Positions 1 to 64,000 of a stretch of 64,000 nucleotides of DNA are shown piece by piece. The notes under the pieces were generated by a model. The model was not told where the DNA came from, ran no database searches, and was given only the letters and a program-made list of their open reading frames with translations. Location: assembly GCA_016867315.1 (NCBI GenBank), contig VGJV01000004.1:37431-101430 (forward strand), given 5' to 3'. Origin of the DNA: Candidatus Liptonbacteria bacterium. GTDB taxonomy: Bacteria > Patescibacteriota > Minisyncoccia > UBA6257 > 2-01-FULL-56-20. Positions within the stretch are counted from its first letter, which is position 1, and each line of letters opens with the position of its first letter. The translations under genes were made by a program, and so were the position numbers.

Positions 1-592
1 TTCCCTGTGGCTCCACTTAGATATTGCAGACGCCCGTTTCACGTTTAACAAAACGTGGGGAGACCCGCTTTCATGGCCGATATTCGGCAAAGGCTTCAAT
101 CTCGAAGTGCACCTTATGGTCGAGGAACCTGAAGAAGTAGTGGAAGCGTGGCTTCAGGCCGGAGCTAAACAGGTCGTGGTGCATGTAGAAGCGCTTGAAG
201 ATACTCGGTTTCGTAAACGTACGGAAGATCCGCTTTCTCTCGCATATGCGATAAAAGATGCCTGTGCAGCCAAAGGCGCGGAAGTTGTCCTGGGGATAAA
301 TTCGGAAACTTCACCCGAACATCTTTCCCCGTATCTTGGTTTTATCAGGAAATTCCTTGTGCTTTCCGTGCATCCCGGCCTTGCCGGCCAAAAATTCCTT
401 CCCGCTGCACTTCGCACAATTGAGTGGATTAAAAGAGAAGCCCCGCATGCTACAATTGAGGTGGATGGAGGCATTACTCCCGAGGTGGCGAAAAAAGTGA
501 AAGCTGCGGGAGCCGATGTCTTGATCGCGGCCAGTTTCATATTTAAGGAAAAAGATATTAAAAAGGCGATCGAAGCTTTGCAAAATGTCTAG
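1..592 (+). CDS. rpe: ribulose-phosphate 3-epimerase (5' end lies upstream of window)
   Basis: Frame open from nt 2 (SLWLHLDIADARFTFNK...HLMVEEPE...VHPGLAGQKF...DGGITPE), typical Rpe TIM-barrel motifs; ORF track 107..592 is the in-window M-initiated part. Confidence 0.8.
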   Translation, partial: SLWLHLDIADARFTFNKTWGDPLSWPIFGKGFNLEVHLMVEEPEEVVEAWLQAGAKQVVVHVEALEDTRFRKRTEDPLSLAYAIKDACAAKGAEVVLGINSETSPEHLSPYLGFIRKFLVLSVHPGLAGQKFLPAALRTIEWIKREAPHATIEVDGGITPEVAKKVKAAGADVLIAASFIFKEKDIKKAIEALQNV

Positions 593-818
593 CGGAACAT
601 CCTATAAAGGGGGGAATGTAAATCTCTTTTCAAGAAGGGTGGTGTTTGTAATATATCTCTGCCTTCTCGTGGCAATCGGAATAATCCTCACTCTCATAGT
701 GCAGAAGTTGGTGGAAACCCAGGAACAGCTCACTCGGGATAATGTAAATTTGGGCGAGCAGGTAACAAGGCTACTGGGAGAGGTGCAGACGTTAAAAGCA
801 GAGAAGCGAACTCGCTAA
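585..818 (+). CDS. hypothetical small membrane-anchored coiled-coil protein
   Basis: 77 aa ORF; one hydrophobic helix (VVFVIYLCLLVAIGIILTLIV) followed by heptad-like charged C-terminus; no recognisable family. Confidence 0.35.
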   Translation: MSSGTSYKGGNVNLFSRRVVFVIYLCLLVAIGIILTLIVQKLVETQEQLTRDNVNLGEQVTRLLGEVQTLKAEKRTR

Positions 819-826
819 TACTTCTC

Positions 827-1690
827 ATGGAGGCGTTACATGAAAAAAAGCTCCAATTTCTGGAGCTCATGACAAACCGCCTGAGACAGGAAGTGATTCG
901 AATAGTCTCGGGAGCGGGTTCCGGCCATATCGCCGGTCCTTTAGATACTGCGGAAATTTTTACGTCGATGTATTTTCATGTCCTCCAGCATGATCCTAAA
1001 CATCCGCATTGGGCGCATCGGGACAGGATGGTGGTCTCCTGCGGGCATTACTGTCCGATGTTCTATGCGACCCTTGCCCACGCGGGCTATTTCAAAGTGG
1101 AAGAATTAAAAACCTTGCGGCGCATTGATTCGCGTCTTCAGGGGCATCCTCATCGAAATGCGCTGCCGGGACTCGAAACCACTTCGGGGCCTTTGGGATC
1201 AGGAGTTTCTCAAGCGGCGGGGATGGCGCTTGCAGCACGCCTCGACCGGAAAAAGTGTCGCGTCTACTGCCTCACTTCAGATGGAGAACATCAGGAAGGG
1301 AACACCTGGGAAGGCATAATGTTTGCGGCAAAGCACCGCCTTTCGAATCTCACGGTAATCGTGGATCGCAACAACATTCAAATTGATGGCTATACCGAAG
1401 ATATCATGCCGCTCGAACCTTTTCGGGCGAAGTATGAAGCCTTTGGCTGGCACGTAGTAGAAGTGAACGGCCACGACATTCCGGCCTTTATTGGCGCGAT
1501 CGCCGAAGCTCAAGCGATTTATGAAAAACCCACGGTGATCATCGCGCACACGGTGGCGGCGAGAGGAGTGAGTTTTATGGAACGGGATTACTTATGGCAC
1601 TCTAAACCTTTTAAACCTGGCGAAGCGGAACAAGCCCTTAAAGAACTCAAGGCCGAGCAGGAAAAAATCGCGCAAAGCCACGAGAAATAG
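827..1690 (+). CDS. transketolase, N-terminal subunit (split transketolase, TPP-binding part)
   Basis: GSGHIAGPLDTAEI, GHPHRN, TTSGPLGSGVSQAAGMALA, TSDGEHQEGNTWEG motifs of transketolase N-terminal section; followed directly by C-terminal subunit gene. Confidence 0.85.
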   Translation: MEALHEKKLQFLELMTNRLRQEVIRIVSGAGSGHIAGPLDTAEIFTSMYFHVLQHDPKHPHWAHRDRMVVSCGHYCPMFYATLAHAGYFKVEELKTLRRIDSRLQGHPHRNALPGLETTSGPLGSGVSQAAGMALAARLDRKKCRVYCLTSDGEHQEGNTWEGIMFAAKHRLSNLTVIVDRNNIQIDGYTEDIMPLEPFRAKYEAFGWHVVEVNGHDIPAFIGAIAEAQAIYEKPTVIIAHTVAARGVSFMERDYLWHSKPFKPGEAEQALKELKAEQEKIAQSHEK

Positions 1691-1705
1691 AAAATAGAAT
1701 CATTC

Positions 1706-2698
1706 ATGATTAATCCCGACGCACAACTAAATCCCAGTCTTTTTGAGGAAGACATTGCGCAAGTGCCTACGCGAAACGGCTATGGCGAGGGTTTGGTGCT
1801 TGCCGGCGAAGAAAATCCGAATGTCGTGGCGTTATGCGCAGATTTGAAAGAATCCACGCGCGTTGAAGCCTTCGCCAAAAAATTCCCCGAGCGTTTTGTA
1901 GAAATCGGCGTGGCCGAGCAAAACATGGCGACAGTGGCCGCGGGGCTGGGAGTCTCAGGCAAGATTCCGTTTATTTCTTCGTATGCGACCTTTTCTCCCG
2001 GCCGAAACTGGGAACAAATTCGGACGACCATTTGCTACAACGACTCCAATGTAAAGATTGCGGGGCACCACGCGGGAATTTCCGTGGGACCGGACGGTGC
2101 GACACACCAGGCAACGGAAGATATTGCCATGATGCGGGCACTTCCGAATATGCGGGTGATTGTGCCCTGTGATGCGATTGAAGCGCGGAAAGCAACGATG
2201 GCCGCGGCGCACATTTGGGGGCCGGTCTATCTCCGCTTTGCCCGAGAGAAGACTCCGGTCATCACGACGGATAGTACCCCTTTTGCTCCGGGCCGAATTC
2301 AGGTACTTTGGGAATCCAAAAAACCCGAAGTACTCGTGATCGGTGCGGGCCCTATCCTCGCGAATGCCCTCTTCGCGGCGCACGACTTGGAAAAAGAAAA
2401 AATAGGCACGATTGTGGTGAACTGCCACACTCTTAAGCCTTTGGACGAAAAGGGGATTATTGCTCTTGCGAAACGCGCAGAAGCGGTAGTTACGGTAGAA
2501 GAACATCAAATTACAGGGGGTTTGGGAGGGGCGGTGGCCGAAGCGCTCGCGAAACATCACCCCATCCCCATAGAATTCGTGGGCATGCATGACACATTTG
2601 GAGAATCTGGAACTCCCTCGGAACTCATGGAGAAATACGGAATGGGGGTGAAGGATATTCTCGCGGCAATCAAAAAAGTTATTCGCCGGAAAAAGTAA
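1706..2698 (+). CDS. transketolase, C-terminal subunit (pyrimidine-binding + C-terminal domain)
   Basis: FVEIGVAEQNMATVAAGLG, GHHAGISVGPDGATHQATEDIAMMRALPNM motifs of transketolase C-terminal section. Confidence 0.85.
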   Translation: MINPDAQLNPSLFEEDIAQVPTRNGYGEGLVLAGEENPNVVALCADLKESTRVEAFAKKFPERFVEIGVAEQNMATVAAGLGVSGKIPFISSYATFSPGRNWEQIRTTICYNDSNVKIAGHHAGISVGPDGATHQATEDIAMMRALPNMRVIVPCDAIEARKATMAAAHIWGPVYLRFAREKTPVITTDSTPFAPGRIQVLWESKKPEVLVIGAGPILANALFAAHDLEKEKIGTIVVNCHTLKPLDEKGIIALAKRAEAVVTVEEHQITGGLGGAVAEALAKHHPIPIEFVGMHDTFGESGTPSELMEKYGMGVKDILAAIKKVIRRKK

Positions 2699-2724
2699 CA
2701 ACTTCGGATTTTTTTAGAAAAACG

Positions 2725-3325
2725 CAGTCATGTTTCTGTCGGGGTGTCTCACCGTGCGACGGCACGAGAGTAAAGCGCTGCGAGAGTCACTCGCAGACAG
2801 CGGCCCCGACAGAAATATGACAAGTTCCCTAATTGACGTTTTGAAGTAAAAGCTTTATAAACTGTAGCATCGCTTTTTGAAAAGCTTACTCCTCCAGCGC
2901 TGAATCTTGATCGATTTAGTCGGGTCCCGTGAGGCCCAATTGCGTTTCCCAAAATTGCAATAAAAGCTGGAGGAGTTTCAAATGTGTCGGCGCAGGGTTG
3001 TGCCTTTCTTGAAGGATAGATCCTTCTGTTTGGTCTTGCTTGTGGCATTGGCGTGTCACTACAGCAATCCTGTCGCCGACCTTATCCGGTGGGTCAAGTA
3101 TAAAAACATGCCGCCAGCGTGGGCTTGGCTCGCCGGACCAATTTAGCGGTGAGTGTTCCGACCTTTTTAGGTTTGGTAAGCAAAATGATCGGAATCACCC
3201 TGCCGCGACAGTGGTGAAGTCTGGAATCCCTCGAGAGTTCCTCCTGCAAAAGAAACCCTCCTAGCTTCCAACTTCACCACCCAATTAAATAAGCCGTCTG
3301 CGTATCCGCAGCGGCTTTATTTTTC
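2725..3325 (+). ncRNA. candidate structured noncoding RNA or long cis-regulatory leader (unclassified)
   Basis: About 600 nt with no convincing ORF. Multiple nested inverted repeats (CTGTCGGGG/CCCCGACAG at about 2735/2803; CTGCGAG-AGTCA-CTCGCAG; CTCCTCCAGC/GCTGGAGGAG about 75 nt apart; GGTGAAGT/ACTTCACC around 3220-3285). Ends in an intrinsic terminator. No RNase P, tmRNA or SRP consensus recognised. Confidence 0.25.
3292..3325 (+). terminator. rho-independent terminator-like hairpin + T-tract just upstream of membrane-protein gene
   Basis: AGCCGTCTGCG-TATC-CGCAGCGGCT stem-loop followed by TTATTTTTC. Confidence 0.5.
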
Positions 3326-3357
3326 CCCCCTAATTCCTGATTCTTTATTCCTAATTC

Positions 3358-5019
3358 TTGGAGTGGTACACTGCCGACATGCGCCGATCCTCGAAGATTC
3401 TCCTCGTCCTCTTTTTTGCGGGAGTGTTTCTGGCCTCGTTCAATCAGCTCAAAGAATCCGATAGTTTCTATCATCTGAAAGTGGGCCAGGTGATCTGGGA
3501 AACCCAATCCGTACCGGATCGGGATATTTTCTCCTACACCGCCCCAGGTTCTCCGTGGGTCACGCATGAGTGGCTCGCCGAGCTTCTCTTGTATGTAATT
3601 TATAAATTAGGAGGTTTCGGAGCGCTCATCGGTTTTGTGGCACTCCTCGCCACGTTCACCTATTGGCTTATTCTTCAAACTGCGCTTCGGCGCGGGGCAA
3701 ATATCGCCGTCACTCTCATAACCGCAATCTTTTTAGCGGCACTTACGTTCGAACTTTGGATTCCAAGACCTCAAGTCTTCGCGTTTCTTTGTTTTGGAGC
3801 CCTCCTATTTTTCCTCGAGGAATTTAGACGAGTGCGCAATCCCAAATTCCTTCTCGGAGTAGTGGGAATAATTTGGTTCTGGGCGAACGTGCACGCGAGT
3901 GTCCTTCTTGGTCTTGTGATATTACTCCTCTACGTCCTTTTCGAAGCTTTAAAACTCCAGTGGCCAGGGTTGGGAAGGGGATTGCCGCAGAAAGAAGTGA
4001 GACAACTTGCGGGGGGCGCAGGGATTGCGGTGCTCGCCTCGCTCGTGAATCCGAACTCCTACGAAATCTTTTTCTATCGTGCAGCGGTGGAGCCCGCCGT
4101 GCAGGCGCTCCAAGTACTCGAATGGAAATCGATATTTTACTTTTTACCCCAGCGGGAGCCCATTCTTTTTTTGATGCTCATGGTGTTCTCCTTGGCGGTA
4201 ATTCTTATGGGGCGATGGGTATCCGCGGGACGTAGAGATGTAACCTTAGTCGCCGCGACGCTTGCGGTATTTATTCTTCCCATTCTCTCCATTCGTCATG
4301 TCGGCTTGTGGCCGATCATTGCGATTCCTATAGTGGCCGTGGTACTCACGGAGTTTGGAGAGCATTGGTTGCGGCGTCTGAATCAACGGGGTCTCCGGTG
4401 GGGATTATATATAGGCCTCTCCTTGTTTTTGCTCGTAAGTATCGCACGGATACCCGGTACCTATGTACGCCGGGATACGCTGCCGGTGGGAGCTGCGGAG
4501 TTTGTTCTCAAAGAAAATCTTAAAGGGCCAATCTTAAACCTCTATAACGAAGGAGGATATCTTATTTGGAAGCTTTGGCCCAAAGAAAAAGTGTTTATAG
4601 ACGGAAGGTCGGAAGTCTACGACGCCGAAACCATTACGGATCTTTTTAGAATTGTAGGAAGGCAACGGGGTTGGGAGAATGTGCTGCTCGGGAAATATCA
4701 CGTGAACGTGGCCATTTTGCCGTACCGACATCCCTCGCTCGCGAGAGACACGGTGCCGCTCTCCTTTGCGCTTGAACAGAAAGGCTTTCACTTAGTGTAT
4801 TGGGATGATGCGGCCATGGTGCTTGTCCGAGAAAATATAGAGAACAGGCAATTTATCGAAAAATTCAGGCTGCGGATCATTCATCCTTTTCGCGATCCTC
4901 GCACGATTCCCGAGGAAGAAAGAAAGGCTGCTGGGGCGGAAATTCAGGCGCTTCTTTCCCGCGCTCCGGACTCCCCGAGCATTCAGGAATACGCGAAGTG
5001 GTTTCTCACAATTCCCTAG
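3358..5019 (+). CDS. polytopic membrane protein, putative GT-C-fold glycosyltransferase (ArnT/PMT-like); start may be the in-frame ATG at 3379
   Basis: 553 aa; about 12 predicted TM helices in the N-terminal 400 aa plus a soluble C-terminal domain; 3358 is TTG, first ATG at 3379; family assignment by architecture only. Confidence 0.45.
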   Translation: MEWYTADMRRSSKILLVLFFAGVFLASFNQLKESDSFYHLKVGQVIWETQSVPDRDIFSYTAPGSPWVTHEWLAELLLYVIYKLGGFGALIGFVALLATFTYWLILQTALRRGANIAVTLITAIFLAALTFELWIPRPQVFAFLCFGALLFFLEEFRRVRNPKFLLGVVGIIWFWANVHASVLLGLVILLLYVLFEALKLQWPGLGRGLPQKEVRQLAGGAGIAVLASLVNPNSYEIFFYRAAVEPAVQALQVLEWKSIFYFLPQREPILFLMLMVFSLAVILMGRWVSAGRRDVTLVAATLAVFILPILSIRHVGLWPIIAIPIVAVVLTEFGEHWLRRLNQRGLRWGLYIGLSLFLLVSIARIPGTYVRRDTLPVGAAEFVLKENLKGPILNLYNEGGYLIWKLWPKEKVFIDGRSEVYDAETITDLFRIVGRQRGWENVLLGKYHVNVAILPYRHPSLARDTVPLSFALEQKGFHLVYWDDAAMVLVRENIENRQFIEKFRLRIIHPFRDPRTIPEEERKAAGAEIQALLSRAPDSPSIQEYAKWFLTIP

Positions 5020-5061
5020 CATATACAAATAGTTTCATATAGAGTATCTGCAGTTCGGTGC

Positions 5062-6039
5062 ATGGAGCCCGAATTAACAAGTATAAATATGAATGCTCTC
5101 ATTGTAGGCAAAGGAGCCATCGGCTCTTTTTTGGGGGATAGGCTTGTAGAGAACGGCTGGCAAGTCTCGTTCCTTACCTCGAGTGAGAGTGCATACTTTC
5201 ATAAGCGGGTAAGGGGAGCGGATGTGGTATTTGTAGCAATTTCCACTCGGGATGACGGGAGCGCGGCGCGTGCATATATCGAAGGAGCGCGCGAACATAA
5301 TATTCCCGTGGTGACGTGCGAAAAAGGCTCGCTCGCCAATCATTTTGACGCGTTAAAGCCGCATCTCTCGCAAATCGGATTCACGGCGACGGTGGGAGGA
5401 GGAAGTAAAATTCTTTCGCTCGTCACCGGAATAAACGAGAGAACCACGCGACTCTTAGGAATCCTGAACGGGACCCTCAATTTCCTTTTCTGGAAAGTGG
5501 GGAATAAACATGATCCTCACGAGGTATTCGAGGAGGCTCAAAAAAAGGGGTTATGCGAGCCGGGAAATCATTCGTTGGCAGAAGCAGTGCATGGAGAACT
5601 GAATGATGTGAAAGCAAAGGCAGCCATCCTCTTTAATGTAGCAGGATTATCTGCCGAACCTTTGCGTCCTACCGACTTCAGCTACTCTATACCTTCAGCC
5701 TGGGAAATAGCTCGCCTTTTGGATCGCGCAGGGAATATCAGATTCGTTGTGGAAATTTTCCGCGATACTTCGAGCAACCACCGCTTCGATTTCGAAGTGT
5801 TTCAGGCGAAACGCGAGGGCTGGCTGATTCGAGGAAACTTCGTGCGGATCGATACCTCGAATGATGACGTGCTTCGGGGCATGGCATATCTCACTCGGGA
5901 AGAGAAAAACACCTTGATTGTAGAAGATAGCTCTGGAAATTTGGAGGCTCGTACCGGCGTTGGGGCGGGACTCGAACCCACCACGAGCGTGATGATCGAG
6001 GATGCCTATCGGCTATTGGGTTTACAAAAACATTGCTAG
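5062..6039 (+). CDS. hom: homoserine dehydrogenase-like NAD(P)-binding protein (no ACT domain)
   Basis: N-terminal Rossmann motif ALIVGKGAIGS; ILNGTLNFLF matches the homoserine dehydrogenase ILNGT(T/S)N(Y/F) signature. Confidence 0.5.
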   Translation: MEPELTSINMNALIVGKGAIGSFLGDRLVENGWQVSFLTSSESAYFHKRVRGADVVFVAISTRDDGSAARAYIEGAREHNIPVVTCEKGSLANHFDALKPHLSQIGFTATVGGGSKILSLVTGINERTTRLLGILNGTLNFLFWKVGNKHDPHEVFEEAQKKGLCEPGNHSLAEAVHGELNDVKAKAAILFNVAGLSAEPLRPTDFSYSIPSAWEIARLLDRAGNIRFVVEIFRDTSSNHRFDFEVFQAKREGWLIRGNFVRIDTSNDDVLRGMAYLTREEKNTLIVEDSSGNLEARTGVGAGLEPTTSVMIEDAYRLLGLQKHC

Positions 6040-6090
6040 TGCGCGTTTCTTTACCGGGCGCGCACTTTGCATTTCTGATATAATTTCGTT

Positions 6091-7086
6091 ATGAAATACG
6101 ACTTGATCTGCATTGGGGACGTAGTGATGGATGCGTTTATTGGATTGCATGAAGCCTCAGTGCATTGCGATTTGAATCATAGGCGATGTGAGCTTTGCAT
6201 GTCGTTTGCGGATAAAATTCCTTACGAATCGCTTACCATCGCCGCGGCAGTGGGGAATGCCTCAAATGTGGCGGTGGGAGCGAGCAGATTGGGATTAAAA
6301 ACCGCAATCCTTACTGCGGTAGGAAAAGACCAGTATGGGGAAGAAATTAAAGCGGTATACAGGAAAGAAAAGGTGGGCACTGAGTTTGTGAAAGTGAATC
6401 CGAAGAAGCCTACGAACTATCATTTTGTACTCACGTACAAAGCTGAGCGGACTATTCTGGTGAAACACGAAGAATTTGAGTACTACGACCCAAAATCGCT
6501 CGATGCGCGCACAAAGTGGATTTATTTTTCCTCGATAGGGGAACACACGCTGCCGTTACATCACAAAATTGCCGCTTACTTAAAACGCCACCCGGAGGTT
6601 CGGATGGGATTTAATCCGGGCACGTTTCAGCTTCGTTTTGGCGTCGAAGCGTTAAAGGGTATTTATGAGCACACCTATGTGCTCTTCGTAAACCGCGAAG
6701 AAGCCGAGCGCATGACGAAAAAAGGAAGCGGCACGGAAATTCCGGAGCTCATGAACGCCCTCCATGCGTTAGGGCCAAAGATTGTGGTGATTACCGATGG
6801 ACCGAATGGAGCATACGCCTCAGACGGCGCATGTCGCTACTTTATGCCGATGTACCCGGATCCGAAGCCGCCCATCTCCCGCACCGGCGCAGGGGACGCG
6901 TTCTCTACGGGATTCCTTTCGGCTTTGATCTACGGACTCCCTGTCCCCGAAGCGCTCGCCTGGGCGCCCATCGAGTCCATGCATGTCGTGCAATTCTTCG
7001 GGGCGCAAACGGGACTGCTCACTAAAAAACAACTTCTTCAATTTTTGAAAAAAGCCCCGAAGGATTACAAGCCTAAAGCCTTATAA
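6091..7086 (+). CDS. PfkB-family carbohydrate kinase
   Basis: Ribokinase-like fold; C-terminal GAGDAFSTGFLSALIYGL matches the PfkB anion-hole signature. Confidence 0.75.
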   Translation: MKYDLICIGDVVMDAFIGLHEASVHCDLNHRRCELCMSFADKIPYESLTIAAAVGNASNVAVGASRLGLKTAILTAVGKDQYGEEIKAVYRKEKVGTEFVKVNPKKPTNYHFVLTYKAERTILVKHEEFEYYDPKSLDARTKWIYFSSIGEHTLPLHHKIAAYLKRHPEVRMGFNPGTFQLRFGVEALKGIYEHTYVLFVNREEAERMTKKGSGTEIPELMNALHALGPKIVVITDGPNGAYASDGACRYFMPMYPDPKPPISRTGAGDAFSTGFLSALIYGLPVPEALAWAPIESMHVVQFFGAQTGLLTKKQLLQFLKKAPKDYKPKAL

Positions 7087-7166
7087 ATTTCTAATTCCTA
7101 GTTTCTAATGTCTAAAAGGAAAATCTGTTTAGGAATTAGGTTAATTAGTAATTAGGAATTAAAAAC

Positions 7167-8048
7167 ATGTCTTCTCCAAAAATAAGAAGTTTAAGAGAAA
7201 TATTGGCCGAAGTAGAGAACAAAAAAATTGCCCTTGGCCACTTCAATATTTCCGACCTTGTAGCGTTTAAGGCTATTAAAGATGGTGCGAAAGCGTTGAA
7301 CGTGCCGGTGATGGTGGGAGTCTCTGAAGGCGAACGGGAATTTGTGGGAATACATGCGGTGGCGGCCCTCGTGAAGTCCGCGAGAGAAGAGGGGATTGAA
7401 ATATTTTTGAATGCCGATCACACGCATTCCTTGGAAAAAGCCGAAGAAGCTGCGCGCGCAGGCTTCGACGAAGTCCTTTTCGATGGTTCGAAGCTTCCCA
7501 TGGAAGAAAATTTGAGACTCACGAAGCAGGCGGTAGAAATGATTCGCAAAATAAATCCCGAGATTGTGATCGAGGGAGAAATTGGATACATCGGAAGCTC
7601 CTCGGAAATTTTGAAAGAAAAGCCCCATGATCTCGCCCTGTCCACTCCCGGCGAAGCGCTTCGGTTTGTGCAGCAGACGGGAATAGATGTCCTCGCCCCC
7701 GCAGTGGGGAATATGCATGGCCTTTTGGAATCGATGGTACATGGGAACGAGCACAAACGGTTGGATATTCCTCGGATTGCGGAAATCAGCAACGCCGCAG
7801 GAGTCCCGCTTACGCTTCACGGCGGGTCGGGTACGGCCGATGAGGATTTCCGGGCTGCGATTCAGGCAGGCATCCGGATCATCCATGTGAACACGGAACT
7901 AAGGCTGGCGTGGCGAAAAGGATTGGAAGAAAGTTTGGAAAAAAGTATGTACGAAGTAGCCCCGTATAAAATCCTTCCGGGAGCCTACGAGGCAGTTCGA
8001 AAAGTAGTAGAGGAGAGACTTAAGCTTTTTAACGGACAGGGGAATTAA
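7167..8048 (+). CDS. fba: class II fructose-1,6-bisphosphate (ketose-bisphosphate) aldolase
   Basis: LREILAEVENKKIALGHFNISDL N-terminus, NADHTHS, GNMHG, LTLHGGSG motifs typical of class II FBA/tagatose-bisphosphate aldolase. Confidence 0.8.
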   Translation: MSSPKIRSLREILAEVENKKIALGHFNISDLVAFKAIKDGAKALNVPVMVGVSEGEREFVGIHAVAALVKSAREEGIEIFLNADHTHSLEKAEEAARAGFDEVLFDGSKLPMEENLRLTKQAVEMIRKINPEIVIEGEIGYIGSSSEILKEKPHDLALSTPGEALRFVQQTGIDVLAPAVGNMHGLLESMVHGNEHKRLDIPRIAEISNAAGVPLTLHGGSGTADEDFRAAIQAGIRIIHVNTELRLAWRKGLEESLEKSMYEVAPYKILPGAYEAVRKVVEERLKLFNGQGN

Positions 8049-8051
8049 AAA

Positions 8052-8090
8052 GGCGGTGGCTAGTTTCATCTAGCGCACCGCCTTCCTCTA
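8052..8090 (+). terminator. intrinsic terminator-like hairpin after fba
   Basis: GGCGGTG-GCTAGTTTCATCTAGC-GCACCGCC nested stem-loop followed by T-rich stretch. Confidence 0.4.
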
Positions 8091-8197
8091 TTTGGAACGG
8101 GTGTTCCGTGTCTTGGGTGTCAGCAAATTGTGCAATGAGCAAGCTTATTGTAACATCTTTCGCCGGAGTTGCAAATCGAAAATAGCTTTGCTATCCT

Positions 8198-8884
8198 ATG
8201 TGGGCTATGGAACTCGCAGTAGAAAAGCGCGAAAAACTTGGAAGGGCGGTAAAGGCCTTGCGAAAGCAGGGTTTTATTCCGGCCGAACTTTACGGACACG
8301 GCATAGAGAACGTGCACTTGGCCGTTCCTGCAAAAGAATTCAATAAGGTGTTCCGGGAGGCGGGAGTAAACACTGTAGTGCAGCTGGTAGTGGGCAAGGA
8401 AAAACGCCCCGCGTTGGTGCAGGAAGTGGAGCGGGATTATTTGACCGACGAAGTGAGTCACGTGGATTTTTATCAGGTTCGCATGGACCAAAAGATCCGG
8501 GCGAAAGTCCCGTTGGAGTTTATAGGGATTGCTCCGGGCGTCCGCGACAAGGGAGGTATTCTAAACAAGAGCCTTTCGGAAATTGAAGTGGAAGCTCTGC
8601 CTGGAGATTTGCCGCACCGGCTTACTGCGGATGTAAGTTCTTTGGATGATTTGAATAAAACGTTATACGTCAAAGATTTGGCTATCCCCGCGGAAGTGAA
8701 AGTGCTCGTAGAGGGAGATACGGCCGTGGTGACGGTGATGCCCCCTATGGCTGAAGAGGTGAAGGAAGAAGCTCCGGTGGATCTTTCTGCAGTGAAGGTG
8801 GAAACTGAAGAAAAGAAAGCCGAACGCGCAAAAGAAAAGGAAGCAACCGGGGAAAAAGCCGCTCCCGAAACGTCTGCAAAGTAG
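8198..8884 (+). CDS. rplY: 50S ribosomal protein L25 / general stress protein Ctc
   Basis: ELAVEKREKLGRAVKALRKQGFIPAELYGHG N-terminus characteristic of L25/Ctc; acidic C-terminal tail; alternative ATG at 8207. Confidence 0.8.
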   Translation: MWAMELAVEKREKLGRAVKALRKQGFIPAELYGHGIENVHLAVPAKEFNKVFREAGVNTVVQLVVGKEKRPALVQEVERDYLTDEVSHVDFYQVRMDQKIRAKVPLEFIGIAPGVRDKGGILNKSLSEIEVEALPGDLPHRLTADVSSLDDLNKTLYVKDLAIPAEVKVLVEGDTAVVTVMPPMAEEVKEEAPVDLSAVKVETEEKKAERAKEKEATGEKAAPETSAK

Positions 8885-8972
8885 TTTCGTTATCATAACG
8901 AAGGCACGTACCCGCCTTTGCGCGGGTTTGTTTTTAGAGAAATAGGCTTCAGGGTACAATAGAGCTACTTGC

Positions 8973-10298
8973 ATGAACGCGAAGCAGAAATATTTTCAAA
9001 TTGCGCGGGTAATTTGTATAAGTCTCGGACTTTTTTGGCTCGCCCTTAGCCCCGTGGCGCTTCCCATGCTTGGCACTCCCGCGGCCTTCGCCGCCGAAGA
9101 CGAAGATGAACGGGCGAGGCTTGAGGCTGAGCTCAAAGAACTGGAGGCACAGATGGATCAATATGAAGACCAAATTGCGAGTTATAAAAAACAGGGAGGC
9201 TCTCTTAAAAATGAAATCTCCTCTTTGAATAGTAAGGTAGCGAAATTGAATCTTCAGATTCAGGCAATTACCCTCACCATCCGCGAACTCGATAGAAAAA
9301 TCTCGGATACGAAATTTAAAATCCAATCCACCGAAGCCACCCTTCAGTCGCATCGGGAATCCCTCGCTGCGCTCTTGCGAAATCTCCATGCGAGCGAGCA
9401 AGAGGGGCTTTTGAGCGTATTTTTGAAAAACCCGAAACTCTCCGATTTCTTTTCGGATATGAATGGAGTCTTGGCGCTCCAGAATAATGTGCGCGTGGAG
9501 ATAGAAGAAATCTCGGGCCTGCACGAACAGTTAACGGAAGAGCAGGGCCAATTGCTTTTGGCGAAAGCGGATGCGCAAACTGCAAAAGCCTATCAGGACG
9601 CACAGAAAAAACAGGTAGACTCAGTCAAAGCCCAAAAGAACCAGCTTCTCGCAGTTACGAAGGGTCAAGAGTCGAAGTATCAAGCACTTCTCAAAGAAAC
9701 AAAAGAAAATGCCGCGAAAATCAGGAATCGCCTCTTTCAACTTTTAGGGGGAGGAGAAATGAAATTCGAAGAGGCATATGAATATGCAAAACTCGCTTCT
9801 GGAGCAACGGGAGTTAGTGCTGCGCTGATTCTCGCCGTGCTCGATAGGGAATCCGCCCTGGGGCAGAACGTGGGGAAATGCAGCTACAAAACCGCCATGA
9901 GTCCCTCAAACCGTCCTCTATTCGAAAATATTGCGAAGGATTTGGGGTTGAACCCCGAGACTCTTATGGTTTCATGCCCTAACCGGGACGGAGCCTACGG
10001 AGGCGCTATGGGACCGGCGCAATTCATTCCTTCCACGTGGAACTTATATAAGGACAAAGTAGGAAATGTAACTGGTCATCGGCCGCCTTCTCCCTGGAAT
10101 AATGCAGATGCATTCGTGGCCACCGCGCTTTATTTGAAAGACGCGGGGGGTGCGTCTGATTCCGTTGCGGATCAGCGACGAGCGGCTGCGCGTTATTACG
10201 CCGGAGGCAACTGGAGCAGATATCTTTGGACGTATGGAGAAGCGGTCGTGAGCAAAGCCCGCCGATTCGCACAAGACATCGCGGACATCACAAGCTAG
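8973..10298 (+). CDS. membrane-anchored coiled-coil protein with C-terminal lytic transglycosylase (MltB/SLT_2-like) domain
   Basis: N-terminal TM helix, about 200 aa coiled coil, C-terminal GAMGPAQFIPSTW motif as in lytic murein transglycosylase B. Confidence 0.55.
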   Translation: MNAKQKYFQIARVICISLGLFWLALSPVALPMLGTPAAFAAEDEDERARLEAELKELEAQMDQYEDQIASYKKQGGSLKNEISSLNSKVAKLNLQIQAITLTIRELDRKISDTKFKIQSTEATLQSHRESLAALLRNLHASEQEGLLSVFLKNPKLSDFFSDMNGVLALQNNVRVEIEEISGLHEQLTEEQGQLLLAKADAQTAKAYQDAQKKQVDSVKAQKNQLLAVTKGQESKYQALLKETKENAAKIRNRLFQLLGGGEMKFEEAYEYAKLASGATGVSAALILAVLDRESALGQNVGKCSYKTAMSPSNRPLFENIAKDLGLNPETLMVSCPNRDGAYGGAMGPAQFIPSTWNLYKDKVGNVTGHRPPSPWNNADAFVATALYLKDAGGASDSVADQRRAAARYYAGGNWSRYLWTYGEAVVSKARRFAQDIADITS

Positions 10299-10381
10299 TT
10301 AACGAAATCCTCATCGTGATTCCCGGAAAACGCGCCATGTTTTATTGACAGCGTTTCTTAGGTGGCTCATTATGAAGCGTA

Positions 10382-11659
10382 ATGGTTCCGACTCCTAAAA
10401 AAATAACCCTCCCGAACGGCATCCGGGTGATTCTCGTGCCTCAACCTCAAAATGTGGCGGCGACTGTTCTTATTTTGGTGGAGGCCGGTTCGGAATACGA
10501 ATCGAAAAAGATAAACGGAATCTCTCATTTTCTGGAACATCTGGTTTTTAAGGGTACGAATAAGCGTCCGAAGCCCGGCCAGATTGCGGAAGAGCTTGAT
10601 GCGCTCGGGGCGGAATATAACGCGTTTACGGGCCAAGAATACACCGGATATTGGGCCAAGGCAGAGCATCGCAAACTCCCGCATATTTTGGAACTTATCT
10701 CAGATTTATATTTGAACCCCATATTTAACCCTGCAGAGATAGAAAAAGAGAGGGGAGTAGTGATCGAAGAAATCAATATGTATGAAGACACCCCGATGCG
10801 GCGGGTGCAAGAACTTTTTAGTCGGGCGCTCTACGGAGATCAGCCCGCGGGCTGGGACATTGCCGGCGAAAAAGAAATTATTCGACGTCTCACTCGTGAT
10901 GAAATAATCGAATACCGGCAGGCGCATTACGTCCCTCAAGCCACGACCGTAGTGATCGCAGGGAATTTCAATGCCGCGAAAGGACTAGACAAAATACGCG
11001 GCACTTTTGGAGAACTGAAACCCGCCGCGAAAACGAAGAAGCCGCGCACCCGATTGGGGAAACCGGCCGAGCGTATCCTCACTAAATTTAAAGAGTCAGA
11101 TCAGTCTCATATAGTAGTAGGGGTTCCGGCGTGCACCTTGATGGATGAGAAGCGGCGTTTCCCTCTCGAAGTGCTGGGAAATGTCTTAGGAGGAGGAATG
11201 AGTTCCAGGCTGTTCCGAAAAGTTCGGGAGGAATTGGGAGCTGCCTATTATGTAAGGGCCGGAGGTGATTACTCTATGGATCACGGGCATTTTGCGGTTT
11301 CCGTGGGTGCGGATCACTCCAAGGTTCCCGTGGTGCTCAAAGCCATTATCGAAGAAATGAAACGCCTCACGACCGAGCCGGTGGGCAAAAAAGAACTTGA
11401 TAAAGCCAAGGATCACATCATTGGGGGAATTTTCCTCGGCATCGAAACCTCGGATGAGCTGGCGAGCTTTTATGGAGGGCAGGAAATCCTTACCCGGAAG
11501 CTCGAAAGCCCCGAAGCCATCGTGAAAAAGATCCAAAAAGTGACCCCGGAGGACATCCGGGCCGTGGCCAAAACCTTCTTCAAAGACCCGATGCTTTCCT
11601 TAACTGCCATCGGGCCCTACAAAGACAAGCGCCAATTCCAGAAACTTTTGCGCTTGTAG
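10382..11659 (+). CDS. M16-family zinc peptidase (insulinase/pitrilysin-like)
   Basis: HFLEHLVFKGT inverted zincin HxxEH motif near N-terminus; 425 aa two-domain M16 architecture. Confidence 0.8.
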   Translation: MVPTPKKITLPNGIRVILVPQPQNVAATVLILVEAGSEYESKKINGISHFLEHLVFKGTNKRPKPGQIAEELDALGAEYNAFTGQEYTGYWAKAEHRKLPHILELISDLYLNPIFNPAEIEKERGVVIEEINMYEDTPMRRVQELFSRALYGDQPAGWDIAGEKEIIRRLTRDEIIEYRQAHYVPQATTVVIAGNFNAAKGLDKIRGTFGELKPAAKTKKPRTRLGKPAERILTKFKESDQSHIVVGVPACTLMDEKRRFPLEVLGNVLGGGMSSRLFRKVREELGAAYYVRAGGDYSMDHGHFAVSVGADHSKVPVVLKAIIEEMKRLTTEPVGKKELDKAKDHIIGGIFLGIETSDELASFYGGQEILTRKLESPEAIVKKIQKVTPEDIRAVAKTFFKDPMLSLTAIGPYKDKRQFQKLLRL

Positions 11660-11708
11660 TCCGTTATTTAGAGTAAGCACTCCCCGAAAAGGAGGGTTTT
11701 AGGTTAGG

Positions 11709-11978
11709 AGCCTATCTCACAAATACTCATGTCTCGCGATACGAACCAATTTTATGAAGCTCAAGGAGCCAGGCCGACGACGTACTCGGAGAGTACGATG
11801 AGGCCGCAGCAACGCAGAGATGCGGAAAATTGGCCGTATCCCTCTGGGTTTCGTCTCTTTTCTCGCTCCGCCTTGTTGCTCCTCGGAGCTGTGCCTCAAG
11901 CACTAATCTCCTCGTCGCGCCTCGCGTATCAAGAAAAGAGTCGGAAACGCGAAAGTATGATATTTGTGAGATAGGCTC
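11709..11978. repeat. 18-bp perfect inverted repeat flanking a 234-bp structured, non-coding segment (candidate small ncRNA or MITE-like element)
   Basis: GAGCCTATCTCACAAATA at 11709-11726 and its reverse complement TATTTGTGAGATAGGCTC at 11961-11978; interior contains further hairpins (CGTACTCGGAGAGTACG, CGCAGAGATGCG); the small ORFs inside on both strands have no coding signal. Confidence 0.4.
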
Positions 11979-11980
11979 TA

Positions 11981-13003
11981 ATGGAGAAGAAAGTGATAGA
12001 AATTTCATGGGCCAGCCTTTGGCGGATCCTTATTTTTGGCGTGTTTGTGGCTGCCCTCTATATCGGAAGAGAAATTGTGCTCGGGGTATTCTTGGCGCTT
12101 GTGATATCCTCGGGCTTGGAGGTCGCAGTGAGCTTCTTGGAGCGAAAGGGGCTGCCGAGGACATTCGGGGTAATTCTCGTATTTTTGATAGGGCTCATGG
12201 CGCTTTCTTTGGTGATTTACACGGTGATTCCTTTTGCCATAGTAGATTTGAATAGCGTGCTCGCCAATTTGGGTAAAAGCGCGTCAAATTCTTGGTGGGG
12301 TTCAATAATTACTCCCGAAGCCACTCAATCCGTAAGTGAATTCGCCAACCGTTTCTCCCAGGTGCTTTTTTATGGCGACGTATCTCCCTTCGCAATTTTC
12401 TCTCGAGCGCTAGGGAATATGGTATTGGGGGTAGCGATTCTCGTAAGCTCGTTCTACTTGAGTTTAAGTAAGGACGGAGTGGAGCGTTTCATTAAAGTAG
12501 TATTTCCGCCGGATTATGAAGCGGCCGCCTTGCGTATTTATCAGCGCTCGCGGAAAAAAATCGGCTTTTGGTTCCGAACGCAAATTTTACTTTCGTTCTT
12601 AGTAGGATTACTCACCTGGGCCGCGCTCTTTATGTTGGGGGTTCGGCATGCCTTCCTTATCGGGGTGCTTTCGGGAATATTTGAGCTTGTGCCTTTTGCG
12701 GGACCTATTATCGCGGGCGCGATCGGAGTGCTTTCCGCCTTCGCGACCTCTCCTTCGCTTGCGTTTTACACGTTGCTCGTCTTTATTGCGATCCAGCAAT
12801 TGGAATCCCATGTACTTGTGCCCCTTATTACAAACAAAGCGGTAGGACTTCACCCGGTGATAGTGATCGTGTCAATTCTTATTGGTGCGGAAGTGGCGGG
12901 CTTTTGGGGAGCGTTGATCGCAGTTCCCGCGGCCGCAGTGTTTCAGGAAATTGCTGAAGATTGGTCTTCGATGAAACGAGGGAAGACGGCGGTCACTGTG
13001 TAA
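11981..13003 (+). CDS. AI-2E family transporter (PerM/UPF0118 permease)
   Basis: 340 aa, about 8 TM helices, typical AI-2E layout with conserved C-terminal amphipathic region. Confidence 0.7.
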   Translation: MEKKVIEISWASLWRILIFGVFVAALYIGREIVLGVFLALVISSGLEVAVSFLERKGLPRTFGVILVFLIGLMALSLVIYTVIPFAIVDLNSVLANLGKSASNSWWGSIITPEATQSVSEFANRFSQVLFYGDVSPFAIFSRALGNMVLGVAILVSSFYLSLSKDGVERFIKVVFPPDYEAAALRIYQRSRKKIGFWFRTQILLSFLVGLLTWAALFMLGVRHAFLIGVLSGIFELVPFAGPIIAGAIGVLSAFATSPSLAFYTLLVFIAIQQLESHVLVPLITNKAVGLHPVIVIVSILIGAEVAGFWGALIAVPAAAVFQEIAEDWSSMKRGKTAVTV

Positions 13004-13036
13004 GATTCGAAGCGGCTTATTGGTGATTAGTCATTT

Positions 13037-14557
13037 TTGAGGTATATTCGGGGTATTGTGGCTCAAAAATTCTACATTACGACGACGTTGCCGTATGTAA
13101 ATGCCGCGCCGCATATCGGCTTTGCATTGGAACTTGCCCAAGCGGATGCGATCGCACGGCACCAAGCCTCTCAAAATAAAGAGGTTTTTTTGAACACTGG
13201 TACGGATGAACACGGCCTAAAGATTTATGAGAAGGCCAAAGAAGAGGGAAAAACTCCTCAGGAGTTTGTAGATGAATATGCAGAGAAGTTTCGAGGGCTA
13301 GTGGAAGCCATGAATGTGAAGTGCTCCAAGTTTATTCGTACTACCGAGCCAGAGCATAAAAAAGCGGCAGCTGAGTTTTGGAAGCGATGCGTGGCGAATG
13401 TAAATGAAAAAGGAGAGTCGGATATTTATAAAGCCAAGTATGAAACGAAATATTGTGTGGGGTGCGAGTTGGAGAAAACCGACTCCGAATTAATAGAAGG
13501 AAAATGCCCGATTCACCCTAATTTAAAAATTGAAGAACGTGAAGAAGAAAACTATTTTTTCCGTTTTTCTCGATATGAAAAACCTCTCTTGGAGCTCTAT
13601 GAAGAGTGTACGGATTTTGTGGTGCCGGATTTCCGTCTTGAGGAAATTCGAAGTTTTGTGAGCGCCGGCCTTAAAGACTTCAGCATCTCGAGATTAAAAG
13701 CAAAAATGCCGTGGGGAGTGCCAGTACCCGGAGATCCGAAGCACGTGATGTATGTATGGTTTGATGCGCTGATAAACTACATCTCCACATTGGGATGGCC
13801 CGCAAATGAGAAGACTTTCACGAGCTACTGGGGCACGAAAAGTTCTCGGAGCGGATTTCAAATTGCGGGGAAGGATAACTTGCGCCAGCAGTCTGCAATG
13901 TGGCAAGCAATGCTTATGTCCGCAGAATTACCGAACTCTCGAAAAATTTTTATCCATGGCTTCATTACGAGCGAAGGCGAAAAAATGTCGAAATCGCTGG
14001 GGAATGTGGTAGATCCGATGAAGGTAATAGGCCAATACGGCGCAGACCCTGTCCGTTACTATTTGCTTCGCGAAATCCCTACCGGCGAAGATGGAGACTG
14101 GAGCGAAACCAAATTCAAAGAGCGGTATAATGCTGACTTGGCGAACGGTCTCGGCAACTTTGTGGCGCGGGTCACGGCGCTTGCTGCGCGGGAGAAAAAA
14201 ATCGCGCGCGCGCACGAGGTGCCAAAAGAAGTGTTCGATCGCATTAAGGAAACCAGAAAAGATGTATCGCAAAAGATCGAAGCGTTCCGATTGCATGAAG
14301 CCCTCGCCAGTCTTTGGGCGCTTATTACCTTTGGAGACGAATATGTAAATCAAAAAGAGCCCTGGAAAATGGAGAATGAAGAAGAAAGAGTAGAAGTGAT
14401 ATTTACGTTACTCTCGATCTTGAGCGAAGTAGGGGAGATGCTTAAACCTTTCTTACCCGCGACTGCCGAAAAAATCCTTGCTTCGGTAGAATGGCAGAGC
14501 GAAGACGACACAATAAAAATAAACCGCGGCCCCGCATTGTTTCCTAGGCTCGAATAG
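13037..14557 (+). CDS. metG: methionyl-tRNA synthetase (short form, no C-terminal tRNA-binding domain); probable GTG start at 13058
   Basis: PHIGFALE (HIGH-class motif), zinc knuckle CVGCE...CPIHP, WFDALINYIS, KMSKSLGNVVDP (KMSKS) motifs. Confidence 0.85.
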   Translation: MRYIRGIVAQKFYITTTLPYVNAAPHIGFALELAQADAIARHQASQNKEVFLNTGTDEHGLKIYEKAKEEGKTPQEFVDEYAEKFRGLVEAMNVKCSKFIRTTEPEHKKAAAEFWKRCVANVNEKGESDIYKAKYETKYCVGCELEKTDSELIEGKCPIHPNLKIEEREEENYFFRFSRYEKPLLELYEECTDFVVPDFRLEEIRSFVSAGLKDFSISRLKAKMPWGVPVPGDPKHVMYVWFDALINYISTLGWPANEKTFTSYWGTKSSRSGFQIAGKDNLRQQSAMWQAMLMSAELPNSRKIFIHGFITSEGEKMSKSLGNVVDPMKVIGQYGADPVRYYLLREIPTGEDGDWSETKFKERYNADLANGLGNFVARVTALAAREKKIARAHEVPKEVFDRIKETRKDVSQKIEAFRLHEALASLWALITFGDEYVNQKEPWKMENEEERVEVIFTLLSILSEVGEMLKPFLPATAEKILASVEWQSEDDTIKINRGPALFPRLE

Positions 14558-14603
14558 CGAATTCCGAATCATTCACAATTCCAAATTCTATATTCCCAAT
14601 TCC

Positions 14604-15473
14604 ATGTATTTCGACGCTCACACGCACACGCACTTTGCGGCATTCCAAAATGATTGGAAGGAAGTCATGGAGCGGGCGCTTGCCGCGGGAATTTGGATGG
14701 TGAACATCGGCACGCAGAAAGATACTTCCAAAAAAGCGGTGGAAGTGGCGCATGAGTTTAAGGAAGGGGTCTATGCAGCGGTAGGCATTCACCCCCTCCA
14801 TACTTCGAAATCTCATCACGACGCCGAAGAGTTAGGAGGAGGAGAAGCGACGAAAGCTTTCACTAGTCGGGGAGAGATTTTCGATCACGATTATTATCTA
14901 AAACTGGCACGGGATCCTAAAACGGTGGCAATCGGAGAATGCGGCCTCGATTACTACCATGTGCCTCCGGACGCTCAAACTGCACCCGACCTTGAGGAGA
15001 GTAAAGTAAGGCAAAAAGAGGCCTTTATAGAGCACATTAAGCTCGCCCAGGAAGTGGGGAAGCCGCTCATGATTCATTGCCGAGATGGAAAGAAAAATGC
15101 TACGGGTCCTGCCTATGACGATTTGATTGCAATTTTAGAAGCGCACAAGCTCGCCGGGGCTTTTGTAAGTCACTCATTCGTGCGAGACATCAGACTAGCC
15201 AAAAAACTTTCGGAACTCGGTTCCTATTTTACCTTCAATGGCATCATCACGTTTACGGAAGATTATGACGAAACCATCCGTTCTATTCCCTTGGATAGAA
15301 TTTTGACGGAAACCGATGCCCCCTATCTCACTCCCGTGCCATATCGCGGCAAGCGCAATGAACCGGGATACGTAGTGGAGATTGTAAAGAAGCTCGCAGA
15401 ATTGAAGAACGTGCCTCTCGAAGAGATGGCGAACATCACTTTTGAGAACGCTCGAAGAGTGTTTAATATATAG
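14604..15473 (+). CDS. tatD: TatD-family metal-dependent hydrolase/DNase
   Basis: YFDAHTHTHF N-terminus, GECGLDYY, MIHCRD, ETDAPYLTPVPYRGKRNEP signature. Confidence 0.85.
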   Translation: MYFDAHTHTHFAAFQNDWKEVMERALAAGIWMVNIGTQKDTSKKAVEVAHEFKEGVYAAVGIHPLHTSKSHHDAEELGGGEATKAFTSRGEIFDHDYYLKLARDPKTVAIGECGLDYYHVPPDAQTAPDLEESKVRQKEAFIEHIKLAQEVGKPLMIHCRDGKKNATGPAYDDLIAILEAHKLAGAFVSHSFVRDIRLAKKLSELGSYFTFNGIITFTEDYDETIRSIPLDRILTETDAPYLTPVPYRGKRNEPGYVVEIVKKLAELKNVPLEEMANITFENARRVFNI

Positions 15474-15512
15474 ATATTCTTAATCCCGACGATCGTCGGG
15501 ATTAAGAATATT
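15474..15512. terminator. perfect about 38-bp palindrome between convergent tatD and M24 peptidase genes (bidirectional terminator candidate)
   Basis: ATATTCTTAATCCCGACG|ATCGTCGGGATTAAGAATAT. Confidence 0.4.
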
Positions 15513-15519
15513 TTGGGTA

Positions 15520-16290
15520 TCAAGTTTTAATTATGTGGCGCTGCAGGGAGGTAGTGATTATAAGCTTACAACGGGAATCAATATAAAAATTAATCTCACT
15601 CCGAATCCCGAATTTACCCGGAAGATAAATCCCGGGTTCTATCGTATACCCCACATTTTTTTGGAGCCGTTGAGGAAATTTCGGACTAATATTGACTCCT
15701 TTTCCGTGAGGGGAAGCAAAGCCGATACAGTGCCCTCCATGATAAAAATATTCTCCGTAGCCAGCACTCCATATTGCCTGGCGAGCAACAAGATCGATTT
15801 CCGCTCCAGTGGGAATTTTCTTTTTTTCTAAGTTGTTTTCTAGATATTTCACACAGGCATCCCGAGCGCCAATAACAATATCGAAAACCTTCTGGATCTC
15901 TGAAGGTATTTTTCGGCCGTGAAACGCAACCCAAGTGATATCGGCGAAAGGAGATCGTGATTTGCGAAGGCGGGCCCAAATATCAAGGAGTATTAAAGTA
16001 TTCGGAGCGAGTTTCGCTGAATTTTCGGAGGGAGGAAAGTAATGAATGCTTGCTGCATGTTCGTTGAATGCCACGATTTGAGTGTCGAAAGGTTTAGGCG
16101 AAGCTAAGTTATTTTTTCTAAATTCTTCCCGCACAAACTGTTCGATTTCATATTCCGTTATCTTGGGATGTGAGCGAACATACTCCCAAACATGCCGGGT
16201 AATAGAAGTAAGGAGGTCTGCGGCACGCGAGTGTCTCGCAATTTCTCCTGAATCCCATCCCGTTAGAAATTTACGCGATGAATTTTTCAT
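15520..16290 (-). CDS. M24-family peptidase (Xaa-Pro aminopeptidase/creatinase fold)
   Basis: Pita-bread fold signatures incl. HGGHCIG and C-terminal GYTIEPGIY; 256 aa. Confidence 0.6.
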   Translation of the reverse strand: MKNSSRKFLTGWDSGEIARHSRAADLLTSITRHVWEYVRSHPKITEYEIEQFVREEFRKNNLASPKPFDTQIVAFNEHAASIHYFPPSENSAKLAPNTLILLDIWARLRKSRSPFADITWVAFHGRKIPSEIQKVFDIVIGARDACVKYLENNLEKKKIPTGAEIDLVARQAIWSAGYGEYFYHGGHCIGFASPHGKGVNISPKFPQRLQKNVGYTIEPGIYLPGKFGIRSEINFYIDSRCKLIITTSLQRHIIKT

Positions 16291-16349
16291 AACGTTACAC
16301 CATTCTTTTTATTGTTGATCCGCTCTGCGAGAAGAATTAGCCGCTATTT

Positions 16350-16865
16350 CTAACGGGACCGGAATAATTCGATAGTGTTAGCCACTTCCTCGCGGATTCC
16401 TTTGATGCAGTCGTATTGTGTGATCTCTTCTGCATTTACCCAGGCGTGAGCCGAGAAAGAGTCTTTCTCCAGTATGACTTCTCCGGATTTATATTTTGCG
16501 GCGAACTTAACCAATACGACCGGAATTCCATCGGGTCGCACAAAAGCCACGCTGTTCAAATATCGAAGCTCTTTTTCAATTTCTATCCCAGCTTCTTCAC
16601 GAACTTCTCGCGCAAGCAGCTCTTCTATGGCATTTTCAAAATCCAAAACGTCCCCGTTTATTCGGGTAGGATGTCGGAGATCGAGTGCATTCCATTCCAG
16701 TTTCCCTCCCGGTACGCAATATTTCCCCGGATGCACTTTTTCCCTATCGTTGCGTTTCAATATCAAGCAGCGACTATCCGAGGGTCGGTAAATAGCCACG
16801 TTCGCTACAAAGTAAAACAGCTTATCGCTTTTGGCATGTTCCAAACTTATTTTTTCTGCAGGCAT
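16350..16865 (-). CDS. NUDIX hydrolase
   Basis: Nudix box GGKLEW...AREVREEAGIEIE (GX5EX7REVXEEXGU). Confidence 0.75.
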   Translation of the reverse strand: MPAEKISLEHAKSDKLFYFVANVAIYRPSDSRCLILKRNDREKVHPGKYCVPGGKLEWNALDLRHPTRINGDVLDFENAIEELLAREVREEAGIEIEKELRYLNSVAFVRPDGIPVVLVKFAAKYKSGEVILEKDSFSAHAWVNAEEITQYDCIKGIREEVANTIELFRSR

Positions 16866-16888
16866 GAAATTGAATGGAGAATTATGAA

Positions 16889-17500
16889 TTAAGAATTATG
16901 CATAATTCCGTTGCGCGCGAGCGCAACAGTATAGGTTTTCCCTTGCCGCACTTTTTCGTAATTGCCGAATACCTCCTGAAAGTTTCTCTTCACAAATTCT
17001 TTGAGGCCGGAGACGGTAACAAGATATATCTTTCCTCCGGGTTTCAAATGCGTTTTGGCATCGTGGAGAAATATCGAAAGCAGTTCTCGTCCACCTTGCG
17101 CGGGAGGATTTGAAAGAATTACATCGAACTTTTTGTCGGGAGCTACGTGACTCAAAAGATTGCTTAAGTACGCGGTCGCATGCGCAAGACGATTCTTCGA
17201 GGCATTCTTTTTTGCATAGTTCACCGCCACGAAATCTTTATCGACAAGGTCTACGGTGCCTTGAGGCGCGAGAGCGGCGGCAAAAAGCCCGAGTACTCCG
17301 TAGCCGCAGCCCACATCGAGAATCGCATCCGTAGGGCGAATTTCCATTTCTTCGATCAAAAGCCGCGACCCTTCGTCCACCGCCGTGGGGCTAAAAAGCC
17401 CCCAGGTAGCATGAAAGGTGAGTGAATGCTCCCGCAGAGAGGCGGAGAAGACATTATCTTCTTTTAAATCCTCGATTTTTTCGGGAGGGAGAGGCGCCAT
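16889..17500 (-). CDS. class I SAM-dependent methyltransferase (RsmC/RlmG-like small MTase domain)
   Basis: ILDVGCGYGVLG (motif I) and VILSNPPAQGG (N-methyltransferase NPPx motif). Confidence 0.6.
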   Translation of the reverse strand: MAPLPPEKIEDLKEDNVFSASLREHSLTFHATWGLFSPTAVDEGSRLLIEEMEIRPTDAILDVGCGYGVLGLFAAALAPQGTVDLVDKDFVAVNYAKKNASKNRLAHATAYLSNLLSHVAPDKKFDVILSNPPAQGGRELLSIFLHDAKTHLKPGGKIYLVTVSGLKEFVKRNFQEVFGNYEKVRQGKTYTVALARNGIMHNS

Positions 17501-17541
17501 ATATGCTTCGGATTCTAGCGCCTTTTTGGTAAAATAAAAAC

Positions 17542-18525
17542 ATGGCTGACTATACGGGCATGAGTACGACGAGACCGCGAACTACGGCGGGGGATTTTTT
17601 CTTGCATTTGGGAGTGGTAGCCACGCTCTATTTTGCCGCAGGGAATCTCATTTCTTTACTATTCGACATTATAAATATTGCTTTCCCAGATAGGCTTTCT
17701 CGAGTCACGGATTTCTATTCTTCAGGCATCCGCTTTGCACTCGCGTCGCTCATCATCATTTTCCCGTTATATTTATACTTGAACCGCTATCTTGCGCGCG
17801 ACATGGATCGCTCGCCGGAGAAGCGTGATTTAGGGATCCGCAAATGGCTCTTCTACTTCACTCTTTTTCTTGCGGGCGCGATCGTAGCGGGGGATTTAGT
17901 GGCGGTGTTGAACACCTTTTTGCGCGGAGAGATCACGGTGCGATTTATATTGAAAGCCCTTACCGTACTTCTCGTGGCGGGCAGCGTATTTTGGTATTAC
18001 CTTAAAGAACTGCGTTCTGCGACGCCCGGCTCACTTACGCGAGTATGGAATATTGGCTCAGGAGTTGTAGTGCTTGCCGCAGTGATTGGCGGGTTCATGG
18101 TGAGCGGCTCTCCCATGCGGGCGCGCGACTTGCGTTTCGATGAACAGCGGGTAGGCGATCTTCAAAATATCCAGTGGCAGGTGGTGAACTACTGGCAGAC
18201 CAAAGGTAAATTACCCGCATCGCTTGCCGAACTCAAAGACCCGATCGGAGGCTATGAAGCGCCTCGCGATCCCTTAACCGATGCGGCCTACGAGTATTCC
18301 GTAAAAGGTGAGCGAGTTTTCTCTTTGTGCGCCACCTTCGCGCTACCCACCCGCACGGATGCGTTCGGAAAATCGATTTCTGAAAGCTACTATGGTCCCT
18401 CGACGGGAGATAATTGGCAGCACGAGGAGGGAAGAACTTGTTTCGACCGCACAATCGATCCTGAGCGTTATCCGCCTCGCACCTCTGAACCTGTTCCCGT
18501 GAAGCCAATCCCGGCACCGAGATAG
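17542..18525 (+). CDS. hypothetical polytopic membrane protein with C-terminal soluble domain
   Basis: 327 aa; about 6 TM helices in N-terminal 190 aa; no family recognised. Confidence 0.4.
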   Translation: MADYTGMSTTRPRTTAGDFFLHLGVVATLYFAAGNLISLLFDIINIAFPDRLSRVTDFYSSGIRFALASLIIIFPLYLYLNRYLARDMDRSPEKRDLGIRKWLFYFTLFLAGAIVAGDLVAVLNTFLRGEITVRFILKALTVLLVAGSVFWYYLKELRSATPGSLTRVWNIGSGVVVLAAVIGGFMVSGSPMRARDLRFDEQRVGDLQNIQWQVVNYWQTKGKLPASLAELKDPIGGYEAPRDPLTDAAYEYSVKGERVFSLCATFALPTRTDAFGKSISESYYGPSTGDNWQHEEGRTCFDRTIDPERYPPRTSEPVPVKPIPAPR

Positions 18526-18694
18526 CGCAACTCTTGCCTTTTTCATTAAATAATGGTATAGATTACCCACTGCTCTTTGAGAGTTTATATCGCGTGAAAT
18601 ACAAGTAGCGGCGAGCTCCCAAAGGCACTAGCGTCAAGTCCTCATTTTTGAATGGTGGACGGGACGCACATCGAAAGAAAGGAGAATTGTCCTT

Positions 18695-19408
18695 ATGATA
18701 TTCTCATTGATAGAAACTGCAAAATCCGAGCGACGACAGCCAACTGGTAATGAAAAAGAGCAATTCCGGAGGCAGCTTCGGGATATGGAAGACCGGTATA
18801 TGGCGGGCGGCATGGTTCCTGGAAAGGGACTTACCGCCACTCTTCAAAAAATTTCAGAAGGGTGGGTACTCAACGAAGCGGGAATCGCGGTGCCAGAGCG
18901 ACAGCCAACCGAGCTTTTCCTGGATAAACCTATTCAGCACGCCCATCTCCAATTTATTTCGGAGTTTGAAGCGGAAATCCCTGTGGATGCCACACTCGAC
19001 AGCACTCCACGCACTGCATATTGCCCAGGCGGGTGGAATTCGAATATCACCGACTCGAATTTCCGCACCTCGCTTGTGCCGGGGAAGAAGTATATGGCCG
19101 AAGTCTATTGGCTGCGCCGGAACAAGAGTTCCGAATCCCTCGTAAAAATCGCTGATGAGCAAAAGCGAATCTTGCCGGGAGCTTTAGGCGGTGCAATCCT
19201 TACGAGCCGTTATGGAGACAAACTCCCGAAAGATTTCTGGGTAGTGTGTCTCGACAAGCCGGAAAACCTTTGGCGCGGTGCGGGCGTCTTGCTTGTCCCG
19301 TTCTTCCGCTGGGATGGCATCGGTTGGAACTTCTTCCTGAGCTTCTGGCTCGGCGTCTGGGATCAGGGCTTCTACATCGTGCTTTTCCGCGAGGTTTCAA
19401 ATCCTTAG
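18695..19408 (+). CDS. DGR target protein (variable region occupies the last about 40 codons)
   Basis: 237 aa ORF with AAGGAG RBS; its 3' end (19268-19390) is a near-repeat of a downstream template differing only at template adenines; W/G-rich C-terminal tail ending ...QGFYIVLFR. Confidence 0.8.
   Translation: MIFSLIETAKSERRQPTGNEKEQFRRQLRDMEDRYMAGGMVPGKGLTATLQKISEGWVLNEAGIAVPERQPTELFLDKPIQHAHLQFISEFEAEIPVDATLDSTPRTAYCPGGWNSNITDSNFRTSLVPGKKYMAEVYWLRRNKSSESLVKIADEQKRILPGALGGAILTSRYGDKLPKDFWVVCLDKPENLWRGAGVLLVPFFRWDGIGWNFFLSFWLGVWDQGFYIVLFREVSNP
19268..19390 (+). repeat. DGR variable region (VR)
   Basis: 123 bp aligned to TR at 19759-19881; about 23-25 mismatches, every one at a position that is A in TR; identical 3' segment TACATCGTGCTTTTCCGC then divergence (IMH-like). 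Confidence 0.85.
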
Positions 19409-19758
19409 TCCTTGGGACTTTGGATCAATTGAGCTTGGACCCTTGGGCACTTTGTGCTTGAGGGTTCTCGCATTTTTGTATACTGAATCTGGATAGTAGG
19501 CGAATATGCGCGCGGTCAAGCCTGCCTGCCGGTAGGCAGGACTTCGCGCTGCCGAATTCTCGATAGGCATGTGGAGAATCGCGCCGGGCAAGCCTGCTTG
19601 CTAGTAATGAGCCTTGCGCGAGAGGCATATGCACTTCGCAAAAAACTGAAACACTCGGTGCGCTTCGCTAAGTGATTAGATAATTTCGAGATCACGAATT
19701 CGATACAATCCCGAGAGCTTTCATAGAGGGATGGTGGCGCAGATGGCGCGGCGCACAT

Positions 19759-19881
19759 ATATGGCGCGATGCGAACGACTTGCATGTCCCGAACTTCAAC
19801 TGGAATGACAACGGTTGGAACTTCAACCTGAACATCTGGAACGACGACTGGAATCAGGGCAACTACATCGTGCTTTTCCGC
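19759..19881 (+). repeat. DGR template repeat (TR)
   Basis: Non-coding copy of VR rich in AAC codons (13 AAC/AAT/GAC codons); all VR/TR differences map to TR adenines. Confidence 0.85.
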
Positions 19882-19888
19882 TGCTGTT

Positions 19889-20285
19889 TCATTTCTCCTC
19901 CTTTCCGGGGGAGTTTTGCTTTATGAGTTGGTTATGCCACCCACCAAGCATCCGCCCGACTTCGGCAAGCGGTTCCGAAAGCACAATGTATTTTTTCTCG
20001 CCGAGTACTTTTATTTCCCACGCAAGTGCAAGGAGGCATTTCGCCGTGTCGAGCACCGTAATCGCGCGCTTTACATAGGATAATTTCTCGGATTTAGAAA
20101 GAAAGCACGCAGTTACGGTGTGCTCAATTGTAGCGATAAGGAGTGCGTCAATCCGCGCGGCGAGCGTGTAGCGCGAAGTTTTTGGAATTTCAGGCAGGCA
20201 TTCGTGCCAAAGCTTGTACGCGGAGGTAAGCTTTTGAAGTACGATTGGATGCCGTGGGGGGGGGGCTTTGAGGAATAAAATTCAT
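19889..20285 (-). pseudogene. avd: accessory variability determinant (avd), frameshifted in a G10 tract (intact 131-aa ORF if tract were G9)
   Basis: Minus-strand translation ...IVLQKLTSAYKLWHECLPEIPKTSRYTLAARIDALLIATIEHTV...AKCLLALAWEIKVLGEKKYIVLSEPLAEVGRMLGGWHNQLIKQNSPGKEEK*, with AEVGRMLGGW close to the Bordetella-phage Avd AEVGRILGSW region; ATG at 20283-20285 is in the -1 frame relative to this ORF across the homopolymer at 20256-20265. Confidence 0.7.
20256..20265. repeat. G10/C10 homopolymer tract inside avd 5' end and 21 nt upstream of the RT start codon
   Basis: gccgtGGGGGGGGGGctttgaggaataaaattcatATG; candidate slipped-strand or sequencing-indel site. Confidence 0.9.
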
Positions 20286-21248
20286 ATGTTTGAGAATATT
20301 ATCGCAGTCGATAATTTACTCGCGGCGTGGAAAGAATTTCTACGCGGCAAGCGCACAAAGCGCGACGTGCAAGAGTTTTCCCTGCACTTGATGGACAACA
20401 TCCTAACCCTTCACGAGGAACTTCGCAACGGCACCTACCAGCATGGCGCATACAAGCACTTTCGGATCTCCGATCCGAAACCGCGCGATATCCATAAAGC
20501 CACGGTGCGCGACCGATTACTCCATCACGCCATATACCAAGTCCTTTACCCCCACTTCGACACAAAACTTATCTCTGATTCTTTCTCTTGCCGCAATGAG
20601 AAAGGCACGCATCGCACGATGCACCGCTTCCGCGAGTTTGCGTACAGAGTAGGTCGCAATCACACGCGAACGTGTTGGGTATTGAAATGCGATATTAGAA
20701 AGTTCTTCGCTTCTATTGATCAAGAGATACTTATACGAATTCTTCGCACTCACATTAGGAACGAACGCACGTTGAATATTCTTGGAGTAATAATCAACAG
20801 CTTTTCTTCCGGTGAGCAAGGCAAAGGCCTTCCGCTCGGGAATCTTACTTCGCAACTTCTTGTGAATATCTATATGAACGAGTTTGATCAGTTTATGAAA
20901 CACAAACTTCACGCAAAGTATTATCTCCGCTACGCGGACGATTTTGTGATTCTTTCTCCAAACAGGCAGTGTCTAGAACTCATTATGCCGGAAATTGAGG
21001 CATTTCTTTGGAATCGCCTGAAGCTAAAACTCCATCCCGAGAAAGTTTTTATCAAAACCCTTGCCTCCGGTGTGGATTTCTTAGGATGGGTGCATTTTCC
21101 CGACCATCGCGTGCTGCGGACGGCGACGAAGCGGCGGATGTTCAAGAATGTGGCGAATAATGGAAAATCGGCAACGCTCGAATCGTATCGGGGGCTTTTA
21201 AGTCATGGCAATGCAAATAAACTTTCCGAGCAGCTTTTTTTGCGCTAG
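20286..21248 (+). CDS. DGR reverse transcriptase
   Basis: MFENIIAVDNLLAAWKEFLRGKR N-terminus, RT motifs incl. LPLGNLTSQLLVNIYMNEFD (DGR-type I/LGxxxSQ motif 4) and YLRYADDFVIL (YxDD); 321 aa; GAGG RBS 11 nt upstream. Confidence 0.9.
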   Translation: MFENIIAVDNLLAAWKEFLRGKRTKRDVQEFSLHLMDNILTLHEELRNGTYQHGAYKHFRISDPKPRDIHKATVRDRLLHHAIYQVLYPHFDTKLISDSFSCRNEKGTHRTMHRFREFAYRVGRNHTRTCWVLKCDIRKFFASIDQEILIRILRTHIRNERTLNILGVIINSFSSGEQGKGLPLGNLTSQLLVNIYMNEFDQFMKHKLHAKYYLRYADDFVILSPNRQCLELIMPEIEAFLWNRLKLKLHPEKVFIKTLASGVDFLGWVHFPDHRVLRTATKRRMFKNVANNGKSATLESYRGLLSHGNANKLSEQLFLR

Positions 21249-21345
21249 AATCGGGAGTAATCGCTAATATCGCGAATTGCTGACAAATAATGCAAATAGA
21301 TTCGCATTATTAAAATCAAGATTCGCATTATTCGCGAATACTCCT

Positions 21346-23805
21346 ATGAAATACGATTTCGGAAAAATCGAAAAAAAGTGGCAAAAAAAGTGGAAGGAAG
21401 AGGGGGTGTACGAGCCCGATCTCAAAAAATCCAAGCGCCCATTTTATAACTTGATGATGTTTCCGTACCCTTCTGCGGAAGGGTTACACGTAGGGAATAT
21501 GTATGCGTTCACGGGAGCAGATATTTATGGTCGCCTGAAGCGCATGCAGGGATATGACCTCTTTGAACCTATTGGCCTGGATGGTTTTGGAATTCACTCG
21601 GAAAACTACGCTTTAAAAATCGGCGCGCATCCGATGAAGCAGGCGGAGGTGTCCGAAGCGCGCTTTTACAAGCAGCTCGAAATGGTGGGAAATGGCTACG
21701 CCTGGGAAGAAAAGCTCGAGACGTATGATCCCGAGTACTACAGATGGACGCAGTGGCTTTTTGTGCAAATGTGGAAACACGGTCTCGCATATCGTAAGAA
21801 GCAGCCGGTGAACTGGTGCCCCTCCTGCAAAACCGTGCTTGCTGACGAGCAGGTGATAGACGGCAAGTGCGAGCGGTGTAGTTCGGTAGTCGAGAAAAAG
21901 AATCTAGAGCAATGGTTTTTTAAAATCACCGACTATGCCGATCGGCTTTTGAACAATGTAGAAAAACTCGACTGGTCGGAAAAAGTGAAAATTGCCCAGC
22001 GCAACTGGATCGGTCGGAGTGAAGGGGTAAATATAAAATCGCGAGTGAAAGACTTGAACATAGAATTTGAGGTATTCGATTCAGTCCCGCAGACATTCAT
22101 GGCGCAAACGTTCACGGTGATCGCGCCTGAGCATCCCTTAATTCCGGAACTCGTAAAAGGTACTGAACGCGAGAAAGAAGTGCTTGCCGCCGTGGACTCG
22201 ATGAAAAAGAAAAAAGTGAGCGGCGCATATAAAACCGAAAAAGAATTCGACGGGGTTTTCACGGGGCGATATGTGGATAATCCTTTCGGGACCGGAGATT
22301 TGTCGATTTGGGTGGCCTCGTATGTGGTTTTGGACTATGGCACGGGAATAGTGCACTGTAGTGCACACGACGAACGCGACTTTGCATTCGCGAAAAAGTA
22401 TGAGATTCCGTTACGACCGGTAATGTTTCCGACAGATAAGGTGCTGGCGGAGAAAGTTCGTAATGTAGAAGTATCATATGTGAAAGATCCAGAAGGGGTG
22501 ATGGAACAGCCAAAAGAATTCAAGGGAAGAAAATGGGGAGAAGTTCGGAATGACATAATCGAATTAATGGAAAAAAGAGGAATCGCGAAGCGGACGGTAA
22601 ATTTTCGTCTTCGCGATTGGCTCATCTCCCGTCAGCGCTACTGGGGCGCGCCGATCCCAATGATTCATTGCGACGCATGCGCCGCAGAAGGAAAAGGAGA
22701 ACAAAAAGATATGCCGGGCTGGTACGCGGCACCTGAAAAAGATTTGCCGGTGGCACTCCCGTATGTGGAAGATTTTCGCCCGCAAGGAAAAGGGGAGTCT
22801 CCGCTTGCCTCAGTCGAATCGTTTTACAAAGCGAAATGTCCCGGTTGTAAAAAGATTGCTCGACGGGAAACGGATGTGTCAGATACGTTCCTCGAATCCG
22901 CCTGGTATTTTTTCCGCTACCCTTCGGTGAAAGATAAAAAGCACGCCTGGGACCCGGCGATCACCAAGAAATGGCTACCGGTGGATATGTATATCGGAGG
23001 CGCGGAGCATTCGGTGTTGCACCTTCTCTATTCTCGCTTTGTCACGATGGCCATTCATGATTGGGGATTGGCCGAATTCGAAGAGCCGTTTAAAAAATTC
23101 CGAGCGCATGGCCTTTTAATCAAAGAAGGCGCCAAGATGTCGAAATCGAAAGGGAATGTAGTAAACCCGGATGAATATATTCAAAAATTTGGGGCGGACA
23201 CGCTGCGCATGTATCTCATGTTCCTCGCTCCTTTTGAGCAGGGAGGAGATTTTCGCGATGCGAGCATCTTGGGCTTAGAGCGGTTCTTGAAGCGAGTATG
23301 GGATTTGTCGCAAACCATACAAGACAAAAAAGAAGCTAAGAGTTTAGAGCCGGTGGTACATCGCACGATTAAAAAAGTTACAGAAGATATCGAGAATCTC
23401 CATTACAATACCGCGATCAGCGCCCTTATGATCCTCCTCAATGAATTCGAAAGTAAGTCATCGTCATTATCATGGCCATCGTTTGCAACTTTCCTAAAGC
23501 TGCTCGCCCCTTTTGCACCGCATATGACTGAAGAAATTTGGAGAGAAATGCTGAATAATAAAAAATCCATCCATCTCGAACCCTGGCCGGAATATGATTC
23601 GAAGCTTATTGTCGAGGACACCTTTACGCTTGTAATCCAAGTAAATGGCAAGGTGCGGGATACGGTAGAAAATGTGCAAACGAATATTTCGGAAGATGAG
23701 GCCAGGGCATTAGCGCTTTCTCGGGAGAAGGTGCGGGCATTTATGACAGGAGAACCCCGAAAAATTATCTACATTCCGAAGAAAATTGTTAATATAGTAG
23801 TATGA
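21346..23805 (+). CDS. leuS: leucyl-tRNA synthetase
   Basis: MKYDFGKIEKKWQKKW start, HVGNMYAFTGADIYGRLKRMQGYDLFEPIGLDGFG, KMSKSKGNVVNP; 819 aa; ORF track start 21277 is an upstream in-frame extension. Confidence 0.9.
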   Translation: MKYDFGKIEKKWQKKWKEEGVYEPDLKKSKRPFYNLMMFPYPSAEGLHVGNMYAFTGADIYGRLKRMQGYDLFEPIGLDGFGIHSENYALKIGAHPMKQAEVSEARFYKQLEMVGNGYAWEEKLETYDPEYYRWTQWLFVQMWKHGLAYRKKQPVNWCPSCKTVLADEQVIDGKCERCSSVVEKKNLEQWFFKITDYADRLLNNVEKLDWSEKVKIAQRNWIGRSEGVNIKSRVKDLNIEFEVFDSVPQTFMAQTFTVIAPEHPLIPELVKGTEREKEVLAAVDSMKKKKVSGAYKTEKEFDGVFTGRYVDNPFGTGDLSIWVASYVVLDYGTGIVHCSAHDERDFAFAKKYEIPLRPVMFPTDKVLAEKVRNVEVSYVKDPEGVMEQPKEFKGRKWGEVRNDIIELMEKRGIAKRTVNFRLRDWLISRQRYWGAPIPMIHCDACAAEGKGEQKDMPGWYAAPEKDLPVALPYVEDFRPQGKGESPLASVESFYKAKCPGCKKIARRETDVSDTFLESAWYFFRYPSVKDKKHAWDPAITKKWLPVDMYIGGAEHSVLHLLYSRFVTMAIHDWGLAEFEEPFKKFRAHGLLIKEGAKMSKSKGNVVNPDEYIQKFGADTLRMYLMFLAPFEQGGDFRDASILGLERFLKRVWDLSQTIQDKKEAKSLEPVVHRTIKKVTEDIENLHYNTAISALMILLNEFESKSSSLSWPSFATFLKLLAPFAPHMTEEIWREMLNNKKSIHLEPWPEYDSKLIVEDTFTLVIQVNGKVRDTVENVQTNISEDEARALALSREKVRAFMTGEPRKIIYIPKKIVNIVV

Positions 23806-24872
23806 GCGGCGGTCACGGTGGAGGAGGGGGAGCAAAGGGGGTAATCGCGATTCTCGCATTCCTCATTTTTTTGGTAGCGGCCGGGCTCGCGGTGATGTTT
23901 TTTCCGAAGCCGACCCTAAACCCTCCCGCTGAATTTGACCCGTTTAAGCCAGCCACGTCCACCAACTCCGGATTGAGAGTTGCGGGTCCCCGCCGCGCCG
24001 CGACAAGTTCTCCTGCTTCTGTTCCGATAAAGCCCTCGACGAGCACACAATCGAAGCCCTCTACAAAAACCAATCCGAATACCAATTTCACTCCTAACTA
24101 CAGCAATAACCCGGGCGAAACGGTCCTGGTGCCGATGGTACCGGTGAGTCCGTCGTCAGGATCGAATACGAACGGGGGATCCGAAGAGCCGCTCAATTTG
24201 CCCGTGGGGATTACTAAAGCGCAAGTATCTCCGTACTATGGGAAGGTTCGCGTAAGTTCTATCTCCCCGGGTGGTTTTGGCTATGCAGGCCAAGCTTCTC
24301 TTTCTGCAAATTTTGATGGGACATCCGCGATTAACGTATCCAACTGGCGTATTCAGGGGAATCGAGGCTCTCATTATATCCCTAAGGCCGTGAGGGTGTA
24401 TGAGCCAAATGGGCTTACTCCCGAAACTGATATTGCTATGCGAAACGGGGATTATCTCTATCTTTACTCCGGAGGTACCAGTGCGATAGGCAAAAACTTG
24501 AGATTGAATAAATGTTTGGGGTATCTGCCGAACATTGATGAGTTCGATCCCGCGGTACCGAAAGATTGTCCATACGTAGAGCGAAGTGAAATTTCGAAGT
24601 TTACCGGCCAGTGTCAGGAATATATCACCACCTTGGGCGCCTGCGGCATTCCGGATTTGAATGACGTCCGCGTTCCGCAAACTGATTATGCCTGCCGCAG
24701 TTATCTCGAAAATTTGAATTATCGAGGGTGCGTGGATCGCTACCGCGGCGATGCCGATTTCTTAAGAAATGAAGTAAGGGCTTGGATAGGCACTAATTTC
24801 CTGGATTCCCTCCACGACAAGGTATACCTCTACGACCGCCAAGGCTTGTTCGTGGATTACTATGAATACTAG
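23802..24872 (+). CDS. hypothetical membrane-anchored/secreted protein with S/T/P/N-rich linker and cysteine-containing C-terminal domain
   Basis: G-rich N-terminus plus TM helix, low-complexity PSTSTQSKPSTKTNPNTN region, 8 Cys in last 120 aa; overlaps leuS stop by 4 nt (ATGA). Confidence 0.45.
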   Translation: MSGGHGGGGGAKGVIAILAFLIFLVAAGLAVMFFPKPTLNPPAEFDPFKPATSTNSGLRVAGPRRAATSSPASVPIKPSTSTQSKPSTKTNPNTNFTPNYSNNPGETVLVPMVPVSPSSGSNTNGGSEEPLNLPVGITKAQVSPYYGKVRVSSISPGGFGYAGQASLSANFDGTSAINVSNWRIQGNRGSHYIPKAVRVYEPNGLTPETDIAMRNGDYLYLYSGGTSAIGKNLRLNKCLGYLPNIDEFDPAVPKDCPYVERSEISKFTGQCQEYITTLGACGIPDLNDVRVPQTDYACRSYLENLNYRGCVDRYRGDADFLRNEVRAWIGTNFLDSLHDKVYLYDRQGLFVDYYEY

Positions 24873-24948
24873 GAACAGAATCTAGAAAGTAGAAAATAGA
24901 ATCTAGTAGTTCATTCTAGATTCTAAATTCTAGATACTAGATTCTGGG

Positions 24949-26001
24949 TTATTTTCTCTCCGCTAAGGTTACCTGCATGCTGACTTTCTTTGTGCCGCGA
25001 AGGACAAGAAGGTGCAGTTTGCTGCCCACATTGAGTTTCTCCAAAAAGTCCTGGATCGCGTGCTCATGATCCACCTTGACTGCATTGCATTCGAGAATAA
25101 TGTCTTTTTCTTTAAGTCCTGCGACCGCCGCGGGACTGCCGGGAATAACGCCCGTCTCGCTTGTGGAGTCATGAATAATGAGCGCGCCATAACTTACGGG
25201 TAAGCTCATTTTTTCCTGCAGACGTTCATCGATGATGAGGTAGCGCACTCCCAAAAGTGGCTTCCGAATATGTCCATACGTTTTTAAGTCGTGTAAATCG
25301 CGTCGGGCAGAGTTTATGGGAATCGCGAAACCGATGTTTTGAGCGCCAAATACGATCGCTGTGTTGATCCCAATAGCTTTGCCATCGAGGCGCACCAAAG
25401 GGCCGCCGGAGTTCCCGGGATTGATAGCCGCATCGGTCTGAATAAGTCCCCGCAATTCCTGCGGCGCCGCATTGGGTTCTGGCTGGGCAGCAATGGAGCG
25501 GGAGAGCCCGGAGACGATTCCTAATGAAACCGTGTTCCGGAAAATTCCCAAAGCATTGCCGATAGCAATGACCTCTTCGCCTAATTCCACAGACGTGGCG
25601 TCTCCCATCTCGATCACGGGCAGATTATTTTTAGGAGGAATGATGGAGATGATAGCGACGTCGTTTACAGGATCCCGGCTCAAAACATTTGCAGGATACT
25701 TTTCGCCGTTCGAGAGCACCACCGTGTATTCCGCCTTAGGGTCGCTAATCACATGTTTATTGGTGAGGATCACCCCCATAGATTCCACGATAAATCCGGA
25801 GCCGCCTCCCACAGTCACCATGCCCCGCTTGTCGATCAAGGCATCGGGGATTTGAAGATGTTTCCCTTGCGGGCCGCTCGGCAAAAAGGGTTGAAGTTCA
25901 GGCGGAATTTCTTTTTCCAAATCTTCGAGGTGTTTTGCAATGACAATCGAAACCACCGCCGGAAGGGTTTTCTTAATCGTAGCAACCACTTTGTTTTCCA
26001 T
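24949..26001 (-). CDS. htrA: HtrA/DegP-family serine protease with C-terminal PDZ domain
   Basis: Trypsin-like catalytic motifs incl. AINPGNSGGPLV; C-terminal PDZ-like region. Confidence 0.8.
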   Translation of the reverse strand: MENKVVATIKKTLPAVVSIVIAKHLEDLEKEIPPELQPFLPSGPQGKHLQIPDALIDKRGMVTVGGGSGFIVESMGVILTNKHVISDPKAEYTVVLSNGEKYPANVLSRDPVNDVAIISIIPPKNNLPVIEMGDATSVELGEEVIAIGNALGIFRNTVSLGIVSGLSRSIAAQPEPNAAPQELRGLIQTDAAINPGNSGGPLVRLDGKAIGINTAIVFGAQNIGFAIPINSARRDLHDLKTYGHIRKPLLGVRYLIIDERLQEKMSLPVSYGALIIHDSTSETGVIPGSPAAVAGLKEKDIILECNAVKVDHEHAIQDFLEKLNVGSKLHLLVLRGTKKVSMQVTLAERK

Positions 26002-26031
26002 ATTAATATTCTACCATTTCGTACTTTCGTA

Positions 26032-28733
26032 CTATTTCGTAGCTTCGTAGATGGGAAAAGAAGTTATGCGAGGGCGATGCCATGCCCTGACGATCAATTT
26101 GCGGAGTTCTTCGATGACGAGGATGGACGAGGCGAACAAAGTGACGACGAGCCAATCGCGAGCGGAAAGGGGTACGGTGTGAAGGAAGCTTTGGAAAAAG
26201 GGATGATACAAAGCGAGCATTTGAAGGATAATTACGATTCCCGTAGCGCCAATGAGAAATTTATTTTTAGCAAATTCCGGCGTGAATATGGATTTAATTT
26301 CACTTTTGCAATTCCAGGCGTTAAACCACTGAAATACGGCGAGTACGGTAAGCGCCATTGTAAAAGCTTTAGTAGGGTCTGTAGGAAGGTAATCCATGAA
26401 GGCGAAAAGCGTTCCCACGCCGATGATGGTCCCCATATAGATCGTGCCGAGAAGAAGGGGAGCGTCCACCACATAACGCCGGGGTTTGTCTAAAGCATTC
26501 GTGAGCAAATTCGATTCCTTGGGTTCCATGGCCAGTGCCACGACTAAAAATCCATCAGTAATGAAGTTAAGCCAAATGATCTGAGCCGGAGTCATGGGAA
26601 GTGGAAGGCCGAAGATTATTGCGCCTACGATCACGAGTACTTCTCCTAGGCTCGTCGAGAAAAGGTAAAGAATTACTTTTTTGATTGTCTTATAAATACT
26701 CCTGCCTTCCTCTGCCGCCGCGATGATATTTTCGAATCGATCATCGAGGAGTACTACGTCTGCAGCCTCTTTGGCGACTTCTGTCCCGATTGTTCCCATG
26801 GCGACTCCGAGGTCCGCCGCGGCGAGCGAAGGAGCGTCATTTACCCCGTCCCCGGTCATTGCGACGACCTCCCCGCGCTTTCGGAATAACTCGATAATCC
26901 GCAATTTGTGATGAGGAGAAACTCGGGCGAATACCCGCACGGAATGAAGCCGTGGGAGAAGCTCGGTATCACTCAAGGTGTCGAGCTCTTCTCCGGTCAT
27001 AACCCCGTCTTCGTGCTCTGCGATTCCGGCTTCTTTAGCGATCGCATGGGCAGTGAGCTTGTGATCTCCAGTGATCATCACGACGCGTATCCCTGCGCGG
27101 GCAGCAGTGGCGACCGCGTCCCGGACCCCTTCTCGAAGCGGATCTTTCATCGCAAAAAATCCTCCGAGCGTCAGTGGGGGAAGGGTTGCTAAGGTGGTAT
27201 CGGCATCTGCCTGCGGATTAAAAGCGAACCCCAAGACGCGAAATCCCTCGCGGGATAGCTTGGAGAATTCCGATTCTAGCTCCAGCCGGCGGGATTTATT
27301 GAGGGGGATAGCCCGCCCGTTCTGCCAAAGCTTATGAGAGAAATGTAATATGGATTCAGGGGCTCCCACGGCAGTAAGAAAATTTTTTCTTCGGAAGCGA
27401 TGCATGGTGAGGTGGCACTTCGTACCGTGATCGAAAGGAATTTCTAAAATGCGGGGGATTCTTCTTCGCCGTCGCGGAACCCTACTTTCTCCGAAAAGAC
27501 TTGGAGTGCTGCTTCTGTGGGATCACCGGATACTTTCCAGGCCCCGGTATTTTCAATAAAGGTTGCCCGCGCATTCGCGCAGAAAGCCGCCACTCGGCCG
27601 GCGAGTACCAGTTCTTCGTGATCCAAGGGTTCTACGGTGGTATCGTTCAGTCGAATTTTCCCTTGCGGTTCGTAGCCGTTACCTTCGACGGTGAAGAGCT
27701 TCCCGTTCACGAATACTTTCTCGATGAGCATCTCGTTTCGCGTGAGCGTCCCGGTTTTATCTACGGCAAGTATCTTGGCTTGTCCTAACGATTCGACCGC
27801 CTGCAGTTTTTTCACGAGCACATTTTGTTTGGCCATGCGCCATACCCCCGTAGCGAGGATAAGGGTAAGCACCACCGGCAGTCCTTCGGGAATTATGGAG
27901 ACAGAAAGGGAGACGACAGTCGCGAAAAGTACGTGAAGCGGAAGTCCTCGGAGCAGTCCCACGATGAGGAGGAATATTCCAATTGCTGCCACTCCCCAAA
28001 TAATGAATCGGGAAAGAAGGGTAATGCTCGCCTTGAGGGGCATTTCGGTATCGATTGAGGCAATCTCCATAGAGATTTTTCCAATCTCAGTATTCAGCCC
28101 CGTAGTCACGACCATCGCCGTACCATTCCCGCGGACGATGTTCGTACCTTTGAATACGATATTCCGCTGATCGCCCAAAGGGAGAGATTGTTTAGAAATT
28201 CGATCGGCGATTTTGAGGACCGGCAATGATTCTCCCGTAAGGCTCGCTTCGTCGACGGTGAGGGAGAAGGCAGTGAGGAGTCGCGCATCCGCCGGAACTT
28301 TCTCTCCCTCGGAGAGCATGAGCACATCCCCGGGTACTACTTCCGCGTCCTTCACCACCAACGCCTTACCGTCACGGAGTACGGTGGCCGAGGTTTCCGC
28401 AAAGCGTTTAAGTGCCGCGAGTGCATTTTGAGCTTTCCCTTCTTGTACAGTGCCTATGAGGGCATTAAAAAGGAGTACCGCAAGAATCACGATCGCATCG
28501 CTTACTTCTCCTATGAAAAGTATGAGAATTGCAGCTCCTAAAAGAATATAAATAAGAGGGCTCGCGAACTGGGAAAGAAATATCGAAAAGATTCCCGGGA
28601 GCTTGGGTTCCGGCAAAGCATTCAGCCCATATTGCTGCTGGCGGTGAAGGGCTTCTTCTTCGGTAAGGCCCGCCTCCGTAGACCCCAATTTTTGAGTAAG
28701 TTCCTCGATGGTGAGAGTGTGCCAATGCTCCAT
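26032..28733 (-). pseudogene. P-type (type IIA-like) cation-transporting ATPase split into two ORFs by a frameshift at a G5/C5 run (27453-27457)
   Basis: ORF 27444..28733 has TGES and DKTGTLT motifs; ORF 26032..27405 has VGAPESIL (KGAPE), MITGDHKLTA, GDGVNDAPSL; the +1 frame upstream of 27405 reads RILEIPFDHGTK (the conserved EIPF motif), so one extra G at 27453-57 restores a single about 880-aa ORF. Confidence 0.75.
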
Positions 28734-28790
28734 GCCTCAATTGTAGAACAAGTGAAAAAAACCCTTGGGGAAAAGTGCTATAATATCTAC

Positions 28791-29258
28791 ATGTCTAACA
28801 TCTGGTGGTACATAATAGTGGGAGTGATCGCGATAGGAGTGGGATTGGGAATGGGAATGTTTTGGAATAATTCGGACCCGATCGATTATAATATAGCTAT
28901 GCAAAATCAAACACCTTCAGACTCGCAAGTGGGAGTAGGAATATTAGGGACTACGGATATTAAAGTTGGTAGTGGAGCAGAAGCAAAGGCGGGTAAACAA
29001 GTTTCGGTACATTACACCGGCACGCTTCAGGACGGCACGGTATTCGACAGCTCGAAGACGCGCGGCACGCCGTTTACCTTTACCTTAGGTGCAGGGCAGG
29101 TGATCGAGGGCTGGGACAAAGGCGTAGCGGGAATGAAAGTGGGAGGAGTGCGAAAACTGGTAATCCCGCCGCAAATGGCCTACGGTCCTAATCAAGTGGG
29201 TCCGATTCCGCCGAACTCCACGCTCAACTTCGAAGTAGAACTCCTCGAAGTGAAATAG
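28791..29258 (+). CDS. FKBP-type peptidyl-prolyl cis-trans isomerase with N-terminal membrane anchor
   Basis: VHYTGTLQDGTVFDSS...FTLGAGQVIEGWDKGVAGMKVGGVRKLVIPP...LNFEVELLEV; the ORF-track start 28632 would overlap the divergent ATPase gene, ATG at 28791 preferred. Confidence 0.8.
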   Translation: MSNIWWYIIVGVIAIGVGLGMGMFWNNSDPIDYNIAMQNQTPSDSQVGVGILGTTDIKVGSGAEAKAGKQVSVHYTGTLQDGTVFDSSKTRGTPFTFTLGAGQVIEGWDKGVAGMKVGGVRKLVIPPQMAYGPNQVGPIPPNSTLNFEVELLEVK

Positions 29259-29298
29259 GTTGATTGAAATAAGGGAATATAGAAATATTTTCTAGCTT

Positions 29299-29829
29299 CT
29301 AGCTTCTAGCTTCTAGATTCTGTCTTACATACCCGAATCGCTTGAGTTCACCTTCAATATCGGAATATTTTTTGCCGCAGAGCATTCCTCCGGCAATAAA
29401 TTTTTCCTGCGTCACGTCCGCGAGGCAAAACTCCGGCGGCGTAAAGCGCCCAATCTCCTTTTTGTTCTTAAACTCAAAGTCGGCAAGCACCAAACCCCGC
29501 AAACGGCCGCCGAACACGTCAATCTCCGCTGTCCGTTTGCCGACAGGATAGTAGTAGCGCATCTTGCGCACCTCCTTCCCCTTTGCTTCCGACAAGTTCT
29601 CAAACTCCGCACGGTCCAAGGGAATCGTCTCTTCGCGCTGCTCCGTCCAGCTGTCGGGGTGGACGCGCCGCTTCTTCGTTATTTCGTAGCGCTCCCCGTT
29701 TTTGCGCAAACGCAAAAACGGATGCCGCCGCGTATGCGGGAAATACACGTCCACAATTTTCTTGTGCGGACACCGTTTGAGCCCGCGCGGCAGATACTTC
29801 ACCAAATACGTCTTCTCCAACTCAATCAT
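29299..29829 (-). CDS. CYTH-domain protein (CyaB/thiamine-triphosphatase-like triphosphate tunnel metalloenzyme)
   Basis: MIELEKTYLV N-terminus (ExExK signature) and 176 aa size typical of CYTH. Confidence 0.6.
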   Translation of the reverse strand: MIELEKTYLVKYLPRGLKRCPHKKIVDVYFPHTRRHPFLRLRKNGERYEITKKRRVHPDSWTEQREETIPLDRAEFENLSEAKGKEVRKMRYYYPVGKRTAEIDVFGGRLRGLVLADFEFKNKKEIGRFTPPEFCLADVTQEKFIAGGMLCGKKYSDIEGELKRFGYVRQNLEARS

Positions 29830-29835
29830 AGATAA

Positions 29836-30390
29836 TTACGCATCACATATATACACAAACGCCGGCGGAATGTTGAGCGGTACAAACCGCACACGGACAG
29901 ACCGAAAGCGCTTCCGGAGCAACCGCAAGGATATCAAACTGTACTGATATTGCACATACACCCCATCCGGAGCGAGGACGCGTGTCACTTCCTCCACCAG
30001 CCGTTCCTGCTCGGCCGGAGTAAAATTGGCAAGCGGGATGCTTGAAATGATGCAGTCAAACCGCTCCGTACGGTGCGCCGCGAGCGCAAACACGGAGAGA
30101 TTGAGCACCCGCACACGCGGGTCGGTGAACCGTTTCCGGAGCTCACGACAAAAGACGGGGTTAACTTCAACGACGGTGACCGATGCATCCGGCCGCATCC
30201 GCCGCACAATCCCCTCCGTCATACAACCGAGGCCGGCGCCGAGTTCCAGAATCTTCCGCGCAGGAGCAAGCGACGGAACCGCGAGCATCGTGCGCACCAA
30301 AAACGGGGAACTCGGAATCACAGAACCCACTTCCCTGCGGTTGCGGAGAAATTGACGCACAAAAAGACATGTTTCGGAAAGAAACTTCAT
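29836..30390 (-). CDS. class I SAM-dependent methyltransferase
   Basis: ILELGAGLGCMTEGIV glycine-rich motif I and VVEVNP motif II. Confidence 0.6.
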   Translation of the reverse strand: MKFLSETCLFVRQFLRNRREVGSVIPSSPFLVRTMLAVPSLAPARKILELGAGLGCMTEGIVRRMRPDASVTVVEVNPVFCRELRKRFTDPRVRVLNLSVFALAAHRTERFDCIISSIPLANFTPAEQERLVEEVTRVLAPDGVYVQYQYSLISLRLLRKRFRSVRVRFVPLNIPPAFVYICDA

Positions 30391-30639
30391 GAAGGAAACT
30401 TACTGCAAATATTTTCTTCCTGCGAGCGGGTCCGGAAGAATCCGGATGTCGGCGTGAAGGCGTTTTCGGGAGTTATACTTTTGCTTACAAAGTAATGATA
30501 CTAAATAAAATGATTTATTTCAATTCAGAAAAGAAAAGCCCGCTTTTGGCCTTATCTGAATTCAAAACGGCTTGAATTTTCGGCAAAAAACGGCTGGCGA
30601 GCCCGCGCAGCGGGCGAGCCAATGACTTCATTTCCTAAC

Positions 30640-30729
30640 TGGCGGAGGGTGGAGGATTCGAACCTCCGAAAGGATTGCTCCTTTATCGCATTTCAAGTGC
30701 GACGCATTCGGCCACTCTGCCAACCCTCC
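30640..30729 (-). tRNA. tRNA-Ser(TGA)
   Basis: Minus-strand GGAGGGTTGGCAGAGTGGCCGAATGC-GTCGCA-CTTGAAA-TGCGAT-long variable arm-GGAGGTTCGAATCCTCC-ACCCTCC-G-CCA; class II tRNA, anticodon UGA, CCA encoded. Confidence 0.85.
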
Positions 30730-30903
30730 CTTGCCTCGCCGAAGTTATAACGAAGGCGGGCCTCGTCTCGCTCGCGTAGGCGGACTTGTCGCGATACTAG
30801 CACAAAAATAGCGAAAGCAGGAGGATGAGTCCTGAAAACATTCTCATATTCTTGCCTCGCCCGCCGAAGCTTTAACGAAGGAGGGAGAGTATGAGAATAT
30901 AAA

Positions 30904-31878
30904 TTGAAAACCAAAACTTTTCATTTCGAACGTGATACAATGTCCGGAATGGACGCCTTCTTTCCCTTATTACTCACGATCCTCGGCCTCTCGCTTTTTG
31001 AGATTGTCTCGAGTATCGACAACGCGGTTATTAACGCCGAAGTGTTGGGTACGATGTCGAAGCGGGGGAGGAGATGGTTTCTCCTTTGGGGATTTTTGTT
31101 TGCGGTGGTAATCGTCCGCGGGCTTCTCCCGTGGATTATTATTTGGGTGACGAGCCCCTCGCTTGGTCCCATCGGAGCGTTAACCGCCACCTTCTCGAAT
31201 GATCCAAAAGTTACCGAAGCCATAGAACACTCCGCCCCCATTCTCCTTGGAGGGGGAGGAATCTTCTTGGTATTTCTTTTTTTCCACTGGCTTTTTCTAG
31301 AACCCAAAAATTTTGGCCTCAAAGGGGAGCATTTCTTCTTTCGTAACAGCCTTTAGTTCTATGCGGTGGTCTCCGTGATTCTCACCGTGCTCGTCTGGTT
31401 TGCGATTAACCAAAATCCGTTGATGGCCTTCGGCATGGTAGTGGGCTCCACTGCCTTTTTCATTACGCACGGGTTTAAGCAAAATGCCGAATTAATGGAG
31501 GAAAAGCTCCTCCAAGGCCACGAGGGCGTGAAGTCAGACCTTTCGAAAATTCTCTATCTCGAAGTGATCGATGCTACATTTTCGATCGACGGCGTATTAG
31601 GAGCTTTTGCCTTCACCTTCTCCGTACCTCTCATTCTTTTAGGGAATGGCTTGGGTGCATTTGTGCTTCGGGAACTCACCATAAAAAACATTGAAACCGT
31701 AAAGAAATACAGATATTTGAAAAACGGCGCCATGTACGCGATCTTGGCTTTGGGACTCATCATGCTCGCCGATTCTTTCGGAATGCACTTGCCTCATTGG
31801 CTCTCTCCCGTGGCCACTTTCTTCATTATCGGCTACTTCTATTTCCGCTCCGTGCGCGAATTGAGGCAGTCCGCATAA
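30904..31878 (+). pseudogene. DUF475/TerC-like integral membrane protein interrupted by an in-frame TAG at 31357-31359
   Basis: ORFs 30904..31356 and 31366..31878 are in the same frame; both halves carry the duplicated EIVSSIDNAV / EVIDATFSIDGV motif of the two-repeat DUF475 family; joined length about 325 aa matches single-gene homologues. Confidence 0.5.
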
Positions 31879-31964
31879 GGAAAGGGAATGCTTAAAAGAA
31901 AAGGGAAAAAAATATACACAATTGCGTGTTCCCTCATTTGTTACACTGATAGTCAATAGCTCAC

Positions 31965-32234
31965 ATGAGCCGCTCACTGCGCACGGGGATAGTAGTGGGA
32001 GTAATTATAGTGGTACTCGTATTAGGCGTCGCCTATTACTCTGGATTTATGGGTGGCACAAGTTCCACCGCCGAAGACCAAGCGGCAAAAGCGGCAGCCG
32101 AGAAAGAAGTACTGGCAAATACCGCCGCGGAACAAGCCGCGAAAGAAGCCAATCCTTTTGAAACGACGGTAAATCCATTGGAGAAAGTCGCGGATCCGCT
32201 CCAAAAAACCAAAGAAGTACTTAATCCCTTCTGA
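31965..32234 (+). CDS. hypothetical small membrane-anchored protein
   Basis: 89 aa, one N-terminal TM helix then A/E/K-rich low-complexity region. Confidence 0.35.
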   Translation: MSRSLRTGIVVGVIIVVLVLGVAYYSGFMGGTSSTAEDQAAKAAAEKEVLANTAAEQAAKEANPFETTVNPLEKVADPLQKTKEVLNPF

Positions 32235-33289
32235 TGAAGCGCCTCCTTATTGCGGCAAGCTTTCTTTTCATAGTGAGCGTGACGTACGCTCAAACCCCTG
32301 CAACTCCCGCCGAAAACCTCCAAAAAGCTCTGGAGGAGGTGAGTATGCTGGTGGGGAAATCCATCACGTCTCCCGCGGAAGCGAAGATAGTTTGTAACGC
32401 AGAAAAATTTTTGAACGCGTGCGCCCAAATCGGTAAAAAGTACAGTCTTTATGCGCCTCAAGAGCTCAAAAAGGTAGACGTCCTCCTCGAAGAAATCAAA
32501 GGGAATGTCTCAAAAACTCTGGAGAGCTGCGTGACCGATGATTGCGTACTCAAAGTCGCCGAAGAACTTACCACGCGGGTAACAAAAAAGAACCCGAAGT
32601 TAGCTGAAGAGCTCGATCTCACGAAAAAGAAAGTAACGGAACAGAAGGAAATAGCAAAAGCTGCGAAAGAAGTGGGGGTGGATATGAAAGTGTGTAGGGA
32701 AATGGACCCCGATGCTGCGCCTGTTGACATGCTTCGTGCGTGTGCAAAATTGGCGAAGCACCCCAAGGTGCAGGTGGCGATCCCTGAAGAAGTAAAAAGG
32801 GGAGTGGCATCTATCGATAAAACGGTAGAGTTAAAAGAAGCCCTTGCGAGAGGCGCAATTCAATGCGGCGACAATACGATCGAAGGGTGTGGCACATTTT
32901 GTTTGAAGCCCGCCGCAGGTGCTCGAGCACAAGGAATTCCCGCGGTGTGCTATGAGATTGCCAAAACCTACTTCGGCGAAGAAGGAGTCCGTACGCTTGA
33001 AGAGGCCTATAAAGGAGTAGAGGAAGCTGTAGATCGTTGTCGCGCGAATCCGGAGCAATGCGCAAAAGAAATTCAGCCGGAACCTAAAGTACCGGTGATA
33101 GTTCCTCTCCCTGAATCTCCCAAGACACCGAAGCTACCCGAACCTAAAGAGCCAGTAGCGTGTCCTACAGTAATGCCGCGCACCGCCCCTTGTCTTCCTG
33201 GCCAGACGCTCAAAAAGGAAGTGCTGCCGAACGGGTGTATCTCGGTGGGAACTTGTGAAGGCTCAATTCCCAGTGAAAATCGGGGGTAA
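32234..33289 (+). CDS. secreted cysteine-rich protein (signal peptide)
   Basis: MKRLLIAASFLFIVSVTYAQT signal peptide; 16 Cys; C-terminal CPTVMPRTAPCLPGQTLKKEV motif shared with the following gene. Confidence 0.5.
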   Translation: MKRLLIAASFLFIVSVTYAQTPATPAENLQKALEEVSMLVGKSITSPAEAKIVCNAEKFLNACAQIGKKYSLYAPQELKKVDVLLEEIKGNVSKTLESCVTDDCVLKVAEELTTRVTKKNPKLAEELDLTKKKVTEQKEIAKAAKEVGVDMKVCREMDPDAAPVDMLRACAKLAKHPKVQVAIPEEVKRGVASIDKTVELKEALARGAIQCGDNTIEGCGTFCLKPAAGARAQGIPAVCYEIAKTYFGEEGVRTLEEAYKGVEEAVDRCRANPEQCAKEIQPEPKVPVIVPLPESPKTPKLPEPKEPVACPTVMPRTAPCLPGQTLKKEVLPNGCISVGTCEGSIPSENRG

Positions 33290-35579
33290 GTCTTTCGCGG
33301 GATTGTCCGAAGCCATAGAAGGATGCAAAGTCATATTTAAAGGATCGACACTCGCTAATGCCGAGATCACGGAGACCGACCGGTACTGGTGTGGAGATAT
33401 AGTGAGTGTTTCTGCGCGTGGGACGCCCATCTCACAACCCAAGCCTCCGACGGTGTGTCCCGCGTTGCCCACTGTAGAGTCGTGTCCCGCAGGACAGAAA
33501 AAGGAGGTATCGTACAGCTCCCCCGAATGCGGTGAGTACTATACCTGCGTAGCCGAAAAGCCGCTTCCTACCCCCACCTCTACAAAACCGAGAGTATGCC
33601 CGGCATTGCCCACCGTAACCTCCTGTCCCGCGGGTACCACGAAAGTCCTTTCGTACAGTTCTCCGGAATGCGGCGAATATTACCGCTGTGTCTCCGATAC
33701 AGAGCCGGTGAGAGCTACAACTACCGCAAGCTCTACATGGGACAAGCCTCCAGCGGGGCAAAAGGAACAAATTTGGAACTCGCTGGGGCTCCGTTCCTGG
33801 ATACGCGTGGATGCGGACGTGAAACGCATCGAAGAAGTGAAACAATATTGTGCAAATGTGACTTCGAATTCCAACGTGTGGCTGCCGAAGGCGGGGGAAT
33901 ATGCAAGCGCAGACTTCGGCATGCCGGATCTCGCGAAATGTAAGCAAGCCAGTGCCTGTAAATCCAGTGAATACTGGAATGGCAGTTCCTGCGCCGCCGG
34001 GTGGGATTCACCCGGAACTACTTCTTCTACGTGGAATTCTTCGAGTACCTGGAACACTGAGTGCGAGCGAGCTGGGGGCACATGGGAAAAAGCAATGGGG
34101 TATTGTCGTATGCCGAACGCCTCTAGTACGAGAGCGATGGAAAAGCCCAGTGCGCCCGTGGAACTTTCCGCTACTGTAGCCGGCTCGGGAGTGACGCTTC
34201 AGTGGAATGATACCGGGACTTCTGAGGCCGAATTTAAAGTATGGCGGCGGGTGAAAGGAGGAGAGTGGATTTCTCATGACGCATTTCCCTCTCCCAAAAG
34301 TATGGCAACAGGAACCGTCTACTACAGCGATTCTAATGTGACAGCGGACTTTGTAGATTACAAAGTGCAGGCCTGCAATTATGGTGGATGTTCTGCCGAA
34401 TCGAATACCGTTTCGATAACGTTAGCGATAGGTGGGGGAGGTCTCGTGTGTCCTCCTGTAGTCGGTGCACTTTTAGGAAACGGCTGTCACGGAGTGGGAG
34501 ATGCCTGGTTTGACGGATATTCAGTGAACTACGTAATAGGGACAAGTACTCAAATTAAAAATTGTAATAGTACGTATGTAGCAGGTTGTGCCGCAGTCGC
34601 GACGAAAACGTATGATACGTCGCAGTCATGCCCGCCGGGACAATATTGGAGCGGCACCTCTTGTGCAGTTTCCTCCTCCTCTTCTTCCACGATGAGCACG
34701 CAAGGCGGTGTGTATACTCCTGCCGCGGGGCAAAAAGAGCAGGTTTGGAATTCTGCGGGCTTTCGCTCGTGGATTAGAGCCGACGCCGACCCCGCTCGTA
34801 TTGAGCAGGTGAGGGCTGCGTGTGCGAGCACTCCCATGAGTGCAAATGTGTGGTCATCCACTGCGGGGAATGCTTCAAGTTCAGACTTCGGGATGCCCGA
34901 TCCCGCAAAGTGTACGGCAGCGGCAAATTGCGGCTCGGGAGCCTACTTCAATGGCACGGGGTGTACCTCTTACACCACCCCCACCTATACCGGGGGAAGT
35001 ACGTATACGGGAACTAGTAGTTCGACCGCCGGGTTTAACACCCAATCCGGGTGTGCCGCGGCGGGAGGCACGTGGAGCGGCACAAATTGTTCTTGTCCGT
35101 CGGGAATGGCCTATAATGGTACTTCTTGCGCGGCGGGCACCTGGAGTTCGGGCAGTACGAATTACAGCTCGATGCAAAGCGGTTGTGCCACAGCGGGGGG
35201 TACCTGGAATAGCGCGTCCAATTATTGCCAAATGCCGGGAAGTAGTTCTTTGAGCTATTATTCGGGCTCAAACACGTATGACTACTCAAGCATGCAGGCA
35301 GGGTGTACATCTGCCGGTGGTACCTGGACGGGCACCTACTGCAACATGCCTTCGAGCGGAAATTGGAGTTCCGGCAGTATGAACAGTTTCAATACGGAAT
35401 CCGGCTGCGCTTCTGCCGGGGGCACGTGGAGCGGCACCTATTGCTCGTGTCCTTCGGGTAAGTGGTACAACGGCACCTCGTGCGTGACTTCGGCGGCGCC
35501 TAAGAAATCTTTCTTGGCAAATATTGGCGACAATCTCGATGGCTTCAGGCAGTTCGTGTGGAACCTCTTCGGGAGATAG
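33255..35579 (+). CDS. large secreted cysteine/Ser/Thr-rich surface protein with internal repeats and an FN3-like module
   Basis: 774 aa; duplicated CPALPTV(E/T)SCPAG...YSSPECGEYY units, duplicated AGQKEQ(I/V)WNS(L/A)G(L/F)RSWIR(V/A)DAD...FGMPD units, 5x SGC(A)xAGGTW(S/T)GTxC C-terminal repeats; GTG start overlaps previous gene. Confidence 0.55.
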   Translation: MKAQFPVKIGGKSFAGLSEAIEGCKVIFKGSTLANAEITETDRYWCGDIVSVSARGTPISQPKPPTVCPALPTVESCPAGQKKEVSYSSPECGEYYTCVAEKPLPTPTSTKPRVCPALPTVTSCPAGTTKVLSYSSPECGEYYRCVSDTEPVRATTTASSTWDKPPAGQKEQIWNSLGLRSWIRVDADVKRIEEVKQYCANVTSNSNVWLPKAGEYASADFGMPDLAKCKQASACKSSEYWNGSSCAAGWDSPGTTSSTWNSSSTWNTECERAGGTWEKAMGYCRMPNASSTRAMEKPSAPVELSATVAGSGVTLQWNDTGTSEAEFKVWRRVKGGEWISHDAFPSPKSMATGTVYYSDSNVTADFVDYKVQACNYGGCSAESNTVSITLAIGGGGLVCPPVVGALLGNGCHGVGDAWFDGYSVNYVIGTSTQIKNCNSTYVAGCAAVATKTYDTSQSCPPGQYWSGTSCAVSSSSSSTMSTQGGVYTPAAGQKEQVWNSAGFRSWIRADADPARIEQVRAACASTPMSANVWSSTAGNASSSDFGMPDPAKCTAAANCGSGAYFNGTGCTSYTTPTYTGGSTYTGTSSSTAGFNTQSGCAAAGGTWSGTNCSCPSGMAYNGTSCAAGTWSSGSTNYSSMQSGCATAGGTWNSASNYCQMPGSSSLSYYSGSNTYDYSSMQAGCTSAGGTWTGTYCNMPSSGNWSSGSMNSFNTESGCASAGGTWSGTYCSCPSGKWYNGTSCVTSAAPKKSFLANIGDNLDGFRQFVWNLFGR

Positions 35580-35669
35580 CCTTGTGTAGAGCTCTCGCTC
35601 GAGCGGAATGAATATGATATATTCATTCCGCTCCTTATTTGTTTGCTATACTCACTCTGCTCCTCGTTA

Positions 35670-35740
35670 GGGCCTATAGTTTAGTGGTAAAACACCTCAT
35701 TTGCAATGAGGAGATGGCAGTTCGATTCTGCCTAGGTCCA
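35670..35740 (+). tRNA. tRNA-Ala(TGC)
   Basis: GGGCCTA-TA-GTTTAGTGGTAAAAC-A-CCTCA-TTTGCAA-TGAGG-...-GGCAGTTCGATTCTGCC-TAGGTCC-A; anticodon UGC, G3:U70 alanine identity pair; no CCA encoded. Confidence 0.85.
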
Positions 35741-35806
35741 CATACCACAATACTCATCCGACAACGCCACAGATTATTTAACTTAAAAGTGCCGAAGGGC
35801 ATTAAG

Positions 35807-36238
35807 ATGGCCTACATTTGGGGTAAGGGCATCGGGGTACTTGCCGATAAGAATTTTAAGAGCGGCGAAACGGCGATCCATTTCCGCGCCGACACGGTCC
35901 CGAATTCCAAAGCGAGTCCCGAAGCGGTGCGTATCGATGAAAAGTGGAGCTACGACACCAAGTGGCTCACTGCCGAAGCTTTTATGAATCACAGCTGTGA
36001 TCCGAATACGAAATTGGATGTGGCGAAGAAAAGCTACGTGGCGATTAAGCCAATCAAGAAGAATGAGGAACTTACCTTCAACTACAACACGACTGAATGG
36101 GAATCGAGCGGGTTCGAATGTGCGTGCGGATCTAAGAAGTGTTACGGAGCGGTGAAAGGGCTAAAGCATCTCTCCCGAAAGAGACAAGAGGAGTTAAAAC
36201 CGTATCTCTTGCCCTTCTTGCGCAAGAAACTGAAGTAA
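35807..36238 (+). CDS. SET-domain protein (putative protein-lysine methyltransferase)
   Basis: NHSCDPN and EELTFNY motifs plus C-terminal Cys cluster CACGSKKC (post-SET); ORF-track start 35639 runs through the tRNA and is rejected, ATG at 35807. Confidence 0.7.
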   Translation: MAYIWGKGIGVLADKNFKSGETAIHFRADTVPNSKASPEAVRIDEKWSYDTKWLTAEAFMNHSCDPNTKLDVAKKSYVAIKPIKKNEELTFNYNTTEWESSGFECACGSKKCYGAVKGLKHLSRKRQEELKPYLLPFLRKKLK

Positions 36239-36258
36239 TAAATAATTCAATTAAATCT

Positions 36259-36576
36259 ATGAAGAATTCTCCAAATTGGTTCAAAAGTTTGCTAAGCGCC
36301 GCGGGAGTATTTGTGTATGTGTCTCTAGTAGCGTTGTTTCTCTCTCGTGCAGAAAAAATGTTCGGCGCCGAAGACACCTTCCTTATGCCGATATTCATGT
36401 TGCTCCTCTTTGTGGTGTCGGCCTCGATCACCGGCCTTTTGGTGCTCGGCGGTCCCACCCATCGTTATTTGAGCGGACATAAAAAAGAAGCCTTTACTTT
36501 GCTCTTCTCGACACTTGGTTGGTTAGTGGTATTCCTCATAATCGTAGCAGTGGCCCTCGGCGTATTTGCGCGATAG
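36259..36576 (+). CDS. hypothetical small membrane protein (3 TM helices)
   Basis: 105 aa from ATG 36259; hydrophobic helices. Confidence 0.4.
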   Translation: MKNSPNWFKSLLSAAGVFVYVSLVALFLSRAEKMFGAEDTFLMPIFMLLLFVVSASITGLLVLGGPTHRYLSGHKKEAFTLLFSTLGWLVVFLIIVAVALGVFAR

Positions 36577-36630
36577 GGCTAACTAAATAACTTAATATTT
36601 TCATCACCTGCTTCATGCTCAAAATGAAGT

Positions 36631-37188
36631 ATGGCGACGTCTTGGCAGAAAGATATAAAAGAAAAAGCCCGCGCGCCGCTCAAAGGCAACCTAGAGGCAG
36701 AGGTGATTATTTTGGGTGGGGGAATCACCGGCACGGTAAGCGCCTATTTGCTCGCGAATGAAGGCAAAAGGGTAATCCTTCTTGAGGCCGAAACTTTCGA
36801 TAAGAAAGGCGCTACGCCGGATACGACCGCGTTCATCACGCATGTGATCGACACCGCGTTGCCGGAACTGGTAAAACTTTTTGGCAGAGAAAAGGCCAAG
36901 GGAGTATGGGAGGCCGGCAAACAAGCGGTAGAGAAGATTGAGGACATCGTAAAAAAAGAAAAAATTGATTGTGAATTCACTCGAGTCCCGCAATACGAAT
37001 ACGCCCTCTCCAAAGGGGAGCTCAAGGAGATCAAGGAAGAAGTGAAGCTCGCGAAAGAATTTGGGTTTGAGGCGGAACTCCGAACCGGTGCCCCGCTGCT
37101 TTTTGCTGGACATAACCTAACACAAAAATTGAAACAGGTCAACATATTCGTGCCCTCGGAGGGAATTGAACCCCCATCTCTTCCTTAG
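36631..37188 (+). pseudogene. FAD-dependent oxidoreductase (DadA/ThiO-like), N-terminal fragment only, truncated at tRNA-Arg
   Basis: VIILGGGITGTVSAYLLANEGKRVILLEAE dinucleotide-binding motif; ORF only 185 aa and its last codons are the antisense of tRNA-Arg (EGIEPPSLP = reverse complement of T-arm). Confidence 0.55.
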
Positions 37189-37222
37189 GACGGAATAGCT
37201 CTATCCGTTGAGCTACGAGGGC
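37151..37222 (-). tRNA. tRNA-Arg(CCT)
   Basis: Minus strand GCCCTCG-TA-GCTCAACGGATAGAGC-T-ATTCC-GTCCTAA-GGAAG-AGAT-GGGGGTTCAATTCCCTC-CGAGGGC-A; anticodon CCU. Confidence 0.8.
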
Positions 37223-37292
37223 AGACAAACGAAGCGTAGCGTGAGGCGGTGTGGGTTGCAAGCGAACTACTCCTCGCCTAATATTACTCCCA

Positions 37293-37366
37293 CGGGCCTA
37301 TAGTAAAACGGTATTACGCGCCCATGGCATGGGCGAGGTCGGGGTTCGATTCCCCGTAGGTCCACC
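37293..37366 (+). tRNA. tRNA-Ala(GGC)
   Basis: GGGCCTA-TA-GTAAAACGGTATTAC-G-CGCCC-ATGGCAT-GGGCG-AGGTC-GGGGTTCGATTCCCC-GTAGGTCC-A-CCA; G3:U70; last 6 nt (CCACCA) are the first 6 nt of the 133-bp inverted repeat. Confidence 0.85.
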
Positions 37367-38870
37367 AAATTTGATTTGCTTCCGAATTGACCGCGCCCGC
37401 GCCAAAGGCGTGGGCTTGGGCTGGCATTTCCGCCAAGAAATTCCAAGGGTTTTTGAATTCCGCCAAAAGCATTCCCGCCGCGAGGCGGCGGTTCGAGCCG
37501 ATGGAAACAAGAAAATCTCTCATACCTGAGAGGTTTTCTTGTTTAGTGAGATTCAGGGCTTGGTTGGCTTCAATAATCCAGTTTCGCATGAGTTCGAGCC
37601 AATGATTGCCCTTGCGCTCAAAATCAGACAATCTCTCTTCCATTGTCTTCTTCTCTGCCATTAGAACATTCTTGCGTTCTTGATATTCCGCCAACTCCAA
37701 CGCTTCGGCTAAATATGCGTCCGTTAGCCGTTCCAGCTTTTCTTTAATGGCGGAAATACTATCGCGGAGATTTTGAGCGAAAAGGTTAGATGAGTGGCGG
37801 GATTCCGATTGCTCGCTTTCAAGGCGAGCAAGATATTTTTCCCGCCACTCATCGGGCAAAGAAACTTTTTGACAAAGATTTTTCACTTGTTCAGTTAGCA
37901 CTTCTTCACGCAAAAAGCGATTTTCAGTACAAGAAATAGTTTTGCTCTTGTGGGTGCAACGATAGTAAATAAATTTCAAACCACTTTTCTTTATGTGTCG
38001 CTCGGCGGTAATCGCGTATCCACATATCCCACAAGTAGCAAAACCTAAAAACTGAAAATTCTTAGGTCCTCGCTTTTTGCGGGGCTTTCCATTAGCGACA
38101 AGTGCGCTTTGGATTTGATCAAAAAGTTTCTTTGAAATCATTGGCTTATGCGATCCGGCATGCACCTCGCCACGATATTCAAAATGGCCGTAGTAAAAGG
38201 GATTGGTTAAAATATGTTCAACGGAGGCAAGGGCGAGGGGCTTGCCGGTCTTGCCAACCAAGCCGAGAGAAAACATTTTGCGCTGAATACCAGTGAGCGT
38301 AAATTGTCCTGTAGCAAAAGCCTCCAAACCCTCTTTTACTTTACGAAACGTCTTTTTATCAGGTTCAATCGTGCGAAGCCTCGGTTCGTTAAAATAACCG
38401 ATTGGAGCTTTTGCCGATAATTCACCACGGCGTATCTTTTGCCGAATACCGCGCAAAATGTTTTCTCTTAAATTGTCGGTGTAATATTTTGCCTGTCCGA
38501 AGGCAACGCTCAACATAAACTTCCCTTGTGGTGTCGCTTCAAACCAAAATGTCGGGAATTTTAGCGCAACAATTTTTTGAGTATCCACAAAATAGATAAC
38601 CTTGCCACCGTCAATCGAATTTCTCGCCAAACGATCTGGATTCCACGCTAAGATTCCCGACGCAACACCTTTTTCAATTTCGCCAAGCATTTCGTTAAAT
38701 ACTTCACGACCAGGCTCTTTTGCCGTCTTGCTCTCGTAATACTCACGGACGATAAATAACCCCTGTTGCTTGGCGTATTCCCGAAGCTCCGTCAGTTGCG
38801 CCTCAATACTCAAAACTTGGCGTTCTTCGTCCTCTGATGATTTCCTGCAATAGATAAAATATTTGACCAT
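37314..38870 (-). CDS. large serine recombinase (resolvase-like catalytic domain + recombinase domain + zinc ribbon + coiled coil)
   Basis: MVKYFIYCRKSSEDEERQ...SIEAQ catalytic Ser motif, DRLARN, C-x2-C...C zinc ribbon; 518 aa from ATG 38870; C-terminal 17 codons are antisense to tRNA-Ala(GGC) (..TYGESNPDLAHAMGA*). Confidence 0.85.
   Translation of the reverse strand: MVKYFIYCRKSSEDEERQVLSIEAQLTELREYAKQQGLFIVREYYESKTAKEPGREVFNEMLGEIEKGVASGILAWNPDRLARNSIDGGKVIYFVDTQKIVALKFPTFWFEATPQGKFMLSVAFGQAKYYTDNLRENILRGIRQKIRRGELSAKAPIGYFNEPRLRTIEPDKKTFRKVKEGLEAFATGQFTLTGIQRKMFSLGLVGKTGKPLALASVEHILTNPFYYGHFEYRGEVHAGSHKPMISKKLFDQIQSALVANGKPRKKRGPKNFQFLGFATCGICGYAITAERHIKKSGLKFIYYRCTHKSKTISCTENRFLREEVLTEQVKNLCQKVSLPDEWREKYLARLESEQSESRHSSNLFAQNLRDSISAIKEKLERLTDAYLAEALELAEYQERKNVLMAEKKTMEERLSDFERKGNHWLELMRNWIIEANQALNLTKQENLSGMRDFLVSIGSNRRLAAGMLLAEFKNPWNFLAEMPAQAHAFGAGAVNSEANQIWWTYGESNPDLAHAMGA
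37361..37493. repeat. 133-bp perfect inverted repeat, left arm (starts with tRNA-Ala CCACCA; contains recombinase 3' coding end)
   Basis: CCACCAAATTTGATTTGCTTCCGAATTGACCGCGCCCGCGCC...GAGGCGGCGGTTC; exact reverse complement at 38973-39105. Confidence 0.9.
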
Positions 38871-38972
38871 AGCTTCGGGAATTAAATTGATAAAAGGTGT
38901 TGCCTTACACCGACAATTTCTAATCTCACCGCATCGGCTCCTGTGCGAAGCACAGAACAAGCGTTAGCTTGT

Positions 38973-39105
38973 GGAACCGCCGCCTCGCGGCGGGAATGCT
39001 TTTGGCGGAATTCAAAAACCCTTGGAATTTCTTGGCGGAAATGCCAGCCCAAGCCCACGCCTTTGGCGCGGGCGCGGTCAATTCGGAAGCAAATCAAATT
39101 TGGTG
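38973..39105. repeat. 133-bp perfect inverted repeat, right arm (about 100 bp upstream of recombinase start)
   Basis: Exact reverse complement of 37361-37493; produces artefactual ORFs 38943..39191(+), 38969..39154(+) and 38882..39376(-) that duplicate the recombinase C-terminus. Confidence 0.9.
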
Positions 39106-39425
39106 GTGTTTGTTTGAAAAAGTCAGAACCCATTTCGAGCAGAATCCCGACTAATGTGGCACGCGCGGAGCGCGTGGTGGCTCTGAACTGAATCGTACGC
39201 TCCGATTGCGCCTCGGGCGCGCTCGCGGACTCGCGCGGGCAAAACCCAAAAATTTTCCTTCCTTTCTGATTTAATTCGGCGGGGGGTGTGGGGGGAGCCG
39301 ACAAAAAATGGAAAGGAAATTTTTGGTTTTGCTTCGCCGCTTCCATATTGAGAATATCTACAAATTTTGCTATCATAGTATTGTAGTTAGTATATCACAA
39401 ATAATGCTAGCAATGTATTGAAACT

Positions 39426-39623
39426 ATGGCAACGATTGGCGAAAACATCAAAAAAGTACGAAATAAGCTTGGCTTGACCCAAGATGATTTAGTCAGAAAG
39501 TCAGGCGTAAAACACACTACCCTTACCAAAATTGAGAGTAATGTTGTGGTCAAGCCAAGCGTTCAGACGGTCGCAAAGATCGCCAAGGCGTTGGGCATTC
39601 CAATGGAAGAATTTTTAAAATAA
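39426..39623 (+). CDS. XRE-family helix-turn-helix transcriptional regulator
   Basis: 65 aa; IKKVRNKLGLTQDDLVRKSGVKHTTLTKIESN = classic Cro/C1-type HTH. Confidence 0.8.
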   Translation: MATIGENIKKVRNKLGLTQDDLVRKSGVKHTTLTKIESNVVVKPSVQTVAKIAKALGIPMEEFLK

Positions 39624-39627
39624 TTTT

Positions 39628-40545
39628 ATGAATATGGAAAAAGGACCAGAAGTAAGAATTGTCGGCGGAGCTTCTGCCGAGAAAAAAGAGCAAGTAAAAA
39701 AAGAAATTGAGCAAGCTCTTTTTAGCCATTTTGAATCTCTTTCGCCGCAAGAGCGAGAACAATTTGAAAAATTTGAATATCCAAAATCTGAAAAAGAGAT
39801 TGCTCTTATCAGTTTCGCTAATGAAGAAACATCTCGACTAATGCAGGAAGCAGGAATTGAGCCGTATGATGTTCCTGTAGATAATTTCCATATCATTCCT
39901 CCAGAGTTATATAAAAAATCTGCGGGCGACGGTGGAACGGCGACGACATTCAATACAAAACAAGGAATAATTTTTGACGCAGAACATTTTCGTGATAATC
40001 CAGTACATTTTGGCGCTGTCGCCCTTCACGAATCGTTACATCTCAAAGCACATTTTTCTATGGAAGTTCAAGAGGATGGCGACAAAGTGAATAAGACACC
40101 ATACCGCGAGGGCGTGACAGTGCGTGCTTTACAAAGTCACGGTTATCACGGGAAATATCATCAACACTTTGCCGGATTGCATGAGGGCATAGTGGCCGAA
40201 ACTGAAAAAAAGTTCTTAGGGAAACTTCTTGATCGCCCAGAACTTGCAAAAGAAAAGGAGTGGTTGACTTCTGACGAAGCAAAAGAAATGAGAAAAAAGT
40301 TGGCGACAGAAAAAGAATTGTCGGAGGACGATATTATTTGGGTTGGCAAAAAAGGAAAAGATGACTGGGAAACTGTTTCGTATCTTCAACAGAGAAATGT
40401 GCTCAATTATGTCTGCGACGAGATACAGAAACAGTTTCCCGACGAATATCAGAACGCAGACGATGTTTACAAAGTTTTTCTCAACGCTCACTTTACTGGT
40501 AGACTTTTGCCTCTTGCGCGTTTAGTGGAAAAAACTTTTGGCTAG
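39628..40545 (+). CDS. hypothetical protein with HExxH zinc-metallopeptidase-like motif (possible ImmA/IrrE-like partner of the XRE regulator)
   Basis: 305 aa; VALHESLHL (HExxH) is the only recognisable motif; immediately downstream (4-nt spacer) of the XRE gene. Confidence 0.45.
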   Translation: MNMEKGPEVRIVGGASAEKKEQVKKEIEQALFSHFESLSPQEREQFEKFEYPKSEKEIALISFANEETSRLMQEAGIEPYDVPVDNFHIIPPELYKKSAGDGGTATTFNTKQGIIFDAEHFRDNPVHFGAVALHESLHLKAHFSMEVQEDGDKVNKTPYREGVTVRALQSHGYHGKYHQHFAGLHEGIVAETEKKFLGKLLDRPELAKEKEWLTSDEAKEMRKKLATEKELSEDDIIWVGKKGKDDWETVSYLQQRNVLNYVCDEIQKQFPDEYQNADDVYKVFLNAHFTGRLLPLARLVEKTFG

Positions 40546-42338
40546 ACAATTTCGGCAGTATAGCACTGTTCGCAGAATACAACTTCTGATCGCTTCGGCG
40601 CATAGGAAGTCATGAATTTATTGGGACAATGATTGTCGTTATGAAAATGGCTAGCGGTATTTTCATAGGTGCCGCTTTCGGACTTTGATCCTGCGCAAGC
40701 ACACTTACGACTATAAAACTCAACTGAATTGCGAGCCAGCGAAGATTCGAAATTTCTCGTATTCGGACACTTTCTCGGCAAAGGCAAATTCCACTTCTTG
40801 TATATAGCAAACTCGTTTGGAGTAATTTTAAAAGCCATCGAACACTTATGCTCTTGTGCCGATTTCTTATCAGTGCCCCATGCCTCGCAAAGAATTACAT
40901 CTGAAAGAATTGATTCAGAAACTTCAACAATGGACTCTGGCAATTCTTTCCAACTTTTTGTAACATTGTAACTTTTTTCTTCCGCTTCATACCAAGAATA
41001 TCCAAACTCATTCGCTAGTTCTCTTGAAACGGGTACGTATTCTTGAGCAAGGGTTTCGTTGTAGCTATGCGGACTTATTTCAATGGGAAACATCTCGCCA
41101 TAAGTGTATGTTCTCCCTTTGCTATCGGCATAAGGCATCGTCGACATTTGAGCAATAATTTTCTCCCGAAGCTTTTTATAGGTTTTTTCATCGTACTGCT
41201 TGTTCAAAATACAATATTCTTTCTTGCGAATCGAGATGCAACCAAAAGAATTGCTGGCGTGATCGCAATCTGCAAGATAATCTGAATTTATATTGTTTTC
41301 GCCATTTACACTGAAAAAGCAGCGCGATGAGAAATCAATATTGTTGCATTCATAGGCAAGCTCGCCTGCGTGAACACCAAATACGTCCATCGCGTCCTTT
41401 TGGCCTTTTCCTCCACGAACTGCATATTTCTCATTCTCACCATCGTTAATGTAGAAGGAAAGAAAAACATTTTTGCAGCCATAAATAAACTCGCCTGAAA
41501 CATTGGCGTTACGTTCTCCCGTCATGAATTTATGGATGGCATTTTCTCTGACAGATTTTCTGAATTCAAGCAATGCTTTTTGAAGTGCGGTGTGGGAGCT
41601 GAAGGTTTCCCGTTTTATTTTTTCGAATTCTTCTTTGGTAACCTGTTTATTGAAAACATAATAACTCTTGTTGCGTAGGTTAAAACTGAACAGACAGTTT
41701 TGGCAGTTGCGACAATCATAGAGAAATGCTGACCCGTAACAATTGGAGCATTTTTGACTAAAATGAGTAAGATTGCATTTTGTGCAATCAACTGATGCAA
41801 AACACTGTTCGCAGTTCTTAATAAACAGGCAATCCCAGCAATCTTTACTTTCAAGAACAGTTTGACCGTAACCACAGTTTTCAGAAAACCAACTCCCGAA
41901 CATGAGATATCCACCCTTCATGTGGGCTGTGTAGTTGCAATAATCACTGTCCACGTTGCCAGTGGCATACACAGCTGGTTTTGGCACTACTTGCTGCAAT
42001 TCTTTGAACTGTAAAAAAAATGGTTTGTTGAAGTCATATTCTCGGCCATACGAAAGTGGATCCCATTTATCACTCCACCAGCATTCATGGCAGTATACAG
42101 GGAAAGTAACATCTACTCGATACATGGATATAACATTTTTCTTGCATAAATCGCACGTTCTTCGGTACAAGGAACGCTCGTTACGCCAAACTAGCCGCCG
42201 CGCCAAGCGACATTTCCAGCAAAAAGTTGGAGGCGGGATTTTAACCCTTTCGTAAAAACTAAAATCCTCCGGCTCTATCACGAACTGGCTTTTGCAGTTT
42301 TGACACTGACGATTTTCCGAATTCATTATTTCTATCAT
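40542..42338 (-). CDS. cysteine-rich hypothetical protein (598 aa) with N- and C-terminal zinc-ribbon-like CxxC pairs and a central Cys-repeat region
   Basis: 40 Cys; CQNCKSQ...CWKC, CDLCKK...CHEC, CWDC...CEQC...CTKC...CSNC...CRNCQNC, C-terminal CPNK...CEQC; no family recognised. Confidence 0.5.
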   Translation of the reverse strand: MIEIMNSENRQCQNCKSQFVIEPEDFSFYERVKIPPPTFCWKCRLARRLVWRNERSLYRRTCDLCKKNVISMYRVDVTFPVYCHECWWSDKWDPLSYGREYDFNKPFFLQFKELQQVVPKPAVYATGNVDSDYCNYTAHMKGGYLMFGSWFSENCGYGQTVLESKDCWDCLFIKNCEQCFASVDCTKCNLTHFSQKCSNCYGSAFLYDCRNCQNCLFSFNLRNKSYYVFNKQVTKEEFEKIKRETFSSHTALQKALLEFRKSVRENAIHKFMTGERNANVSGEFIYGCKNVFLSFYINDGENEKYAVRGGKGQKDAMDVFGVHAGELAYECNNIDFSSRCFFSVNGENNINSDYLADCDHASNSFGCISIRKKEYCILNKQYDEKTYKKLREKIIAQMSTMPYADSKGRTYTYGEMFPIEISPHSYNETLAQEYVPVSRELANEFGYSWYEAEEKSYNVTKSWKELPESIVEVSESILSDVILCEAWGTDKKSAQEHKCSMAFKITPNEFAIYKKWNLPLPRKCPNTRNFESSLARNSVEFYSRKCACAGSKSESGTYENTASHFHNDNHCPNKFMTSYAPKRSEVVFCEQCYTAEIV

Positions 42339-42876
42339 GTCTCTGATTCAGCCAAAAGTAAATCCGGCGAGCGGGCAAAAAGTGGAAGGGGGTACGAGGG
42401 GGAGGGAAACTTTTTGCCCACGAGCCGTGATAATCCCCGCCGCCCTGCTCGCAGAGAGCAGAGCCACGCAAAATACTCTTTACGATTTCTGATTTCGCGC
42501 GCGCCAAAAAAATGATTCTGAAAAAGGAAAAGAGTATTTTGCGTGGCGGCGAGCGTCAGCGAGCGGCGGGGTGGTCTGGCGTTCCGCTCTCTTTCTCCTG
42601 TCGCTCGTAAAAGGTGCGAGCGAAGTGTATAATTAGTCCACGCCATGCTTCAACCACTTCAAAAACTCCACGACCGCATTGCAGGGAAATACCCCCACTT
42701 CAAATTTATAATCGGGATCGTTTTGATCCTCGTAGGATTTGTGGCGCTCGTTACGCCTCTTACGCCAGGATCATGGCTCGCGCTGGTAGGGTTGGAATTG
42801 GTGGGAATTCGGGTCTTAACTGGGAAATGGTTTAAGGCTTTATTTTCTCGTCGTCCCCGCGTAGAATAGCGCCTAG

Positions 42877-42963
42877 GGAAGCGTGGCAGAGTGGTCGAAT
42901 GCGCCGCACTCGAAATGCGGTATACCGGAAACGGTATCGGAGGTTCGAATCCTCCCGCTTCCG
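42877..42963 (+). tRNA. tRNA-Ser(CGA)
   Basis: GGAAGCG-TG-GCAGAGTGGTCGAATGC-G-CCGCA-CTCGAAA-TGCGG-long variable arm TATACCGGAAACGGTATC-GGAGGTTCGAATCCTCC-CGCTTCC-G; anticodon CGA. Confidence 0.85.
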
Positions 42964-42967
42964 CCGA

Positions 42968-43611
42968 ATGATTAAGGCTATTATTTTTGATTTAGATGGT
43001 CTCCTGATTGATTCTCAGCATTTGCAGTATGAGGCAACGAGCAGAGCTTTTTCTGAAAGGGAGTGTTCTTTGACAAAGGAAGATTGGGATCATTTTATTC
43101 ATGGAAGTATGGATTATAAGGAATGGATAGAGCTTCACCACTTGCCAATAACAGTGGAAGAAGTTCGGGCGAGAAAAAAGAGATTTATGACGAGCTAATA
43201 AAAACTGAGCTTCAGCTAAAAGTGGGAGCTCGGGAATTAATTAATACCGTGTATGGTAAATTTAAGCTCGCTGTTGCCTCACATTCCAGAATTGAATCCA
43301 TAGAGCTTTGCATTAATAAATTTAATTTAAAATCCAAATTCGAACATGTAGTTTCTGATCAAGCGGTGGGCAAAAGGAAGCCTCACCCAGAAGTCTTTTT
43401 ACATGTCGCAAATGTAATGAATATGGAGCCAGAAAAGTGTCTTGTATTTGAAGATTCCTTGATGGGTTTAAAAGCGGCGAAATCCGCAGGTATGAAATGC
43501 ATTGTGTGTCCTGACAGTTTTAGCAATCTCGACCACGCATTGTTTGATGGTGCCGATAGAATAGTCTCCTCGTTATATGAAGTTGATTTAGAAATGATTA
43601 CCAAATTTTAA
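42968..43611 (+). pseudogene. HAD-superfamily hydrolase (beta-phosphoglucomutase-like) split by a frameshift in an A6 run (43174-43179)
   Basis: MIKAIIFDLDGLLIDSQ (motif I DxDG) in frame of ORF 42899..43198; motifs II-IV (SHSR, KRKPHPEVF, VFEDSLMGLKAAKSAGM) in the +1 frame ORF 43123..43611; A6 to A7 gives ...EEVRARKKEIYDELIKTELQL... continuous. Confidence 0.65.
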
Positions 43612-43687
43612 TTGAATAACATCCGCTTCCAAAAATTCTTCAAGCGGGACTTTGTTATAATCAAAATATTCAAAGGTCGAAGGAAAA

Positions 43688-44083
43688 GTGGGGATAAATA
43701 GTACTATGAACCCTAAGCAATTTCTTCAGATCGGTGGAGTGGTATTGGTGCTCGTGGGAATCCTCGGCTTCGTAGGAGTTTTGGGTCCTACAGCAGACAA
43801 GAGCATATTCGGAGAAGGATGGTGGTTCGATAACGCCGAAAACTGGGCGCACCTAGTGATCGGCATCATCGCCCTCATTGCCGTCTATGCCATTGGCGCA
43901 GAAGCTCAAAAGCCTCTGGTGGTCGTGGTGGGAGTCGTAGCAGTCCTTGCAGGACTCTACAGCATCTTCCAGCCGGCACTCTTAGGTGCGAACCTCGAGA
44001 ATCCGGCGGACACGATTCTGCACCTCGTGGTGGGAGTCTGGGCCTTAATTGCAGCTCGAGGGAAGACAGGAATGGCGATGTAA
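43688..44083 (+). CDS. hypothetical small membrane protein (4 TM helices)
   Basis: 131 aa, hydrophobic, G/V-rich helices. Confidence 0.4.
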   Translation: MGINSTMNPKQFLQIGGVVLVLVGILGFVGVLGPTADKSIFGEGWWFDNAENWAHLVIGIIALIAVYAIGAEAQKPLVVVVGVVAVLAGLYSIFQPALLGANLENPADTILHLVVGVWALIAARGKTGMAM

Positions 44084-44174
44084 GGGATAGTAGGTAGAAA
44101 GTAGTATGTAGTAGGTAGTAGAGCAAAATCCCGTAACGAACGGGATTTTGCTTCAAAAAGAGGGGTTTGTTAAA

Positions 44175-44246
44175 GTGGGGGAGCGCCGGAGTAGCTCAAT
44201 GGCAGAGCAACACTTTTGTAAAGTGAAGGTTGGAGGTTCGACTCCT
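44175..44246 (+). tRNA. tRNA-Thr(TGT)
   Basis: GCCGGAG-TA-GCTCAATGGCAGAGC-A-ACACT-TTTGTAA-AGTGA-AGGTT-GGAGGTTCGACTCCTCT-CTCCGGC-T; anticodon UGU. Confidence 0.85.
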
Positions 44247-44298
44247 CTCTCCGGCTCATGAAATTCACCCCCCACACCAAAAATTTATATGCACTAAG

Positions 44299-44712
44299 AT
44301 GAGAGGGATAAAGAACAGTGCAAAACTAAAGGGTGTAACGAGCAAGCCCATGGTGTGGGGGTTCAAACACACAAGTTACGATTTCGAACGGGAATACCCG
44401 AAACTCGTGCGCGATCGAATCCCTGAAATTCTCCAGAAAAAAGGAGAAAAGCGAAAATTTGATATTCTTAAAAACGACAAAGAATTTCTCGTGCACCTTT
44501 TTAAAAAACTCACCGAGGAATCGATAGAGCTCCAGAAATCTGTAGAGCATAACAATTGGGAGGAAGAGCTGGCGGATATATTTGAAGTGCTCGAAACGAT
44601 TCTTCGAGTGAAAAAGAGGAGCCGAAAAGAAATTGCTGTGATTCAAAAAAAGAAAAGGAATCTACGAGGGGGTTTTAGGAAGCGTTTTCTTATGCTCAAA
44701 AAAGAAGTTTAG
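44299..44712 (+). CDS. MazG-like nucleoside triphosphate pyrophosphohydrolase domain protein
   Basis: EEELADIFEVLETIL resembles the EExxE/D all-alpha NTP-PPase motif; ORF-track start 44230 overlaps the tRNA, ATG at 44299 preferred. Confidence 0.4.
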   Translation: MRGIKNSAKLKGVTSKPMVWGFKHTSYDFEREYPKLVRDRIPEILQKKGEKRKFDILKNDKEFLVHLFKKLTEESIELQKSVEHNNWEEELADIFEVLETILRVKKRSRKEIAVIQKKKRNLRGGFRKRFLMLKKEV

Positions 44713-44766
44713 AGAAGGTTTATAGTTTTGACCCTCAGAGTAAAGAATAGTAAACTGAGCGTGCTC

Positions 44767-44838
44767 GCCAGAGTAGTTCAGTGGCAGAACACTTTCATGG
44801 TAAGAAAGGGGTCGGGAGTTCGATTCTCCCCTCTGGCT
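44767..44838 (+). tRNA. tRNA-Thr(GGT)
   Basis: GCCAGAG-TA-GTTCAGTGGCAGAAC-A-CTTTC-ATGGTAA-GAAAG-GGGTC-GGGAGTTCGATTCTCCC-CTCTGGC-T; anticodon GGU. Confidence 0.85.
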
Positions 44839-46024
44839 CCCAGATAGTACGTTTTGATTCAACACCAACTAAATCCAAAGCGTGCCGTAGGCACGACCAA
44901 GGATTTTCGCCAGGATTGAGAGCAGAATTTGTAAAATTCGGCGCGCTTGCGCGCAATGTTTTGTCGTGGAGGAGGAGGTTCGAGCCAAAGACTTTTTTGG
45001 CAGCAACCTTTTTATTTAAAAGGTTGCTATCCAATGCGATTTTTTCCATATCCTGAGCCTCGTTTATCCATTTTTGTATCGGTTCGAGCCATCGATTCTG
45101 TTTTTGTTGGACAGAAGATATTTCTTCTTCCAGCGACTTTTTCTCGGAAAGAAGTTTTGTTTTTTCAGCACGGTATATCTCTTTATCAATATCCTGTTCG
45201 AGATAGCCGTCTAAAAGTCGCTGGAGCTTCACAGTAATATCTTTTATCCTTTTTTGATTTTTTTCTACAAAAACAGAAGCAGATTGGGCAGATTCTTTTC
45301 TATCTCTGTCCAGTCGCATATTCAAGTAATCTGCCCAATCTTTCGGCATAGAAACTTTTTGAAGCATAGAGGAAATTTGTGCGTCTAATTGCTCCTCCCG
45401 AATACAGGGTTCTGGGCATTTTTGAGTTTTAGACTTTTTAGTGCAGTGATAATAAGTGTAGAAGTGCTGTATACCGTTAAGTTGGTTTTTTATCCTGTAT
45501 TCGCCAGTAATCATCATTCCACAGGAGGCGCAGGTCATCAGTCCGCAAAAAACTTGGGGTTCGTTTTTCTGCTTGTGGCGCGGACGACTTTTCTGCTTCA
45601 TAATTTTCTGCACTTTATCAAAAAGTTTCTTCGAAATAATCGGTTTGTAATTTCCTTCGTGGATTTCTCGTATTCTGCGCAGTTCCACGAGCTCAATGCA
45701 CTCTCCCATTATTCGGCTGACTGCTCTCGACGTGCTCGCTATTCGCTCAGGCTCTGAATTGACATAAGTGTCGATAAAAAGGCATTCGGCAGCTGACTCA
45801 AGTAAGTCCGGTTCAAATGCAGGTGCACACCACTCGTTCTCGCAGATGCGAAATAAAACTTCGCCACGCGAAAGCACATTAGCAAAACATGATATGTGAC
45901 AGGCCAAACGGAACGCAAGTCGGCCAAATCGGGACACACGGTGCTTAAATTGAGCAGATTGATATCCGAGCGCATCCTGAAGCAGTTGACTAAGTTCAGA
46001 TCTCTCACTCAGTCCTTCACACAT
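44795..46024 (-). pseudogene. large serine recombinase remnant lacking the catalytic resolvase domain
   Basis: C-terminal 300 aa align with the other two recombinases (zinc ribbon CGLMTCASCGMMITGEY...YYHCTKKSKTQKCPEPC, coiled coil, VFGSNLLL motif); N-terminal 110 aa unrelated and no catalytic Ser motif; last codons antisense to tRNA-Thr(GGT) (..EGRIELPTPFLP*). Confidence 0.7.
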
Positions 46025-46473
46025 CTCCGCGGGAAGTGACGGGTAAAATGCCTAAATGAACAGCCATATTCCATTGCAGCTAATATTTTGATGTGTGTAT
46101 CCGGGGTTTCAGATTTCCAGATTTCCCGCGTGGGTGTGCTGTGCTTGACATAAGATGTTTTCCATGAGAGACTTATGTTAGCATTTTGGCACCAAAATAC
46201 GGTTGGCCTCAATGGGGTATTCCTGTTTCTTAGTTTCGTCAGGAACACGCGTTTCTGAACAAGTGCTGAGCGGGCCCCTTATTCGACGTTCGAGCACCCC
46301 TGAAAGCTCATATTGCGTCACAAGGCCAGCTCGTGTCCCCGAACGTTGGCGTTGCAACTGTGGAGCTCGTTTGCGCAACACTCGTTGTCGATGTTTGGCT
46401 GACATCAGTTTCCCCGCAAAACGATCGGCTGCGGGGAAACACAGTGTCAACCAAAACACAAAAGGAGTAGACA

Positions 46474-46710
46474 ATGAAGCAAATGCCCGTGAATTTACAA
46501 GAGTCCCTTTTGGGGGATCACTTACTGGATCACTTACTTGCGTTCGTGATGAGTGATCAGGATGAATTTCCTGTTTCTGAGGAAGAATTCATTCGAAGTT
46601 TCGAGCGACTTATGCCACCGGAGAAAGTCTCGGCTCTCCGCTCGTCGGCTACGGACCTCGCACAACGAATCATGAAAGGCGAGGTGGAGAGCAAATATTC
46701 GTCGCGTTAG
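46474..46710 (+). CDS. hypothetical protein
   Basis: 78 aa ORF preceded by AAGGAG; acidic, no motif. Confidence 0.3.
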   Translation: MKQMPVNLQESLLGDHLLDHLLAFVMSDQDEFPVSEEEFIRSFERLMPPEKVSALRSSATDLAQRIMKGEVESKYSSR

Positions 46711-46877
46711 TTCAAGTAACACATTCTTGTGTCCCAAGTCCTTCATTAAGAGGGACTTTTAATTTTATTTCAACGGTTACCGCAGCTCAAAACGCTGGCA
46801 TGTAAACGCGAACAAGTTTTCTTCTTCCGAACAGCCAGATTTCTCGTATAAGATTTTAACGAAAAGCTTCCGGATTA

Positions 46878-47573
46878 ATGATTGAGGAAAACGGCACTGT
46901 GACCGACGAGGACAATCGGCGTTCAAGCATCGACGAGACCAACTTCCCGAAATTCGTAGAGACCTACGAGGTAAGTTTGGTCGGTTTTTTATGCTGGTTG
47001 GGTTTTTCTGAACAAGATGCTAAAGATTTGATGCAGGAAACGTTGATCAAAGCCTGGGTGAACCGTGGAAGTTATGATCCGTGTAAAGGACGATTGACCA
47101 CCTGGGTCTGGACAATTGCACGCAACGTAGCGATGTCCCAAAGAAAACGGCTCGGGCGCCGGTTGGAAGCGACGGCATGTTCTCTAGACGTCTTACTGGA
47201 GGAGGGCAGAGAAACCGAGTTAGATCAAGGGGGATCTGAACCACAGCTCGAAACTGATCATTCCGCTATTAAGCATGCGCTGCATGATTTTTCTAAGACA
47301 TTGACACCACTGCTGAAGGATCTCCTCGATATCAGGATTAAACTCTGGGAAAATGGAGATGCTAAAATAACGCAAGGAAAAGTCCGACGAGCTCTTGCGG
47401 AGAGACGTTGCGTCCCGGTCAGCGAAGTGCCTCTGAATCAAGTAAAGGGCGGACAGGAAAGGATTTCGCCGCATTCTCAATATCCAAGGGATTCTTTTCT
47501 TCCACCGTTGCTAATTTTATGCCGGAAAAACTCACACTCATTTCCGCGTATGAAAAAGGTCCGCTTGTGGTAG
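46878..47573 (+). CDS. ECF-type sigma-70 family RNA polymerase sigma factor (3' end uncertain)
   Basis: Region 2 DLMQETLIKAWVNRGSYDPCKGRLTTWVWTIARNVAMSQRKR; region-4-like LLKDLLDIRIKLWENGDAKITQGKVRRAL; ORF longer than typical ECF, overlaps next ORF. Confidence 0.5.
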   Translation: MIEENGTVTDEDNRRSSIDETNFPKFVETYEVSLVGFLCWLGFSEQDAKDLMQETLIKAWVNRGSYDPCKGRLTTWVWTIARNVAMSQRKRLGRRLEATACSLDVLLEEGRETELDQGGSEPQLETDHSAIKHALHDFSKTLTPLLKDLLDIRIKLWENGDAKITQGKVRRALAERRCVPVSEVPLNQVKGGQERISPHSQYPRDSFLPPLLILCRKNSHSFPRMKKVRLW

Positions 47574-48337
47574 GGCAATTTAATTACGCAGGTCGGTCGC
47601 TGGGAGTCATCACTTTTTTACGAGAGAAAGAGGGTATGCGAGTGGATTACCCTACTTATATGGCCTCGCTCAATGTAATGCTTAGCACTCAGATAAAAAC
47701 TATGGAAGAAGAGCTGGAAGTTTCGCGAGAAGAGGTATTCGAGACAATTGTGGAAGCCTCGCATCCTAATTCAAAAATAAAATCCGAGGCGTTGTGGATA
47801 CCGCTCTCAATGAGGCAAGATCTTCAACCCGCAGACAACATCCCGTTAGTGAACTATAAAGATGCCAAATACGGGTTCACAATACAATACCCAGTTGGGT
47901 GGGAAGTATTCAAAGAGAGTACGGATGATCTCTACTCAATATTTTTTATTGCGCCGGCTGTACAAACGGGTAATAAGCTGAGAGGGTCGGTAGTGGTAAA
48001 TGTGGCCATCTTGCAGTCTGTAGAGAGTAGCGCCGAAGCAGTGGGCCGTGGATTTGAGGGGCAGGTAGTAAATGATGCAAAAAATCTCGGGAATCAGTGG
48101 ATAATTAAGGAGAAAACCAAAATAGAATTCGCAGGGCTTCCCGCGTATCGCTTTGCCTCCACTAAATTGCGAACTTTTGATGAGGGAAAGACATATGTAC
48201 GGCAAGTTCAGGAAGATACTCTTTTCACGAGAAGTGGCTTAGTATACGACCTCGCATACAAGCATAACAGTGATAATTTTGAGAGCCTGAAGCCCTTAGG
48301 GGAGCGGGTGCTTAATACATTTGATTTTGGAAACTAA
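47519..48337 (+). CDS. hypothetical protein (start uncertain; ORF-track start 47408)
   Basis: Open frame overlapping sigma gene 3' end; ATG at 47519 (MPEKLTL) is first start clear of the sigma region-4 sequence. Confidence 0.35.
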   Translation: MPEKLTLISAYEKGPLVVGQFNYAGRSLGVITFLREKEGMRVDYPTYMASLNVMLSTQIKTMEEELEVSREEVFETIVEASHPNSKIKSEALWIPLSMRQDLQPADNIPLVNYKDAKYGFTIQYPVGWEVFKESTDDLYSIFFIAPAVQTGNKLRGSVVVNVAILQSVESSAEAVGRGFEGQVVNDAKNLGNQWIIKEKTKIEFAGLPAYRFASTKLRTFDEGKTYVRQVQEDTLFTRSGLVYDLAYKHNSDNFESLKPLGERVLNTFDFGN

Positions 48338-48356
48338 ATAACGTATAATTTTCGCC

Positions 48357-48527
48357 ATGGCTAAGGTAAAACGTTCAGATCATCTTATCGGCTTGCGCTG
48401 TACGACGTGCAAACGCCGGAATTACTATTCCCACCGAAATAGAAAGAAGGTGGAGCGAAAAATCGAACTCAAAAAGTTCTGCGAGTGGTGCCGCAAGCAT
48501 ACCGCTCACAAAGAGGTAAAAATCTAG
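48357..48527 (+). CDS. rpmG: 50S ribosomal protein L33 (zinc-ribbon type)
   Basis: 56-aa ORF MAKVKRSDHLIGLRCTTCKRRNYYSHRNRKKVERKIELKKFCEWCRKHTAHKEVKI; absent from ORF track because <60 aa. Confidence 0.8.
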   Translation: MAKVKRSDHLIGLRCTTCKRRNYYSHRNRKKVERKIELKKFCEWCRKHTAHKEVKI

Positions 48528-48534
48528 AACTGGG

Positions 48535-48957
48535 ATGGAAATCCCTCAGTTTGGAACAAAACAAGAGGGGATACCATACGTCGATCGCCCGAGTGCGTAC
48601 GCGCTTATCATGCGTGCAGACGGGCGCATTCCTGTGATAGAAGACGAAGGAAAATACTTTCTATTGGGTGGAGGATTGGAGGCGGGAGAATCGGAAGAAG
48701 AGGCGCTCCGCCGGGAAATATTCGAAGAAGCGGGAAGGGAAATGCTCTCATTTTCTTTTTTGGGAAAGGCGAACCAATATGTGGATGCTCCGGAGGGTCA
48801 TTTCAATAAGTTGGGAGTTTTTTATCGAGTGGAAATGCGTGATGAGAAAAAGATGGAACATGATCCCAGCTTTCAATGGATCACTATAGAAGAGTTTCGC
48901 GCGCATGCCGCACATGAAGCGCAGGTATGGGCAATCGAAAATCTTTTGAGGCGCTAA
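48535..48957 (+). CDS. NUDIX hydrolase
   Basis: Nudix box GGGLEAGESEEEALRREIFEEAG. Confidence 0.75.
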   Translation: MEIPQFGTKQEGIPYVDRPSAYALIMRADGRIPVIEDEGKYFLLGGGLEAGESEEEALRREIFEEAGREMLSFSFLGKANQYVDAPEGHFNKLGVFYRVEMRDEKKMEHDPSFQWITIEEFRAHAAHEAQVWAIENLLRR

Positions 48958-48997
48958 TTGGCATTTTTTGTGTAATTCAATAGAATCTTTGGAGTAG

Positions 48998-49068
48998 GGG
49001 GGTATCGTTCAGTGGCAGGACAGCGGTCTCCAAAACCGCTAACGTGGGTTCGATTCCTACTACCCCCG
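48998..49068 (+). tRNA. tRNA-Trp(CCA)
   Basis: GGGGGTA-TC-GTTCAGTGGCAGGAC-A-GCGGT-CTCCAAA-ACCGC-TAAC-GTGGGTTCGATTCCTAC-TACCCCC-G; anticodon CCA. Confidence 0.8.
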
Positions 49069-49308
49069 CATTAGATTTTGTTAACGCGTAAGCGTGTTAC
49101 AAAACCTTATGTCCTGCCATCGGCGGGGCAATGATAGGAATCGAACAAAGGGTGGGTCGGAGGGAAGGCCATCGGATTCCCTCCGTGTCGGAGAGCCGCC
49201 AGCAGCGGATATCGAGAACCGAGGGTTCTTGAAGCGCAGTCCTGAACGAATGTGAAGGACGAGTAGTGAGATCCCCTCGACTGCGAAGCAGTTACTACCC
49301 CGCCCCTA

Positions 49309-50208
49309 CTAAGAAGCGCACCTCGTAAATCGGATATCAAACGCTTCCGCTGCATCGTGGTGTTCCATAGTGACGTGTTTTAAAGCTTCGAGAATGGGAT
49401 AGCTCGCAGTTTTTTCTCCAAGAATTTCAGTGAGTATCGGCAAAGAAATTAAGCCTTCGCTTTTAAGTTCGCATTTGCCGGTCTTCACGAGTTCATTGCC
49501 TACTTTGTAATTCATGGAATGCGGACTATATCCGGTCGCAGCCAGATCTCCAAGGCCAGCGATGGAATACGCTACTGCTTTGGAATTCCCCATTTCTTCA
49601 AGAATAGAAACCATTTCTTGTACGGCCGCCGAAATAAACCAACCTTTTTTGTTGTTGTCCCACCCTAACCCGTTCGCGATTCCTAAACCCAAAGAATATA
49701 TATTCTTTAAAACTCCCGCGAGCGCCACGCTTTGAGGATCGGCGGAACATTCGGTGCGCAGAGAAGTGCCGCTCCAAAGTTCTTGAAGAGCCTCGCGAGC
49801 CTTTTTGTCTGCGGCAGCGGCTACCACGACGCCTCCTTTGCCCTGAGTAATTTCATCGGCGAGCATAGGTCCTCCCAAAAATGCAATCGCATTATCGGGA
49901 AACTGCTTTTGGAGAAACACATACGTGGTGTCTTGGATTTCGGGTAGAAGGCCTTTGGCCAAAGTGACAATAATAGTATTTTTTTGAATATGAGGAGCCG
50001 CGTGATCTATGGAAATCTGGAGCGCCCAAGAGGGGACACAGAAGAATAAAAAATCTGCCTGAGGCAGTATTTCTTTGAGGGTCTTTTGTTGAGGGGCTTT
50101 GTCAGGAAAAGCATCCCAAAGCTCGGCGTGGAGATTTTTTTCTCTGAGAGTAGAGTCCAGTGCGCTGCCAATTTTCCCTGCCCCAATTATAACCACGCGC
50201 GGTTGCAT
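49309..50208 (-). CDS. gpsA: NAD(P)H-dependent glycerol-3-phosphate dehydrogenase
   Basis: MQPRVVIIGAGKIGSAL Rossmann start (ATG 50208; ORF-track start 50325 is an upstream extension) and GpsA catalytic-domain layout. Confidence 0.85.
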   Translation of the reverse strand: MQPRVVIIGAGKIGSALDSTLREKNLHAELWDAFPDKAPQQKTLKEILPQADFLFFCVPSWALQISIDHAAPHIQKNTIIVTLAKGLLPEIQDTTYVFLQKQFPDNAIAFLGGPMLADEITQGKGGVVVAAAADKKAREALQELWSGTSLRTECSADPQSVALAGVLKNIYSLGLGIANGLGWDNNKKGWFISAAVQEMVSILEEMGNSKAVAYSIAGLGDLAATGYSPHSMNYKVGNELVKTGKCELKSEGLISLPILTEILGEKTASYPILEALKHVTMEHHDAAEAFDIRFTRCAS

Positions 50209-50369
50209 GCGGACAGTATACCCTAAAGAAGTTGACGAAAAAAGGGGAGTAGGGTAAGCTATCTGTGCATCCAAAGACCGTAGGCATCCCGGAAAAAAGG
50301 GAGTGAGACCTACCGAGGAAAGCATCCTTATAAACGGTCTTTGCGACGCGTTTATTTTTTTGTTAATAC

Positions 50370-50891
50370 ATGAAATCCAAAGCTCAAAAAGGAGAGGAAC
50401 TCAAAAAGGGCAAAAAGCTTCTTGAAGGAAGCAATGTGCTTGTATTTGCGGACTTCTCGGGAGTGACTACCGCAAATACCACGAAGCTTCGTAAAGTAAT
50501 GCGTGAGTCGGACGGGGAATTTTTAGTAATCAAAAAGCGGCTTTTGAATCTCCTCCTTAAAGAAAAGGGAGTATCTTTTAATATGCGTGAATTTGGCGGT
50601 CAGGTAGGTACTATTTTTTCCAAAGGAGATATCGAAAAGATTAGCGGGCCGGTATATAACTTTTTCTCGAAACTCGAAGTGCCCGAAGGAGGGGATAAGC
50701 AAATGTGGGTGAAAAAGATTTTAGGCGCATTCGATGTGAAGGCTGGCAAAGCAGTCGGAGCGGATCAAATTATGTTTATCGGTAAGCTCCCGCCCCGCGA
50801 AGTGCTCTTGGCACAGCTTTTGGGAATGCTCGCCGCCCCGTTACGTTCATTCATGTACTTGCTTCAAGAGAAATCTAAAAAGCAGGGGTAA
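50370..50891 (+). CDS. rplJ: 50S ribosomal protein L10
   Basis: 173 aa, directly upstream of rplL, L10 conserved N-terminal region. Confidence 0.85.
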   Translation: MKSKAQKGEELKKGKKLLEGSNVLVFADFSGVTTANTTKLRKVMRESDGEFLVIKKRLLNLLLKEKGVSFNMREFGGQVGTIFSKGDIEKISGPVYNFFSKLEVPEGGDKQMWVKKILGAFDVKAGKAVGADQIMFIGKLPPREVLLAQLLGMLAAPLRSFMYLLQEKSKKQG

Positions 50892-50921
50892 TGGAAAGGT
50901 CGTAAGTGCAATTACAAAACC

Positions 50922-51287
50922 ATGGAAAAATTTAACGATCTTATTTCGAAAATCGAAGCCCTCTCGGTAGTAGAACTTGCCGAGCTCGTAAAGGCGCTTG
51001 AGCAGAAGTTTGGTATCTCGGCCGCCGCGCCGGTGGCTGCGGGTGGAGGAGGAGCAGCTGCTGCCGCAGAAGAGAAAACCGCCTTTAACGTAGTCCTTAA
51101 ATCCGGTGGAGCGCAGAAGATCAACGTGATCAAAGTAATCCGCGAAGTAACAAGCTTGGGACTCAAAGAAGCGAAGGACTTGGTGGATGGTGCCCCGAAG
51201 ACGGTGAAGGAGGGAATAAAGAAAGAAGAAGCGGAAGAGATGAAGAAGAAACTTGAAGCCGCTGGAGCTCAAGTGGAAATTCAGTAA
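50922..51287 (+). CDS. rplL: 50S ribosomal protein L7/L12
   Basis: N-terminal dimerisation helix, Ala/Gly hinge [19 protein letters not shown]-terminal domain ...[20 protein letters not shown]... Confidence 0.9.
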
Positions 51288-51314
51288 GCAGAAAATAGAA
51301 TAGTTTTGCAGAAT

Positions 51315-51337
51315 CCCGCCTCACTGGCGGGTTTTTG
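51315..51337 (+). terminator. rho-independent terminator after rplL
   Basis: CCCGCC-TCACT-GGCGGG followed by TTTTT. Confidence 0.6.
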
Positions 51338-51414
51338 CTCGTCTCTCACCTTATGAGAAAAGTGAGGGGTTTATGGAAAATAAACAGGGGGCCCGTGTTT
51401 GGTGCCTCCGATGT

Positions 51415-52482
51415 TTAGGTTGAAACTCGCATGTCAAAAACAGAATTTCTCTGAAGGAATTCGAAAAGCTGTTCTTTAGTCGGCAGTCCTGCCCAGGCTC
51501 CTCGCTTGAGACAGTTCAATGCCGCCACCGCGTTCGCTACGCGGAGCTTCTCTTCCAAATTCCATGCCTCATTAAATAGGGCGTAGATGAATCCCGTGCG
51601 GAACGCATCTCCTGCGCCTATTGTGTCGTATTCCCAGAGTTGATACGCTTCCGGCTTCGCCATCTCTTTCAAGTTGAACCCGGGTACGCGGATCGGTTGG
51701 CCGCAATCCAAAGCTAAAACGCCTCGTTCGCCGAGGGTCACGGCTATAAAAGAAAGATCGAAGTCCAGTGCAATTTGTTCAAGTGCTGTAAGCTCCCAAT
51801 CTTCTCTTCGTTTGCCTTTCTTCTCTGGACCTGGCCAAAGGGAAGTGAGCTCCCCGGCCAACTGCTCCGAAAGAATCGGAAAGTGGACGAGGGGAATGAG
51901 CTGGTCGAGATATCTATATTTCGTGTCAAAATCTGCAGTTACGATGACATCCGATTCGTTAGCCCATCGCGCCGCCTGGATAGCGGCCTGTGTATCACAA
52001 CCGTCAATGTGAAGGATCTTCCCGGAAGTAACTACAGCGCGGGATAGATCCGTGGGTTTGATGTGGAGCAATTCGTCATGCTCCCACAATACTGTTCGTT
52101 CTCCGGTGCGGCTATGCACCGTGATGATGGCGGATTGAGTCCTCGCGGTCTCTTGAATCATCAAGTTTTCGCAATTCACTCCTTCTTTTTCGAGAGCGGT
52201 GTGAAGTGTGATCCCTTGAGGATCTCCGCCGATTTTTCCGATATACAGCGCGGCTTTCCCCAGTCGTTGTACACCGACCATAGCAGTGGACACCTGTCCG
52301 CCAGATAATAACTGCGAGCCTCGGATTTCCGTTTTTTGCCCCCACCGTGGATGTTTGTCCAAAGTGAAGATCGTATCTACGGAATTGAGGCCAAGCCCTA
52401 TCACATCGAATCGCTTCGATGGAAGGGATGTAGGATTGATGTCAGCATTTCTCCTCCTTGTACTTCTTTGTGACATTAACAC
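51415..52482 (-). CDS. PfkB-family carbohydrate/nucleoside kinase
   Basis: GGQVSTAMVGVQRLG and DTIGAGDAFRTGFIYAL signatures. Confidence 0.7.
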   Translation of the reverse strand: MLMSQRSTRRRNADINPTSLPSKRFDVIGLGLNSVDTIFTLDKHPRWGQKTEIRGSQLLSGGQVSTAMVGVQRLGKAALYIGKIGGDPQGITLHTALEKEGVNCENLMIQETARTQSAIITVHSRTGERTVLWEHDELLHIKPTDLSRAVVTSGKILHIDGCDTQAAIQAARWANESDVIVTADFDTKYRYLDQLIPLVHFPILSEQLAGELTSLWPGPEKKGKRREDWELTALEQIALDFDLSFIAVTLGERGVLALDCGQPIRVPGFNLKEMAKPEAYQLWEYDTIGAGDAFRTGFIYALFNEAWNLEEKLRVANAVAALNCLKRGAWAGLPTKEQLFEFLQRNSVFDMRVST

Positions 52483-52821
52483 TCCTCGGCGATGGTTTCA
52501 GAGCTGTTTTTGGCTATCTCTCTTCTTCTTTTGTCAAACGCTGATACCAAGAAAGCGCAAAATGCTTTCCTGAAGCCATCTGAACTTTTTTTAACATTTC
52601 GAAACCTTCCTGCCAATATTGACGGATCAAAAATTATATGCAGAACAAATAAAAATTTCCCTTAAGAAAGTAAGCCAAACAACCTATGTGAATAGAGTGT
52701 GAACAAACTGTGCGAGATATAGTGCAGAATACTTAAAATAGTTCGAACACATTTCGCCGCCGCAGGCGGCGAGGAAAGCCCCCCGCGAAAAATCCGAATT
52801 GCGGCGGAGCCGCGCCGATAA

Positions 52822-52974
52822 AAACTGCCAAAGAACTTGACGAAAAACATCGGCTCGAACCATATTTTAGAAAACCGCCAGTTCCGTTTTGAGCCCAAGA
52901 ATCCGTACGATTTGGTGGCCGAGCGGCGCGAAACGCGCCGCGAGGCATTGACTTTTCCTGATTGGTGCGTCTTG
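52822..52974 (+). pseudogene. remnant of a serine-recombinase C-terminus ending inside tRNA-Val
   Basis: Translation ...LTKNIGSNHILENRQFRFEPKNPYDLVAERRETRREALTFPDWCVL* parallels the C-terminus of recombinase 37314..38870 (..LVSIGSNRRLAAGMLLAEFKNPWNFLAEMP..) and ends antisense in the tRNA like the three intact/partial copies. Confidence 0.45.
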
Positions 52975-53037
52975 TAGGGATCGAACCTACGACCTTCCCG
53001 ATGTGAACGGGACGCTCTGCCACTGAGCTAAAGACGC
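52966..53037 (-). tRNA. tRNA-Val(CAC)
   Basis: Minus strand GCGTCTT-TA-GCTCAGTGGCAGAGC-G-TCCCG-TTCACAT-CGGGA-AGGTC-GTAGGTTCGATCCCTAC-AAGACGC-A. Confidence 0.85.
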
Positions 53038-53221
53038 ATCTTATAATTGACGATAGTAAAACAAAAAGAATTCATAAGCAACCTCTTGCTGTCTCCGCAT
53101 AGGGAGAATACACTGATAATAATTGAAAGGTCGGAAAGTGATCCCGCCAAGGCGGGACTACTAACCGGGTCGAAAAGACCATGATTAGTTTTGTCTAATA
53201 AAAAATAAAAATAAATATCAA

Positions 53222-54370
53222 ATGAACAGTTCTTCCAGAATTGTGTTGGGAATTGTGATTATAGTAGCGGTGATAGCCGGAGTATTCGCATTTTCTCAGT
53301 CGCCAAGTACTTCTAATAATGTGCCCGCCACGAAAAACGAACCGATAAAGCTCGGATTCATCGGTCCTCTTACGGGGGATGGTGCTGCCTTGGGGCAAAA
53401 TGCGCGCGCAGCTACGGAGATTGCCGTGGCGGAAGTGAACGCCGCAGGTGGTATCAAAGGCAGGCCGCTCGAAGTTATTTATGAAGACGGAAAATGCACC
53501 GGGAAAGAGGCCTCGAATGCGGCAAATAAGCTTATCAATGCGGATAATGTCCCCGTGATTCTTGGTGGCTTATGTTCGGGGGAAACGAACTCGTTCGCAG
53601 CGGCAGCGGAGCAGGCAAAGCGTGTTGTGCTCTCGTTCTGCTCTTCCGCGCCTTCTATCACGCAGGCAGGGGATTATATTTTCCGCGATTATCCCTCGGA
53701 TCTTTTTCAGGGAAGTTTTGCCGCCAAGTACGTGTATGAGACTCTTGGTAAAAAGAAAGTGGGAATCGTGTACGTAAAAAGCGACTGGGGCAGCGGCATC
53801 AAGCAGGTATTCTCGGAGGAATTCTCAAAACTTGGGGGGAAAATTGTTGCCGAAGAGGGTTACGACCAGGCCGCGCGAGATCTTCGAACACAGCTCACAA
53901 AAATAAAAGCGGCAAAACCCGATTTGGTGTACTTCCTGGGATACACCGAAGGTTCGACAGTGGGTTTAAAGCAGGCGGCGGAATTGAAGCTCGGTGTGCC
54001 GATTTTGGGTGCAGACGGCTGGGATGATCCAAAACTCTTCGCAAATGCCGGCGCGGCTGCCGAAGGGGTGATGTATACCGTAGTCTCTGCTCCGCTCTCC
54101 GATGCGTTCAAAGCCAAAATGAAGGAAAAGACCGGGAGCGAAGAAGTGCTCGCGTGCAGCCCCGGAGCATATGACGGTGTAAAAATATTGGCCCAGATTC
54201 TCGCGAGCGTGGGTACCGACTCGACCGCTATCAAAGATGCGCTGTACCAGGTGAATTATGTGGGTGGAGTTTCCGCTGCGAGAGTAGCCTTCGATAAGAA
54301 CGGAGATCCTGTTGAAGCAAACTACGTGGTAAAAATAGTAAAAGACGGCAAAGCCACTGAAGTAAAGTAA
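53222..54370 (+). CDS. livK: branched-chain amino acid ABC transporter substrate-binding protein (LivJ/LivK family)
   Basis: Signal-anchor then type I periplasmic binding fold; IKLGFIGPLTGDGAALGQN and Liv-family layout; first gene of livKHMGF cluster. Confidence 0.8.
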   Translation: MNSSSRIVLGIVIIVAVIAGVFAFSQSPSTSNNVPATKNEPIKLGFIGPLTGDGAALGQNARAATEIAVAEVNAAGGIKGRPLEVIYEDGKCTGKEASNAANKLINADNVPVILGGLCSGETNSFAAAAEQAKRVVLSFCSSAPSITQAGDYIFRDYPSDLFQGSFAAKYVYETLGKKKVGIVYVKSDWGSGIKQVFSEEFSKLGGKIVAEEGYDQAARDLRTQLTKIKAAKPDLVYFLGYTEGSTVGLKQAAELKLGVPILGADGWDDPKLFANAGAAAEGVMYTVVSAPLSDAFKAKMKEKTGSEEVLACSPGAYDGVKILAQILASVGTDSTAIKDALYQVNYVGGVSAARVAFDKNGDPVEANYVVKIVKDGKATEVK

Positions 54371-54438
54371 GTCATATTTGCCGTAGCAGAAGCCCCGCGT
54401 AAGCGGGGTTTTTGTGTTCAAAAGGGAGAACCGCTACA

Positions 54439-55308
54439 ATGGAGAGAATGTTTTTTGCCCAGCTTGTGGCGAACAGCGTGATTGCGGGAGCGTTGTACAC
54501 TCTCATCACGCTTGGATTCAATCTCATATACGGAGCAACAAAGTTCACTAATATGGCGCATGGGGCAGTAGCTGCCATGGGGGCGTACGGGGTGTTTTTT
54601 GCGACGCGGGAAGGGTGGGGGTTGCCGCTCTCTATAGTCGCAGGGGTGCTGGTGGCCGGAATAGTCGGAGTAATTACCGACAGGCTCGTATTTTCTCCTT
54701 TGCGAAAGAAAAAAGCCCGAGCGTCGGTATTTGTGATAGCCTCTTTGGGAATCTTTGCGCTTCTTCAATCCATACTTTCGATAACATTTGGGGCTCAGTT
54801 TTGGCCGTTGCTTCCCCCCGGTACTGGCAGGGTTTTTGATATCGCGGGGGCTTCAGTGACGGAGGTGCAGCTTTGGATACTGGGAAGTGCGGTGGCGGCG
54901 AGTGGAATTTTGTTCATACTTTTAAAATTTACAATTTTTGGGAAGGTGATCCGCGCGCTTTCTGATGATGAAGAAGTAGCTAAGATGTTAGGAATAAACA
55001 CCGATCGGATGATCGGAGTGATATTTTTCTTGGGATCGATGCTCGCGGGGCTCGCCGGAATTCTTTCCGGTTTTGATACGGGAGTGCAGCCTACGATGGG
55101 GCTCTTCCTCCTGCTTGAGGGAGCAGTGTCTTCGATTGTAGGAGGAATAGGGAGTCTGGTGGGGGGCATCCTCGGAGCATTCCTCTTGGGCTTCGTGGAA
55201 AATTTTGGGATTTGGTTTATTGCGAGTCAATGGAAAGGGGCGATTGCCTTCGGCCTTCTTACTATCTTCCTCATCTTTCGTCCGCGGGGGATTATGGGAA
55301 AAGATTAA
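54439..55308 (+). CDS. livH: branched-chain amino acid ABC transporter permease LivH
   Basis: 8-TM permease with LivH-type conserved loops; ATG 54439 (ORF-track start 54412 upstream extension). Confidence 0.8.
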   Translation: MERMFFAQLVANSVIAGALYTLITLGFNLIYGATKFTNMAHGAVAAMGAYGVFFATREGWGLPLSIVAGVLVAGIVGVITDRLVFSPLRKKKARASVFVIASLGIFALLQSILSITFGAQFWPLLPPGTGRVFDIAGASVTEVQLWILGSAVAASGILFILLKFTIFGKVIRALSDDEEVAKMLGINTDRMIGVIFFLGSMLAGLAGILSGFDTGVQPTMGLFLLLEGAVSSIVGGIGSLVGGILGAFLLGFVENFGIWFIASQWKGAIAFGLLTIFLIFRPRGIMGKD

Positions 55309-56175
55309 ATGTCATATCTTCTTCATCTCGCTACTTTTTTCGGGATTTACGCCATATTAGGAGTAAGTCTTAATCTGCTCATCGGCTATACCGGTCTTGT
55401 GTGGATAGCTCATGCAGCCACGTTCGCGGTGGGTGCATATGCAGGAGCATTATTCGCGACGAAACTCGCCCTCAACTTTTTCCTTGCCATGCTCCTAGCT
55501 ATGCTTGTTGCGGGAATCTTGGGCTCTCTTACTGGCTGGATTTTCTCCCGACTCGGGGGCGACTATTACATGCTCGCGAGCGTAAGTTGGAATTATATTG
55601 TGGTGAGTGTTCTCATAAATTGGGAGAGCCTCACCAACGGTCCTTTGGGAATTTCAGGAATTCCCAAGCCTTCCCTTGGAGAACTTTCCTTTGCGGAGCC
55701 GACAAAGTTTTTTTTGTTGACGCTTGTGCTTTTGGGAATTGTCTATGCCGCTGCGCGGTTTATTACTAATTCTTCGTTCGGCCGGGTGATAAAAGCTATT
55801 CGGGAAGACGAGCAGGCAGCCAAAGTGTTTGGATATAACACACTTATGTACAAGGTAGCCATTTCTGGAATGGGAGCGGCGATGGCAGGGATTGCGGGAG
55901 TACTTCTGGCCTCATATATAGGATTTGTAGATCCTTCTTCGTTCGACGTGATGGAATCCATCTTCATCTTGGCAATAGTGGTAGTGGGAGGATTCGCGAA
56001 TATCCGAGGGTCTCTGGTGGGAGCGCTCGCGTTGGTGCTTCTCCCGGAACTATTGCGTTTTGCGGGCTTCCCGGCGGAAATTGCCGCACACGTTCGCTTG
56101 GGTCTTTACGGATTGGCACTTATTCTCTTCATGCTGTACCGGCCTCAGGGAATCATAGGAGAGTATAAATTCTGA
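55309..56175 (+). CDS. livM: branched-chain amino acid ABC transporter permease LivM
   Basis: Second permease of the cluster; start codon overlaps livH stop (TAAATG). Confidence 0.8.
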   Translation: MSYLLHLATFFGIYAILGVSLNLLIGYTGLVWIAHAATFAVGAYAGALFATKLALNFFLAMLLAMLVAGILGSLTGWIFSRLGGDYYMLASVSWNYIVVSVLINWESLTNGPLGISGIPKPSLGELSFAEPTKFFLLTLVLLGIVYAAARFITNSSFGRVIKAIREDEQAAKVFGYNTLMYKVAISGMGAAMAGIAGVLLASYIGFVDPSSFDVMESIFILAIVVVGGFANIRGSLVGALALVLLPELLRFAGFPAEIAAHVRLGLYGLALILFMLYRPQGIIGEYKF

Positions 56176-56176
56176 C

Positions 56177-56914
56177 ATGCCAAATATACCGCTCGAAATT
56201 AAAAATCTGGAAAAACAGTTCGGTGGAGTGCACGCTTTGGATCGTGTATCGCTTAAAATAATGCCCGGCACAATAAGTGGAATTGTTGGTCCGAATGGGT
56301 CGGGGAAAAGTACGCTCATCAATCTTTTGAGCGGCCTTCTTCCTTTTGATGGGGGAAGAGTCCTCATAGGTGGTCGGGAATTGAACCGTATCATTCCGCA
56401 TAAAGCTCCCTCATATGGAATAACGAGGACGTTTCAAAACATCAGGCTTTTCGAGCAGCTCCCGGTATTGGATAACATCCTTTTTGCGCTCACGGACAGA
56501 GGGGTATTCGGCGCGCTTTTCGAGAAGCACGGCGCTTCTCACCTTGCGCAAGCCGAAGAGGTATTAAAGATGGTAGGGCTTTGGGAGAAAAGAAATGAGC
56601 TGGCGATAAATCTCTCCTACGGCCAGCGGAAACTTTTAGAAATCGGAAGAGTGTATGCAATGAAAAGTGAGGTCTTTCTCTTCGATGAGCCTTTCGCGGG
56701 TTTGTTCCCGGCAATGGTAGAAACTGTGGCCGAAGTGTTCCGTACCCTCAAAGCTCAGGGTAAAACTATTATTTTGGTCGAGCACGATATGGGGCTTATT
56801 CGAAAACTCACGGATTACGTGTTCGTACTCGATTCAGGAGAACTCCTCGCCGAAGGGAAGCCGAATGACGTGCTCTCAAAAAAAGAAGTTATAGAAGCAT
56901 ACTTAGGCGAATGA
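56177..56914 (+). CDS. livG: branched-chain amino acid ABC transporter ATP-binding protein LivG
   Basis: Walker A GPNGSGKST, signature LSYGQRK, Walker B FLFDEP. Confidence 0.85.
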   Translation: MPNIPLEIKNLEKQFGGVHALDRVSLKIMPGTISGIVGPNGSGKSTLINLLSGLLPFDGGRVLIGGRELNRIIPHKAPSYGITRTFQNIRLFEQLPVLDNILFALTDRGVFGALFEKHGASHLAQAEEVLKMVGLWEKRNELAINLSYGQRKLLEIGRVYAMKSEVFLFDEPFAGLFPAMVETVAEVFRTLKAQGKTIILVEHDMGLIRKLTDYVFVLDSGELLAEGKPNDVLSKKEVIEAYLGE

Positions 56915-57054
56915 GCCAATTTATAATATCTAATTACTAATTTCTAAGTAAACTCCAATGATTAAAATCCCAAACCATTTCGTATTTGAGAAATTCGGAT
57001 TTGGGCATTATTTAGAAATTAGATATTAGGAATTAGAAATTTTAAGCGAAAACA

Positions 57055-57783
57055 ATGAAAGAAATTTTATTAGAGCTTCGCGATATTCATGTCCACTATG
57101 GTGGCGTAAAGGCGCTCGACGGCGCGAGTGTTTCTTTGGACGAGGGGGAAATCGTAGCCCTGATGGGTCCGAATGGAGCAGGGAAGTCCACGATCCTCAA
57201 AGCGATTTTTGGAATCTCGCCGATGGAATCCGGCGAAGTACGGTGGCATGGAATCTCCATCCGCCCCGTGCCGCATGAAGTGGTAGCGCGGGGAATTTCT
57301 TTTGTCCCACAAGGACGGCGGGTATTTCCCGGATTGAGCGTGGAGGAAAATTTGGAAGTAGGAGGATTTCTCGTGAGGGATAAAAAGGAGCGGCAAAGGC
57401 GAATGCGGGAAGTAATGGAATTTTTCCCGGTATTGAAACGCAAGCGAACACTCGATGCTTCGGCGCTCTCCGGTGGGGAGCAGCAGATGCTCGCAATCGC
57501 GCGCGGGATGATCACGGATCCTAAAATACTTCTTCTCGATGAGCCTTCTTTAGGCTTGGCTCCTAAGGTAGTGAAAGAAGTTTTTGCAAAGATAAAAGAG
57601 ATAAGTGACCGGCATAAAACCGCGATTATGGTGGTGGAGCACAATTTAATGTCGCTCCTTTCTATAGCAAGCCGAGCGTATGTGCTCGACAAGGGAAAAG
57701 TGGTGGCCGAGGGGGAATCAAGGCGGGTAGTGGAAAGCGGAATCCTCGAAAAAGTGTTCCTGGGGGGAGAAAAGGCAATCTAG
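57055..57783 (+). CDS. livF: branched-chain amino acid ABC transporter ATP-binding protein LivF
   Basis: Walker A GPNGAGKST, signature LSGGEQQ, Walker B LLLDEP. Confidence 0.85.
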   Translation: MKEILLELRDIHVHYGGVKALDGASVSLDEGEIVALMGPNGAGKSTILKAIFGISPMESGEVRWHGISIRPVPHEVVARGISFVPQGRRVFPGLSVEENLEVGGFLVRDKKERQRRMREVMEFFPVLKRKRTLDASALSGGEQQMLAIARGMITDPKILLLDEPSLGLAPKVVKEVFAKIKEISDRHKTAIMVVEHNLMSLLSIASRAYVLDKGKVVAEGESRRVVESGILEKVFLGGEKAI

Positions 57784-57784
57784 G

Positions 57785-57815
57785 AAAAGTGGGGAATCCC
57801 CACTTTTCTGCATTT
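57785..57815 (+). terminator. rho-independent terminator after livF
   Basis: AAAAGTGGGG-AAT-CCCCACTTTT then CTGCATTTT. Confidence 0.5.
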
Positions 57816-58008
57816 TAGGGGAAGGGGTGTGGATAGGTTCAAATTTAATTGTTAAGAGCCCTTATAAAATAAGGGTTTTTTGGCATTCAGCTTCAATATT
57901 TCTTCATTTTTGACAGTGCAGAATGGTGGTGTAACATTAAACCAAAGTGGTGAGATGTGGATAAAGGTGGGGATAAAGCCTCCAAAAACATCACTTCTGG
58001 GGATAACT

Positions 58009-58440
58009 ATGCTTCTCGGCGAATACAACCACACATTGGATAACAAAGGTCGGATGGCGATCCCAGCCAAGTTTAAAGACGTGCTTGGCACCGGGGCCAT
58101 TATTACGCGAGGTTTGGATAATTGTTTGTTTTTGTTTGCCGCTAAAGAGTGGCAAACCCTGGTCGAAAAACTTATGGCACTGCCTTTGGCGCAGGCGAAC
58201 TCCCGGGCATTTGTCCGGTTGATGCTCGCGGGAGCCATGGATGTGACAGTCGATAATCAAGGCCGTATTCTTATTCCCGATTATTTGCGGAAATATGGAG
58301 GCCTGAAGAAAGAAGTGACCATTGCGGGCTTGCACAACCGCGCGGAAATTTGGGACAGCGAACGCTGGCAGGAATACAAACGGAAAACCGAAGGTGCTTC
58401 CGAGGAAATTGCCGAGAAGCTGGGAGAATTAGGTATTTAA
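58009..58440 (+). CDS. mraZ: transcriptional regulator MraZ
   Basis: MLLGEYNHTLDNKGRMAIPAKF and second DNQGRILIPDYL repeat (duplicated MraZ/SpoVT-AbrB domains); ORF-track start 57880 is an upstream extension. Confidence 0.8.
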   Translation: MLLGEYNHTLDNKGRMAIPAKFKDVLGTGAIITRGLDNCLFLFAAKEWQTLVEKLMALPLAQANSRAFVRLMLAGAMDVTVDNQGRILIPDYLRKYGGLKKEVTIAGLHNRAEIWDSERWQEYKRKTEGASEEIAEKLGELGI

Positions 58441-58494
58441 CTAGTAACTTATGACTAATAACTAATGACAGTTATAAGTCATGGGTCATAAGTC

Positions 58495-59520
58495 ATGAGT
58501 CATACCCCCGTTCTTTTAAAGGAGGTTTTAGATCTGCTTGATCCTAAGCCTGGAAATTTCGTAATAGACGGTACGGTAGATGGCGGAGGACACGCCAGAG
58601 CGATCCTCTCACGCATAAGTCCGGGAGGAACACTATTGGGAGTAGATTGGGATGCGCGGATGATCGCGAATTCCAAAATCCAAAGCTCAAATTCCAAAGT
58701 AGTTCTGGTGCACGGCAATTATGCCGACCTTCCGGATATCCTTCGAGAACAAAAACTTCCAAAAGCGGACTTCGTCTCGCCGAAGGGAGACTCCATCCCT
58801 CCGAAGGCGGACTTCGTCTCGCCGAAGGGAGACTCCATCCCTCCGAAGGCGGACTTCGTCTCGCCGAAGGGAGACTCCATCCCTCCGAAGGCGGACTTCG
58901 TCTCGCCGAAGGCGGATGGTCTTCTTCTGGACTTGGGATTTTCTTCCGAACAAATCGACGCCGAAGGCAGGGGAATGAGTTTTCTCCGGGATGAACCGCT
59001 GCGAATGACCTATAGCGACGATCAAGATCCCGTGTCAAAAATTCTGCGTGAGCTAAGCGAAAGAGATTTAACCAAAATCCTTCGCGAATATGGAGAAGAA
59101 AGATATGCCCCGCGGATTGCGAAAGCAATCAAAGAAAGTCTCAATAAAGGATCCGTTGAAACCACCGGGCGCTTAGCGGAAATTATTGCCGAAGCGGTAC
59201 CTCGGAATTACGAGCGGGGAAGAATCCATCCCGCCACCCGCACTTTTCAAGCGCTGCGGATATATGCGAATGCCGAACTTGAGAACCTCACGAAGGTGTT
59301 GCAAGCACTTCCTGGGATTCTCAACATGGGCGGACGCGTAGCGATTCTTACCTTTCATTCACTCGAGGACCGCATCGTAAAGCACACTTTCCGAGCAATG
59401 GAAAAAGAAGGCGTACTCGAAGTGCTGACGAAGAAGCCCGTAGAAGCCAGTGAGAGCGAAATGCAAGAAAATCCTCGTAGCCGTTCTGCAAAATTAAGAG
59501 CCGCACTAATAAAAAGCTGA
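58495..59520 (+). CDS. rsmH: 16S rRNA (cytosine1402-N4)-methyltransferase RsmH (MraW) carrying an in-frame 14-aa tandem-repeat insertion
   Basis: HTPVLLKEVLDLL, DGTVDGGGHA, LLDLGFSSEQ, HSLEDRIVK motifs; insertion (KADFVSPKGDSIPP)x3.5 between motif regions. Confidence 0.85.
   Translation: MSHTPVLLKEVLDLLDPKPGNFVIDGTVDGGGHARAILSRISPGGTLLGVDWDARMIANSKIQSSNSKVVLVHGNYADLPDILREQKLPKADFVSPKGDSIPPKADFVSPKGDSIPPKADFVSPKGDSIPPKADFVSPKADGLLLDLGFSSEQIDAEGRGMSFLRDEPLRMTYSDDQDPVSKILRELSERDLTKILREYGEERYAPRIAKAIKESLNKGSVETTGRLAEIIAEAVPRNYERGRIHPATRTFQALRIYANAELENLTKVLQALPGILNMGGRVAILTFHSLEDRIVKHTFRAMEKEGVLEVLTKKPVEASESEMQENPRSRSAKLRAALIKS
58765..58911 (+). repeat. 42-bp perfect tandem repeat, about 3.5 copies, in-frame within rsmH
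   Basis: Unit GCGGACTTCGTCTCGCCGAAGGGAGACTCCATCCCTCCGAAG at 58765, 58807, 58849 and partial at 58891. Confidence 0.9.
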
Positions 59521-59558
59521 TTCTATTTTCTAATTTCTACTTTCTATTTTCTAAATTT

Positions 59559-59882
59559 ATGACCTTCATAAAACCACATACCCAAAAAAGTTTAATAACG
59601 TTTATACTTATAGGTATGGTGTGCCTCCTTATCGTGGGAGGAGCCATGCTGGTATTTGCGTATACGCGATTTAACGATACGGAACTTAGTCTGCGCATTG
59701 CGAAGGAAAACTTCCAGAAACAGCAAGCGGAAAATGCTCGTCTTAAAGGAGAGCTTCTTTCCTTGTTTGATGCTACAAATCTTGCAACCTTCGCGGGAGA
59801 GCGTTCATTAGTGCTCGAGAAAAAACCTTCATATATAGAAGTGGATCGTAATTCTCAATGGCATTTCGCTTCGGGACGTTAG
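59559..59882 (+). CDS. ftsL: cell division protein FtsL-like (single TM + coiled coil)
   Basis: 107 aa, N-terminal TM helix, position between rsmH and ftsI. Confidence 0.55.
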   Translation: MTFIKPHTQKSLITFILIGMVCLLIVGGAMLVFAYTRFNDTELSLRIAKENFQKQQAENARLKGELLSLFDATNLATFAGERSLVLEKKPSYIEVDRNSQWHFASGR

Positions 59883-61510
59883 TAGTAATAGTAATTACAG
59901 GATACGCCGCATTAATATGGCGCCTTTATGATCTCCAATTAGTTCGCGGGGAGCAGTTTTTGGCGCGTGCAGAGTCCCAATACAAAGCTGCAGTGTCTCT
60001 CGAAGCCCCGCGGGGTGTCATCTATTTCACGGCGAAGCAGGGGGATCGTTTTCCGGTGGCGTTGAATAAGGAATTCCCGAGCGTCTACGCAGTGCCCAAA
60101 GTGGTGGAAGACTCCAAAGAAGCCGCAAACATGCTTGCGGGGATTTTGCCGCTTACTGTGGAAGAGCTTCAAGTAAAGCTTTCGAAAAGGCAAAGCTCCT
60201 ATGAATTATTAGGAAAGAAAGTGAGCGAAAAAGTGGCAAAAGAGATAGAAGAATTGAAATTGAAAGGAATTTACACGGATACCACTTTGGGGAGGTTTTA
60301 TCCGCAGGGCTCGATGGCCGCGCATGTCCTTGGATTTGTGGGACCGGCAGGCAAAGAAGAGGGTGATCGAGGAAGATATGGCGTCGAGGAATTTTATGAT
60401 CAAAAACTCCGCGGGCTGGCAGGAGAGAAAAAAGACGCTTGGTTTACCACTCCCGAAGCCGGAGAAGAAATAGTGCTCACGCTCGATCCGGTAATTCAGC
60501 TCGAAACAGAGCGGATTTTGAAGGATCTCGTGGCGCAATACCGAGCCCAGGGCGGAAGCATTATTGTGCAGGAACCTAAAACCGGAAAAATTCTTTCGAT
60601 GGCCAGTTTCCCCACGTTTGACCCAAATGCCTATGGAGTCTCGCCGTTAGAGAATTTTTTGAATCCGCTGGTGCAAAAAATTTATGAGCCGGGTTCGGTA
60701 CTCAAGGTAATCACGATGGCGAGTGCCATTGACGCGGGGAAGATCACCCCAGAAACCACGTACACAGACACGGGAAAACTGACGCTCAATAAGCGCACGA
60801 TCAAGAATTTTGATTACGATACGAAAGGGACGCACGGAAAAGTGTCCATGACGTACGTGATCGCGCATTCTTTGAACACCGGAGCGGTATTTGCTGAGCA
60901 GAGATTAGGAAACGATGCCTTCTTGTCGTATTTGAAAAAATTCGGCTTGGATCAGAAAACCGGAATTTCGCTACCGGGGGAATTGAAAGGGAGCCTCCGG
61001 CCGCTCTTAGAACGGGGAGCGACTGATATCGCGTTTGCCACCGCTTCCTATGGGCAGGGAATTGCGGTAACGCCTTTAGAGCTCATTCAGGCGGTAGGAG
61101 CAATCGCAAACGGAGGAAATTTGATGCGTCCCTATCTCGATGCCGGAATGAAGCCCGAGGTGGTGCGCCGAGTGATAAGCGAAGAAGCCGCGAAAGCCAC
61201 TGCTAAGATGATGATAGCCGCCGTAGATCGGGCGGAGATCGCCAAAATTAATGGCTACGCAATTGCGGGCAAAACCGGCACGGCGTTTGTGCCTGACTTC
61301 AAAAAAGGTGGATATACGGAAAACGTAATCAACACATATGTGGGGTTTGGTCCGGTAAGCGATCCGCGTTTTATTATTTTGATCAAATTAGATCAGCCTC
61401 CGGACGCCCCGCTCGCAGGGTTTTCGGTAGTACCCGCGTTTCAAAACCTCGCGCAATTTGTATTGAACTATTATGGAATTGCGCCGGATAGGCTTCCTAA
61501 TAATCAGTGA
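59858..61510 (+). CDS. ftsI: peptidoglycan D,D-transpeptidase FtsI / class B penicillin-binding protein
   Basis: N-terminal TM, dimerisation domain, transpeptidase motifs SVLK (SxxK), SLN (SxN), KTGTA (KTG). Confidence 0.85.
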   Translation: MAFRFGTLVVIVITGYAALIWRLYDLQLVRGEQFLARAESQYKAAVSLEAPRGVIYFTAKQGDRFPVALNKEFPSVYAVPKVVEDSKEAANMLAGILPLTVEELQVKLSKRQSSYELLGKKVSEKVAKEIEELKLKGIYTDTTLGRFYPQGSMAAHVLGFVGPAGKEEGDRGRYGVEEFYDQKLRGLAGEKKDAWFTTPEAGEEIVLTLDPVIQLETERILKDLVAQYRAQGGSIIVQEPKTGKILSMASFPTFDPNAYGVSPLENFLNPLVQKIYEPGSVLKVITMASAIDAGKITPETTYTDTGKLTLNKRTIKNFDYDTKGTHGKVSMTYVIAHSLNTGAVFAEQRLGNDAFLSYLKKFGLDQKTGISLPGELKGSLRPLLERGATDIAFATASYGQGIAVTPLELIQAVGAIANGGNLMRPYLDAGMKPEVVRRVISEEAAKATAKMMIAAVDRAEIAKINGYAIAGKTGTAFVPDFKKGGYTENVINTYVGFGPVSDPRFIILIKLDQPPDAPLAGFSVVPAFQNLAQFVLNYYGIAPDRLPNNQ

Positions 61511-61513
61511 TCA

Positions 61514-62794
61514 ATGATTAATACTTTGCGTAACATTCTTCGTTGGAAAATAGCCACGCTCGCGCGCCTCACGGTGCGGCGTTTTGCGCCCGGAATTGTG
61601 GGAGTTACCGGCAGTGTGGGTAAAACTTCGACCAAGCTCGCGATCGGGGCGGTATTGGGAATGAGCCGCAGGGTGCGGGTAGCTCCGGGGAATTTAAATA
61701 ATGAGTTGGGGTTGCCTCTCGCTATTTTGGGGAATTGGAGCGAAAAGGACATTCGACGCGTAAGCCGGGAAGGCAGGGGCGGAATATTCAGCAAAGGATT
61801 TTTTTGGTGCAAAGTGTTGATTCTCGGGTTTTTCCGTTTCCTTTTTCTTCCCAAGCGCGCATATCCCGAAATTTTAGTTCTAGAATATGGAGCAGATAAA
61901 CCTGGGGATTTGAAAGAGCTTATCGCGATTGCAAAGCCGAGCGTAAGCGTAATTACCGCGGTAGGAGAAGTGCCGGTGCATGTGGAATTTTACGCCAACC
62001 AGCAGGAAGTAGCCCGGGAGAAAGCCAGGCTCATCGAGTGTTTGCCTTCTGCCGGATTTGCGGTCTTAAACTTCGACGATCCCACGGTAATGGCCTTAAA
62101 AGACCGAACCCGAGCCCATCTCACCACCTTTGGATTTAACAAGGGAGCGGAAGTGGAGCTCGCGCGTTTTGAGCATCGAGTAGTAGAGGGAGAGCCTATG
62201 GGCATTTCAGTGAAGATCGTCCATAGCGGCAGTTTCGTGCCGGTGCGAATTGAGGGAGTGTTCGGCAAGGCGCATGCCTACGCGGCCGGCGCCGCCACGG
62301 CAGTAGGGTTGATATTCGGAATGAATCTCGTGTCAATCTCCGAAGCCTTAAAGCATTACGTCCCCGCTCCAGGCAGGATGGAGTTGCGAAGGGCGGTGAA
62401 AGAAGCGCTCCTGCTTGATGATTCCTATAACGCCAGTCCGCTCTCTATGCGCGCGGCGTTAGAAACTCTCCAAGATCTTCCGGCCAAACGGCGCATCGCA
62501 GTTTTGGGAGATATGCTCGAGATCGGTTCCTATGCCATGCAGGCCCATGAGGCCTTAGGCCGCCCCGTGTCCGAGAGCGTGGATATATTGATTACGGTAG
62601 GTCCTCGCGCCCGCTTCATCGCCGATGGAGCCGTTCGTGCCGGAATGGAAAAAGAAAAAGTATTCCGCTTCGATGAAGCCGAAGAGGCGATAGATACCGT
62701 GCACGACCTTCTCCGCAAAGGTGATTTAGTACTCGTCAAAGGCTCCCACGCAATGCACCTGGAACAAATTGTCGAATCTATAAAAATAAGGTAA
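61514..62794 (+). CDS. murF: UDP-N-acetylmuramoyl-tripeptide--D-alanyl-D-alanine ligase MurF
   Basis: Mur ligase P-loop VGVTGSVGKTSTK and MurF-type LLDDSYNASPLSMRAAL motif. Confidence 0.8.
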   Translation: MINTLRNILRWKIATLARLTVRRFAPGIVGVTGSVGKTSTKLAIGAVLGMSRRVRVAPGNLNNELGLPLAILGNWSEKDIRRVSREGRGGIFSKGFFWCKVLILGFFRFLFLPKRAYPEILVLEYGADKPGDLKELIAIAKPSVSVITAVGEVPVHVEFYANQQEVAREKARLIECLPSAGFAVLNFDDPTVMALKDRTRAHLTTFGFNKGAEVELARFEHRVVEGEPMGISVKIVHSGSFVPVRIEGVFGKAHAYAAGAATAVGLIFGMNLVSISEALKHYVPAPGRMELRRAVKEALLLDDSYNASPLSMRAALETLQDLPAKRRIAVLGDMLEIGSYAMQAHEALGRPVSESVDILITVGPRARFIADGAVRAGMEKEKVFRFDEAEEAIDTVHDLLRKGDLVLVKGSHAMHLEQIVESIKIR

Positions 62795-62806
62795 ATTATT
62801 GCGTAC

Positions 62807-62884
62807 GCCGCCATCGTCTAGCCCGGCCTAGGACACTGCGTTCTCAGCGCAGGAACACCGGTTCGAATCCGGTTGGCGGCACCA
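62807..62884 (+). tRNA. tRNA-Glu(CTC)
   Basis: GCCGCCA-TC-GTCTAGCCCGGCCTAGGAC-A-CTGCG-TTCTCAG-CGCAG-GAAC-ACCGGTTCGAATCCGGT-TGGCGGC-A-CCA; D-arm GTCTAG..AGGAC typical of tRNA-Glu. Confidence 0.8.
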
Positions 62885-64000
62885 GTATTAAACTTTCAGG
62901 AATTTTGCCGACCAAACCCACGGCGCGATGCGCCGCGGCAAAGGGAAACACTGGCTCGCCGCGCAAAGCGCGGCTCGCCAAGCGCAGGTTCGAGCCAAAG
63001 ATTTCTTTGGCAGCAACCTTTTTCTCCAAAAGGTTGCTATCCCTTGCGATTTTGACGAGGTTTGAAGCGACTTTTATCCATTCTTTCATCGGTTCGAGCC
63101 AATCATTCTGCTTTTGTTCAATCCGCGCCATTTTCTCCTCCAGCGACTTCTTTTCCAAAAGGAGTTTTTGTTTTTTCTCGCGGTAAATTTCTCTTTCAAT
63201 ATCCTGCTCTAAATAGCCATCCAAGAGTCGCTGGAGTTTTTCGTTTATGATGCGGATTGTATTTTGACTTTCCGAAACAAAAGCAGAAACGGATTGGGCG
63301 GATTTGTTTTTGTTCACTTCTGCCATTTGCAAAAGTTTTTCCGCCCAATCCGCACGCAAAGAAAATTTTTGAAGCAGAGAGGAAATTTGCCTATCCAATT
63401 CCTCTTGGCGAATACAGGGTTCGGGGCATTTCACCGATTTGTTTTTCTTGGTGCAGTGGTAGTAAATATAATCGTGGATATTTCCATTTTTCTGTTTCTT
63501 AACCCTGTATTCGCCAGTGATGGACATTCCGCAAGTGCCACACTTTAGAAGTCCGCAATAATCTTGCGGCTTATACTTCGTTTTATGGTGCGGCCTTCCT
63601 CTCTGCTTCAAAACTTCTTGGACTTTATCAAAAATTTTCTTTGCGATGATTGGCTCGTGCTTGCCCTCGTGTAATTCTTTGGAATAGCGAAACAGTCCAG
63701 TGTAAAACGGATTTGAGAGGATAAAAGTCGCCCTCGTCTTGTGGATTTTCTTTCCGCCGCGGGATAGTATTCCGCGTTGCGCCAAAAAGTCGGAAATATC
63801 CTCTAACCGCGAATTACCCTTGGCATAAAGTTCAAAAGCCCCGCGAATAACTTTTGCTTTCTTTCTGTCCGCGACAACAGATTTGGTTCGGCTGTCGTTA
63901 ATGTAGCCGATTGGCGCGGGGCCGGGGTATTCTCCACGCTTAACTTTTTGGCGCAAACCACGCTTCGTGTTTTCGGAAAGAGAATCCACATAGTATTTGC
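62844..64000 (-). CDS. large serine recombinase (5' end lies beyond window edge)
   Basis: Aligns with recombinase 37314..38870 from its recombinase domain onward (PIGYINDSR, NPFYTGLFRY, zinc ribbon CGLLKCGTCGMSITGEY...YYHCTKKNKSVKCPEPC, coiled coil, IFGSNLRL); last codons antisense to tRNA-Glu (..PPTGFEPVFLR*). Confidence 0.8.
   Translation of the reverse strand, partial: KYYVDSLSENTKRGLRQKVKRGEYPGPAPIGYINDSRTKSVVADRKKAKVIRGAFELYAKGNSRLEDISDFLAQRGILSRGGKKIHKTRATFILSNPFYTGLFRYSKELHEGKHEPIIAKKIFDKVQEVLKQRGRPHHKTKYKPQDYCGLLKCGTCGMSITGEYRVKKQKNGNIHDYIYYHCTKKNKSVKCPEPCIRQEELDRQISSLLQKFSLRADWAEKLLQMAEVNKNKSAQSVSAFVSESQNTIRIINEKLQRLLDGYLEQDIEREIYREKKQKLLLEKKSLEEKMARIEQKQNDWLEPMKEWIKVASNLVKIARDSNLLEKKVAAKEIFGSNLRLASRALRGEPVFPFAAAHRAVGLVGKIPESLILVPPTGFEPVFLR

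Follow-up and report, generated by a model that had tools for sequence, protein, structure and literature searches.

Is the retroelement that lies beside leuS in this 64,000-nt stretch of DNA (hereafter, the window) a genuine diversity-generating retroelement (DGR), and what is to be made of an avd gene whose start codon is separated from its body by a run of ten guanines? CPR genomes are already known for their abundance of DGRs, and we are confident that the locus is a genuine chromosomal DGR of CPR-typical layout, hosted by Candidatus Liptonbacteria (Patescibacteria). Its elements follow in the order target gene with variable region (VR), structured RNA, template repeat (TR), reversed avd, and reverse transcriptase (RT). 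The preliminary description of this DNA had called it a complete DGR. The DGR interpretation is supported, as every element that it named is present, whereas the word "complete" holds only conditionally, because the G10 tract puts avd out of frame with its ATG. The locus is one more member of the CPR DGRs, ordinary for that group, and nothing structural sets it apart; what appears to be new is the repeat within the avd start and an unmodelled RNA 5′ of the TR.

The VR (19268..19390, + strand), which makes up approximately the last 41 target codons before the final six, aligns without gaps to the TR (19759..19881, + strand) at a fixed offset of 491 nt. Our recount gave 25 mismatches where about 23 had been claimed, and an alignment check bore out the claim that they are confined to TR adenines, i.e., all 25 fall on the 34 adenines of the TR and none on its 89 non-A positions. 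The probability of this arrangement arising by chance among 123 positions is P = 6.3e-19. The substitutions comprise 13 A>T, 9 A>G, and 3 A>C, and 33 of the 34 TR adenines fall on the first or second base of a codon in the target frame. The TR is rich in AAC, as described (9 AAC codons plus 2 AAT codons), and the 22 variable codons of the VR can reach ~10^19.7 protein variants, none of them with a stop. On the 5′ side, homology stops at 19267/19758, where a non-A position has a C/T mismatch, and on the 3′ side at 19391/19882. At the 3′ ends of the VR and TR, where an IMH/IMH*-type asymmetry would be expected, the last 30 nt are the same except for two A-site changes, and the 3′ flanks beyond them diverge yet are partly similar (GAG-GTTTCAAATCC versus TGCTGTTTCATTTCTCC).

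In the orthologous loci L003 and L005, the VR/TR differences are likewise restricted to A sites (10/10 and 19/19, respectively). That the TR equals the VR at all 89 non-A positions argues for recent homing. The consensus VR shows no difference among the assemblies that include it (four others, with L001, L103, and L104 among them), and since the comparison was one of consensus contigs, any ongoing diversification is putative. An A-tolerant search of both strands of the 64 kb for a second VR or a remote target returned only the VR and TR described here. Protein look-ups with the RT, target, and LeuRS for more contigs of the same population yielded only short or non-overlapping ones.

The target gene (18695..19408, + strand) encodes a variable protein of 237 aa, in which N-terminal helices are followed by a C-terminal domain (approximately residues 80-237) that a structure-based route assigned to the C-type-lectin fold; in this model, the last ~40 residues are the VR. 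A C-terminal VR on a scaffold that tolerates variation, be it a C-type lectin or an Ig fold, is one of the features by which DGRs are recognized, and the target shows this arrangement by its predicted fold. Searches of the target by sequence (Pfam, NCBIfam, and phmmer/profile searches of the PDB) gave zero matches, and all the source names listed for its family are "hypothetical protein" or a placeholder. The first AF2 model of the target, built from 8 sequences, was too poor (pLDDT 59) and was discarded. Inspection of the target by eye revealed no obvious signal peptide or membrane segment. A target homologue was also encountered on a phage-like contig, and the possibility of a DGR there was dropped, as no RT, avd, or TR was found in its 12.5 kb. 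Beyond the target stop codon, a terminator scan uncovered a GC-rich 14-bp hairpin followed by a T-run (19437..19477, + strand), of which the hairpin (19437-19467) is retained in L003 and L005 with compensatory changes. It is likely the target-gene terminator and is possibly a VR-proximal hairpin of the type known from other DGRs.

The RT gene (20286..21248, + strand; Pfam RVT_1, E 4e-24) encodes a DGR-type enzyme of 320 aa, not 321 aa as first given, and the motifs that had been ascribed to it are both present, namely GLPLGNLTSQLLVNIY (LGNLTSQ) and RYADDF (YADD). An alternative TTG start at 20268 fits the usual N-terminal extension of the RT family and would overlap the avd start head-to-head. 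The closest solved structure is a 328-aa RT (PDB 8ub7-8ube; 160 bits, E 7.5e-46), a chain that we take to be the Bordetella phage bRT, whereas group II intron RTs reach at most 74 bits and retron RTs at most 28 bits. By these PDB scores, the RT stands nearer to DGR enzymes than to either of the other classes, in agreement with the preliminary description. In addition, tblastn matched the RT to phage RTs at 36-39% identity (ANMV-1, five Bordetella phages, Bacteroides phages, and crAss-like phages), and several of the matched phages carry DGRs. Identity is 72-73% to the RTs of L003 and L005 and 60-73% to more than 585 MAG-encoded RTs in genome contigs; 80 of these relatives were retained, and nearly all are labelled as Patescibacteria/CPR or unclassified MAGs.

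The avd gene (accessory variability determinant) does lie between the TR and RT, as had been stated, but it requires a correction of strand: it is encoded on the minus strand (19889..20285), antisense to the TR and RT, with its body in one frame at 19889-20251 and its ATG at 20285-20283. Its product scores 50.7 bits against Pfam PF22296 bAvd (E 2.9e-13; gathering cut-off 40) and 65 bits against NCBIfam DivGenRetAVD, under the equivalog cut-off of 80. Divergent avd and RT genes occur in every related locus with enough upstream DNA. The chromosomal setting next to leuS was confirmed by the flanking genes, which encode MetRS, TatD, an M24 peptidase, a NUDIX protein, a methyltransferase, LeuRS, and HtrA. 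The antisense avd appears to correspond to the "B3" layout, which Wu et al. 2017 (PMC5758913) assign to 90% of the DGRs in CPR genomes.

Two further elements flank the TR. Directly 5′ of it lies a structured RNA domain of ~265 nt (19491..19756, + strand), preceded by a -10-like TATACT at 19479-19484 and detected by nhmmer upstream of the TR in about 60 related loci. In a 41-sequence alignment (A8), 43 of the 49 predicted pairs show compensatory changes, and 95% of the cells are paired, compared with 70.5% in shuffles (0/500) and 36-50% with slid partners; conserved G-U pairs place the domain on the + strand. Rfam 15 gave no match at E<=1 over 19380-20320 on either strand, and none at the gathering thresholds over the whole window (RT-10, the other RT motifs, and group II intron and retron RNAs included). 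Directly 3′ of the TR, the terminator scan found a stem-loop (UUCUCCUCC/GGGGGAG) and then UUUUGCUUU (19893..19923, + strand). The stem-loop (19893-19913) overlaps the final avd codons on the opposite strand, and a GC-rich hairpin with a U-tract is found at the same site in many related loci. This element is a candidate for an Avd-binding stem-loop and/or an intrinsic terminator of the TR RNA; of 278 DGRs examined by Handa et al. (bioRxiv 10.1101/2023.10.23.563531), 207 have an Avd-binding stem-loop just 3′ of the TR. A duplex between GGAUAGUAGGCGAA, at the start of the 5′ RNA domain, and the 3′ end of the TR was proposed by RNAalifold on three close relatives and was abandoned as a feature of the family. 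Across 41 loci, duplex energies were no better than those of shuffles (mean z -0.1) and the sites were inconsistent; this upstream/downstream duplex, to be compared with the cPRT-stop duplex of Handa et al., is thus unsupported across the family.

The G10 tract (C10 on the avd strand) occupies 20256..20265, where it intervenes between the ATG of avd and the body of the gene, 2-20 nt upstream of the RT start. It is the sole G/C run of at least 8 or A/T run of at least 9 in the window, and 586 kb of related loci hold one genuine G/C run of at least 8 elsewhere. A simple repeat is present at the tract position in all 88 distinct related loci (G5-G14 or GA/GT/CT repeats), with 76 carrying G8-G14 and 5 carrying GA, GT, or CT. 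Six-frame translation places the avd ATG of this assembly one base out of frame with the Avd body, ahead of which no in-frame ATG, GTG, or TTG is found. The metagenome contig L001 has G9 where the window and L002 have G10, the sequences being otherwise the same over 3,261 nt, and in L001 avd is intact at 131 aa; at in-frame loci, Avd ORFs measure 129-146 aa. This G9/G10 pair is the single clear case in which a length polymorphism in otherwise identical sequence gives in-frame and out-of-frame alleles. The tracts of L096 (G11) and L097 (G8) leave the same frame, and six contigs of one related population are all G9 and all out of frame. Logan contig L103 terminates exactly at the tract.

The avd ATG is conserved at the nucleotide level: the RT codon antisense to it is CAT in 60 of 64 loci, whereas CAT makes up 55% of the remaining His codons (p 6.5e-12). 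No stop interrupts the frame of the ATG before the tract in 60/60 loci, while the two alternative frames are open in 6/60 and 17/60. Part of the avd leader frame runs antisense to RT codons, an effect that could by itself reduce its stop content. Relative to the body, the ATG is in frame at 12 of 60 loci, and the other two states account for 25 and 23. Since offsets of +1 and +2 occur equally often (25 vs 23), a programmed frameshift of a single sign was rejected. Compensation by alternative starts was also rejected, as a downstream TTG/GTG is not associated with the out-of-frame state (Fisher p 0.35). The Avd homologue is under purifying selection, with an avd dN/dS of 0.065-0.081 versus L003 and L005, all three loci being out of frame.

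What, then, might the tract do? In the contingency loci of Neisseria, Haemophilus, and Campylobacter, phase-variable genes carry poly-G/C tracts or short repeats at the 5′ end of their coding sequence, and a position within the 5′ coding region, as expected of SSR phase variation, is what we observe for the avd repeat. We see an even chance that Avd is gated by slippage in this repeat, which would thereby control retrohoming, and our belief is equally balanced on the assignment of states, in which the G10 of this assembly would be "off" and the co-occurring G9 "on". The clade-wide form of the proposal is that the avd repeat switches or throttles hypermutation stochastically and that the ~265-nt RNA 5′ of the TR replaces the 3′ spacer RNA; we advance it tentatively, with slightly more doubt than belief.

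Following the Bordetella phage paradigm, a + strand RNA would be made that comprises the 5′ structured domain, the TR, and the 3′ stem-loop, and an RT-Avd complex would bind this TR RNA. Reverse transcription of the TR would then misincorporate at random opposite adenines, and the cDNA would replace the VR, resampling 22 codons (~10^20 variants, no stops) on what would be the ligand-binding face of the lectin. Avd would be translated from its conserved ATG, where the gene overlaps the RT start region, reading through the poly-C tract. Slippage of the tract, at the DNA or RNA level, may thus determine whether Avd is made and, in turn, whether retrohoming takes place. Counting against such a switch, only 12/60 loci are in frame, and the six same-population contigs that are all G9 and out of frame are unlike a rapidly flipping switch selected for "on".

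Those same figures would suit constitutive slippage decoding, without on/off states, in which RNA polymerase and/or the ribosome slips on the C-run to yield a steady small fraction of in-frame Avd and the tract serves as a throttle keeping Avd and mutagenesis low. The 12:25:23 distribution of frames holds no in-frame preference, avd is under purifying selection even in out-of-frame loci, an out-of-frame G9 is fixed across the six assemblies of one population, and slippage is established for homopolymer runs of at least 9, the known precedent being A/T runs. We nonetheless regard this explanation as unlikely, if one to be taken seriously: the 5 loci with dinucleotide repeats have substrates that suit DNA slippage and are poor for transcriptional slippage, and the G9 and G10 alleles coexist in DNA. 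It is distinctly improbable, in our judgment, that the repeat is a transcriptional or UTR element, such as a variable promoter spacer or a feature of the RT 5′ UTR, with Avd starting 3′ of the tract. Variable spacers are known in the divergent promoters of Bordetella fim and Haemophilus hif, the tract is flanked by divergent genes, with the RT start 2-40 nt downstream of it, and roughly half of the loci have, shortly after the tract, an in-frame TTG or GTG that could act as an independent Avd start. Against such an element stand the antisense ATG kept at the nucleotide level (60/64 CAT) and the frame open to the tract in 60/60 loci, and in 47 of 89 loci, including the window and L005, no ATG, GTG, or TTG follows the tract ahead of Avd helix 1. 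Position profiles anchored on the tract revealed no conserved -10, -35, or SD-like element at a fixed distance from it.

Could the element simply be decaying, with avd a frameshifted pseudogene, the DGR dead, and the VR frozen? An avd without an in-frame start under G10 and a VR consensus that is the same across the covering assemblies would both fit, but we consider decay very unlikely, given an Avd body that has no internal stop and a dN/dS of ~0.07, the same "defect" at the same spot in 48/60 relatives, a G9 allele within the same population, an intact RT, and a TR equal to the VR wherever the TR lacks adenine. As for a plain diverged direct repeat beside an unrelated group II intron or retron RT, its probability is close to nil. 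The best NCBIfam model for the RT is indeed a group II intron RT/maturase (148.6 bits), and no DGR-RT model is among its NCBIfam matches; yet that score is under the model cut-off of 300, Rfam matched no group II intron or retron RNA, Avd is present, and the adenine-only mismatch spectrum (P 6e-19) refutes this explanation.

A slippage-gated Avd would resemble contingency loci in several respects: an 8-13 G/C homopolymer or dinucleotide repeat just 3′ of the start codon, a mix of in-frame and out-of-frame states across assembled genomes, a one-unit polymorphism (clear here in a single case) in a background that is otherwise the same, and purifying selection despite "off" alleles. Contingency loci gate surface antigens or restriction enzymes, whereas the putative gated gene here is a cofactor of targeted mutagenesis in a CPR host. 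With the Bordetella phage BPP-1 DGR (mtd-VR, avd, TR, Sp RNA, brt), the locus shares adenine-specific TR-to-VR transfer, the RT motifs I/LGxxxSQ and YxDD, a four-helix Avd protein, a target with a C-terminal VR and a (here predicted) C-type-lectin fold, and a stem-loop just 3′ of the TR. Unlike the phage-borne BPP-1 element, it is chromosomal, its avd lies on the opposite strand between the TR and RT, and the 5′ coding part of that gene holds a repeat tract; it also has a large conserved RNA 5′ of the TR, whereas BPP-1 has a 140-nt spacer 3′ of the TR, and it shows no match to Rfam RT-10, the model of that spacer. Like the RT-associated RNAs of Rfam (RT-1 to RT-19), the domain is a structured RNA contiguous with the TR and on the TR strand, but it measures ~265 nt, lies upstream of the TR, and matches no family in sequence or structure. 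In the literature searched, we found no account of the repeat tract, of avd and RT starts that overlap head-to-head, or of an RNA domain 5′ of the TR; the survey of CPR/DPANN DGRs by Paul et al. 2017 may hold an earlier description of the tract. The host group and small uncharacterised targets are shared with the "B3" DGRs of CPR/DPANN (Wu et al. 2017, PMC5758913). As with the Avd-binding stem-loop of Handa et al. (bioRxiv 10.1101/2023.10.23.563531), the stem-loop of this locus comes straight after the TR.

The clade-wide features outweigh the locus itself, which is one more chromosomal CPR DGR. Based on the structural model, the target family, formerly nameless, can now be assigned to the C-type-lectin fold. 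The 5′ RNA domain provides a covariation-supported structure for probing template recognition by RT-Avd, in a lineage that has an antisense gene in place of the phage-type spacer. If Avd is indeed gated by its repeat, this would explain the truncated or missing avd in many MAG annotations and would advise caution against calling such DGRs defective, and it would offer DGR engineers a natural on/off module. A gated Avd would also amount to two-tier bet-hedging, with a contingency switch placed over a mutagenesis engine, and would explain how a dangerous mutator is kept mostly silent in symbionts with tiny genomes while ~10^20 receptor variants are sampled.

In a gap-free alignment (offset 491 nt), the variable region (VR, 19268-19390) and template repeat (TR, 19759-19881) of the diversity-generating retroelement (DGR) differ at 25 positions, not the roughly 23 of the preliminary description. 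When tabulated by TR base, all 25 differences fall at adenines (13 A>T, 9 A>G, and 3 A>C), and the 89 non-A positions of TR are identical in VR; with 34 adenines among 123 positions, this restriction has a chance probability of 6.3e-19. In the frame of the target ORF (18695-19408), 33 of the 34 adenines occupy codon positions 1 or 2, and TR includes nine AAC and two AAT codons. The 22 variable codons can yield ~10^19.7 protein variants, none with a stop codon. Given the adenine-only mismatches, the codon bias, the AAC design, and the lack of stops, the earlier account of the repeat pair was correct except for its mismatch count. VR is strongly hydrophobic and rich in F, L, and V, owing to the 13 A>T substitutions. 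An A-tolerant search of the 64 kb turned up no additional VR.

The reverse transcriptase (RT) ORF (20286-21248, + strand) was correctly located, but it encodes 320 aa rather than 321, with a match to Pfam RVT_1. Its best solved-structure match is a 328-aa RT (entries 8ub7-8ube; 160 bits, E 7.5e-46, residues 3-306), which we take to be bRT of Bordetella phage; the PDB table gives no organism. This RT is closer than group II intron RTs (≤74 bits in the PDB search) or retron RTs (far lower), and the DGR-type motifs singled out earlier line up with it: LGNLTSQLLVNIY with IGSLTSQLFANVY of bRT, and YADD with YMDD. The NCBIfam matches include no DGR-RT model; the top one, a group II RT/maturase, scores 148.6 bits, far under its cut-off of 300. 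A tblastn search of phage genomes returned full-length matches (36-39% identity) in 180 records, including ANMV-1, Aeromonas, Pseudoalteromonas, and Vibrio phages, five Bordetella phages, and Bacteroides and crAss-like phages.

The 400 nt separating TR and RT hold an Avd homologue on the - strand (body, 19889-20251). Thus, the avd gene listed in the preliminary description is present, exceeding the gathering cut-off of Pfam bAvd (50.7 versus 40 bits) but not that of NCBIfam DivGenRetAVD (65 versus 80 bits). The layout appears to be the B3 architecture, which Wu et al. (PMC5758913) report for 90% of the CPR DGRs in their set, and a chromosomal CPR DGR with a reversed avd is already well known. 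The chromosomal, leuS-adjacent setting was borne out by the housekeeping neighbours (MetRS, TatD, M24 peptidase, NUDIX, methyltransferase, a DUF5671 membrane protein, LeuRS, and an HtrA-type protease) and by ten tRNA genes in the window. The target gene is directly preceded by the gene for the DUF5671 multi-pass membrane protein (17542-18525); because this neighbour is not kept beside the DGR of the orthologous locus L003, it is probably unrelated to the DGR.

A scan of one genome per species yielded more than 585 RT relatives, of which 80 were retained, almost all labelled as Patescibacteria/CPR or unclassified MAGs. Wherever a retained locus extended far enough upstream, and likewise in 17 metagenome loci, the gene directly upstream of RT was avd, on the opposite strand. 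The closest orthologous loci, L003 and L005, have the same part order, with targets 64-65% and RTs 72-73% identical to those of the window, and their TR/VR differences are likewise all at adenines (10/10 and 19/19). In L003, a Patescibacteria MAG, the DGR adjoins groES/groEL. In each of two Kaiserbacteria MAGs, a pair of DGR loci of this clade was present, one per contig (L024 and L069; L092 and L093).

Sequence searches of Pfam, NCBIfam, and PDB, profile searches included, gave no match for the 237-aa target (18695-19408, + strand); an identical protein from a Candidatus Liptonbacteria MAG is on record as a hypothetical protein. An exhaustive profile search gathered a family of 274 cluster representatives, mostly of 150-270 aa; the source names shown are all "hypothetical protein" or placeholders, and the organisms, where named, are Patescibacteria or an unclassified "bacterium". 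Comparison of the predicted fold retrieved the Bd2740 C-terminal domain (7.6), CD72 CTLD (6.5), SUMF2 (6.1), the Legionella Lcl C-terminal domain (5.8), Treponema TvpA (5.3), and Bordetella Mtd (4.8), and Foldseek weakly gave the same kind of fold. On the basis of this structural model, the target is predicted to be a small lectin-fold variable protein. Judged by eye, its sequence shows no signal peptide or membrane segment. A 191-aa homologue (59% identity) with a VR-like C-terminus is encoded at 1963-2538 of a phage-like contig with a large terminase (L004/L107; Logan SRR8426594_318622), with no RT, avd, or TR within 12.5 kb, which hints that the family is also present in CPR phages.

The 350 nt from the target stop codon to TR are as conserved as coding regions, and nhmmer recovered the region 5' of TR in the same position in ~60 loci. 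Directly 5' of TR lies a structured RNA of ~265 nt (19491-19756) with strong covariation in 41 loci, assigned to the TR strand by invariant G-U pairs. RNAalifold placed seven helices with 49 pairs on the 41-sequence alignment, 43 of them with compensatory double changes. Cells were paired in 95% of cases versus 70.5% in column shuffles, none of 500 shuffles reached the observed value, and sliding partners by 1-3 columns reduced pairing to 36-50%; the covariation score was 0.79 versus 0.29. Two of the hairpins share the loop motif (G/A)UUACGGYU, and a -10-like hexamer (TATACT, 19479-19484; TAnAAT-like in relatives) precedes the conserved 5' GGUAGUAGG. No Rfam 15 family matched the RNA at gathering thresholds or at E≤1, and so RT-10, the family covering the spacer of Bordetella phage BPP-1, is also unmatched. 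Long-range pairing of the beginning of the RNA domain with the 3' flank of TR, predicted from three close relatives, was unsupported across the family and was rejected as a family feature.

Directly after TR, a GC-rich stem-loop with a U-tract (19893-19923, + strand), which has equivalents in many relatives, is embedded in the last avd codons (19889-19913, - strand); the avd stop codon is only 7 nt from the TR end. The stem-loop looks like an intrinsic terminator. It also fits, by analogy, as a candidate for the Avd-binding stem-loop inferred just downstream of TR in 207 of 278 DGRs (Handa et al., bioRxiv 10.1101/2023.10.23.563531).

The only plausible avd ATG in the window (20285-20283) directly adjoins the RT ATG (CAT|ATG) but is offset by one base from the frame of the Avd body, which has no in-frame ATG, GTG, or TTG ahead of it. 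Between them lies a G10 tract (20256-20265), the sole G/C run of ≥8 in the 64 kb. A repeat occupies this avd/RT junction in all 88 distinct related loci. Poly-G ranges from G5 to G14 with a mode of 10 (G5, 1 locus; G6, 3; G7, 3; G8, 12; G9, 20; G10, 26; G11, 12; G12, 3; G13, 2; G14, 1), and the other 5 loci have (GA)n, (GT)n, or (CT)n of 12-21 nt instead. Across the other 586 kb of these loci, just one further genuine G/C run of ≥8 occurs. In one related locus (L055, ~730-790), a stretch of N and then of more than 40 C's separates avd from RT, apparently an artefact of scaffolding or assembly at the repeat.

Three results from these sequences say that the tract lies inside the avd coding sequence. 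The RT N-terminus of related loci has a conserved His (consensus M-K-I-Q-F/L-x-H). This His is encoded by CAT in 60 of 64 loci, compared with 55% of 1,254 other His codons in the same RT genes (p 6.5e-12), so that conservation of the antisense avd ATG extends to the nucleotide level. The frame of this ATG is stop-free to the tract in 60/60 loci, and the other two frames are open in 6/60 and 17/60 (Fisher 1e-18). Finally, a start codon (ATG, GTG, or TTG) is missing from the interval that separates the tract from the conserved Avd N-terminal motif (l-L-P-V-L-E-K-L...) in 47 of 89 loci, the window and L005 among them. Hence, avd and RT start head-to-head, with an overlap of about 21 nt in a typical family member. 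Such starts are found at 20268-20285 of the window and in related loci; in a typical relative, the avd leader peptide (M-x-x-L-N-F-H) includes a His whose codon, read on the other strand, is the RT ATG. Twelve related loci (L024, L027, L031, L035, L041, L061, L076, L080, L090, L093, L094, and L102) have no ATG, GTG, or TTG at which RT could start in the stretch from the tract to the conserved RIQF-x-H motif; RT translation may begin there at ATT or, alternatively, upstream of the tract.

The conserved ATG is in frame with the Avd body in 12 of 60 loci, which encode avd ORFs of 129-146 aa, and is at +1 in 25 and +2 in 23. These equal +1 and +2 numbers exclude a programmed frameshift of one sign. 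Avd dN/dS is 0.065-0.081 among the window, L003, and L005, all three out of frame, which indicates strong purifying selection on avd despite its out-of-frame ATG. The simplest reading is that Avd production would depend on slippage in the repeat, which, according to comparative statistics, would gate or throttle Avd. Slippage could occur in DNA, as phase variation like that of classical contingency loci, or it could be slippage by RNA polymerase or the ribosome, giving low constitutive Avd. One JGI contig of the same population (L001) matches the window over 3,261 nt except for a G9 tract, which gives an intact 131-aa avd ORF, and a second (L002) has G10. Reasons for caution are that six assemblies of one population share the same out-of-frame G9 and that a TTG or GTG downstream of the tract could serve as a start in roughly half of the loci. 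In an independent assembly, the Logan contig L103 (SRR16108675) ends precisely at the tract's final G (20265), compatible with read heterogeneity or a homopolymer coverage drop. The VR consensus is the same in all assemblies of the window's population that cover it (L001, L103, and L104), including the G9 ("on") contig. No conserved promoter-like motif was found at a fixed distance from the tract in related loci.

Collectively, this locus combines a repeat pair that differs only at TR adenines with an intact DGR-type RT, a conserved Avd homologue, and a lectin-fold target. It also has a conserved structured RNA contiguous with TR and, in the 5' region of avd, a repeat that relatives share. No description of the clade-wide avd repeat, of the overlapping head-to-head starts, or of the RNA domain 5' of TR was found in the searchable literature, outside which Paul et al. 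2017 falls; judged by title and abstract, none of the papers listed on DGRs and homopolymers seems to deal with such a tract. By analogy with the BPP-1 paradigm, an RT-Avd complex would bind the TR-containing RNA, TR would be copied with misincorporation opposite A, and the resulting cDNA would replace VR. The repeat may act as a contingency switch on a targeted mutator, a role to which we assign slightly less than an even chance.

What the first reader, a model, noticed from the sequence alone, without database searches (positions are those of the whole stretch)
19889..20290. avd encoded antisense between TR and RT, start codon abutting the RT start in a CATATG palindrome, and frameshifted by a G10 tract
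- The minus strand between 19889 and 20255 translates to a helical about 120-aa sequence. Its C-terminus (...SEPLAEVGRMLGGWHNQ...) closely matches the AEVGRILGSW region of Bordetella-phage Avd, so this is avd, even though the ORF track shows no ORF here.
- The only ATG (minus strand, 20285-20283) is in the -1 frame relative to this ORF. The two frames meet inside a 10-nt G/C homopolymer (20256-20265).
- With 9 instead of 10 G the ORF becomes a clean 131-aa Avd (MNFIPQSPPPRHPIVLQKL...).
- The avd ATG (CAT on the plus strand) and the RT ATG are adjacent halves of CATATG. The two genes are therefore divergent with zero spacer, and the G tract also lies 21 nt upstream of the RT ATG.
- Either this is a homopolymer indel error, or a slipped-strand switch that could toggle Avd and perhaps RT expression. 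The second would be an unusual on/off control of DGR activity.
- The antisense placement of avd between TR and RT means the TR-containing RNA spacer is antisense-avd sequence, which is an atypical architecture.
Basis: partly seen in the sequence, partly recalled or inferred. Interest (0 to 1): 0.8.

Follow-up and report, generated by a model that had tools for sequence, protein, structure and literature searches.

The report
Variable G-run switch in DGR avd
A run of ten G's breaks the reading frame of a helper gene (avd) of a bacterial targeted-mutation system; the same run sits at this spot in almost all related systems and changes length between samples of one strain, so it looks like a built-in random on/off switch and not a sequencing error.

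Summary
A minus-strand avd lies between TR and RT. Its ATG (20285-20283) abuts the RT ATG (20286), and a G10 run (20256-20265) puts that ATG out of frame. With G9 the product is a 131-aa protein that passes the Pfam bAvd cutoff and models as the Bordetella Avd fold.

- **Not an error.** A second assembly of the same strain is identical over 3,261 bp except that it has G9. A third assembly has G10.
- **Conserved.** About 78 of 81 related avd genes from Patescibacteria genomes carry a pure C run of 5-12 nt at the same position. Only one other G/C run of 8 nt or more occurs in 417 kb.
- **Variable within strains.** In 4 of 7 strain-level contig groups, the run and the VR are almost the only sites that differ. 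Each of those four groups holds both in-frame and out-of-frame alleles.
- **Still a working gene.** The avd core has dN/dS of about 0.08-0.11.

Best reading: a slipped-strand contingency switch on Avd, which would gate DGR mutagenesis. The gating step is inferred, not shown.

The antisense TR-(avd)-RT layout is not atypical. It is the published B3 architecture, found in 90% of CPR DGRs. No paper in the searchable library describes the run.

The parts
18695..19408 (+). DGR target gene (237 aa) with the variable region at its 3' end
   Evidence: ORF. It has no Pfam hit. It contains the VR.
19271..19390 (+). Variable repeat (VR)
   Evidence: It is a 120-nt direct repeat of the TR at 81% identity. 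All 23 differences lie at TR adenines.
19437..19467 (+). Terminator-like hairpin after the target gene
   Evidence: 14-bp stem followed by a T-rich tail.
19762..19881 (+). Template repeat (TR)
   Evidence: The TR has 32 A's, and 23 of them are mismatched in the VR.
19893..19913 (+). Hairpin CUCCUCC/GGGGGAG directly 3' of the TR; it overlaps the last codons of avd on the other strand
   Evidence: This is the position where the Bordetella DGR RNA has its Avd-binding spacer (PMC6182149). A role here is inferred only.
19889..20255 (-). avd core reading frame (RHPIVLQKL...GKEEK*), open but without a start codon in the G10 state
   Evidence: Pfam bAvd. Four-helix AF2 model, pLDDT 88.9. Foldseek match to 4dwl Avd, TM 0.74/0.87. 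dN/dS 0.08-0.11 against the closest relatives.
20256..20265 (.). Homopolymer run: G10 on the + strand, C10 in avd sense, read as Pro codons 8-10 of avd when in frame
   Evidence: G9 in sister assembly L001 and G10 in L002. A run at the same position in about 78 of 81 related avd genes. Length differs within strains.
20266..20285 (-). avd start codon (20285-20283) and leader codons MNFIPQ(S)
   Evidence: Called as the start of a 131-aa bAvd gene in L001.
20286..21248 (+). DGR reverse transcriptase (320 aa)
   Evidence: RVT_1 at E=4e-24. LGNLTSQ and YADD motifs. Identical to NCBI protein FJY98_03180 of a Candidatus Liptonbacteria MAG.

Best explanation
The G/C run is a hypermutable simple-sequence repeat that sits in the dispensable, disordered N-terminal leader of avd, between its ATG and helix 1. 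Gain or loss of a G during replication (slipped-strand mispairing) changes the reading frame.

- In this strain G9 or G12 gives full-length Avd of 131 or 132 aa (ON).
- G10, the state of this window, gives a 31-aa peptide, and G11 gives a 57-aa peptide (OFF).
- In the Bordetella DGR, the RT-Avd complex is needed for cDNA synthesis. If that holds here, the run acts as a stochastic, heritable and reversible switch that lets only part of the population run mutagenic retrohoming.
- The switch is a family trait of the head-to-head TR-(avd)-RT DGRs of Patescibacteria.

Shown: the run, the frames, its conservation, its length differences between assemblies of one strain, and purifying selection on the Avd core.

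Inferred: slippage as the mutational mechanism, reversibility, and the effect on DGR activity.
For: 1. Same strain, two states. L001 is identical to the window over 3,261 bp except that it has G9 where the window has G10, and it encodes the intact 131-aa Avd. L002, from another sample, has G10.
2. Conservation. 71 of 74 analysable related loci, six more that were not analysed at first, and a second DGR in L018 carry a pure C run of 5-12 nt, 17-21 nt upstream of Avd residue 17. In 417 kb there is only one other G/C run of 8 nt or more. Proline codons alone would not stay pure CCC.
3. Length varies within strains.
   - P0036 group: G10 x3, G11 x2, G12 x1.
   - P0049 group: G8 x2, G9, G11, G12.
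   - P0101 group: G9, G10 x4, G11 x2, plus an interrupted G5TG3.
   - Flanks are otherwise near-identical apart from the VR. No other homopolymer of 6 nt or more varies in homologous sequence.
   - Each polymorphic group holds both ON and OFF alleles.
4. The run lies in coding sequence.
   - Loci with no run or a short one have the upstream ATG in frame in 6 of 7 cases, against 25 of 65 for runs of 7 nt or more (p=0.02).
   - Lengths 9 and 12 are in frame in 12 of 20 cases, other lengths in 13 of 45 (p=0.02).
5. The gene is not a pseudogene. dN/dS is 0.08-0.11 against L100 and L101.
6. AF2 places the run in a disordered leader, residues 1-13, ahead of helix 1.
7. Five contigs end at or in the run (L008, L013, L015, L057, L107), and two others have N gaps beside it, as expected for mixed lengths within a sample.
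8. VR differences between samples occur in the three groups with three or more run lengths, and in none of the three groups fixed in an OFF length.
9. Avd is necessary for cDNA synthesis in the Bordetella DGR (PMC6182149).
Against: - Among species-level loci the upstream ATG is in frame in only 29 of 71. This is not significantly above the 1/3 expected by chance (p=0.11).
- Three populations are fixed in an out-of-frame length across 4-9 shown contigs each: P0113 at G9, P0116 at G11, P0042 at G9. The window's two nearest relatives are also out of frame.
- A gene that is mostly OFF yet strongly conserved could mean Avd is made some other way, by recoding or by starting downstream of the run.
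- All length data come from consensus assemblies, not reads. Long G runs are error-prone.
- The link between run variability and VR variability rests on 7 groups and could simply reflect how diverse the sampled populations were.
- No experiment shows that Avd is required in this clade.
Confidence: 0.55

Rival explanations
1. The run is mainly a cis-acting nucleic-acid element, for example part of the RT leader or promoter, or of the DGR RNA. In this reading Avd translation starts downstream of the run, so the frame relation to the upstream ATG does not matter.
For: - The frame relation to the upstream ATG is close to random: 41% in frame against 33% expected.
- In RT sense the run is followed by TAnnnT in more than half of the loci: T at +1 in 54 of 69, A at +2 in 42 of 69, T at +6 in 40 of 69.
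- Promoter-like pairs spanning the run occur in 8 of 70 loci, against 3.1 +/- 1.6 with shuffled flanks.
- Many relatives have TTG or GTG at the conserved 'LPV' just after the run.
- A lineage without the run (P0033 group) starts avd with GTG directly at LPVIQ.
Against: - The window has no ATG, GTG or TTG in the Avd frame between the run and Val77. About 16 relatives also lack one.
- At the conserved Leu position the codon is often CTG, TTA, CTA or GTA, which are not start codons.
- Run-less loci read through this position in frame from the upstream ATG in 3 of 3 cases.
- In-frame status depends on run length modulo 3.
- No promoter is predicted in the window.
- The linker beside the run stays 8-9 nt whatever the run length, so promoter spacing is not conserved.
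- The + strand RNA fold is unremarkable, z=-0.84, and there is no Rfam match.
Confidence: 0.2
2. Recoding at the RNA level. RNA polymerase slippage, or ribosomal frameshifting on the C run, yields some in-frame Avd from any DNA length. The DNA length variation would then be a by-product.
For: - Out-of-frame lengths predominate and are fixed in three populations, yet the Avd core is under strong purifying selection.
- CCC-C runs are known to be +1-prone sites for tRNA-Pro. Long homopolymers are known transcriptional slippage sites. Both points are established knowledge and were not tested here.
Against: - The shift needed differs between close relatives: +1 in the window and -1 in L100, although both have C10. 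A fixed-direction ribosomal frameshift is therefore excluded.
- Slippage is best documented for A/T runs.
- DNA-level ON alleles do exist and were called as full-length genes.
- The three populations fixed OFF show no VR change.
Confidence: 0.17
3. The G10 in this window is a homopolymer sequencing or assembly error. The true genome has G9 and an ordinary avd.
For: - The difference from L001 is a single G in a 10-nt homopolymer.
- Homopolymers are the classic site of indel errors.
Against: - G10 is also seen in an independent sample, L002.
- Related populations differ by up to 4 nt, G8 to G12.
- About half of 71 species-level assemblies from many projects and assemblers are out of frame.
- Other homopolymers in the same loci never vary.
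Confidence: 0.06

Closest known systems
CPR/Patescibacteria DGRs of architecture B3, TR-(avd)-RT (Wu et al. 2018, PMC5758913)
   Same: The order and orientation are the same: target-VR, TR, reverse-strand avd, RT. The host group is the same (Candidatus Liptonbacteria). The window is an ordinary member on these features.
   Different: The survey text describes the architecture but mentions no homopolymer run in avd and no frame variability.
Bordetella phage BPP-1 DGR and its Avd (PDB 4dwl, 8ub7)
   Same: The fold is the same four-helix bundle (TM 0.74/0.87, rmsd 1.7 A). The protein is basic, pI 9.3. The element has adenine-specific TR/VR differences and an RT with the [ILV]GxxxSQ motif.
   Different: In BPP-1, avd lies upstream of the TR on the same strand as brt. 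I know of no phase-variable run in it; this is from my own knowledge and was not tested. Sequence identity is only about 17%, and phmmer or a family profile does not detect the relationship.
Poly-G/C contingency genes of Campylobacter, Neisseria and Haemophilus (translational phase variation by slipped-strand mispairing)
   Same: A G/C run of 8-12 nt lies near the 5' end of a coding sequence. Its length sets the frame. Both ON and OFF alleles occur within near-clonal populations.
   Different: - The host is an uncultured, non-pathogenic groundwater or lake lineage.
- The gene switched is not a surface or modification gene but a cofactor of a targeted hypermutation machine.
- Switching rate and reversibility have not been measured.
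Promoter-spacer phase variation (porA, opc, fim; hifA/hifB divergent promoters)
   Same: The run lies between two divergently oriented genes, 20 nt before the RT ATG.
   Different: No -35/-10 pair flanks the run in the window. Only 8 of 70 relatives have one. No spacing constraint is seen.
Phase-variable regulators and mutators (phasevarion mod genes; repeat-mediated mutL switching)
   Same: The logic is the same: a simple repeat switches a gene whose product changes many downstream outcomes or the mutation supply.
   Different: Here the downstream effect would be confined to one target gene's VR. This comparison is conceptual and was not tested.

Membership tests
Diversity-generating retroelement (DGR) | TR/VR repeat pair whose differences fall at TR adenines | tested here: met
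   The repeats are 120 nt long and differ at 23 positions, all at TR A's.
Diversity-generating retroelement (DGR) | RT with the DGR-type [ILV]GxxxSQ motif and YxDD | tested here: met
   LGNLTSQ at residue 184 and YADD at residue 216. RVT_1 at E=4e-24.
Diversity-generating retroelement (DGR) | VR at the 3' end of a protein-coding target gene | tested here: met
   The VR (19271-19390) lies inside ORF 18695-19408.
Diversity-generating retroelement (DGR) | Ongoing mutagenic retrohoming (VR differs between individuals) | tested here: inconclusive
   The VR is identical in the window and L001. VRs do differ between samples in three related populations.
Avd (Pfam PF22296 bAvd-like) | Profile match above the curated cutoff | tested here: met
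   E=3e-13, 50.6 bits against a cutoff of 40, covering profile positions 2-106 of 107. This is for the G9 translation.
Avd (Pfam PF22296 bAvd-like) | Four-helix bundle like Bordetella Avd | tested here: met
   AF2 model with pLDDT 88.9 and helices 14-32, 35-60, 64-90, 96-124. Foldseek match to 4dwl_C, TM 0.74/0.87, rmsd 1.7 A.
Avd (Pfam PF22296 bAvd-like) | Basic protein adjacent to a DGR RT | tested here: met
   pI 9.3. The gene abuts the RT start.
Avd (Pfam PF22296 bAvd-like) | Pentamer that binds the RT and the DGR RNA and is required for cDNA synthesis | not testable with these tools
   Known for Bordetella only (PMC6182149).
DGR architecture B3, TR-(avd)-RT | avd on the reverse strand between TR and RT | tested here: met
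   Window coordinates. 75 of 80 related loci have the RT head-to-head with avd. Definition from PMC5758913.
Simple-sequence-repeat contingency locus (translational phase variation) | Homopolymer of about 7 nt or more inside the 5' coding region, where +/-1 nt changes the frame | tested here: met
   G10 lies at avd codons 8-11. G9 and G12 give 131 and 132 aa. G10 and G11 give 31 and 57 aa.
Simple-sequence-repeat contingency locus (translational phase variation) | Repeat length differs among otherwise identical genomes | tested here: met
   Seen in 4 of 7 strain-level groups, at the level of consensus assemblies.
Simple-sequence-repeat contingency locus (translational phase variation) | The repeat is kept as a repeat across relatives (nucleotide-level conservation, not codon-level) | tested here: met
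   A pure C run in about 78 of 81 related avd genes, with lengths 5-12 in all three frame classes.
Simple-sequence-repeat contingency locus (translational phase variation) | High-frequency, reversible switching within a clonal culture, with a phenotype | not testable with these tools
   The organisms are uncultured, and no reads or expression data were available.
Promoter-spacer phase variation (porA/fim type) | The run lies between -35 and -10 hexamers at 16-19 nt spacing | tested here: not met
   No promoter-like site in 19300-20800. Only 8 of 70 relatives have one, against 3.1 in shuffled controls.

The most novel reading that the evidence does not exclude
Most head-to-head TR-(avd)-RT DGRs of Patescibacteria carry a conserved hypermutable G/C run in the avd leader. 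The run works as a contingency switch. It turns the accessory protein, and with it targeted hypermutation of the VR, on and off at random in a population. That would be a second layer of evolvability controlling a diversity generator.
Probability: 0.5. Interest if true: 0.8.

Novelty: new variant of a known kind. Interest (0 to 1): 0.72.

Why it matters
How cells restrain or time DGR mutagenesis is largely unknown. CPR bacteria hold the largest known reservoir of DGRs, yet they cannot be cultured.

A conserved, sequence-readable ON/OFF mark in avd would make DGR activity states inferable directly from metagenomic reads. For example, the ON fraction could be compared with VR diversity across time series.

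It would also explain why many CPR avd genes look frameshifted or are called with truncated N-termini. And it would add a new class of gene, a cofactor of a retroelement mutator, to the list of phase-variable functions, in a non-pathogen lineage.

On the practical side, annotation pipelines should not discard these avd genes as pseudogenes, and assemblers should be expected to break contigs at this run.

Tried and rejected
- **Pattern scan of metagenome contigs.** A scan for the run flanks with a variable gap returned only the G9 contig already found, so it added nothing.
- **Sequence searches against PDB.** phmmer and a 20-sequence profile gave no Avd hit. The link to Bordetella Avd needed Pfam and a fold search.
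- **Fixed-direction ribosomal frameshift.** Rejected, because the window needs +1 and its closest relative L100 needs -1.
- **Run as spacer of an RT promoter.**
  - No promoter is predicted in the window.
  - Relatives show weak enrichment, 8 of 70.
  - The run length and its linker do not compensate each other.
  - Kept only as a minor rival.
- **Long-range RNA pairing.** I looked for pairing of the G run with the pyrimidine tract after the TR. It is not predicted, and the fold is unexceptional at z=-0.84.
- **Rfam.** No family matched in 18500-21500.
- **Literature.** Nine full-text searches combined DGR/avd/CPR terms with homopolymer, poly-G/C, phase variation, contingency and frameshift terms. 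None found a description of the run.
- **Papers that could not be read.** Paul et al. 2017 (Nat Microbiol) and one 2026 preprint were not held. Prior mention there cannot be excluded.
- **Gene calls in the look-up tables.** They proved unreliable for ON/OFF state, giving different calls for identical sequence. I recomputed the state from the DNA.
Full report
**1. The observation**

- G10 occupies 20256-20265 and CATATG occupies 20283-20288.
- The RT ORF starts at ATG 20286. The ORF list also offers a TTG at 20268.
- On the minus strand the ATG at 20285-20283 opens a frame that stops after 31 codons.
- The frame that encodes an Avd-like protein is open from 20255 down to the stop at 19889. It has no ATG, GTG or TTG before Val77, so only a 55-aa ORF is listed.
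- Deleting one G gives the 131-aa protein MNFIPQSPPPRHPIVLQKL... G12 gives 132 aa. G8 and G11 are out of frame.
- The run is the only G/C homopolymer of 7 nt or more in the 64 kb window. About 0.08 runs of 10 or more would be expected by composition.

**2. What the surrounding element is**

It is a complete DGR.
- TR 19762-19881 and VR 19271-19390, at the 3' end of the 237-aa ORF 18695-19408, differ at 23 positions. All 23 are TR adenines.
- The RT has RVT_1 (E=4e-24) and the LGNLTSQ and YADD motifs.
- The corrected minus-strand protein passes the Pfam bAvd gathering score at E=3e-13.
- It is basic, with pI 9.3.
- It models with pLDDT 88.9 as four helices preceded by a disordered 13-residue leader.
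- The model superposes on Bordetella Avd (4dwl, TM 0.74/0.87, rmsd 1.7 A) and on Avd chains of the DGR RNP structures.
- Plain sequence searches against PDB find nothing.
- The RT is identical to an NCBI protein from a Candidatus Liptonbacteria MAG.

**3. The architecture is not unusual**

Wu et al. 2018 define architecture B3 as TR-(avd)-RT. [quoted passage not shown]

Of 80 related loci fetched from one-genome-per-species contigs, all from Patescibacteria-type MAGs, 75 have the RT immediately head-to-head with avd. In many of them the two genes overlap by about 21 nt, because the avd ATG is the complement of a conserved His codon of the RT. The window and several relatives (L100, the P0036 group, the second DGR of L018) have the zero-spacer CATATG form.

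**4. The run is a conserved feature, not an error**
- A look-up of the exact RT protein found two further assemblies. L001 (JGI 3300020214) is identical to the window over 3,261 bp, VR included, except that it has G9. Its gene call is the 131-aa bAvd abutting the RT. L002 (JGI 3300020198) has G10.
- Across species, 71 of 74 analysable loci carry a pure C run in avd sense, 17-21 nt upstream of the codon aligned to Avd residue 17. The length counts are C5:1, C6:3, C7:4, C8:15, C9:18, C10:17, C11:10, C12:3.
- Six loci I could not analyse at first, and a second DGR in L018, have the run as well. In 417 kb only one other G/C run of 8 nt or more exists.
- A proline motif under protein-level selection would not stay pure CCC, and it would not take lengths in all three frame classes.

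**5. The run varies within strains**

I looked up RT proteins carried on several contigs. One group (P0033) has no run and a clean 116-aa avd. Another (P0097) could not be scored, because its RT call is extended upstream and no run lies in the stretch I examined. That leaves seven run-bearing groups, each with near-identical flanks.

| Group | Run lengths seen | State | VR between samples |
|---|---|---|---|
| Window strain | G9, G10 | G9 ON (131 aa); G10 OFF | identical (2 sequences) |
| P0036 | G10 x3, G11 x2, G12 x1 | G12 ON (128 aa) | differs |
| P0049 | G8 x2, G9, G11, G12 | G9 and G12 ON (127 and 128 aa) | differs |
| P0101 | G9, G10 x4, G11 x2, G5TG3 | G9 and G11 ON through two different ATGs; G5TG3 ON; G10 OFF | differs |
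| P0113 | G9 in all 4 shown | OFF | invariant |
| P0116 | G11 in all 5 shown | OFF; avd appears further disrupted | invariant |
| P0042 | G9 in all 9 shown | OFF | invariant |

- In the polymorphic groups the only other site of recurrent variation is the VR. A few scattered SNPs and one T indel also occur.
- No other homopolymer of 6 nt or more varies in homologous sequence.
- Five contigs end at or in the run, and two have N gaps beside it.
- Differences of up to 4 nt cannot be consensus errors.

**6. Is the run translated?**

Against: the upstream ATG is in frame in only 29 of 71 species-level loci. That is not significantly more than one third (p=0.11).

For:
- The three loci where the run is broken up encode T-P-P-S-P, T-L-A-P and S-P-V-A-P there. 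All three are in frame from the upstream ATG.
- Absent or short runs are in frame in 6 of 7 cases, against 25 of 65 for runs of 7 nt or more (p=0.02).
- Lengths 9 and 12 are in frame in 12 of 20 cases, against 13 of 45 for other lengths (p=0.02).
- The conserved Leu after the run is often encoded by codons that cannot start translation.
- The window has no start codon after the run.
- The Avd core is under strong purifying selection (dN/dS 0.08-0.11 with near-saturated synonymous sites) against L100 and L101, even though all three consensus sequences are out of frame with their ATG. The gene is used. It is not decaying.

**7. Mechanism**

The best-supported reading is a contingency switch. The run sits in a dispensable disordered leader. 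The P0033 lineage lacks both the leader and the run and starts at GTG-LPVIQ. Slippage changes the run length, and only some lengths join the ATG to the four-helix core.

In the Bordetella system, RT, Avd and DGR RNA are necessary and sufficient for cDNA synthesis (PMC6182149). OFF cells would therefore keep a frozen VR. This last step is inferred.

It fits the small comparison in section 5: VR differences appear in the three most run-variable populations and in none of the three fixed-OFF ones. With only seven groups, and with population diversity as a possible confounder, this is only suggestive.

**8. Rivals**
- **A cis-acting element with a downstream start.** Supported by the near-random frames, a TAnnnT motif after the run in RT sense and a weak promoter-like enrichment. 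Contradicted by the points in section 6, by the absence of any promoter in the window and by the lack of spacing compensation.
- **RNA-level recoding.** It would explain why OFF states predominate. It cannot be a fixed-direction frameshift and cannot be tested here.
- **Simple sequencing error.** Unlikely, for the reasons in sections 4 and 5.

**9. Novelty**

DGRs, Avd, the B3 layout and poly-G phase variation are each known. A conserved, length-variable homopolymer in avd was not found in nine full-text searches or in the Wu et al. survey text. Paul et al. 2017 could not be read.

I class it as a new variant of a known kind. The window itself is one OFF-state example of a family-wide feature.

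Noticed in passing
window 19893-19913 (+), overlapping avd codons ...NSPGKEEK on the minus strand: A 7-bp hairpin (CUCCUCC/GGGGGAG) followed by a T-rich stretch lies directly 3' of the TR. The avd C-terminal tail it overlaps (KQNSP..EK) is conserved across the family. In Bordetella the RNA just downstream of the TR binds Avd, so this stretch may be under dual constraint as protein and as antisense RNA.
   Followed up: partly
window 19513-19534 and 19585-19606, between VR and TR: Two similar GC-rich units (GCGCGGTCAAGCCTGCCTGCCGGTAGGCAGG... and GCGCCGGGCAAGCCTGCTTGCTAG...), each able to form a hairpin. Their function is unknown, and Rfam has no match.
   Followed up: no
window 19437-19467 (+): A strong terminator-like hairpin (14-bp stem, T tail) lies just after the target gene. 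It suggests that the target gene and the TR-RT unit are transcribed separately.
   Followed up: no
L004-L083, just downstream of the run in RT sense: In RT sense the run is followed by TAnnnT (often TAGAAT) and then AGAGGT-ATG in many relatives. This could be a -10 box for a near-leaderless RT mRNA, or it could simply be the antisense of avd codons N-S-T. The window itself lacks it.
   Followed up: partly
L127-L129 vs L130 vs L131 (P0042 group); L119 vs L118/L120/L121 (P0049 group): The DGR cassette is 100% identical (P0042) or identical apart from the VR and the run (P0049), but the sequence just downstream of the RT gene is unrelated between contigs. This suggests recent transfer or recombination of whole cassettes between genomes.
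   Followed up: no
L114:1190-1200: One allele in the P0101 population has the run interrupted by a T (G5TG3). It is in frame and gives a 130-aa Avd. This is a candidate 'locked-ON' variant.
   Followed up: partly
L095-L099 (P0116 group), avd region: By manual reading of the sequence, the 'PVVSKL' motif and the 'AYLLW' core of this avd lie in different frames, apparently because of a second shift at an A-rich stretch (AAAAACTAAAAG). This population also has a fixed G11 and an invariant VR, so it is possibly a decaying DGR.
   Followed up: partly
L018:3001 and L018:4633: One contig carries two avd genes, and therefore two DGRs, about 1.6 kb apart. Each has a C11 run, and the second also has a CATATG junction.
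   Followed up: no
L008:18, L015:16, L057:2, L013:2, L107:1; N gaps in L054 and L076: Contigs from several projects end at or in the run, or have scaffold gaps beside it. This is a practical sign that assemblers struggle here, as expected if lengths are mixed within a sample.
   Followed up: partly

What the first reader, a model, noticed from the sequence alone, without database searches (positions are those of the whole stretch)
32234..35579. Pair of secreted cysteine-rich repeat proteins, likely a cell-surface adhesin system
- 32234-33289 has a signal peptide and 16 Cys.
- 33255-35579 (774 aa) has no TM segment but contains duplicated about 35-aa CP-x-LPTV-x-SCPAG...SSPECGEYY units, duplicated about 70-aa AGQKEQ-WNS-G-RSWIR-DAD...FGMPD units, an FN3-like segment, and five C-terminal SGC-x-AGGTW-GT-C repeats, amid long S/T/N stretches with many N-x-S/T sites.
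- The first protein ends with the same C-P-x3-P-C-x-G-Q-x-KKEV motif that starts the repeats of the second. The second ORF is open in its own frame for about 25 codons upstream, so the two may once have been a single larger gene.
- For an episymbiotic CPR-type cell such proteins are candidates for host attachment.
Basis: partly seen in the sequence, partly recalled or inferred. Interest (0 to 1): 0.55.

Follow-up and report, generated by a model that had tools for sequence, protein, structure and literature searches.

The report
Frameshift-split secreted cysteine-rich envelope protein gene
The two "proteins" are the two halves of one gene for a ~1,100-residue secreted, disulfide-rich protein that is found only in Parcubacteria-type CPR bacteria and has no known function; here a 5-base deletion breaks the gene, and its real, conserved partner is the small membrane-protein gene just upstream.

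Summary

The ORFs are not a gene pair. About 70 of 98 ORF2 homologues are single 800-1,300-aa proteins whose N-terminus is homologous to ORF1. The closest one (P0002, 60% identical) reads straight across the junction. The window is 5 nt shorter there (about 33267/33268), which shifts the frame. ENA, Logan, JGI and NCBI assemblies carry the identical split. It is therefore most likely a real frameshift that truncates or inactivates the gene.

The family is restricted to Patescibacteria and has no core Pfam or NCBIfam domain. Its parts are:
- a Sec signal peptide;
- a confidently modelled all-alpha N-terminal domain with no PDB neighbour;
- disulfide beta-hairpin units;
- one or two highly conserved "AGQ...FGMPD" modules;
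- an amphipathic C-terminal helix.

An 85-105-aa membrane protein with an NPF-motif tail lies directly upstream in every N-terminal-domain locus where the upstream region could be read (window plus 17). It is absent at 2 of 2 loci that lack this domain.

An envelope or attachment role is plausible but untested. The finding is ordinary to moderately interesting.

The parts
31965..32234 (+). Small partner gene (89 aa). It has an N-terminal TM helix (Kyte-Doolittle hydropathy (KD) 2.6 over 19 aa), an A/E/K-rich segment, and a conserved tail NPF..NPL..V..(N/D)P(F/L)..K..LNPF. Its TGA stop overlaps the ATG of ORF1 by one base.
   Evidence: Homologous 85-105-aa genes lie 0-12 nt upstream of the large gene in window, L003, L004, L005, L007, L009, L010, L013 and L014. 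The tail motif was found directly upstream in 9 further intact GTDB loci (10 counting L026, whose large gene changes frame at an N gap). It is absent at the two loci that lack the N-terminal domain, L011 and L012. The stop/start overlap is visible in the sequence.
32234..32293 (+). Sec signal peptide of the large protein (ORF1 aa 1-20, MKRLLIAASFLFIVSVTYA|Q).
   Evidence: Hydrophobic core KD 1.6. The A-x-A|Q-T site is conserved in the homologues' N-termini. Low pLDDT over aa 1-20.
32294..33073 (+). N-terminal all-alpha domain (NTD, ORF1 aa 21-280) with conserved cysteines (e.g. C154, C170, C223, C239 are invariant).
   Evidence: AlphaFold2 pLDDT is >90 over about aa 21-280. Foldseek finds no PDB neighbour (best E 1.4, TM <0.2). 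Homologous to the N-terminus of 70/98 ORF2 homologues. 133 cluster representatives match it in 1.84 billion proteins, almost always at the very N-terminus.
33161..33256 (+). First, degenerate CP unit (ORF1 aa 310-341, CPTVMPRTAPCLPGQTLKKEVLPNGCISVGTC), a disulfide beta-hairpin.
   Evidence: Aligns with the first CP unit of the homologues. Modelled as a beta-hairpin, E325-330 / E336-342.
33260..33272 (+). Frameshift site. The window reads GGCTCAAT|TCCCAG. The intact orthologue (L003) has 5 more nt between GGC and TCCC. Upstream the coding frame is that of ORF1; from 33264 (CAA) it is that of ORF2.
   Evidence: tblastn of P0002 switches frame here. DNA comparison with L003.
33269..33289 (+). Out-of-frame tail of ORF1 (PSENRG plus TAA). 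It has no counterpart in the homologues.
   Evidence: P0002 continues QFPVKIAGK, which matches the ORF2 frame (QFPVKIGGK) and not the ORF1 frame.
33264..35579 (+). C-terminal 771 codons of the same gene (the ORF2 frame). NCBI calls the start at the GTG at 33273 (768 aa). This part has no signal peptide.
33453..33692 (+). CP units 2 and 3 (ORF2 aa 67-99 and 114-146, VCPALPTVxSCPAG..SYSSPECGEYYxCV), separated by a P/T linker.
   Evidence: 27/33 residues identical. Modelled as beta-hairpins with pLDDT about 90. The unit is present in 86/98 homologues.
33744..33983 (+). AGQ module 1 (ORF2 aa 164-243, PPAGQKEQIWNSLGLRSWIRVDAD...DFGMPD..KC..C..YWNGSSC), the most conserved module of the family.
   Evidence: Present in 89/98 homologues, 14 of them with two copies. 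pLDDT 93-98, a small alpha/beta domain. No PDB or BFVD structural neighbour.
34143..34430 (+). FN3-like insertion (ORF2 aa 297-392), an accessory domain that is rare in the family.
   Evidence: Found only in the window protein, in P0042 and in unrelated fn3-positive S8 peptidases. Poorly modelled.
34437..34592 (+). 'GCH' module (ORF2 aa 395-446, LVCPPVVGALLGNGCHGVGDAWFDG...NC...GC).
   Evidence: Present in 57/98 homologues. pLDDT 86-91.
34716..34955 (+). AGQ module 2 (ORF2 aa 488-567).
   Evidence: 46/80 residues identical to module 1, with scrambled third codon positions. pLDDT 94-98.
35037..35489 (+). Four SGCxxAGGTWxGTxC units interleaved with CPSGxxYNGTSC hairpins and S/T/G/Y-rich linkers. 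A fifth AGGTW unit lies at 34059-34115.
   Evidence: (DNA copies 68-73% identical).
35505..35579 (+). Conserved C-terminal amphipathic helix (KSFLANIGDNLDGFRQFVWNLFGR) plus the stop codon.
   Evidence: Equivalent tails occur in most homologues. Modelled as a helix at aa 749-770. Hydrophobic moment 1.51 vs 0.60 for shuffles; 0.35% of shuffles reach the observed value.

Best explanation
Window 32234-35579 is one gene, not two.

The gene and its family. It encodes a protein of about 1,116 aa. The protein belongs to an uncharacterised family of secreted, disulfide-rich, modular proteins restricted to Patescibacteria, mostly Parcubacteria-type lineages.

What happened here (shown). Relative to the intact orthologue, this Liptonbacteria genome lacks 5 nt at about 33267/33268. 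The reading frame therefore shifts, and ORF1 ends 6 out-of-frame codons later.

Consequence (inferred). Only the signal peptide, the all-alpha N-terminal domain and the first CP hairpin (351 aa) can be exported. The remaining 771 codons hold CP hairpins, two AGQ modules, the FN3 insertion, the GCH module, the AGGTW units and the C-terminal amphipathic helix. They have no signal peptide. If they are translated at all from an internal GTG, the product would stay in the reducing cytoplasm, where a 40-Cys extracellular-type polypeptide is unlikely to work. The locus is therefore most likely a recently inactivated or truncated allele.

How the intact protein probably works (inferred).
- It is exported by Sec and cleaved after A-x-A.
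- It is oxidised into a chain of small disulfide-stapled modules separated by S/T/P linkers.
- It is held at the cell surface by the co-transcribed, translationally coupled small bitopic membrane protein. That protein's external NPF-motif tail co-occurs strictly with the N-terminal domain. The C-terminal amphipathic helix may also contribute.
- The AGQ modules would be the ligand-binding parts. They also occur in relatives that carry PG_binding_1, which suggests a cell-wall or glycan ligand.
For: One gene:
- blastp of ORF1 against the 98 ORF2 homologues hits the N-terminus of 67-70 of them (E 1e-137 to 1e-9). These are single proteins of 800-1,350 aa.
- P0002 (60% identical) aligns with the ORF1 frame up to ...GTCEGSI and continues in the ORF2 frame from QFPVKIGGK.
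- The L003 DNA has 5 extra nt exactly there.
- 9 of the 12 GTDB loci that carry the N-terminal domain are single uninterrupted ORFs.

Real rather than an assembly slip:
- ENA (76.5 kb contig) and Logan (the same contig in 3 runs) assemblies are 100% identical to the window over 11.8 and 6.8 kb.
- The exact ORF1 protein occurs on 4 contigs from NCBI, JGI/IMG, Logan and ENA.

Recent event in a formerly selected frame:
- QFPVKIGG in the ORF2 frame is conserved with P0002 through synonymous changes.
- The repeats are conserved at the protein level while their third codon positions are scrambled.
- The 771-codon frame is still open.

Gene decay nearby:
- The TerC gene has a TGG->TAG nonsense change at a conserved Trp.
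- The DAO gene is truncated next to a serine recombinase.

Extracytoplasmic nature:
- Conserved signal peptide; 4.6-5.2% Cys; FN3.
- PG_binding_1 or CBM_14 in relatives.

Partner gene:
- (present at every N-terminal-domain locus where the upstream region could be read), against (absent at loci without the domain).
Against: - No reads were available. A minority intact allele, or a systematic consensus error shared by assemblies of the same or sibling samples, cannot be excluded.
- ORF2 has stayed open for 771 codons, and GTG codons at 33255 and 33273 lie next to the ORF1 stop. Re-initiation, and some function for a separate product, are therefore not excluded.
- A second split member (L017) hints that disruption may recur. 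That would fit on/off variation rather than simple decay.
- The surface-anchoring and ligand-binding roles are inferred only from co-occurrence and domain context. No structural or sequence neighbour of known function was found.
Confidence: 0.75

Rival explanations
1. This is a genuine two-protein system. ORF1 is a secreted protein. ORF2 is translated separately, from the GTG at 33255 or 33273 by coupling to the ORF1 stop, and the two work together at the surface.
For: Both frames are long and open. The ORFs overlap by 35 nt with GTG codons near the ORF1 stop. ORF2 keeps all family modules intact. NCBI annotates two genes.
Against: - ORF2 has no signal peptide or TM segment, although it consists of extracellular-type disulfide modules.
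- About 70 homologues and 9 of 12 GTDB loci with the N-terminal domain are single ORFs.
- The break falls inside a stretch that is colinear with P0002 and leaves a 6-residue out-of-frame tail.
- No clear ribosome-binding site precedes either GTG.
Confidence: 0.08
2. The split is a sequencing, assembly or consensus artefact. The real genome carries the intact ~1,116-aa gene.
For: MAG consensus sequences can carry indels. Two other GTDB loci change frame at N gaps, and L017 changes frame at an A5 run. The independent assemblies may derive from the same or sibling libraries.
Against: - A 5-nt deletion in non-homopolymer sequence is not a typical short-read error.
- Four different assembly pipelines give the identical sequence, and the Logan contig appears in three runs.
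- The neighbouring TerC gene carries a substitution-type nonsense mutation, which an indel artefact cannot produce.
Confidence: 0.08
3. The frameshift is a switch rather than a dead end. Either slipped-strand loss and gain of a 5-nt unit (TCAAT-TCAAT) gives phase variation of a surface protein, or a +1 ribosomal slip (tRNA-Pro from CCC 33269-71 to CCA 33270-72) restores some full-length product.
For: - Re-inserting TCAAT gives GGC TCA ATT CAA TTC CCA GTG = GSIQFPV, colinear with P0002 GTIQFPV. That ancestor would have held a tandem 5-nt repeat (inference).
- CCC-A allows Pro-tRNA re-pairing in the +1 frame and would yield ...GSIPVKIGGK (sequence).
- A second family member is split at an A5 run.
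- Surface proteins are classic targets of phase variation (general knowledge).
Against: - Only one copy of the 5-nt unit is present now, so reversion would need a duplication.
- No intact allele was found: exact-flank scans of the JGI contigs gave 0 hits, although these scans did not retrieve the split allele either, so they are uninformative.
- No stimulatory element sits at prfB-like spacing; GAAGG ends 7 nt before CCC.
- The shift is not conserved in any homologue.
Confidence: 0.07

Closest known systems
Large secreted cysteine-rich proteins of CPR bacteria (described for Peribacteria/Peregrinibacteria, PMC4736985)
   Same: They are signal-peptide-bearing proteins of 1,000 aa or more with several per cent Cys. 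They lack functional annotation, occur in CPR genomes, and are proposed to act in attachment. Strain-level variation was noted.
   Different: That paper describes a compositional class, not this family. Homology to those proteins was not tested here. This family has its own modules (N-terminal domain, CP hairpins, AGQ, GCH) and a dedicated small membrane partner. All hits were in Patescibacteria MAGs (Liptonbacteria, Kaiserbacteria, Vogelbacteria, Zambryskibacteria, Campbellbacteria, Harrisonbacteria, Uhrbacteria and others).
PG_binding_1 (PF01471)-containing Patescibacteria proteins that carry the same CP unit and AGQ modules (e.g. P0009, P0011, P0022, P0042, P0072)
   Same: They share the CP unit, one or two AGQ modules, CxSGQYWNGSxC hairpins and the C-terminal tail.
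   Different: They have a peptidoglycan-binding domain in place of the all-alpha N-terminal domain. They are not preceded by the small NPF-tail gene. The window protein has no PG_binding_1.
Gram-positive sortase-anchored (LPXTG) modular adhesins (MSCRAMM-type)
   Same: They have an N-terminal signal peptide, a string of small repeated extracellular domains that includes Ig/FN3-like folds, and S/T-rich linkers.
   Different: This family has no LPXTG motif, hydrophobic stretch or positive tail in the window protein or in any of the 98 homologues. It has many disulfides instead of isopeptide-type domains. The presumed retention by a separate small membrane protein is inferred, not shown.
BP39L / PLL-family seven-bladed propeller lectins (PDB 6gxr)
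   Same: The short motif AASNQFGIPNQT, repeated in each blade, resembles AGxxSSxDFGMPDP of the AGQ module. The summed score is 28 bits.
   Different: Each stretch is individually insignificant (i-E of 250 or more). The AGQ module is modelled as a small alpha/beta domain, not a propeller blade, and Foldseek found no match. This is a lead only.

Membership tests
Unnamed Patescibacteria 'N-terminal domain (NTD) - CP - AGQ' secreted protein family (P0002, P0006 and others) | N-terminal all-alpha cysteine-containing domain after a signal peptide | tested here: met
   ORF1 aa 4-345 match P0002 aa 7-329 at 60% identity (E 1.6e-137). 67 hits with E < 1e-8, 70 by phmmer, and 133 cluster representatives.
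Unnamed Patescibacteria 'N-terminal domain (NTD) - CP - AGQ' secreted protein family (P0002, P0006 and others) | CP hairpin unit(s) and at least one AGQ...FGMPD module, colinear with the homologues | tested here: met
   CP units at ORF1 aa 310-341 and ORF2 aa 67-99 and 114-146. AGQ modules at ORF2 aa 164-243 and 488-567.
Unnamed Patescibacteria 'N-terminal domain (NTD) - CP - AGQ' secreted protein family (P0002, P0006 and others) | All parts encoded in one uninterrupted ORF | tested here: not met
   The frame changes at about 33267, where the window is 5 nt shorter than L003. The window holds a disrupted member.
Unnamed Patescibacteria 'N-terminal domain (NTD) - CP - AGQ' secreted protein family (P0002, P0006 and others) | Small TM protein with an NPF..NPL..NPF..LNPF tail encoded immediately upstream | tested here: met
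   Window 31965-32234, with overlapping stop and start. Aligned with 7 orthologues. The motif lies upstream in 9 further intact loci, 10 counting L026.
Unnamed Patescibacteria 'N-terminal domain (NTD) - CP - AGQ' secreted protein family (P0002, P0006 and others) | Conserved amphipathic C-terminal tail | tested here: met
   KSFLANIGDNLDGFRQFVWNLFGR compared with the family tails.
Fibronectin type III domain (Pfam PF00041), as in the NCBI product name | Score above the Pfam gathering threshold for fn3 | tested here: not met
   There is no fn3 hit for the whole protein, and none for the isolated segment even at E up to 10; the best hit is Ig_7 at E 0.035.
Fibronectin type III domain (Pfam PF00041), as in the NCBI product name | Homology to bona fide fn3 domains | tested here: met
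   phmmer E 1e-9 to 1e-15 to the three tandem segments of the S8 peptidases P0091-P0093, which Pfam calls fn3. The fold model of this segment has low confidence.
Sortase-dependent LPXTG surface proteins | C-terminal LPXTG motif followed by a hydrophobic segment and a basic tail | tested here: not met
   No LPxTG in ORF1 or ORF2 and none within the last 60 residues of the 98 homologues. The C-terminus is an amphipathic helix.
S-layer / SLH-anchored proteins and PG_binding_1 proteins | SLH or PG_binding_1 domain | tested here: not met
   No Pfam or NCBIfam hit in ORF1 or ORF2. PG_binding_1 occurs only in relatives that lack the N-terminal domain.
Programmed +1 ribosomal frameshift genes (prfB type) | Frameshift conserved among homologues, with a slippery codon at an in-frame stop and a closely spaced SD-like stimulator | tested here: not met
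   The homologues are in a single frame. The shift point lies 6 codons before the stop, and GAAGG ends 7 nt upstream of CCC.
PLL/BP39L propeller lectins | Seven-bladed beta-propeller built of about 50-aa repeats | tested here: not met
   Only a 15-23-aa motif is shared. The modelled secondary structure is alpha/beta and there is no Foldseek hit.

The most novel reading that the evidence does not exclude
The small NPF-tail membrane protein and the large protein built from the all-alpha N-terminal domain and the CP and AGQ modules together form a previously undescribed surface apparatus specific to Parcubacteria. In it a bitopic anchor would hold a disulfide-stapled, glycan- or cell-wall-binding stalk used to attach to host cells or particles. 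The gene would be switched off, or possibly back on, by frameshifts, as in this genome and in L017. The all-alpha N-terminal domain and the AGQ module would then be new folds or ligand-binding modules.
Probability: 0.2. Interest if true: 0.6.

Novelty: new member of a known kind. Interest (0 to 1): 0.3.

Why it matters
For annotation, MBM3257318.1 and MBM3257319.1 should be merged and flagged as one frameshifted gene. The product name 'FN3 domain-containing protein' describes only a rare accessory insertion.

For biology, the work defines an uncharacterised, CPR-restricted family of secreted proteins. It has a confidently predicted N-terminal domain and an AGQ module, neither with a solved structural neighbour, and a strictly co-occurring small membrane partner. 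CPR bacteria are thought to live attached to hosts, and very little is known about their surface proteins apart from type IV pili. The family is therefore a reasonable candidate for experiments on envelope structure or attachment.

The particular copy in this window is probably a broken one. It sits in a stretch with two other damaged genes, so by itself it says more about gene decay in this genome than about function.

Tried and rejected
- Pfam, NCBIfam, PHROGs and PADLOC scans of ORF1 and ORF2 gave nothing significant.
- The small protein gave only weak, composition-driven Rz-like spanin hits (E 7e-5, a TM helix plus an A/E/K coil). I treat this as an analogy of topology, not as homology.
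- Sequence and profile searches against PDB chains gave only the BP39L short-motif match, which I rejected as evidence of homology.
- The word-indexed homology searches with ORF1 and with the AGQ profile returned few hits because of index limits. The exhaustive representative search was used instead.
A narrower AGQ alignment worked.
- Exact-flank scans of the JGI metagenome contigs for alternative alleles at the junction gave 0 hits twice. The split allele was not retrieved either, so these scans are uninformative. P0216 turned out to be the same protein with V instead of M as first residue.
- A crude Shine-Dalgarno survey of the window was uninformative about ORF2 start sites.
- Frame changes in L026 and L028 were discarded because they coincide with runs of N.

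Full report
**1. What is in the sequence**

ORF1 (32234-33289, +, 351 aa) and ORF2 (33255-35579, +, 774 aa from a GTG) exist as described. They lie in different frames and overlap by 35 nt. ORF1 has 16 Cys and ORF2 has 40, which is 4.6% and 5.2% of residues.

ORF1 begins with a Sec-type signal peptide, MKRLLIAASFLFIVSVTYA|QT. Its A-x-A|Q-T cleavage context recurs in the family consensus.

- The two CP units share 27/33 residues (Smith-Waterman 152 vs 23.7 +/- 5.0 in shuffles).
- The two AGQ...FGMPD modules share 46/80 residues (253 vs 26.0 +/- 4.8).

The third codon positions of the copies are nearly randomised (10/33 and 31/80 identical). The DNA copies of the AGGTW units are only 68-73% identical. 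The duplications are therefore old and maintained by selection on the protein.

- Only four of the five AGGTW units are C-terminal.
- The FN3-like segment does not reach Pfam's fn3 model itself. It is homologous to fn3-positive repeats of S8 peptidases.
- The N-x-S/T excess is modest: 14 observed vs 8.6 expected, p about 0.03. Five of the 14 sites lie next to a conserved Cys in a disulfide hairpin or the GCH module.

ORF2 has no convincing TM segment and no LPxTG motif.

**2. The two ORFs are one gene**

ORF2 has 98 homologues, almost all unnamed proteins from Patescibacteria MAGs (three are unrelated S8 peptidases that match only the FN3 segment). Most are 800-1,350 aa, which is longer than ORF2. 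ORF1 hits the extreme N-terminus of 67-70 of those same proteins, with E from 1.6e-137 to 1e-9.

An exhaustive HMMER search of 1.84 billion representatives with ORF1 found 133 clusters. The match lies at the very N-terminus of the hit in almost all of them, and the full-length hits are 700-1,733 aa.

The closest relative, P0002 (823 aa, 60% identical), reads ...GCAVVGNCVGTIQFPVKIAGKVF... The window matches it in the ORF1 frame up to ...GCISVGTCEGSI. It continues in the ORF2 frame from QFPVKIGGKSF.

At the DNA level the two sequences compare as follows:
- L003: TGTGTCGGCACAATCCAGTTCCCGGTGAAAATA
- window: TGTGAAGGCTCAAT-----TCCCAGTGAAAATC

The window is 5 nt shorter between GGC and TCCC. ORF1 then runs 6 out-of-frame codons (PSENRG) into a TAA. 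Joining the frames gives about 1,116 aa, which is typical of the family. Re-inserting TCAAT would give GSIQFPV, colinear with GTIQFPV. This suggests, as inference only, the loss of one copy of a tandem 5-nt repeat.

**3. Real or artefact?**

An ENA megahit contig (76.5 kb) and a Logan contig (assembled identically from three runs) are 100% identical to the window over 11.8 kb and 6.8 kb. The exact 351-aa product is on record on four contigs from NCBI, JGI/IMG, Logan and ENA. A 5-nt deletion outside a homopolymer is not a usual short-read error.

Two neighbouring genes are also damaged:
- TerC/DUF475 (30904-31878) has an in-frame TAG where the 82%-identical intact orthologue has Trp.
- A DAO-family gene (36631-37188) retains only its first ~158 residues. 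It lies next to two tRNA genes, a large serine recombinase and a low-GC block.

I therefore read the frameshift as a genuine and probably recent mutation in a region of relaxed selection. It looks recent because the ORF2 frame is still open for 771 codons. Read-level data were not available. My exact-flank scans of the JGI contigs found neither allele.

**4. The family and its real partner**

The core of the family has no Pfam, NCBIfam, PHROGs or PADLOC match. The module census among the 98 homologues is:
- N-terminal domain: 70
- CP unit: 86
- AGQ module: 89, of which 14 carry two copies
- GCH module: 57
- FN3: only the window protein and P0042

Relatives that lack the N-terminal domain carry PG_binding_1 instead, and one member carries CBM_14.

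Structure models:
- AlphaFold2 models the N-terminal domain as an all-alpha domain with pLDDT >90 over aa 21-280. Foldseek finds nothing in the PDB (best E 1.4).
- In the ORF2 model the AGQ modules are small alpha/beta domains with pLDDT 93-98 and the CP units are beta-hairpins.
- The extreme C-terminus is a conserved amphipathic helix.
- Neither the PDB nor BFVD gives a structural neighbour for the ORF2 model.
- A profile of the AGQ module touches only a short repeated motif of the BP39L propeller lectin. I regard that as a lead, not as homology.

The conserved genetic partner is the 89-aa gene at 31965-32234, whose stop codon overlaps the ORF1 ATG. It encodes an N-terminal TM helix, an A/E/K-rich segment and an invariant tail, NPF..NPL..V..(N/D)P(F/L)..K..LNPF. 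Homologues sit 0-12 nt upstream of the large gene in all eight other N-terminal-domain loci that I inspected. The tail motif also lies directly upstream in 9 further intact GTDB loci, or 10 counting L026. The gene is missing at the two PG_binding_1-type loci.

**5. Distribution and other split copies**

A GTDB species-representative scan with the AGQ profile returned 16 loci, all in Patescibacteria MAGs. Twelve of them carry the N-terminal domain:
- Nine are single uninterrupted ORFs.
- Two change frame at runs of N, which are scaffold gaps.
- One (L017) changes frame right after the N-terminal domain at an A5 run. This could be real or an error.

The family norm is therefore one gene.

**6. 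Mechanism**

Shown:
- It is one gene, frameshifted here.
- It has extracytoplasmic hallmarks.
- It has a strictly co-occurring small membrane-protein gene.

Inferred:
- The intact protein is exported by Sec and becomes heavily disulfide-bonded.
- It is displayed on the cell envelope, tethered by the small bitopic protein (N-terminal domain bound to the NPF tail) and/or by its own C-terminal amphipathic helix.
- The AGQ modules act as binding units, perhaps for cell-wall or glycan ligands, given the PG_binding_1 and CBM_14 context.
- In this genome only the N-terminal 351-aa fragment can be exported, so the full function is most likely lost.

Alternatives are kept at low probability:
- a functional two-protein arrangement;
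- a consensus artefact;
- phase variation, or a +1 slip at CCC-A (33269-33272).

**7. Comparison with the literature, and verdict**

Large, secreted, cysteine-rich proteins without annotation have been noted in CPR genomes and proposed to mediate attachment (Peribacteria, PMC4736985). Many CPR-enriched families are membrane or extracellular proteins of unknown function (bioRxiv 10.1101/335083). The present locus is a disrupted member of one such family.

The useful new points are:
- the corrected gene model;
- the definition of the modules, including two confidently modelled domains without solved neighbours;
- the conserved small partner gene.

The adhesin role remains a hypothesis. Interest is modest (0.3), and it would rise if the partner-anchored surface apparatus were confirmed.

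Noticed in passing
window 30904-31878 (+): The TerC/DUF475 membrane-protein gene is interrupted by an in-frame TAG at 31354-31356 (NSL*FYAV). The 82%-identical orthologue in L003 is a single 304-aa gene with Trp at that position (NGLWFYAM), so this is a TGG->TAG nonsense change. It is a second damaged gene within 2 kb of the finding.
   Followed up: yes
window 36631-38960 and about 38000-46000: A DAO-family FAD oxidoreductase ORF is only 185 aa long. Only aa 3-158 of a 422-aa homologue match, and no C-terminal half is found anywhere in the window. The ORF runs into tRNA-Arg(cct) at 37150-37222 (-). Next come tRNA-Ala(ggc) at 37294-37367 and a large serine recombinase at 37314-38960 (-), then a low-GC block (0.41-0.45 against about 0.50). 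This is probably an integrated mobile element that truncated the gene.
   Followed up: partly
L017 about 5340-5370 (GTDB MAG contig CAYLXU010000027.1): A second family member is split. The N-terminal domain (P0070 aa 1-264) is in one frame and the rest (aa 268 onward) in another. The switch is at an A5 run (GAGTACAAGAAAAATATG) and there are no Ns. It could be a homopolymer error or a real frameshift.
   Followed up: partly
window 31965-32234 (+): The small partner protein gives weak PHROGs hits to Rz-like spanins (E 7e-5 to 6e-3) and weak NCBIfam hits to GltJ and FliL-like bitopic proteins. These appear to be driven by its TM helix and A/E/K-rich segment. Its invariant NPF/NPL/LNPF tail has no match in any library.
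   Followed up: partly
window 35670-35741 and 35639-36238 (+): tRNA-Ala(tgc) lies directly downstream of the large gene. It is followed by a 143-aa SET-domain (PF00856) protein gene, which is unusual in bacteria. The listed 199-aa ORF overlaps the tRNA, so the real start is further downstream.
   Followed up: no
P0009 aa about 385-450; P0074 aa 624-715: Some relatives that lack the N-terminal domain carry a strongly diverged third copy of the AGQ module (HxWxFxxG...YILNRTDxEY...AGxDAAxNWQNFGIPxC). Its NWQNFGIP motif is closer to the SNQFGIPNQ blade motif of the BP39L lectin than the canonical DFGMPDP is.
   Followed up: no
many homologues, aa about 280-400 (e.g. P0049, P0031, P0014): Most Kaiserbacteria-type members carry an extra ~100-aa segment after the N-terminal domain: FTTxDGRxLxDPxxIGRYxEExGxxGxVEAVxxGMDFLxxxGFVxxxDxxFAxxMVxKxKExGxxDFxxCRxDPxxC. 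The window protein and P0002 lack it. They instead share a lineage-specific QFPVKIGGK...DRYWCGD linker.
   Followed up: no
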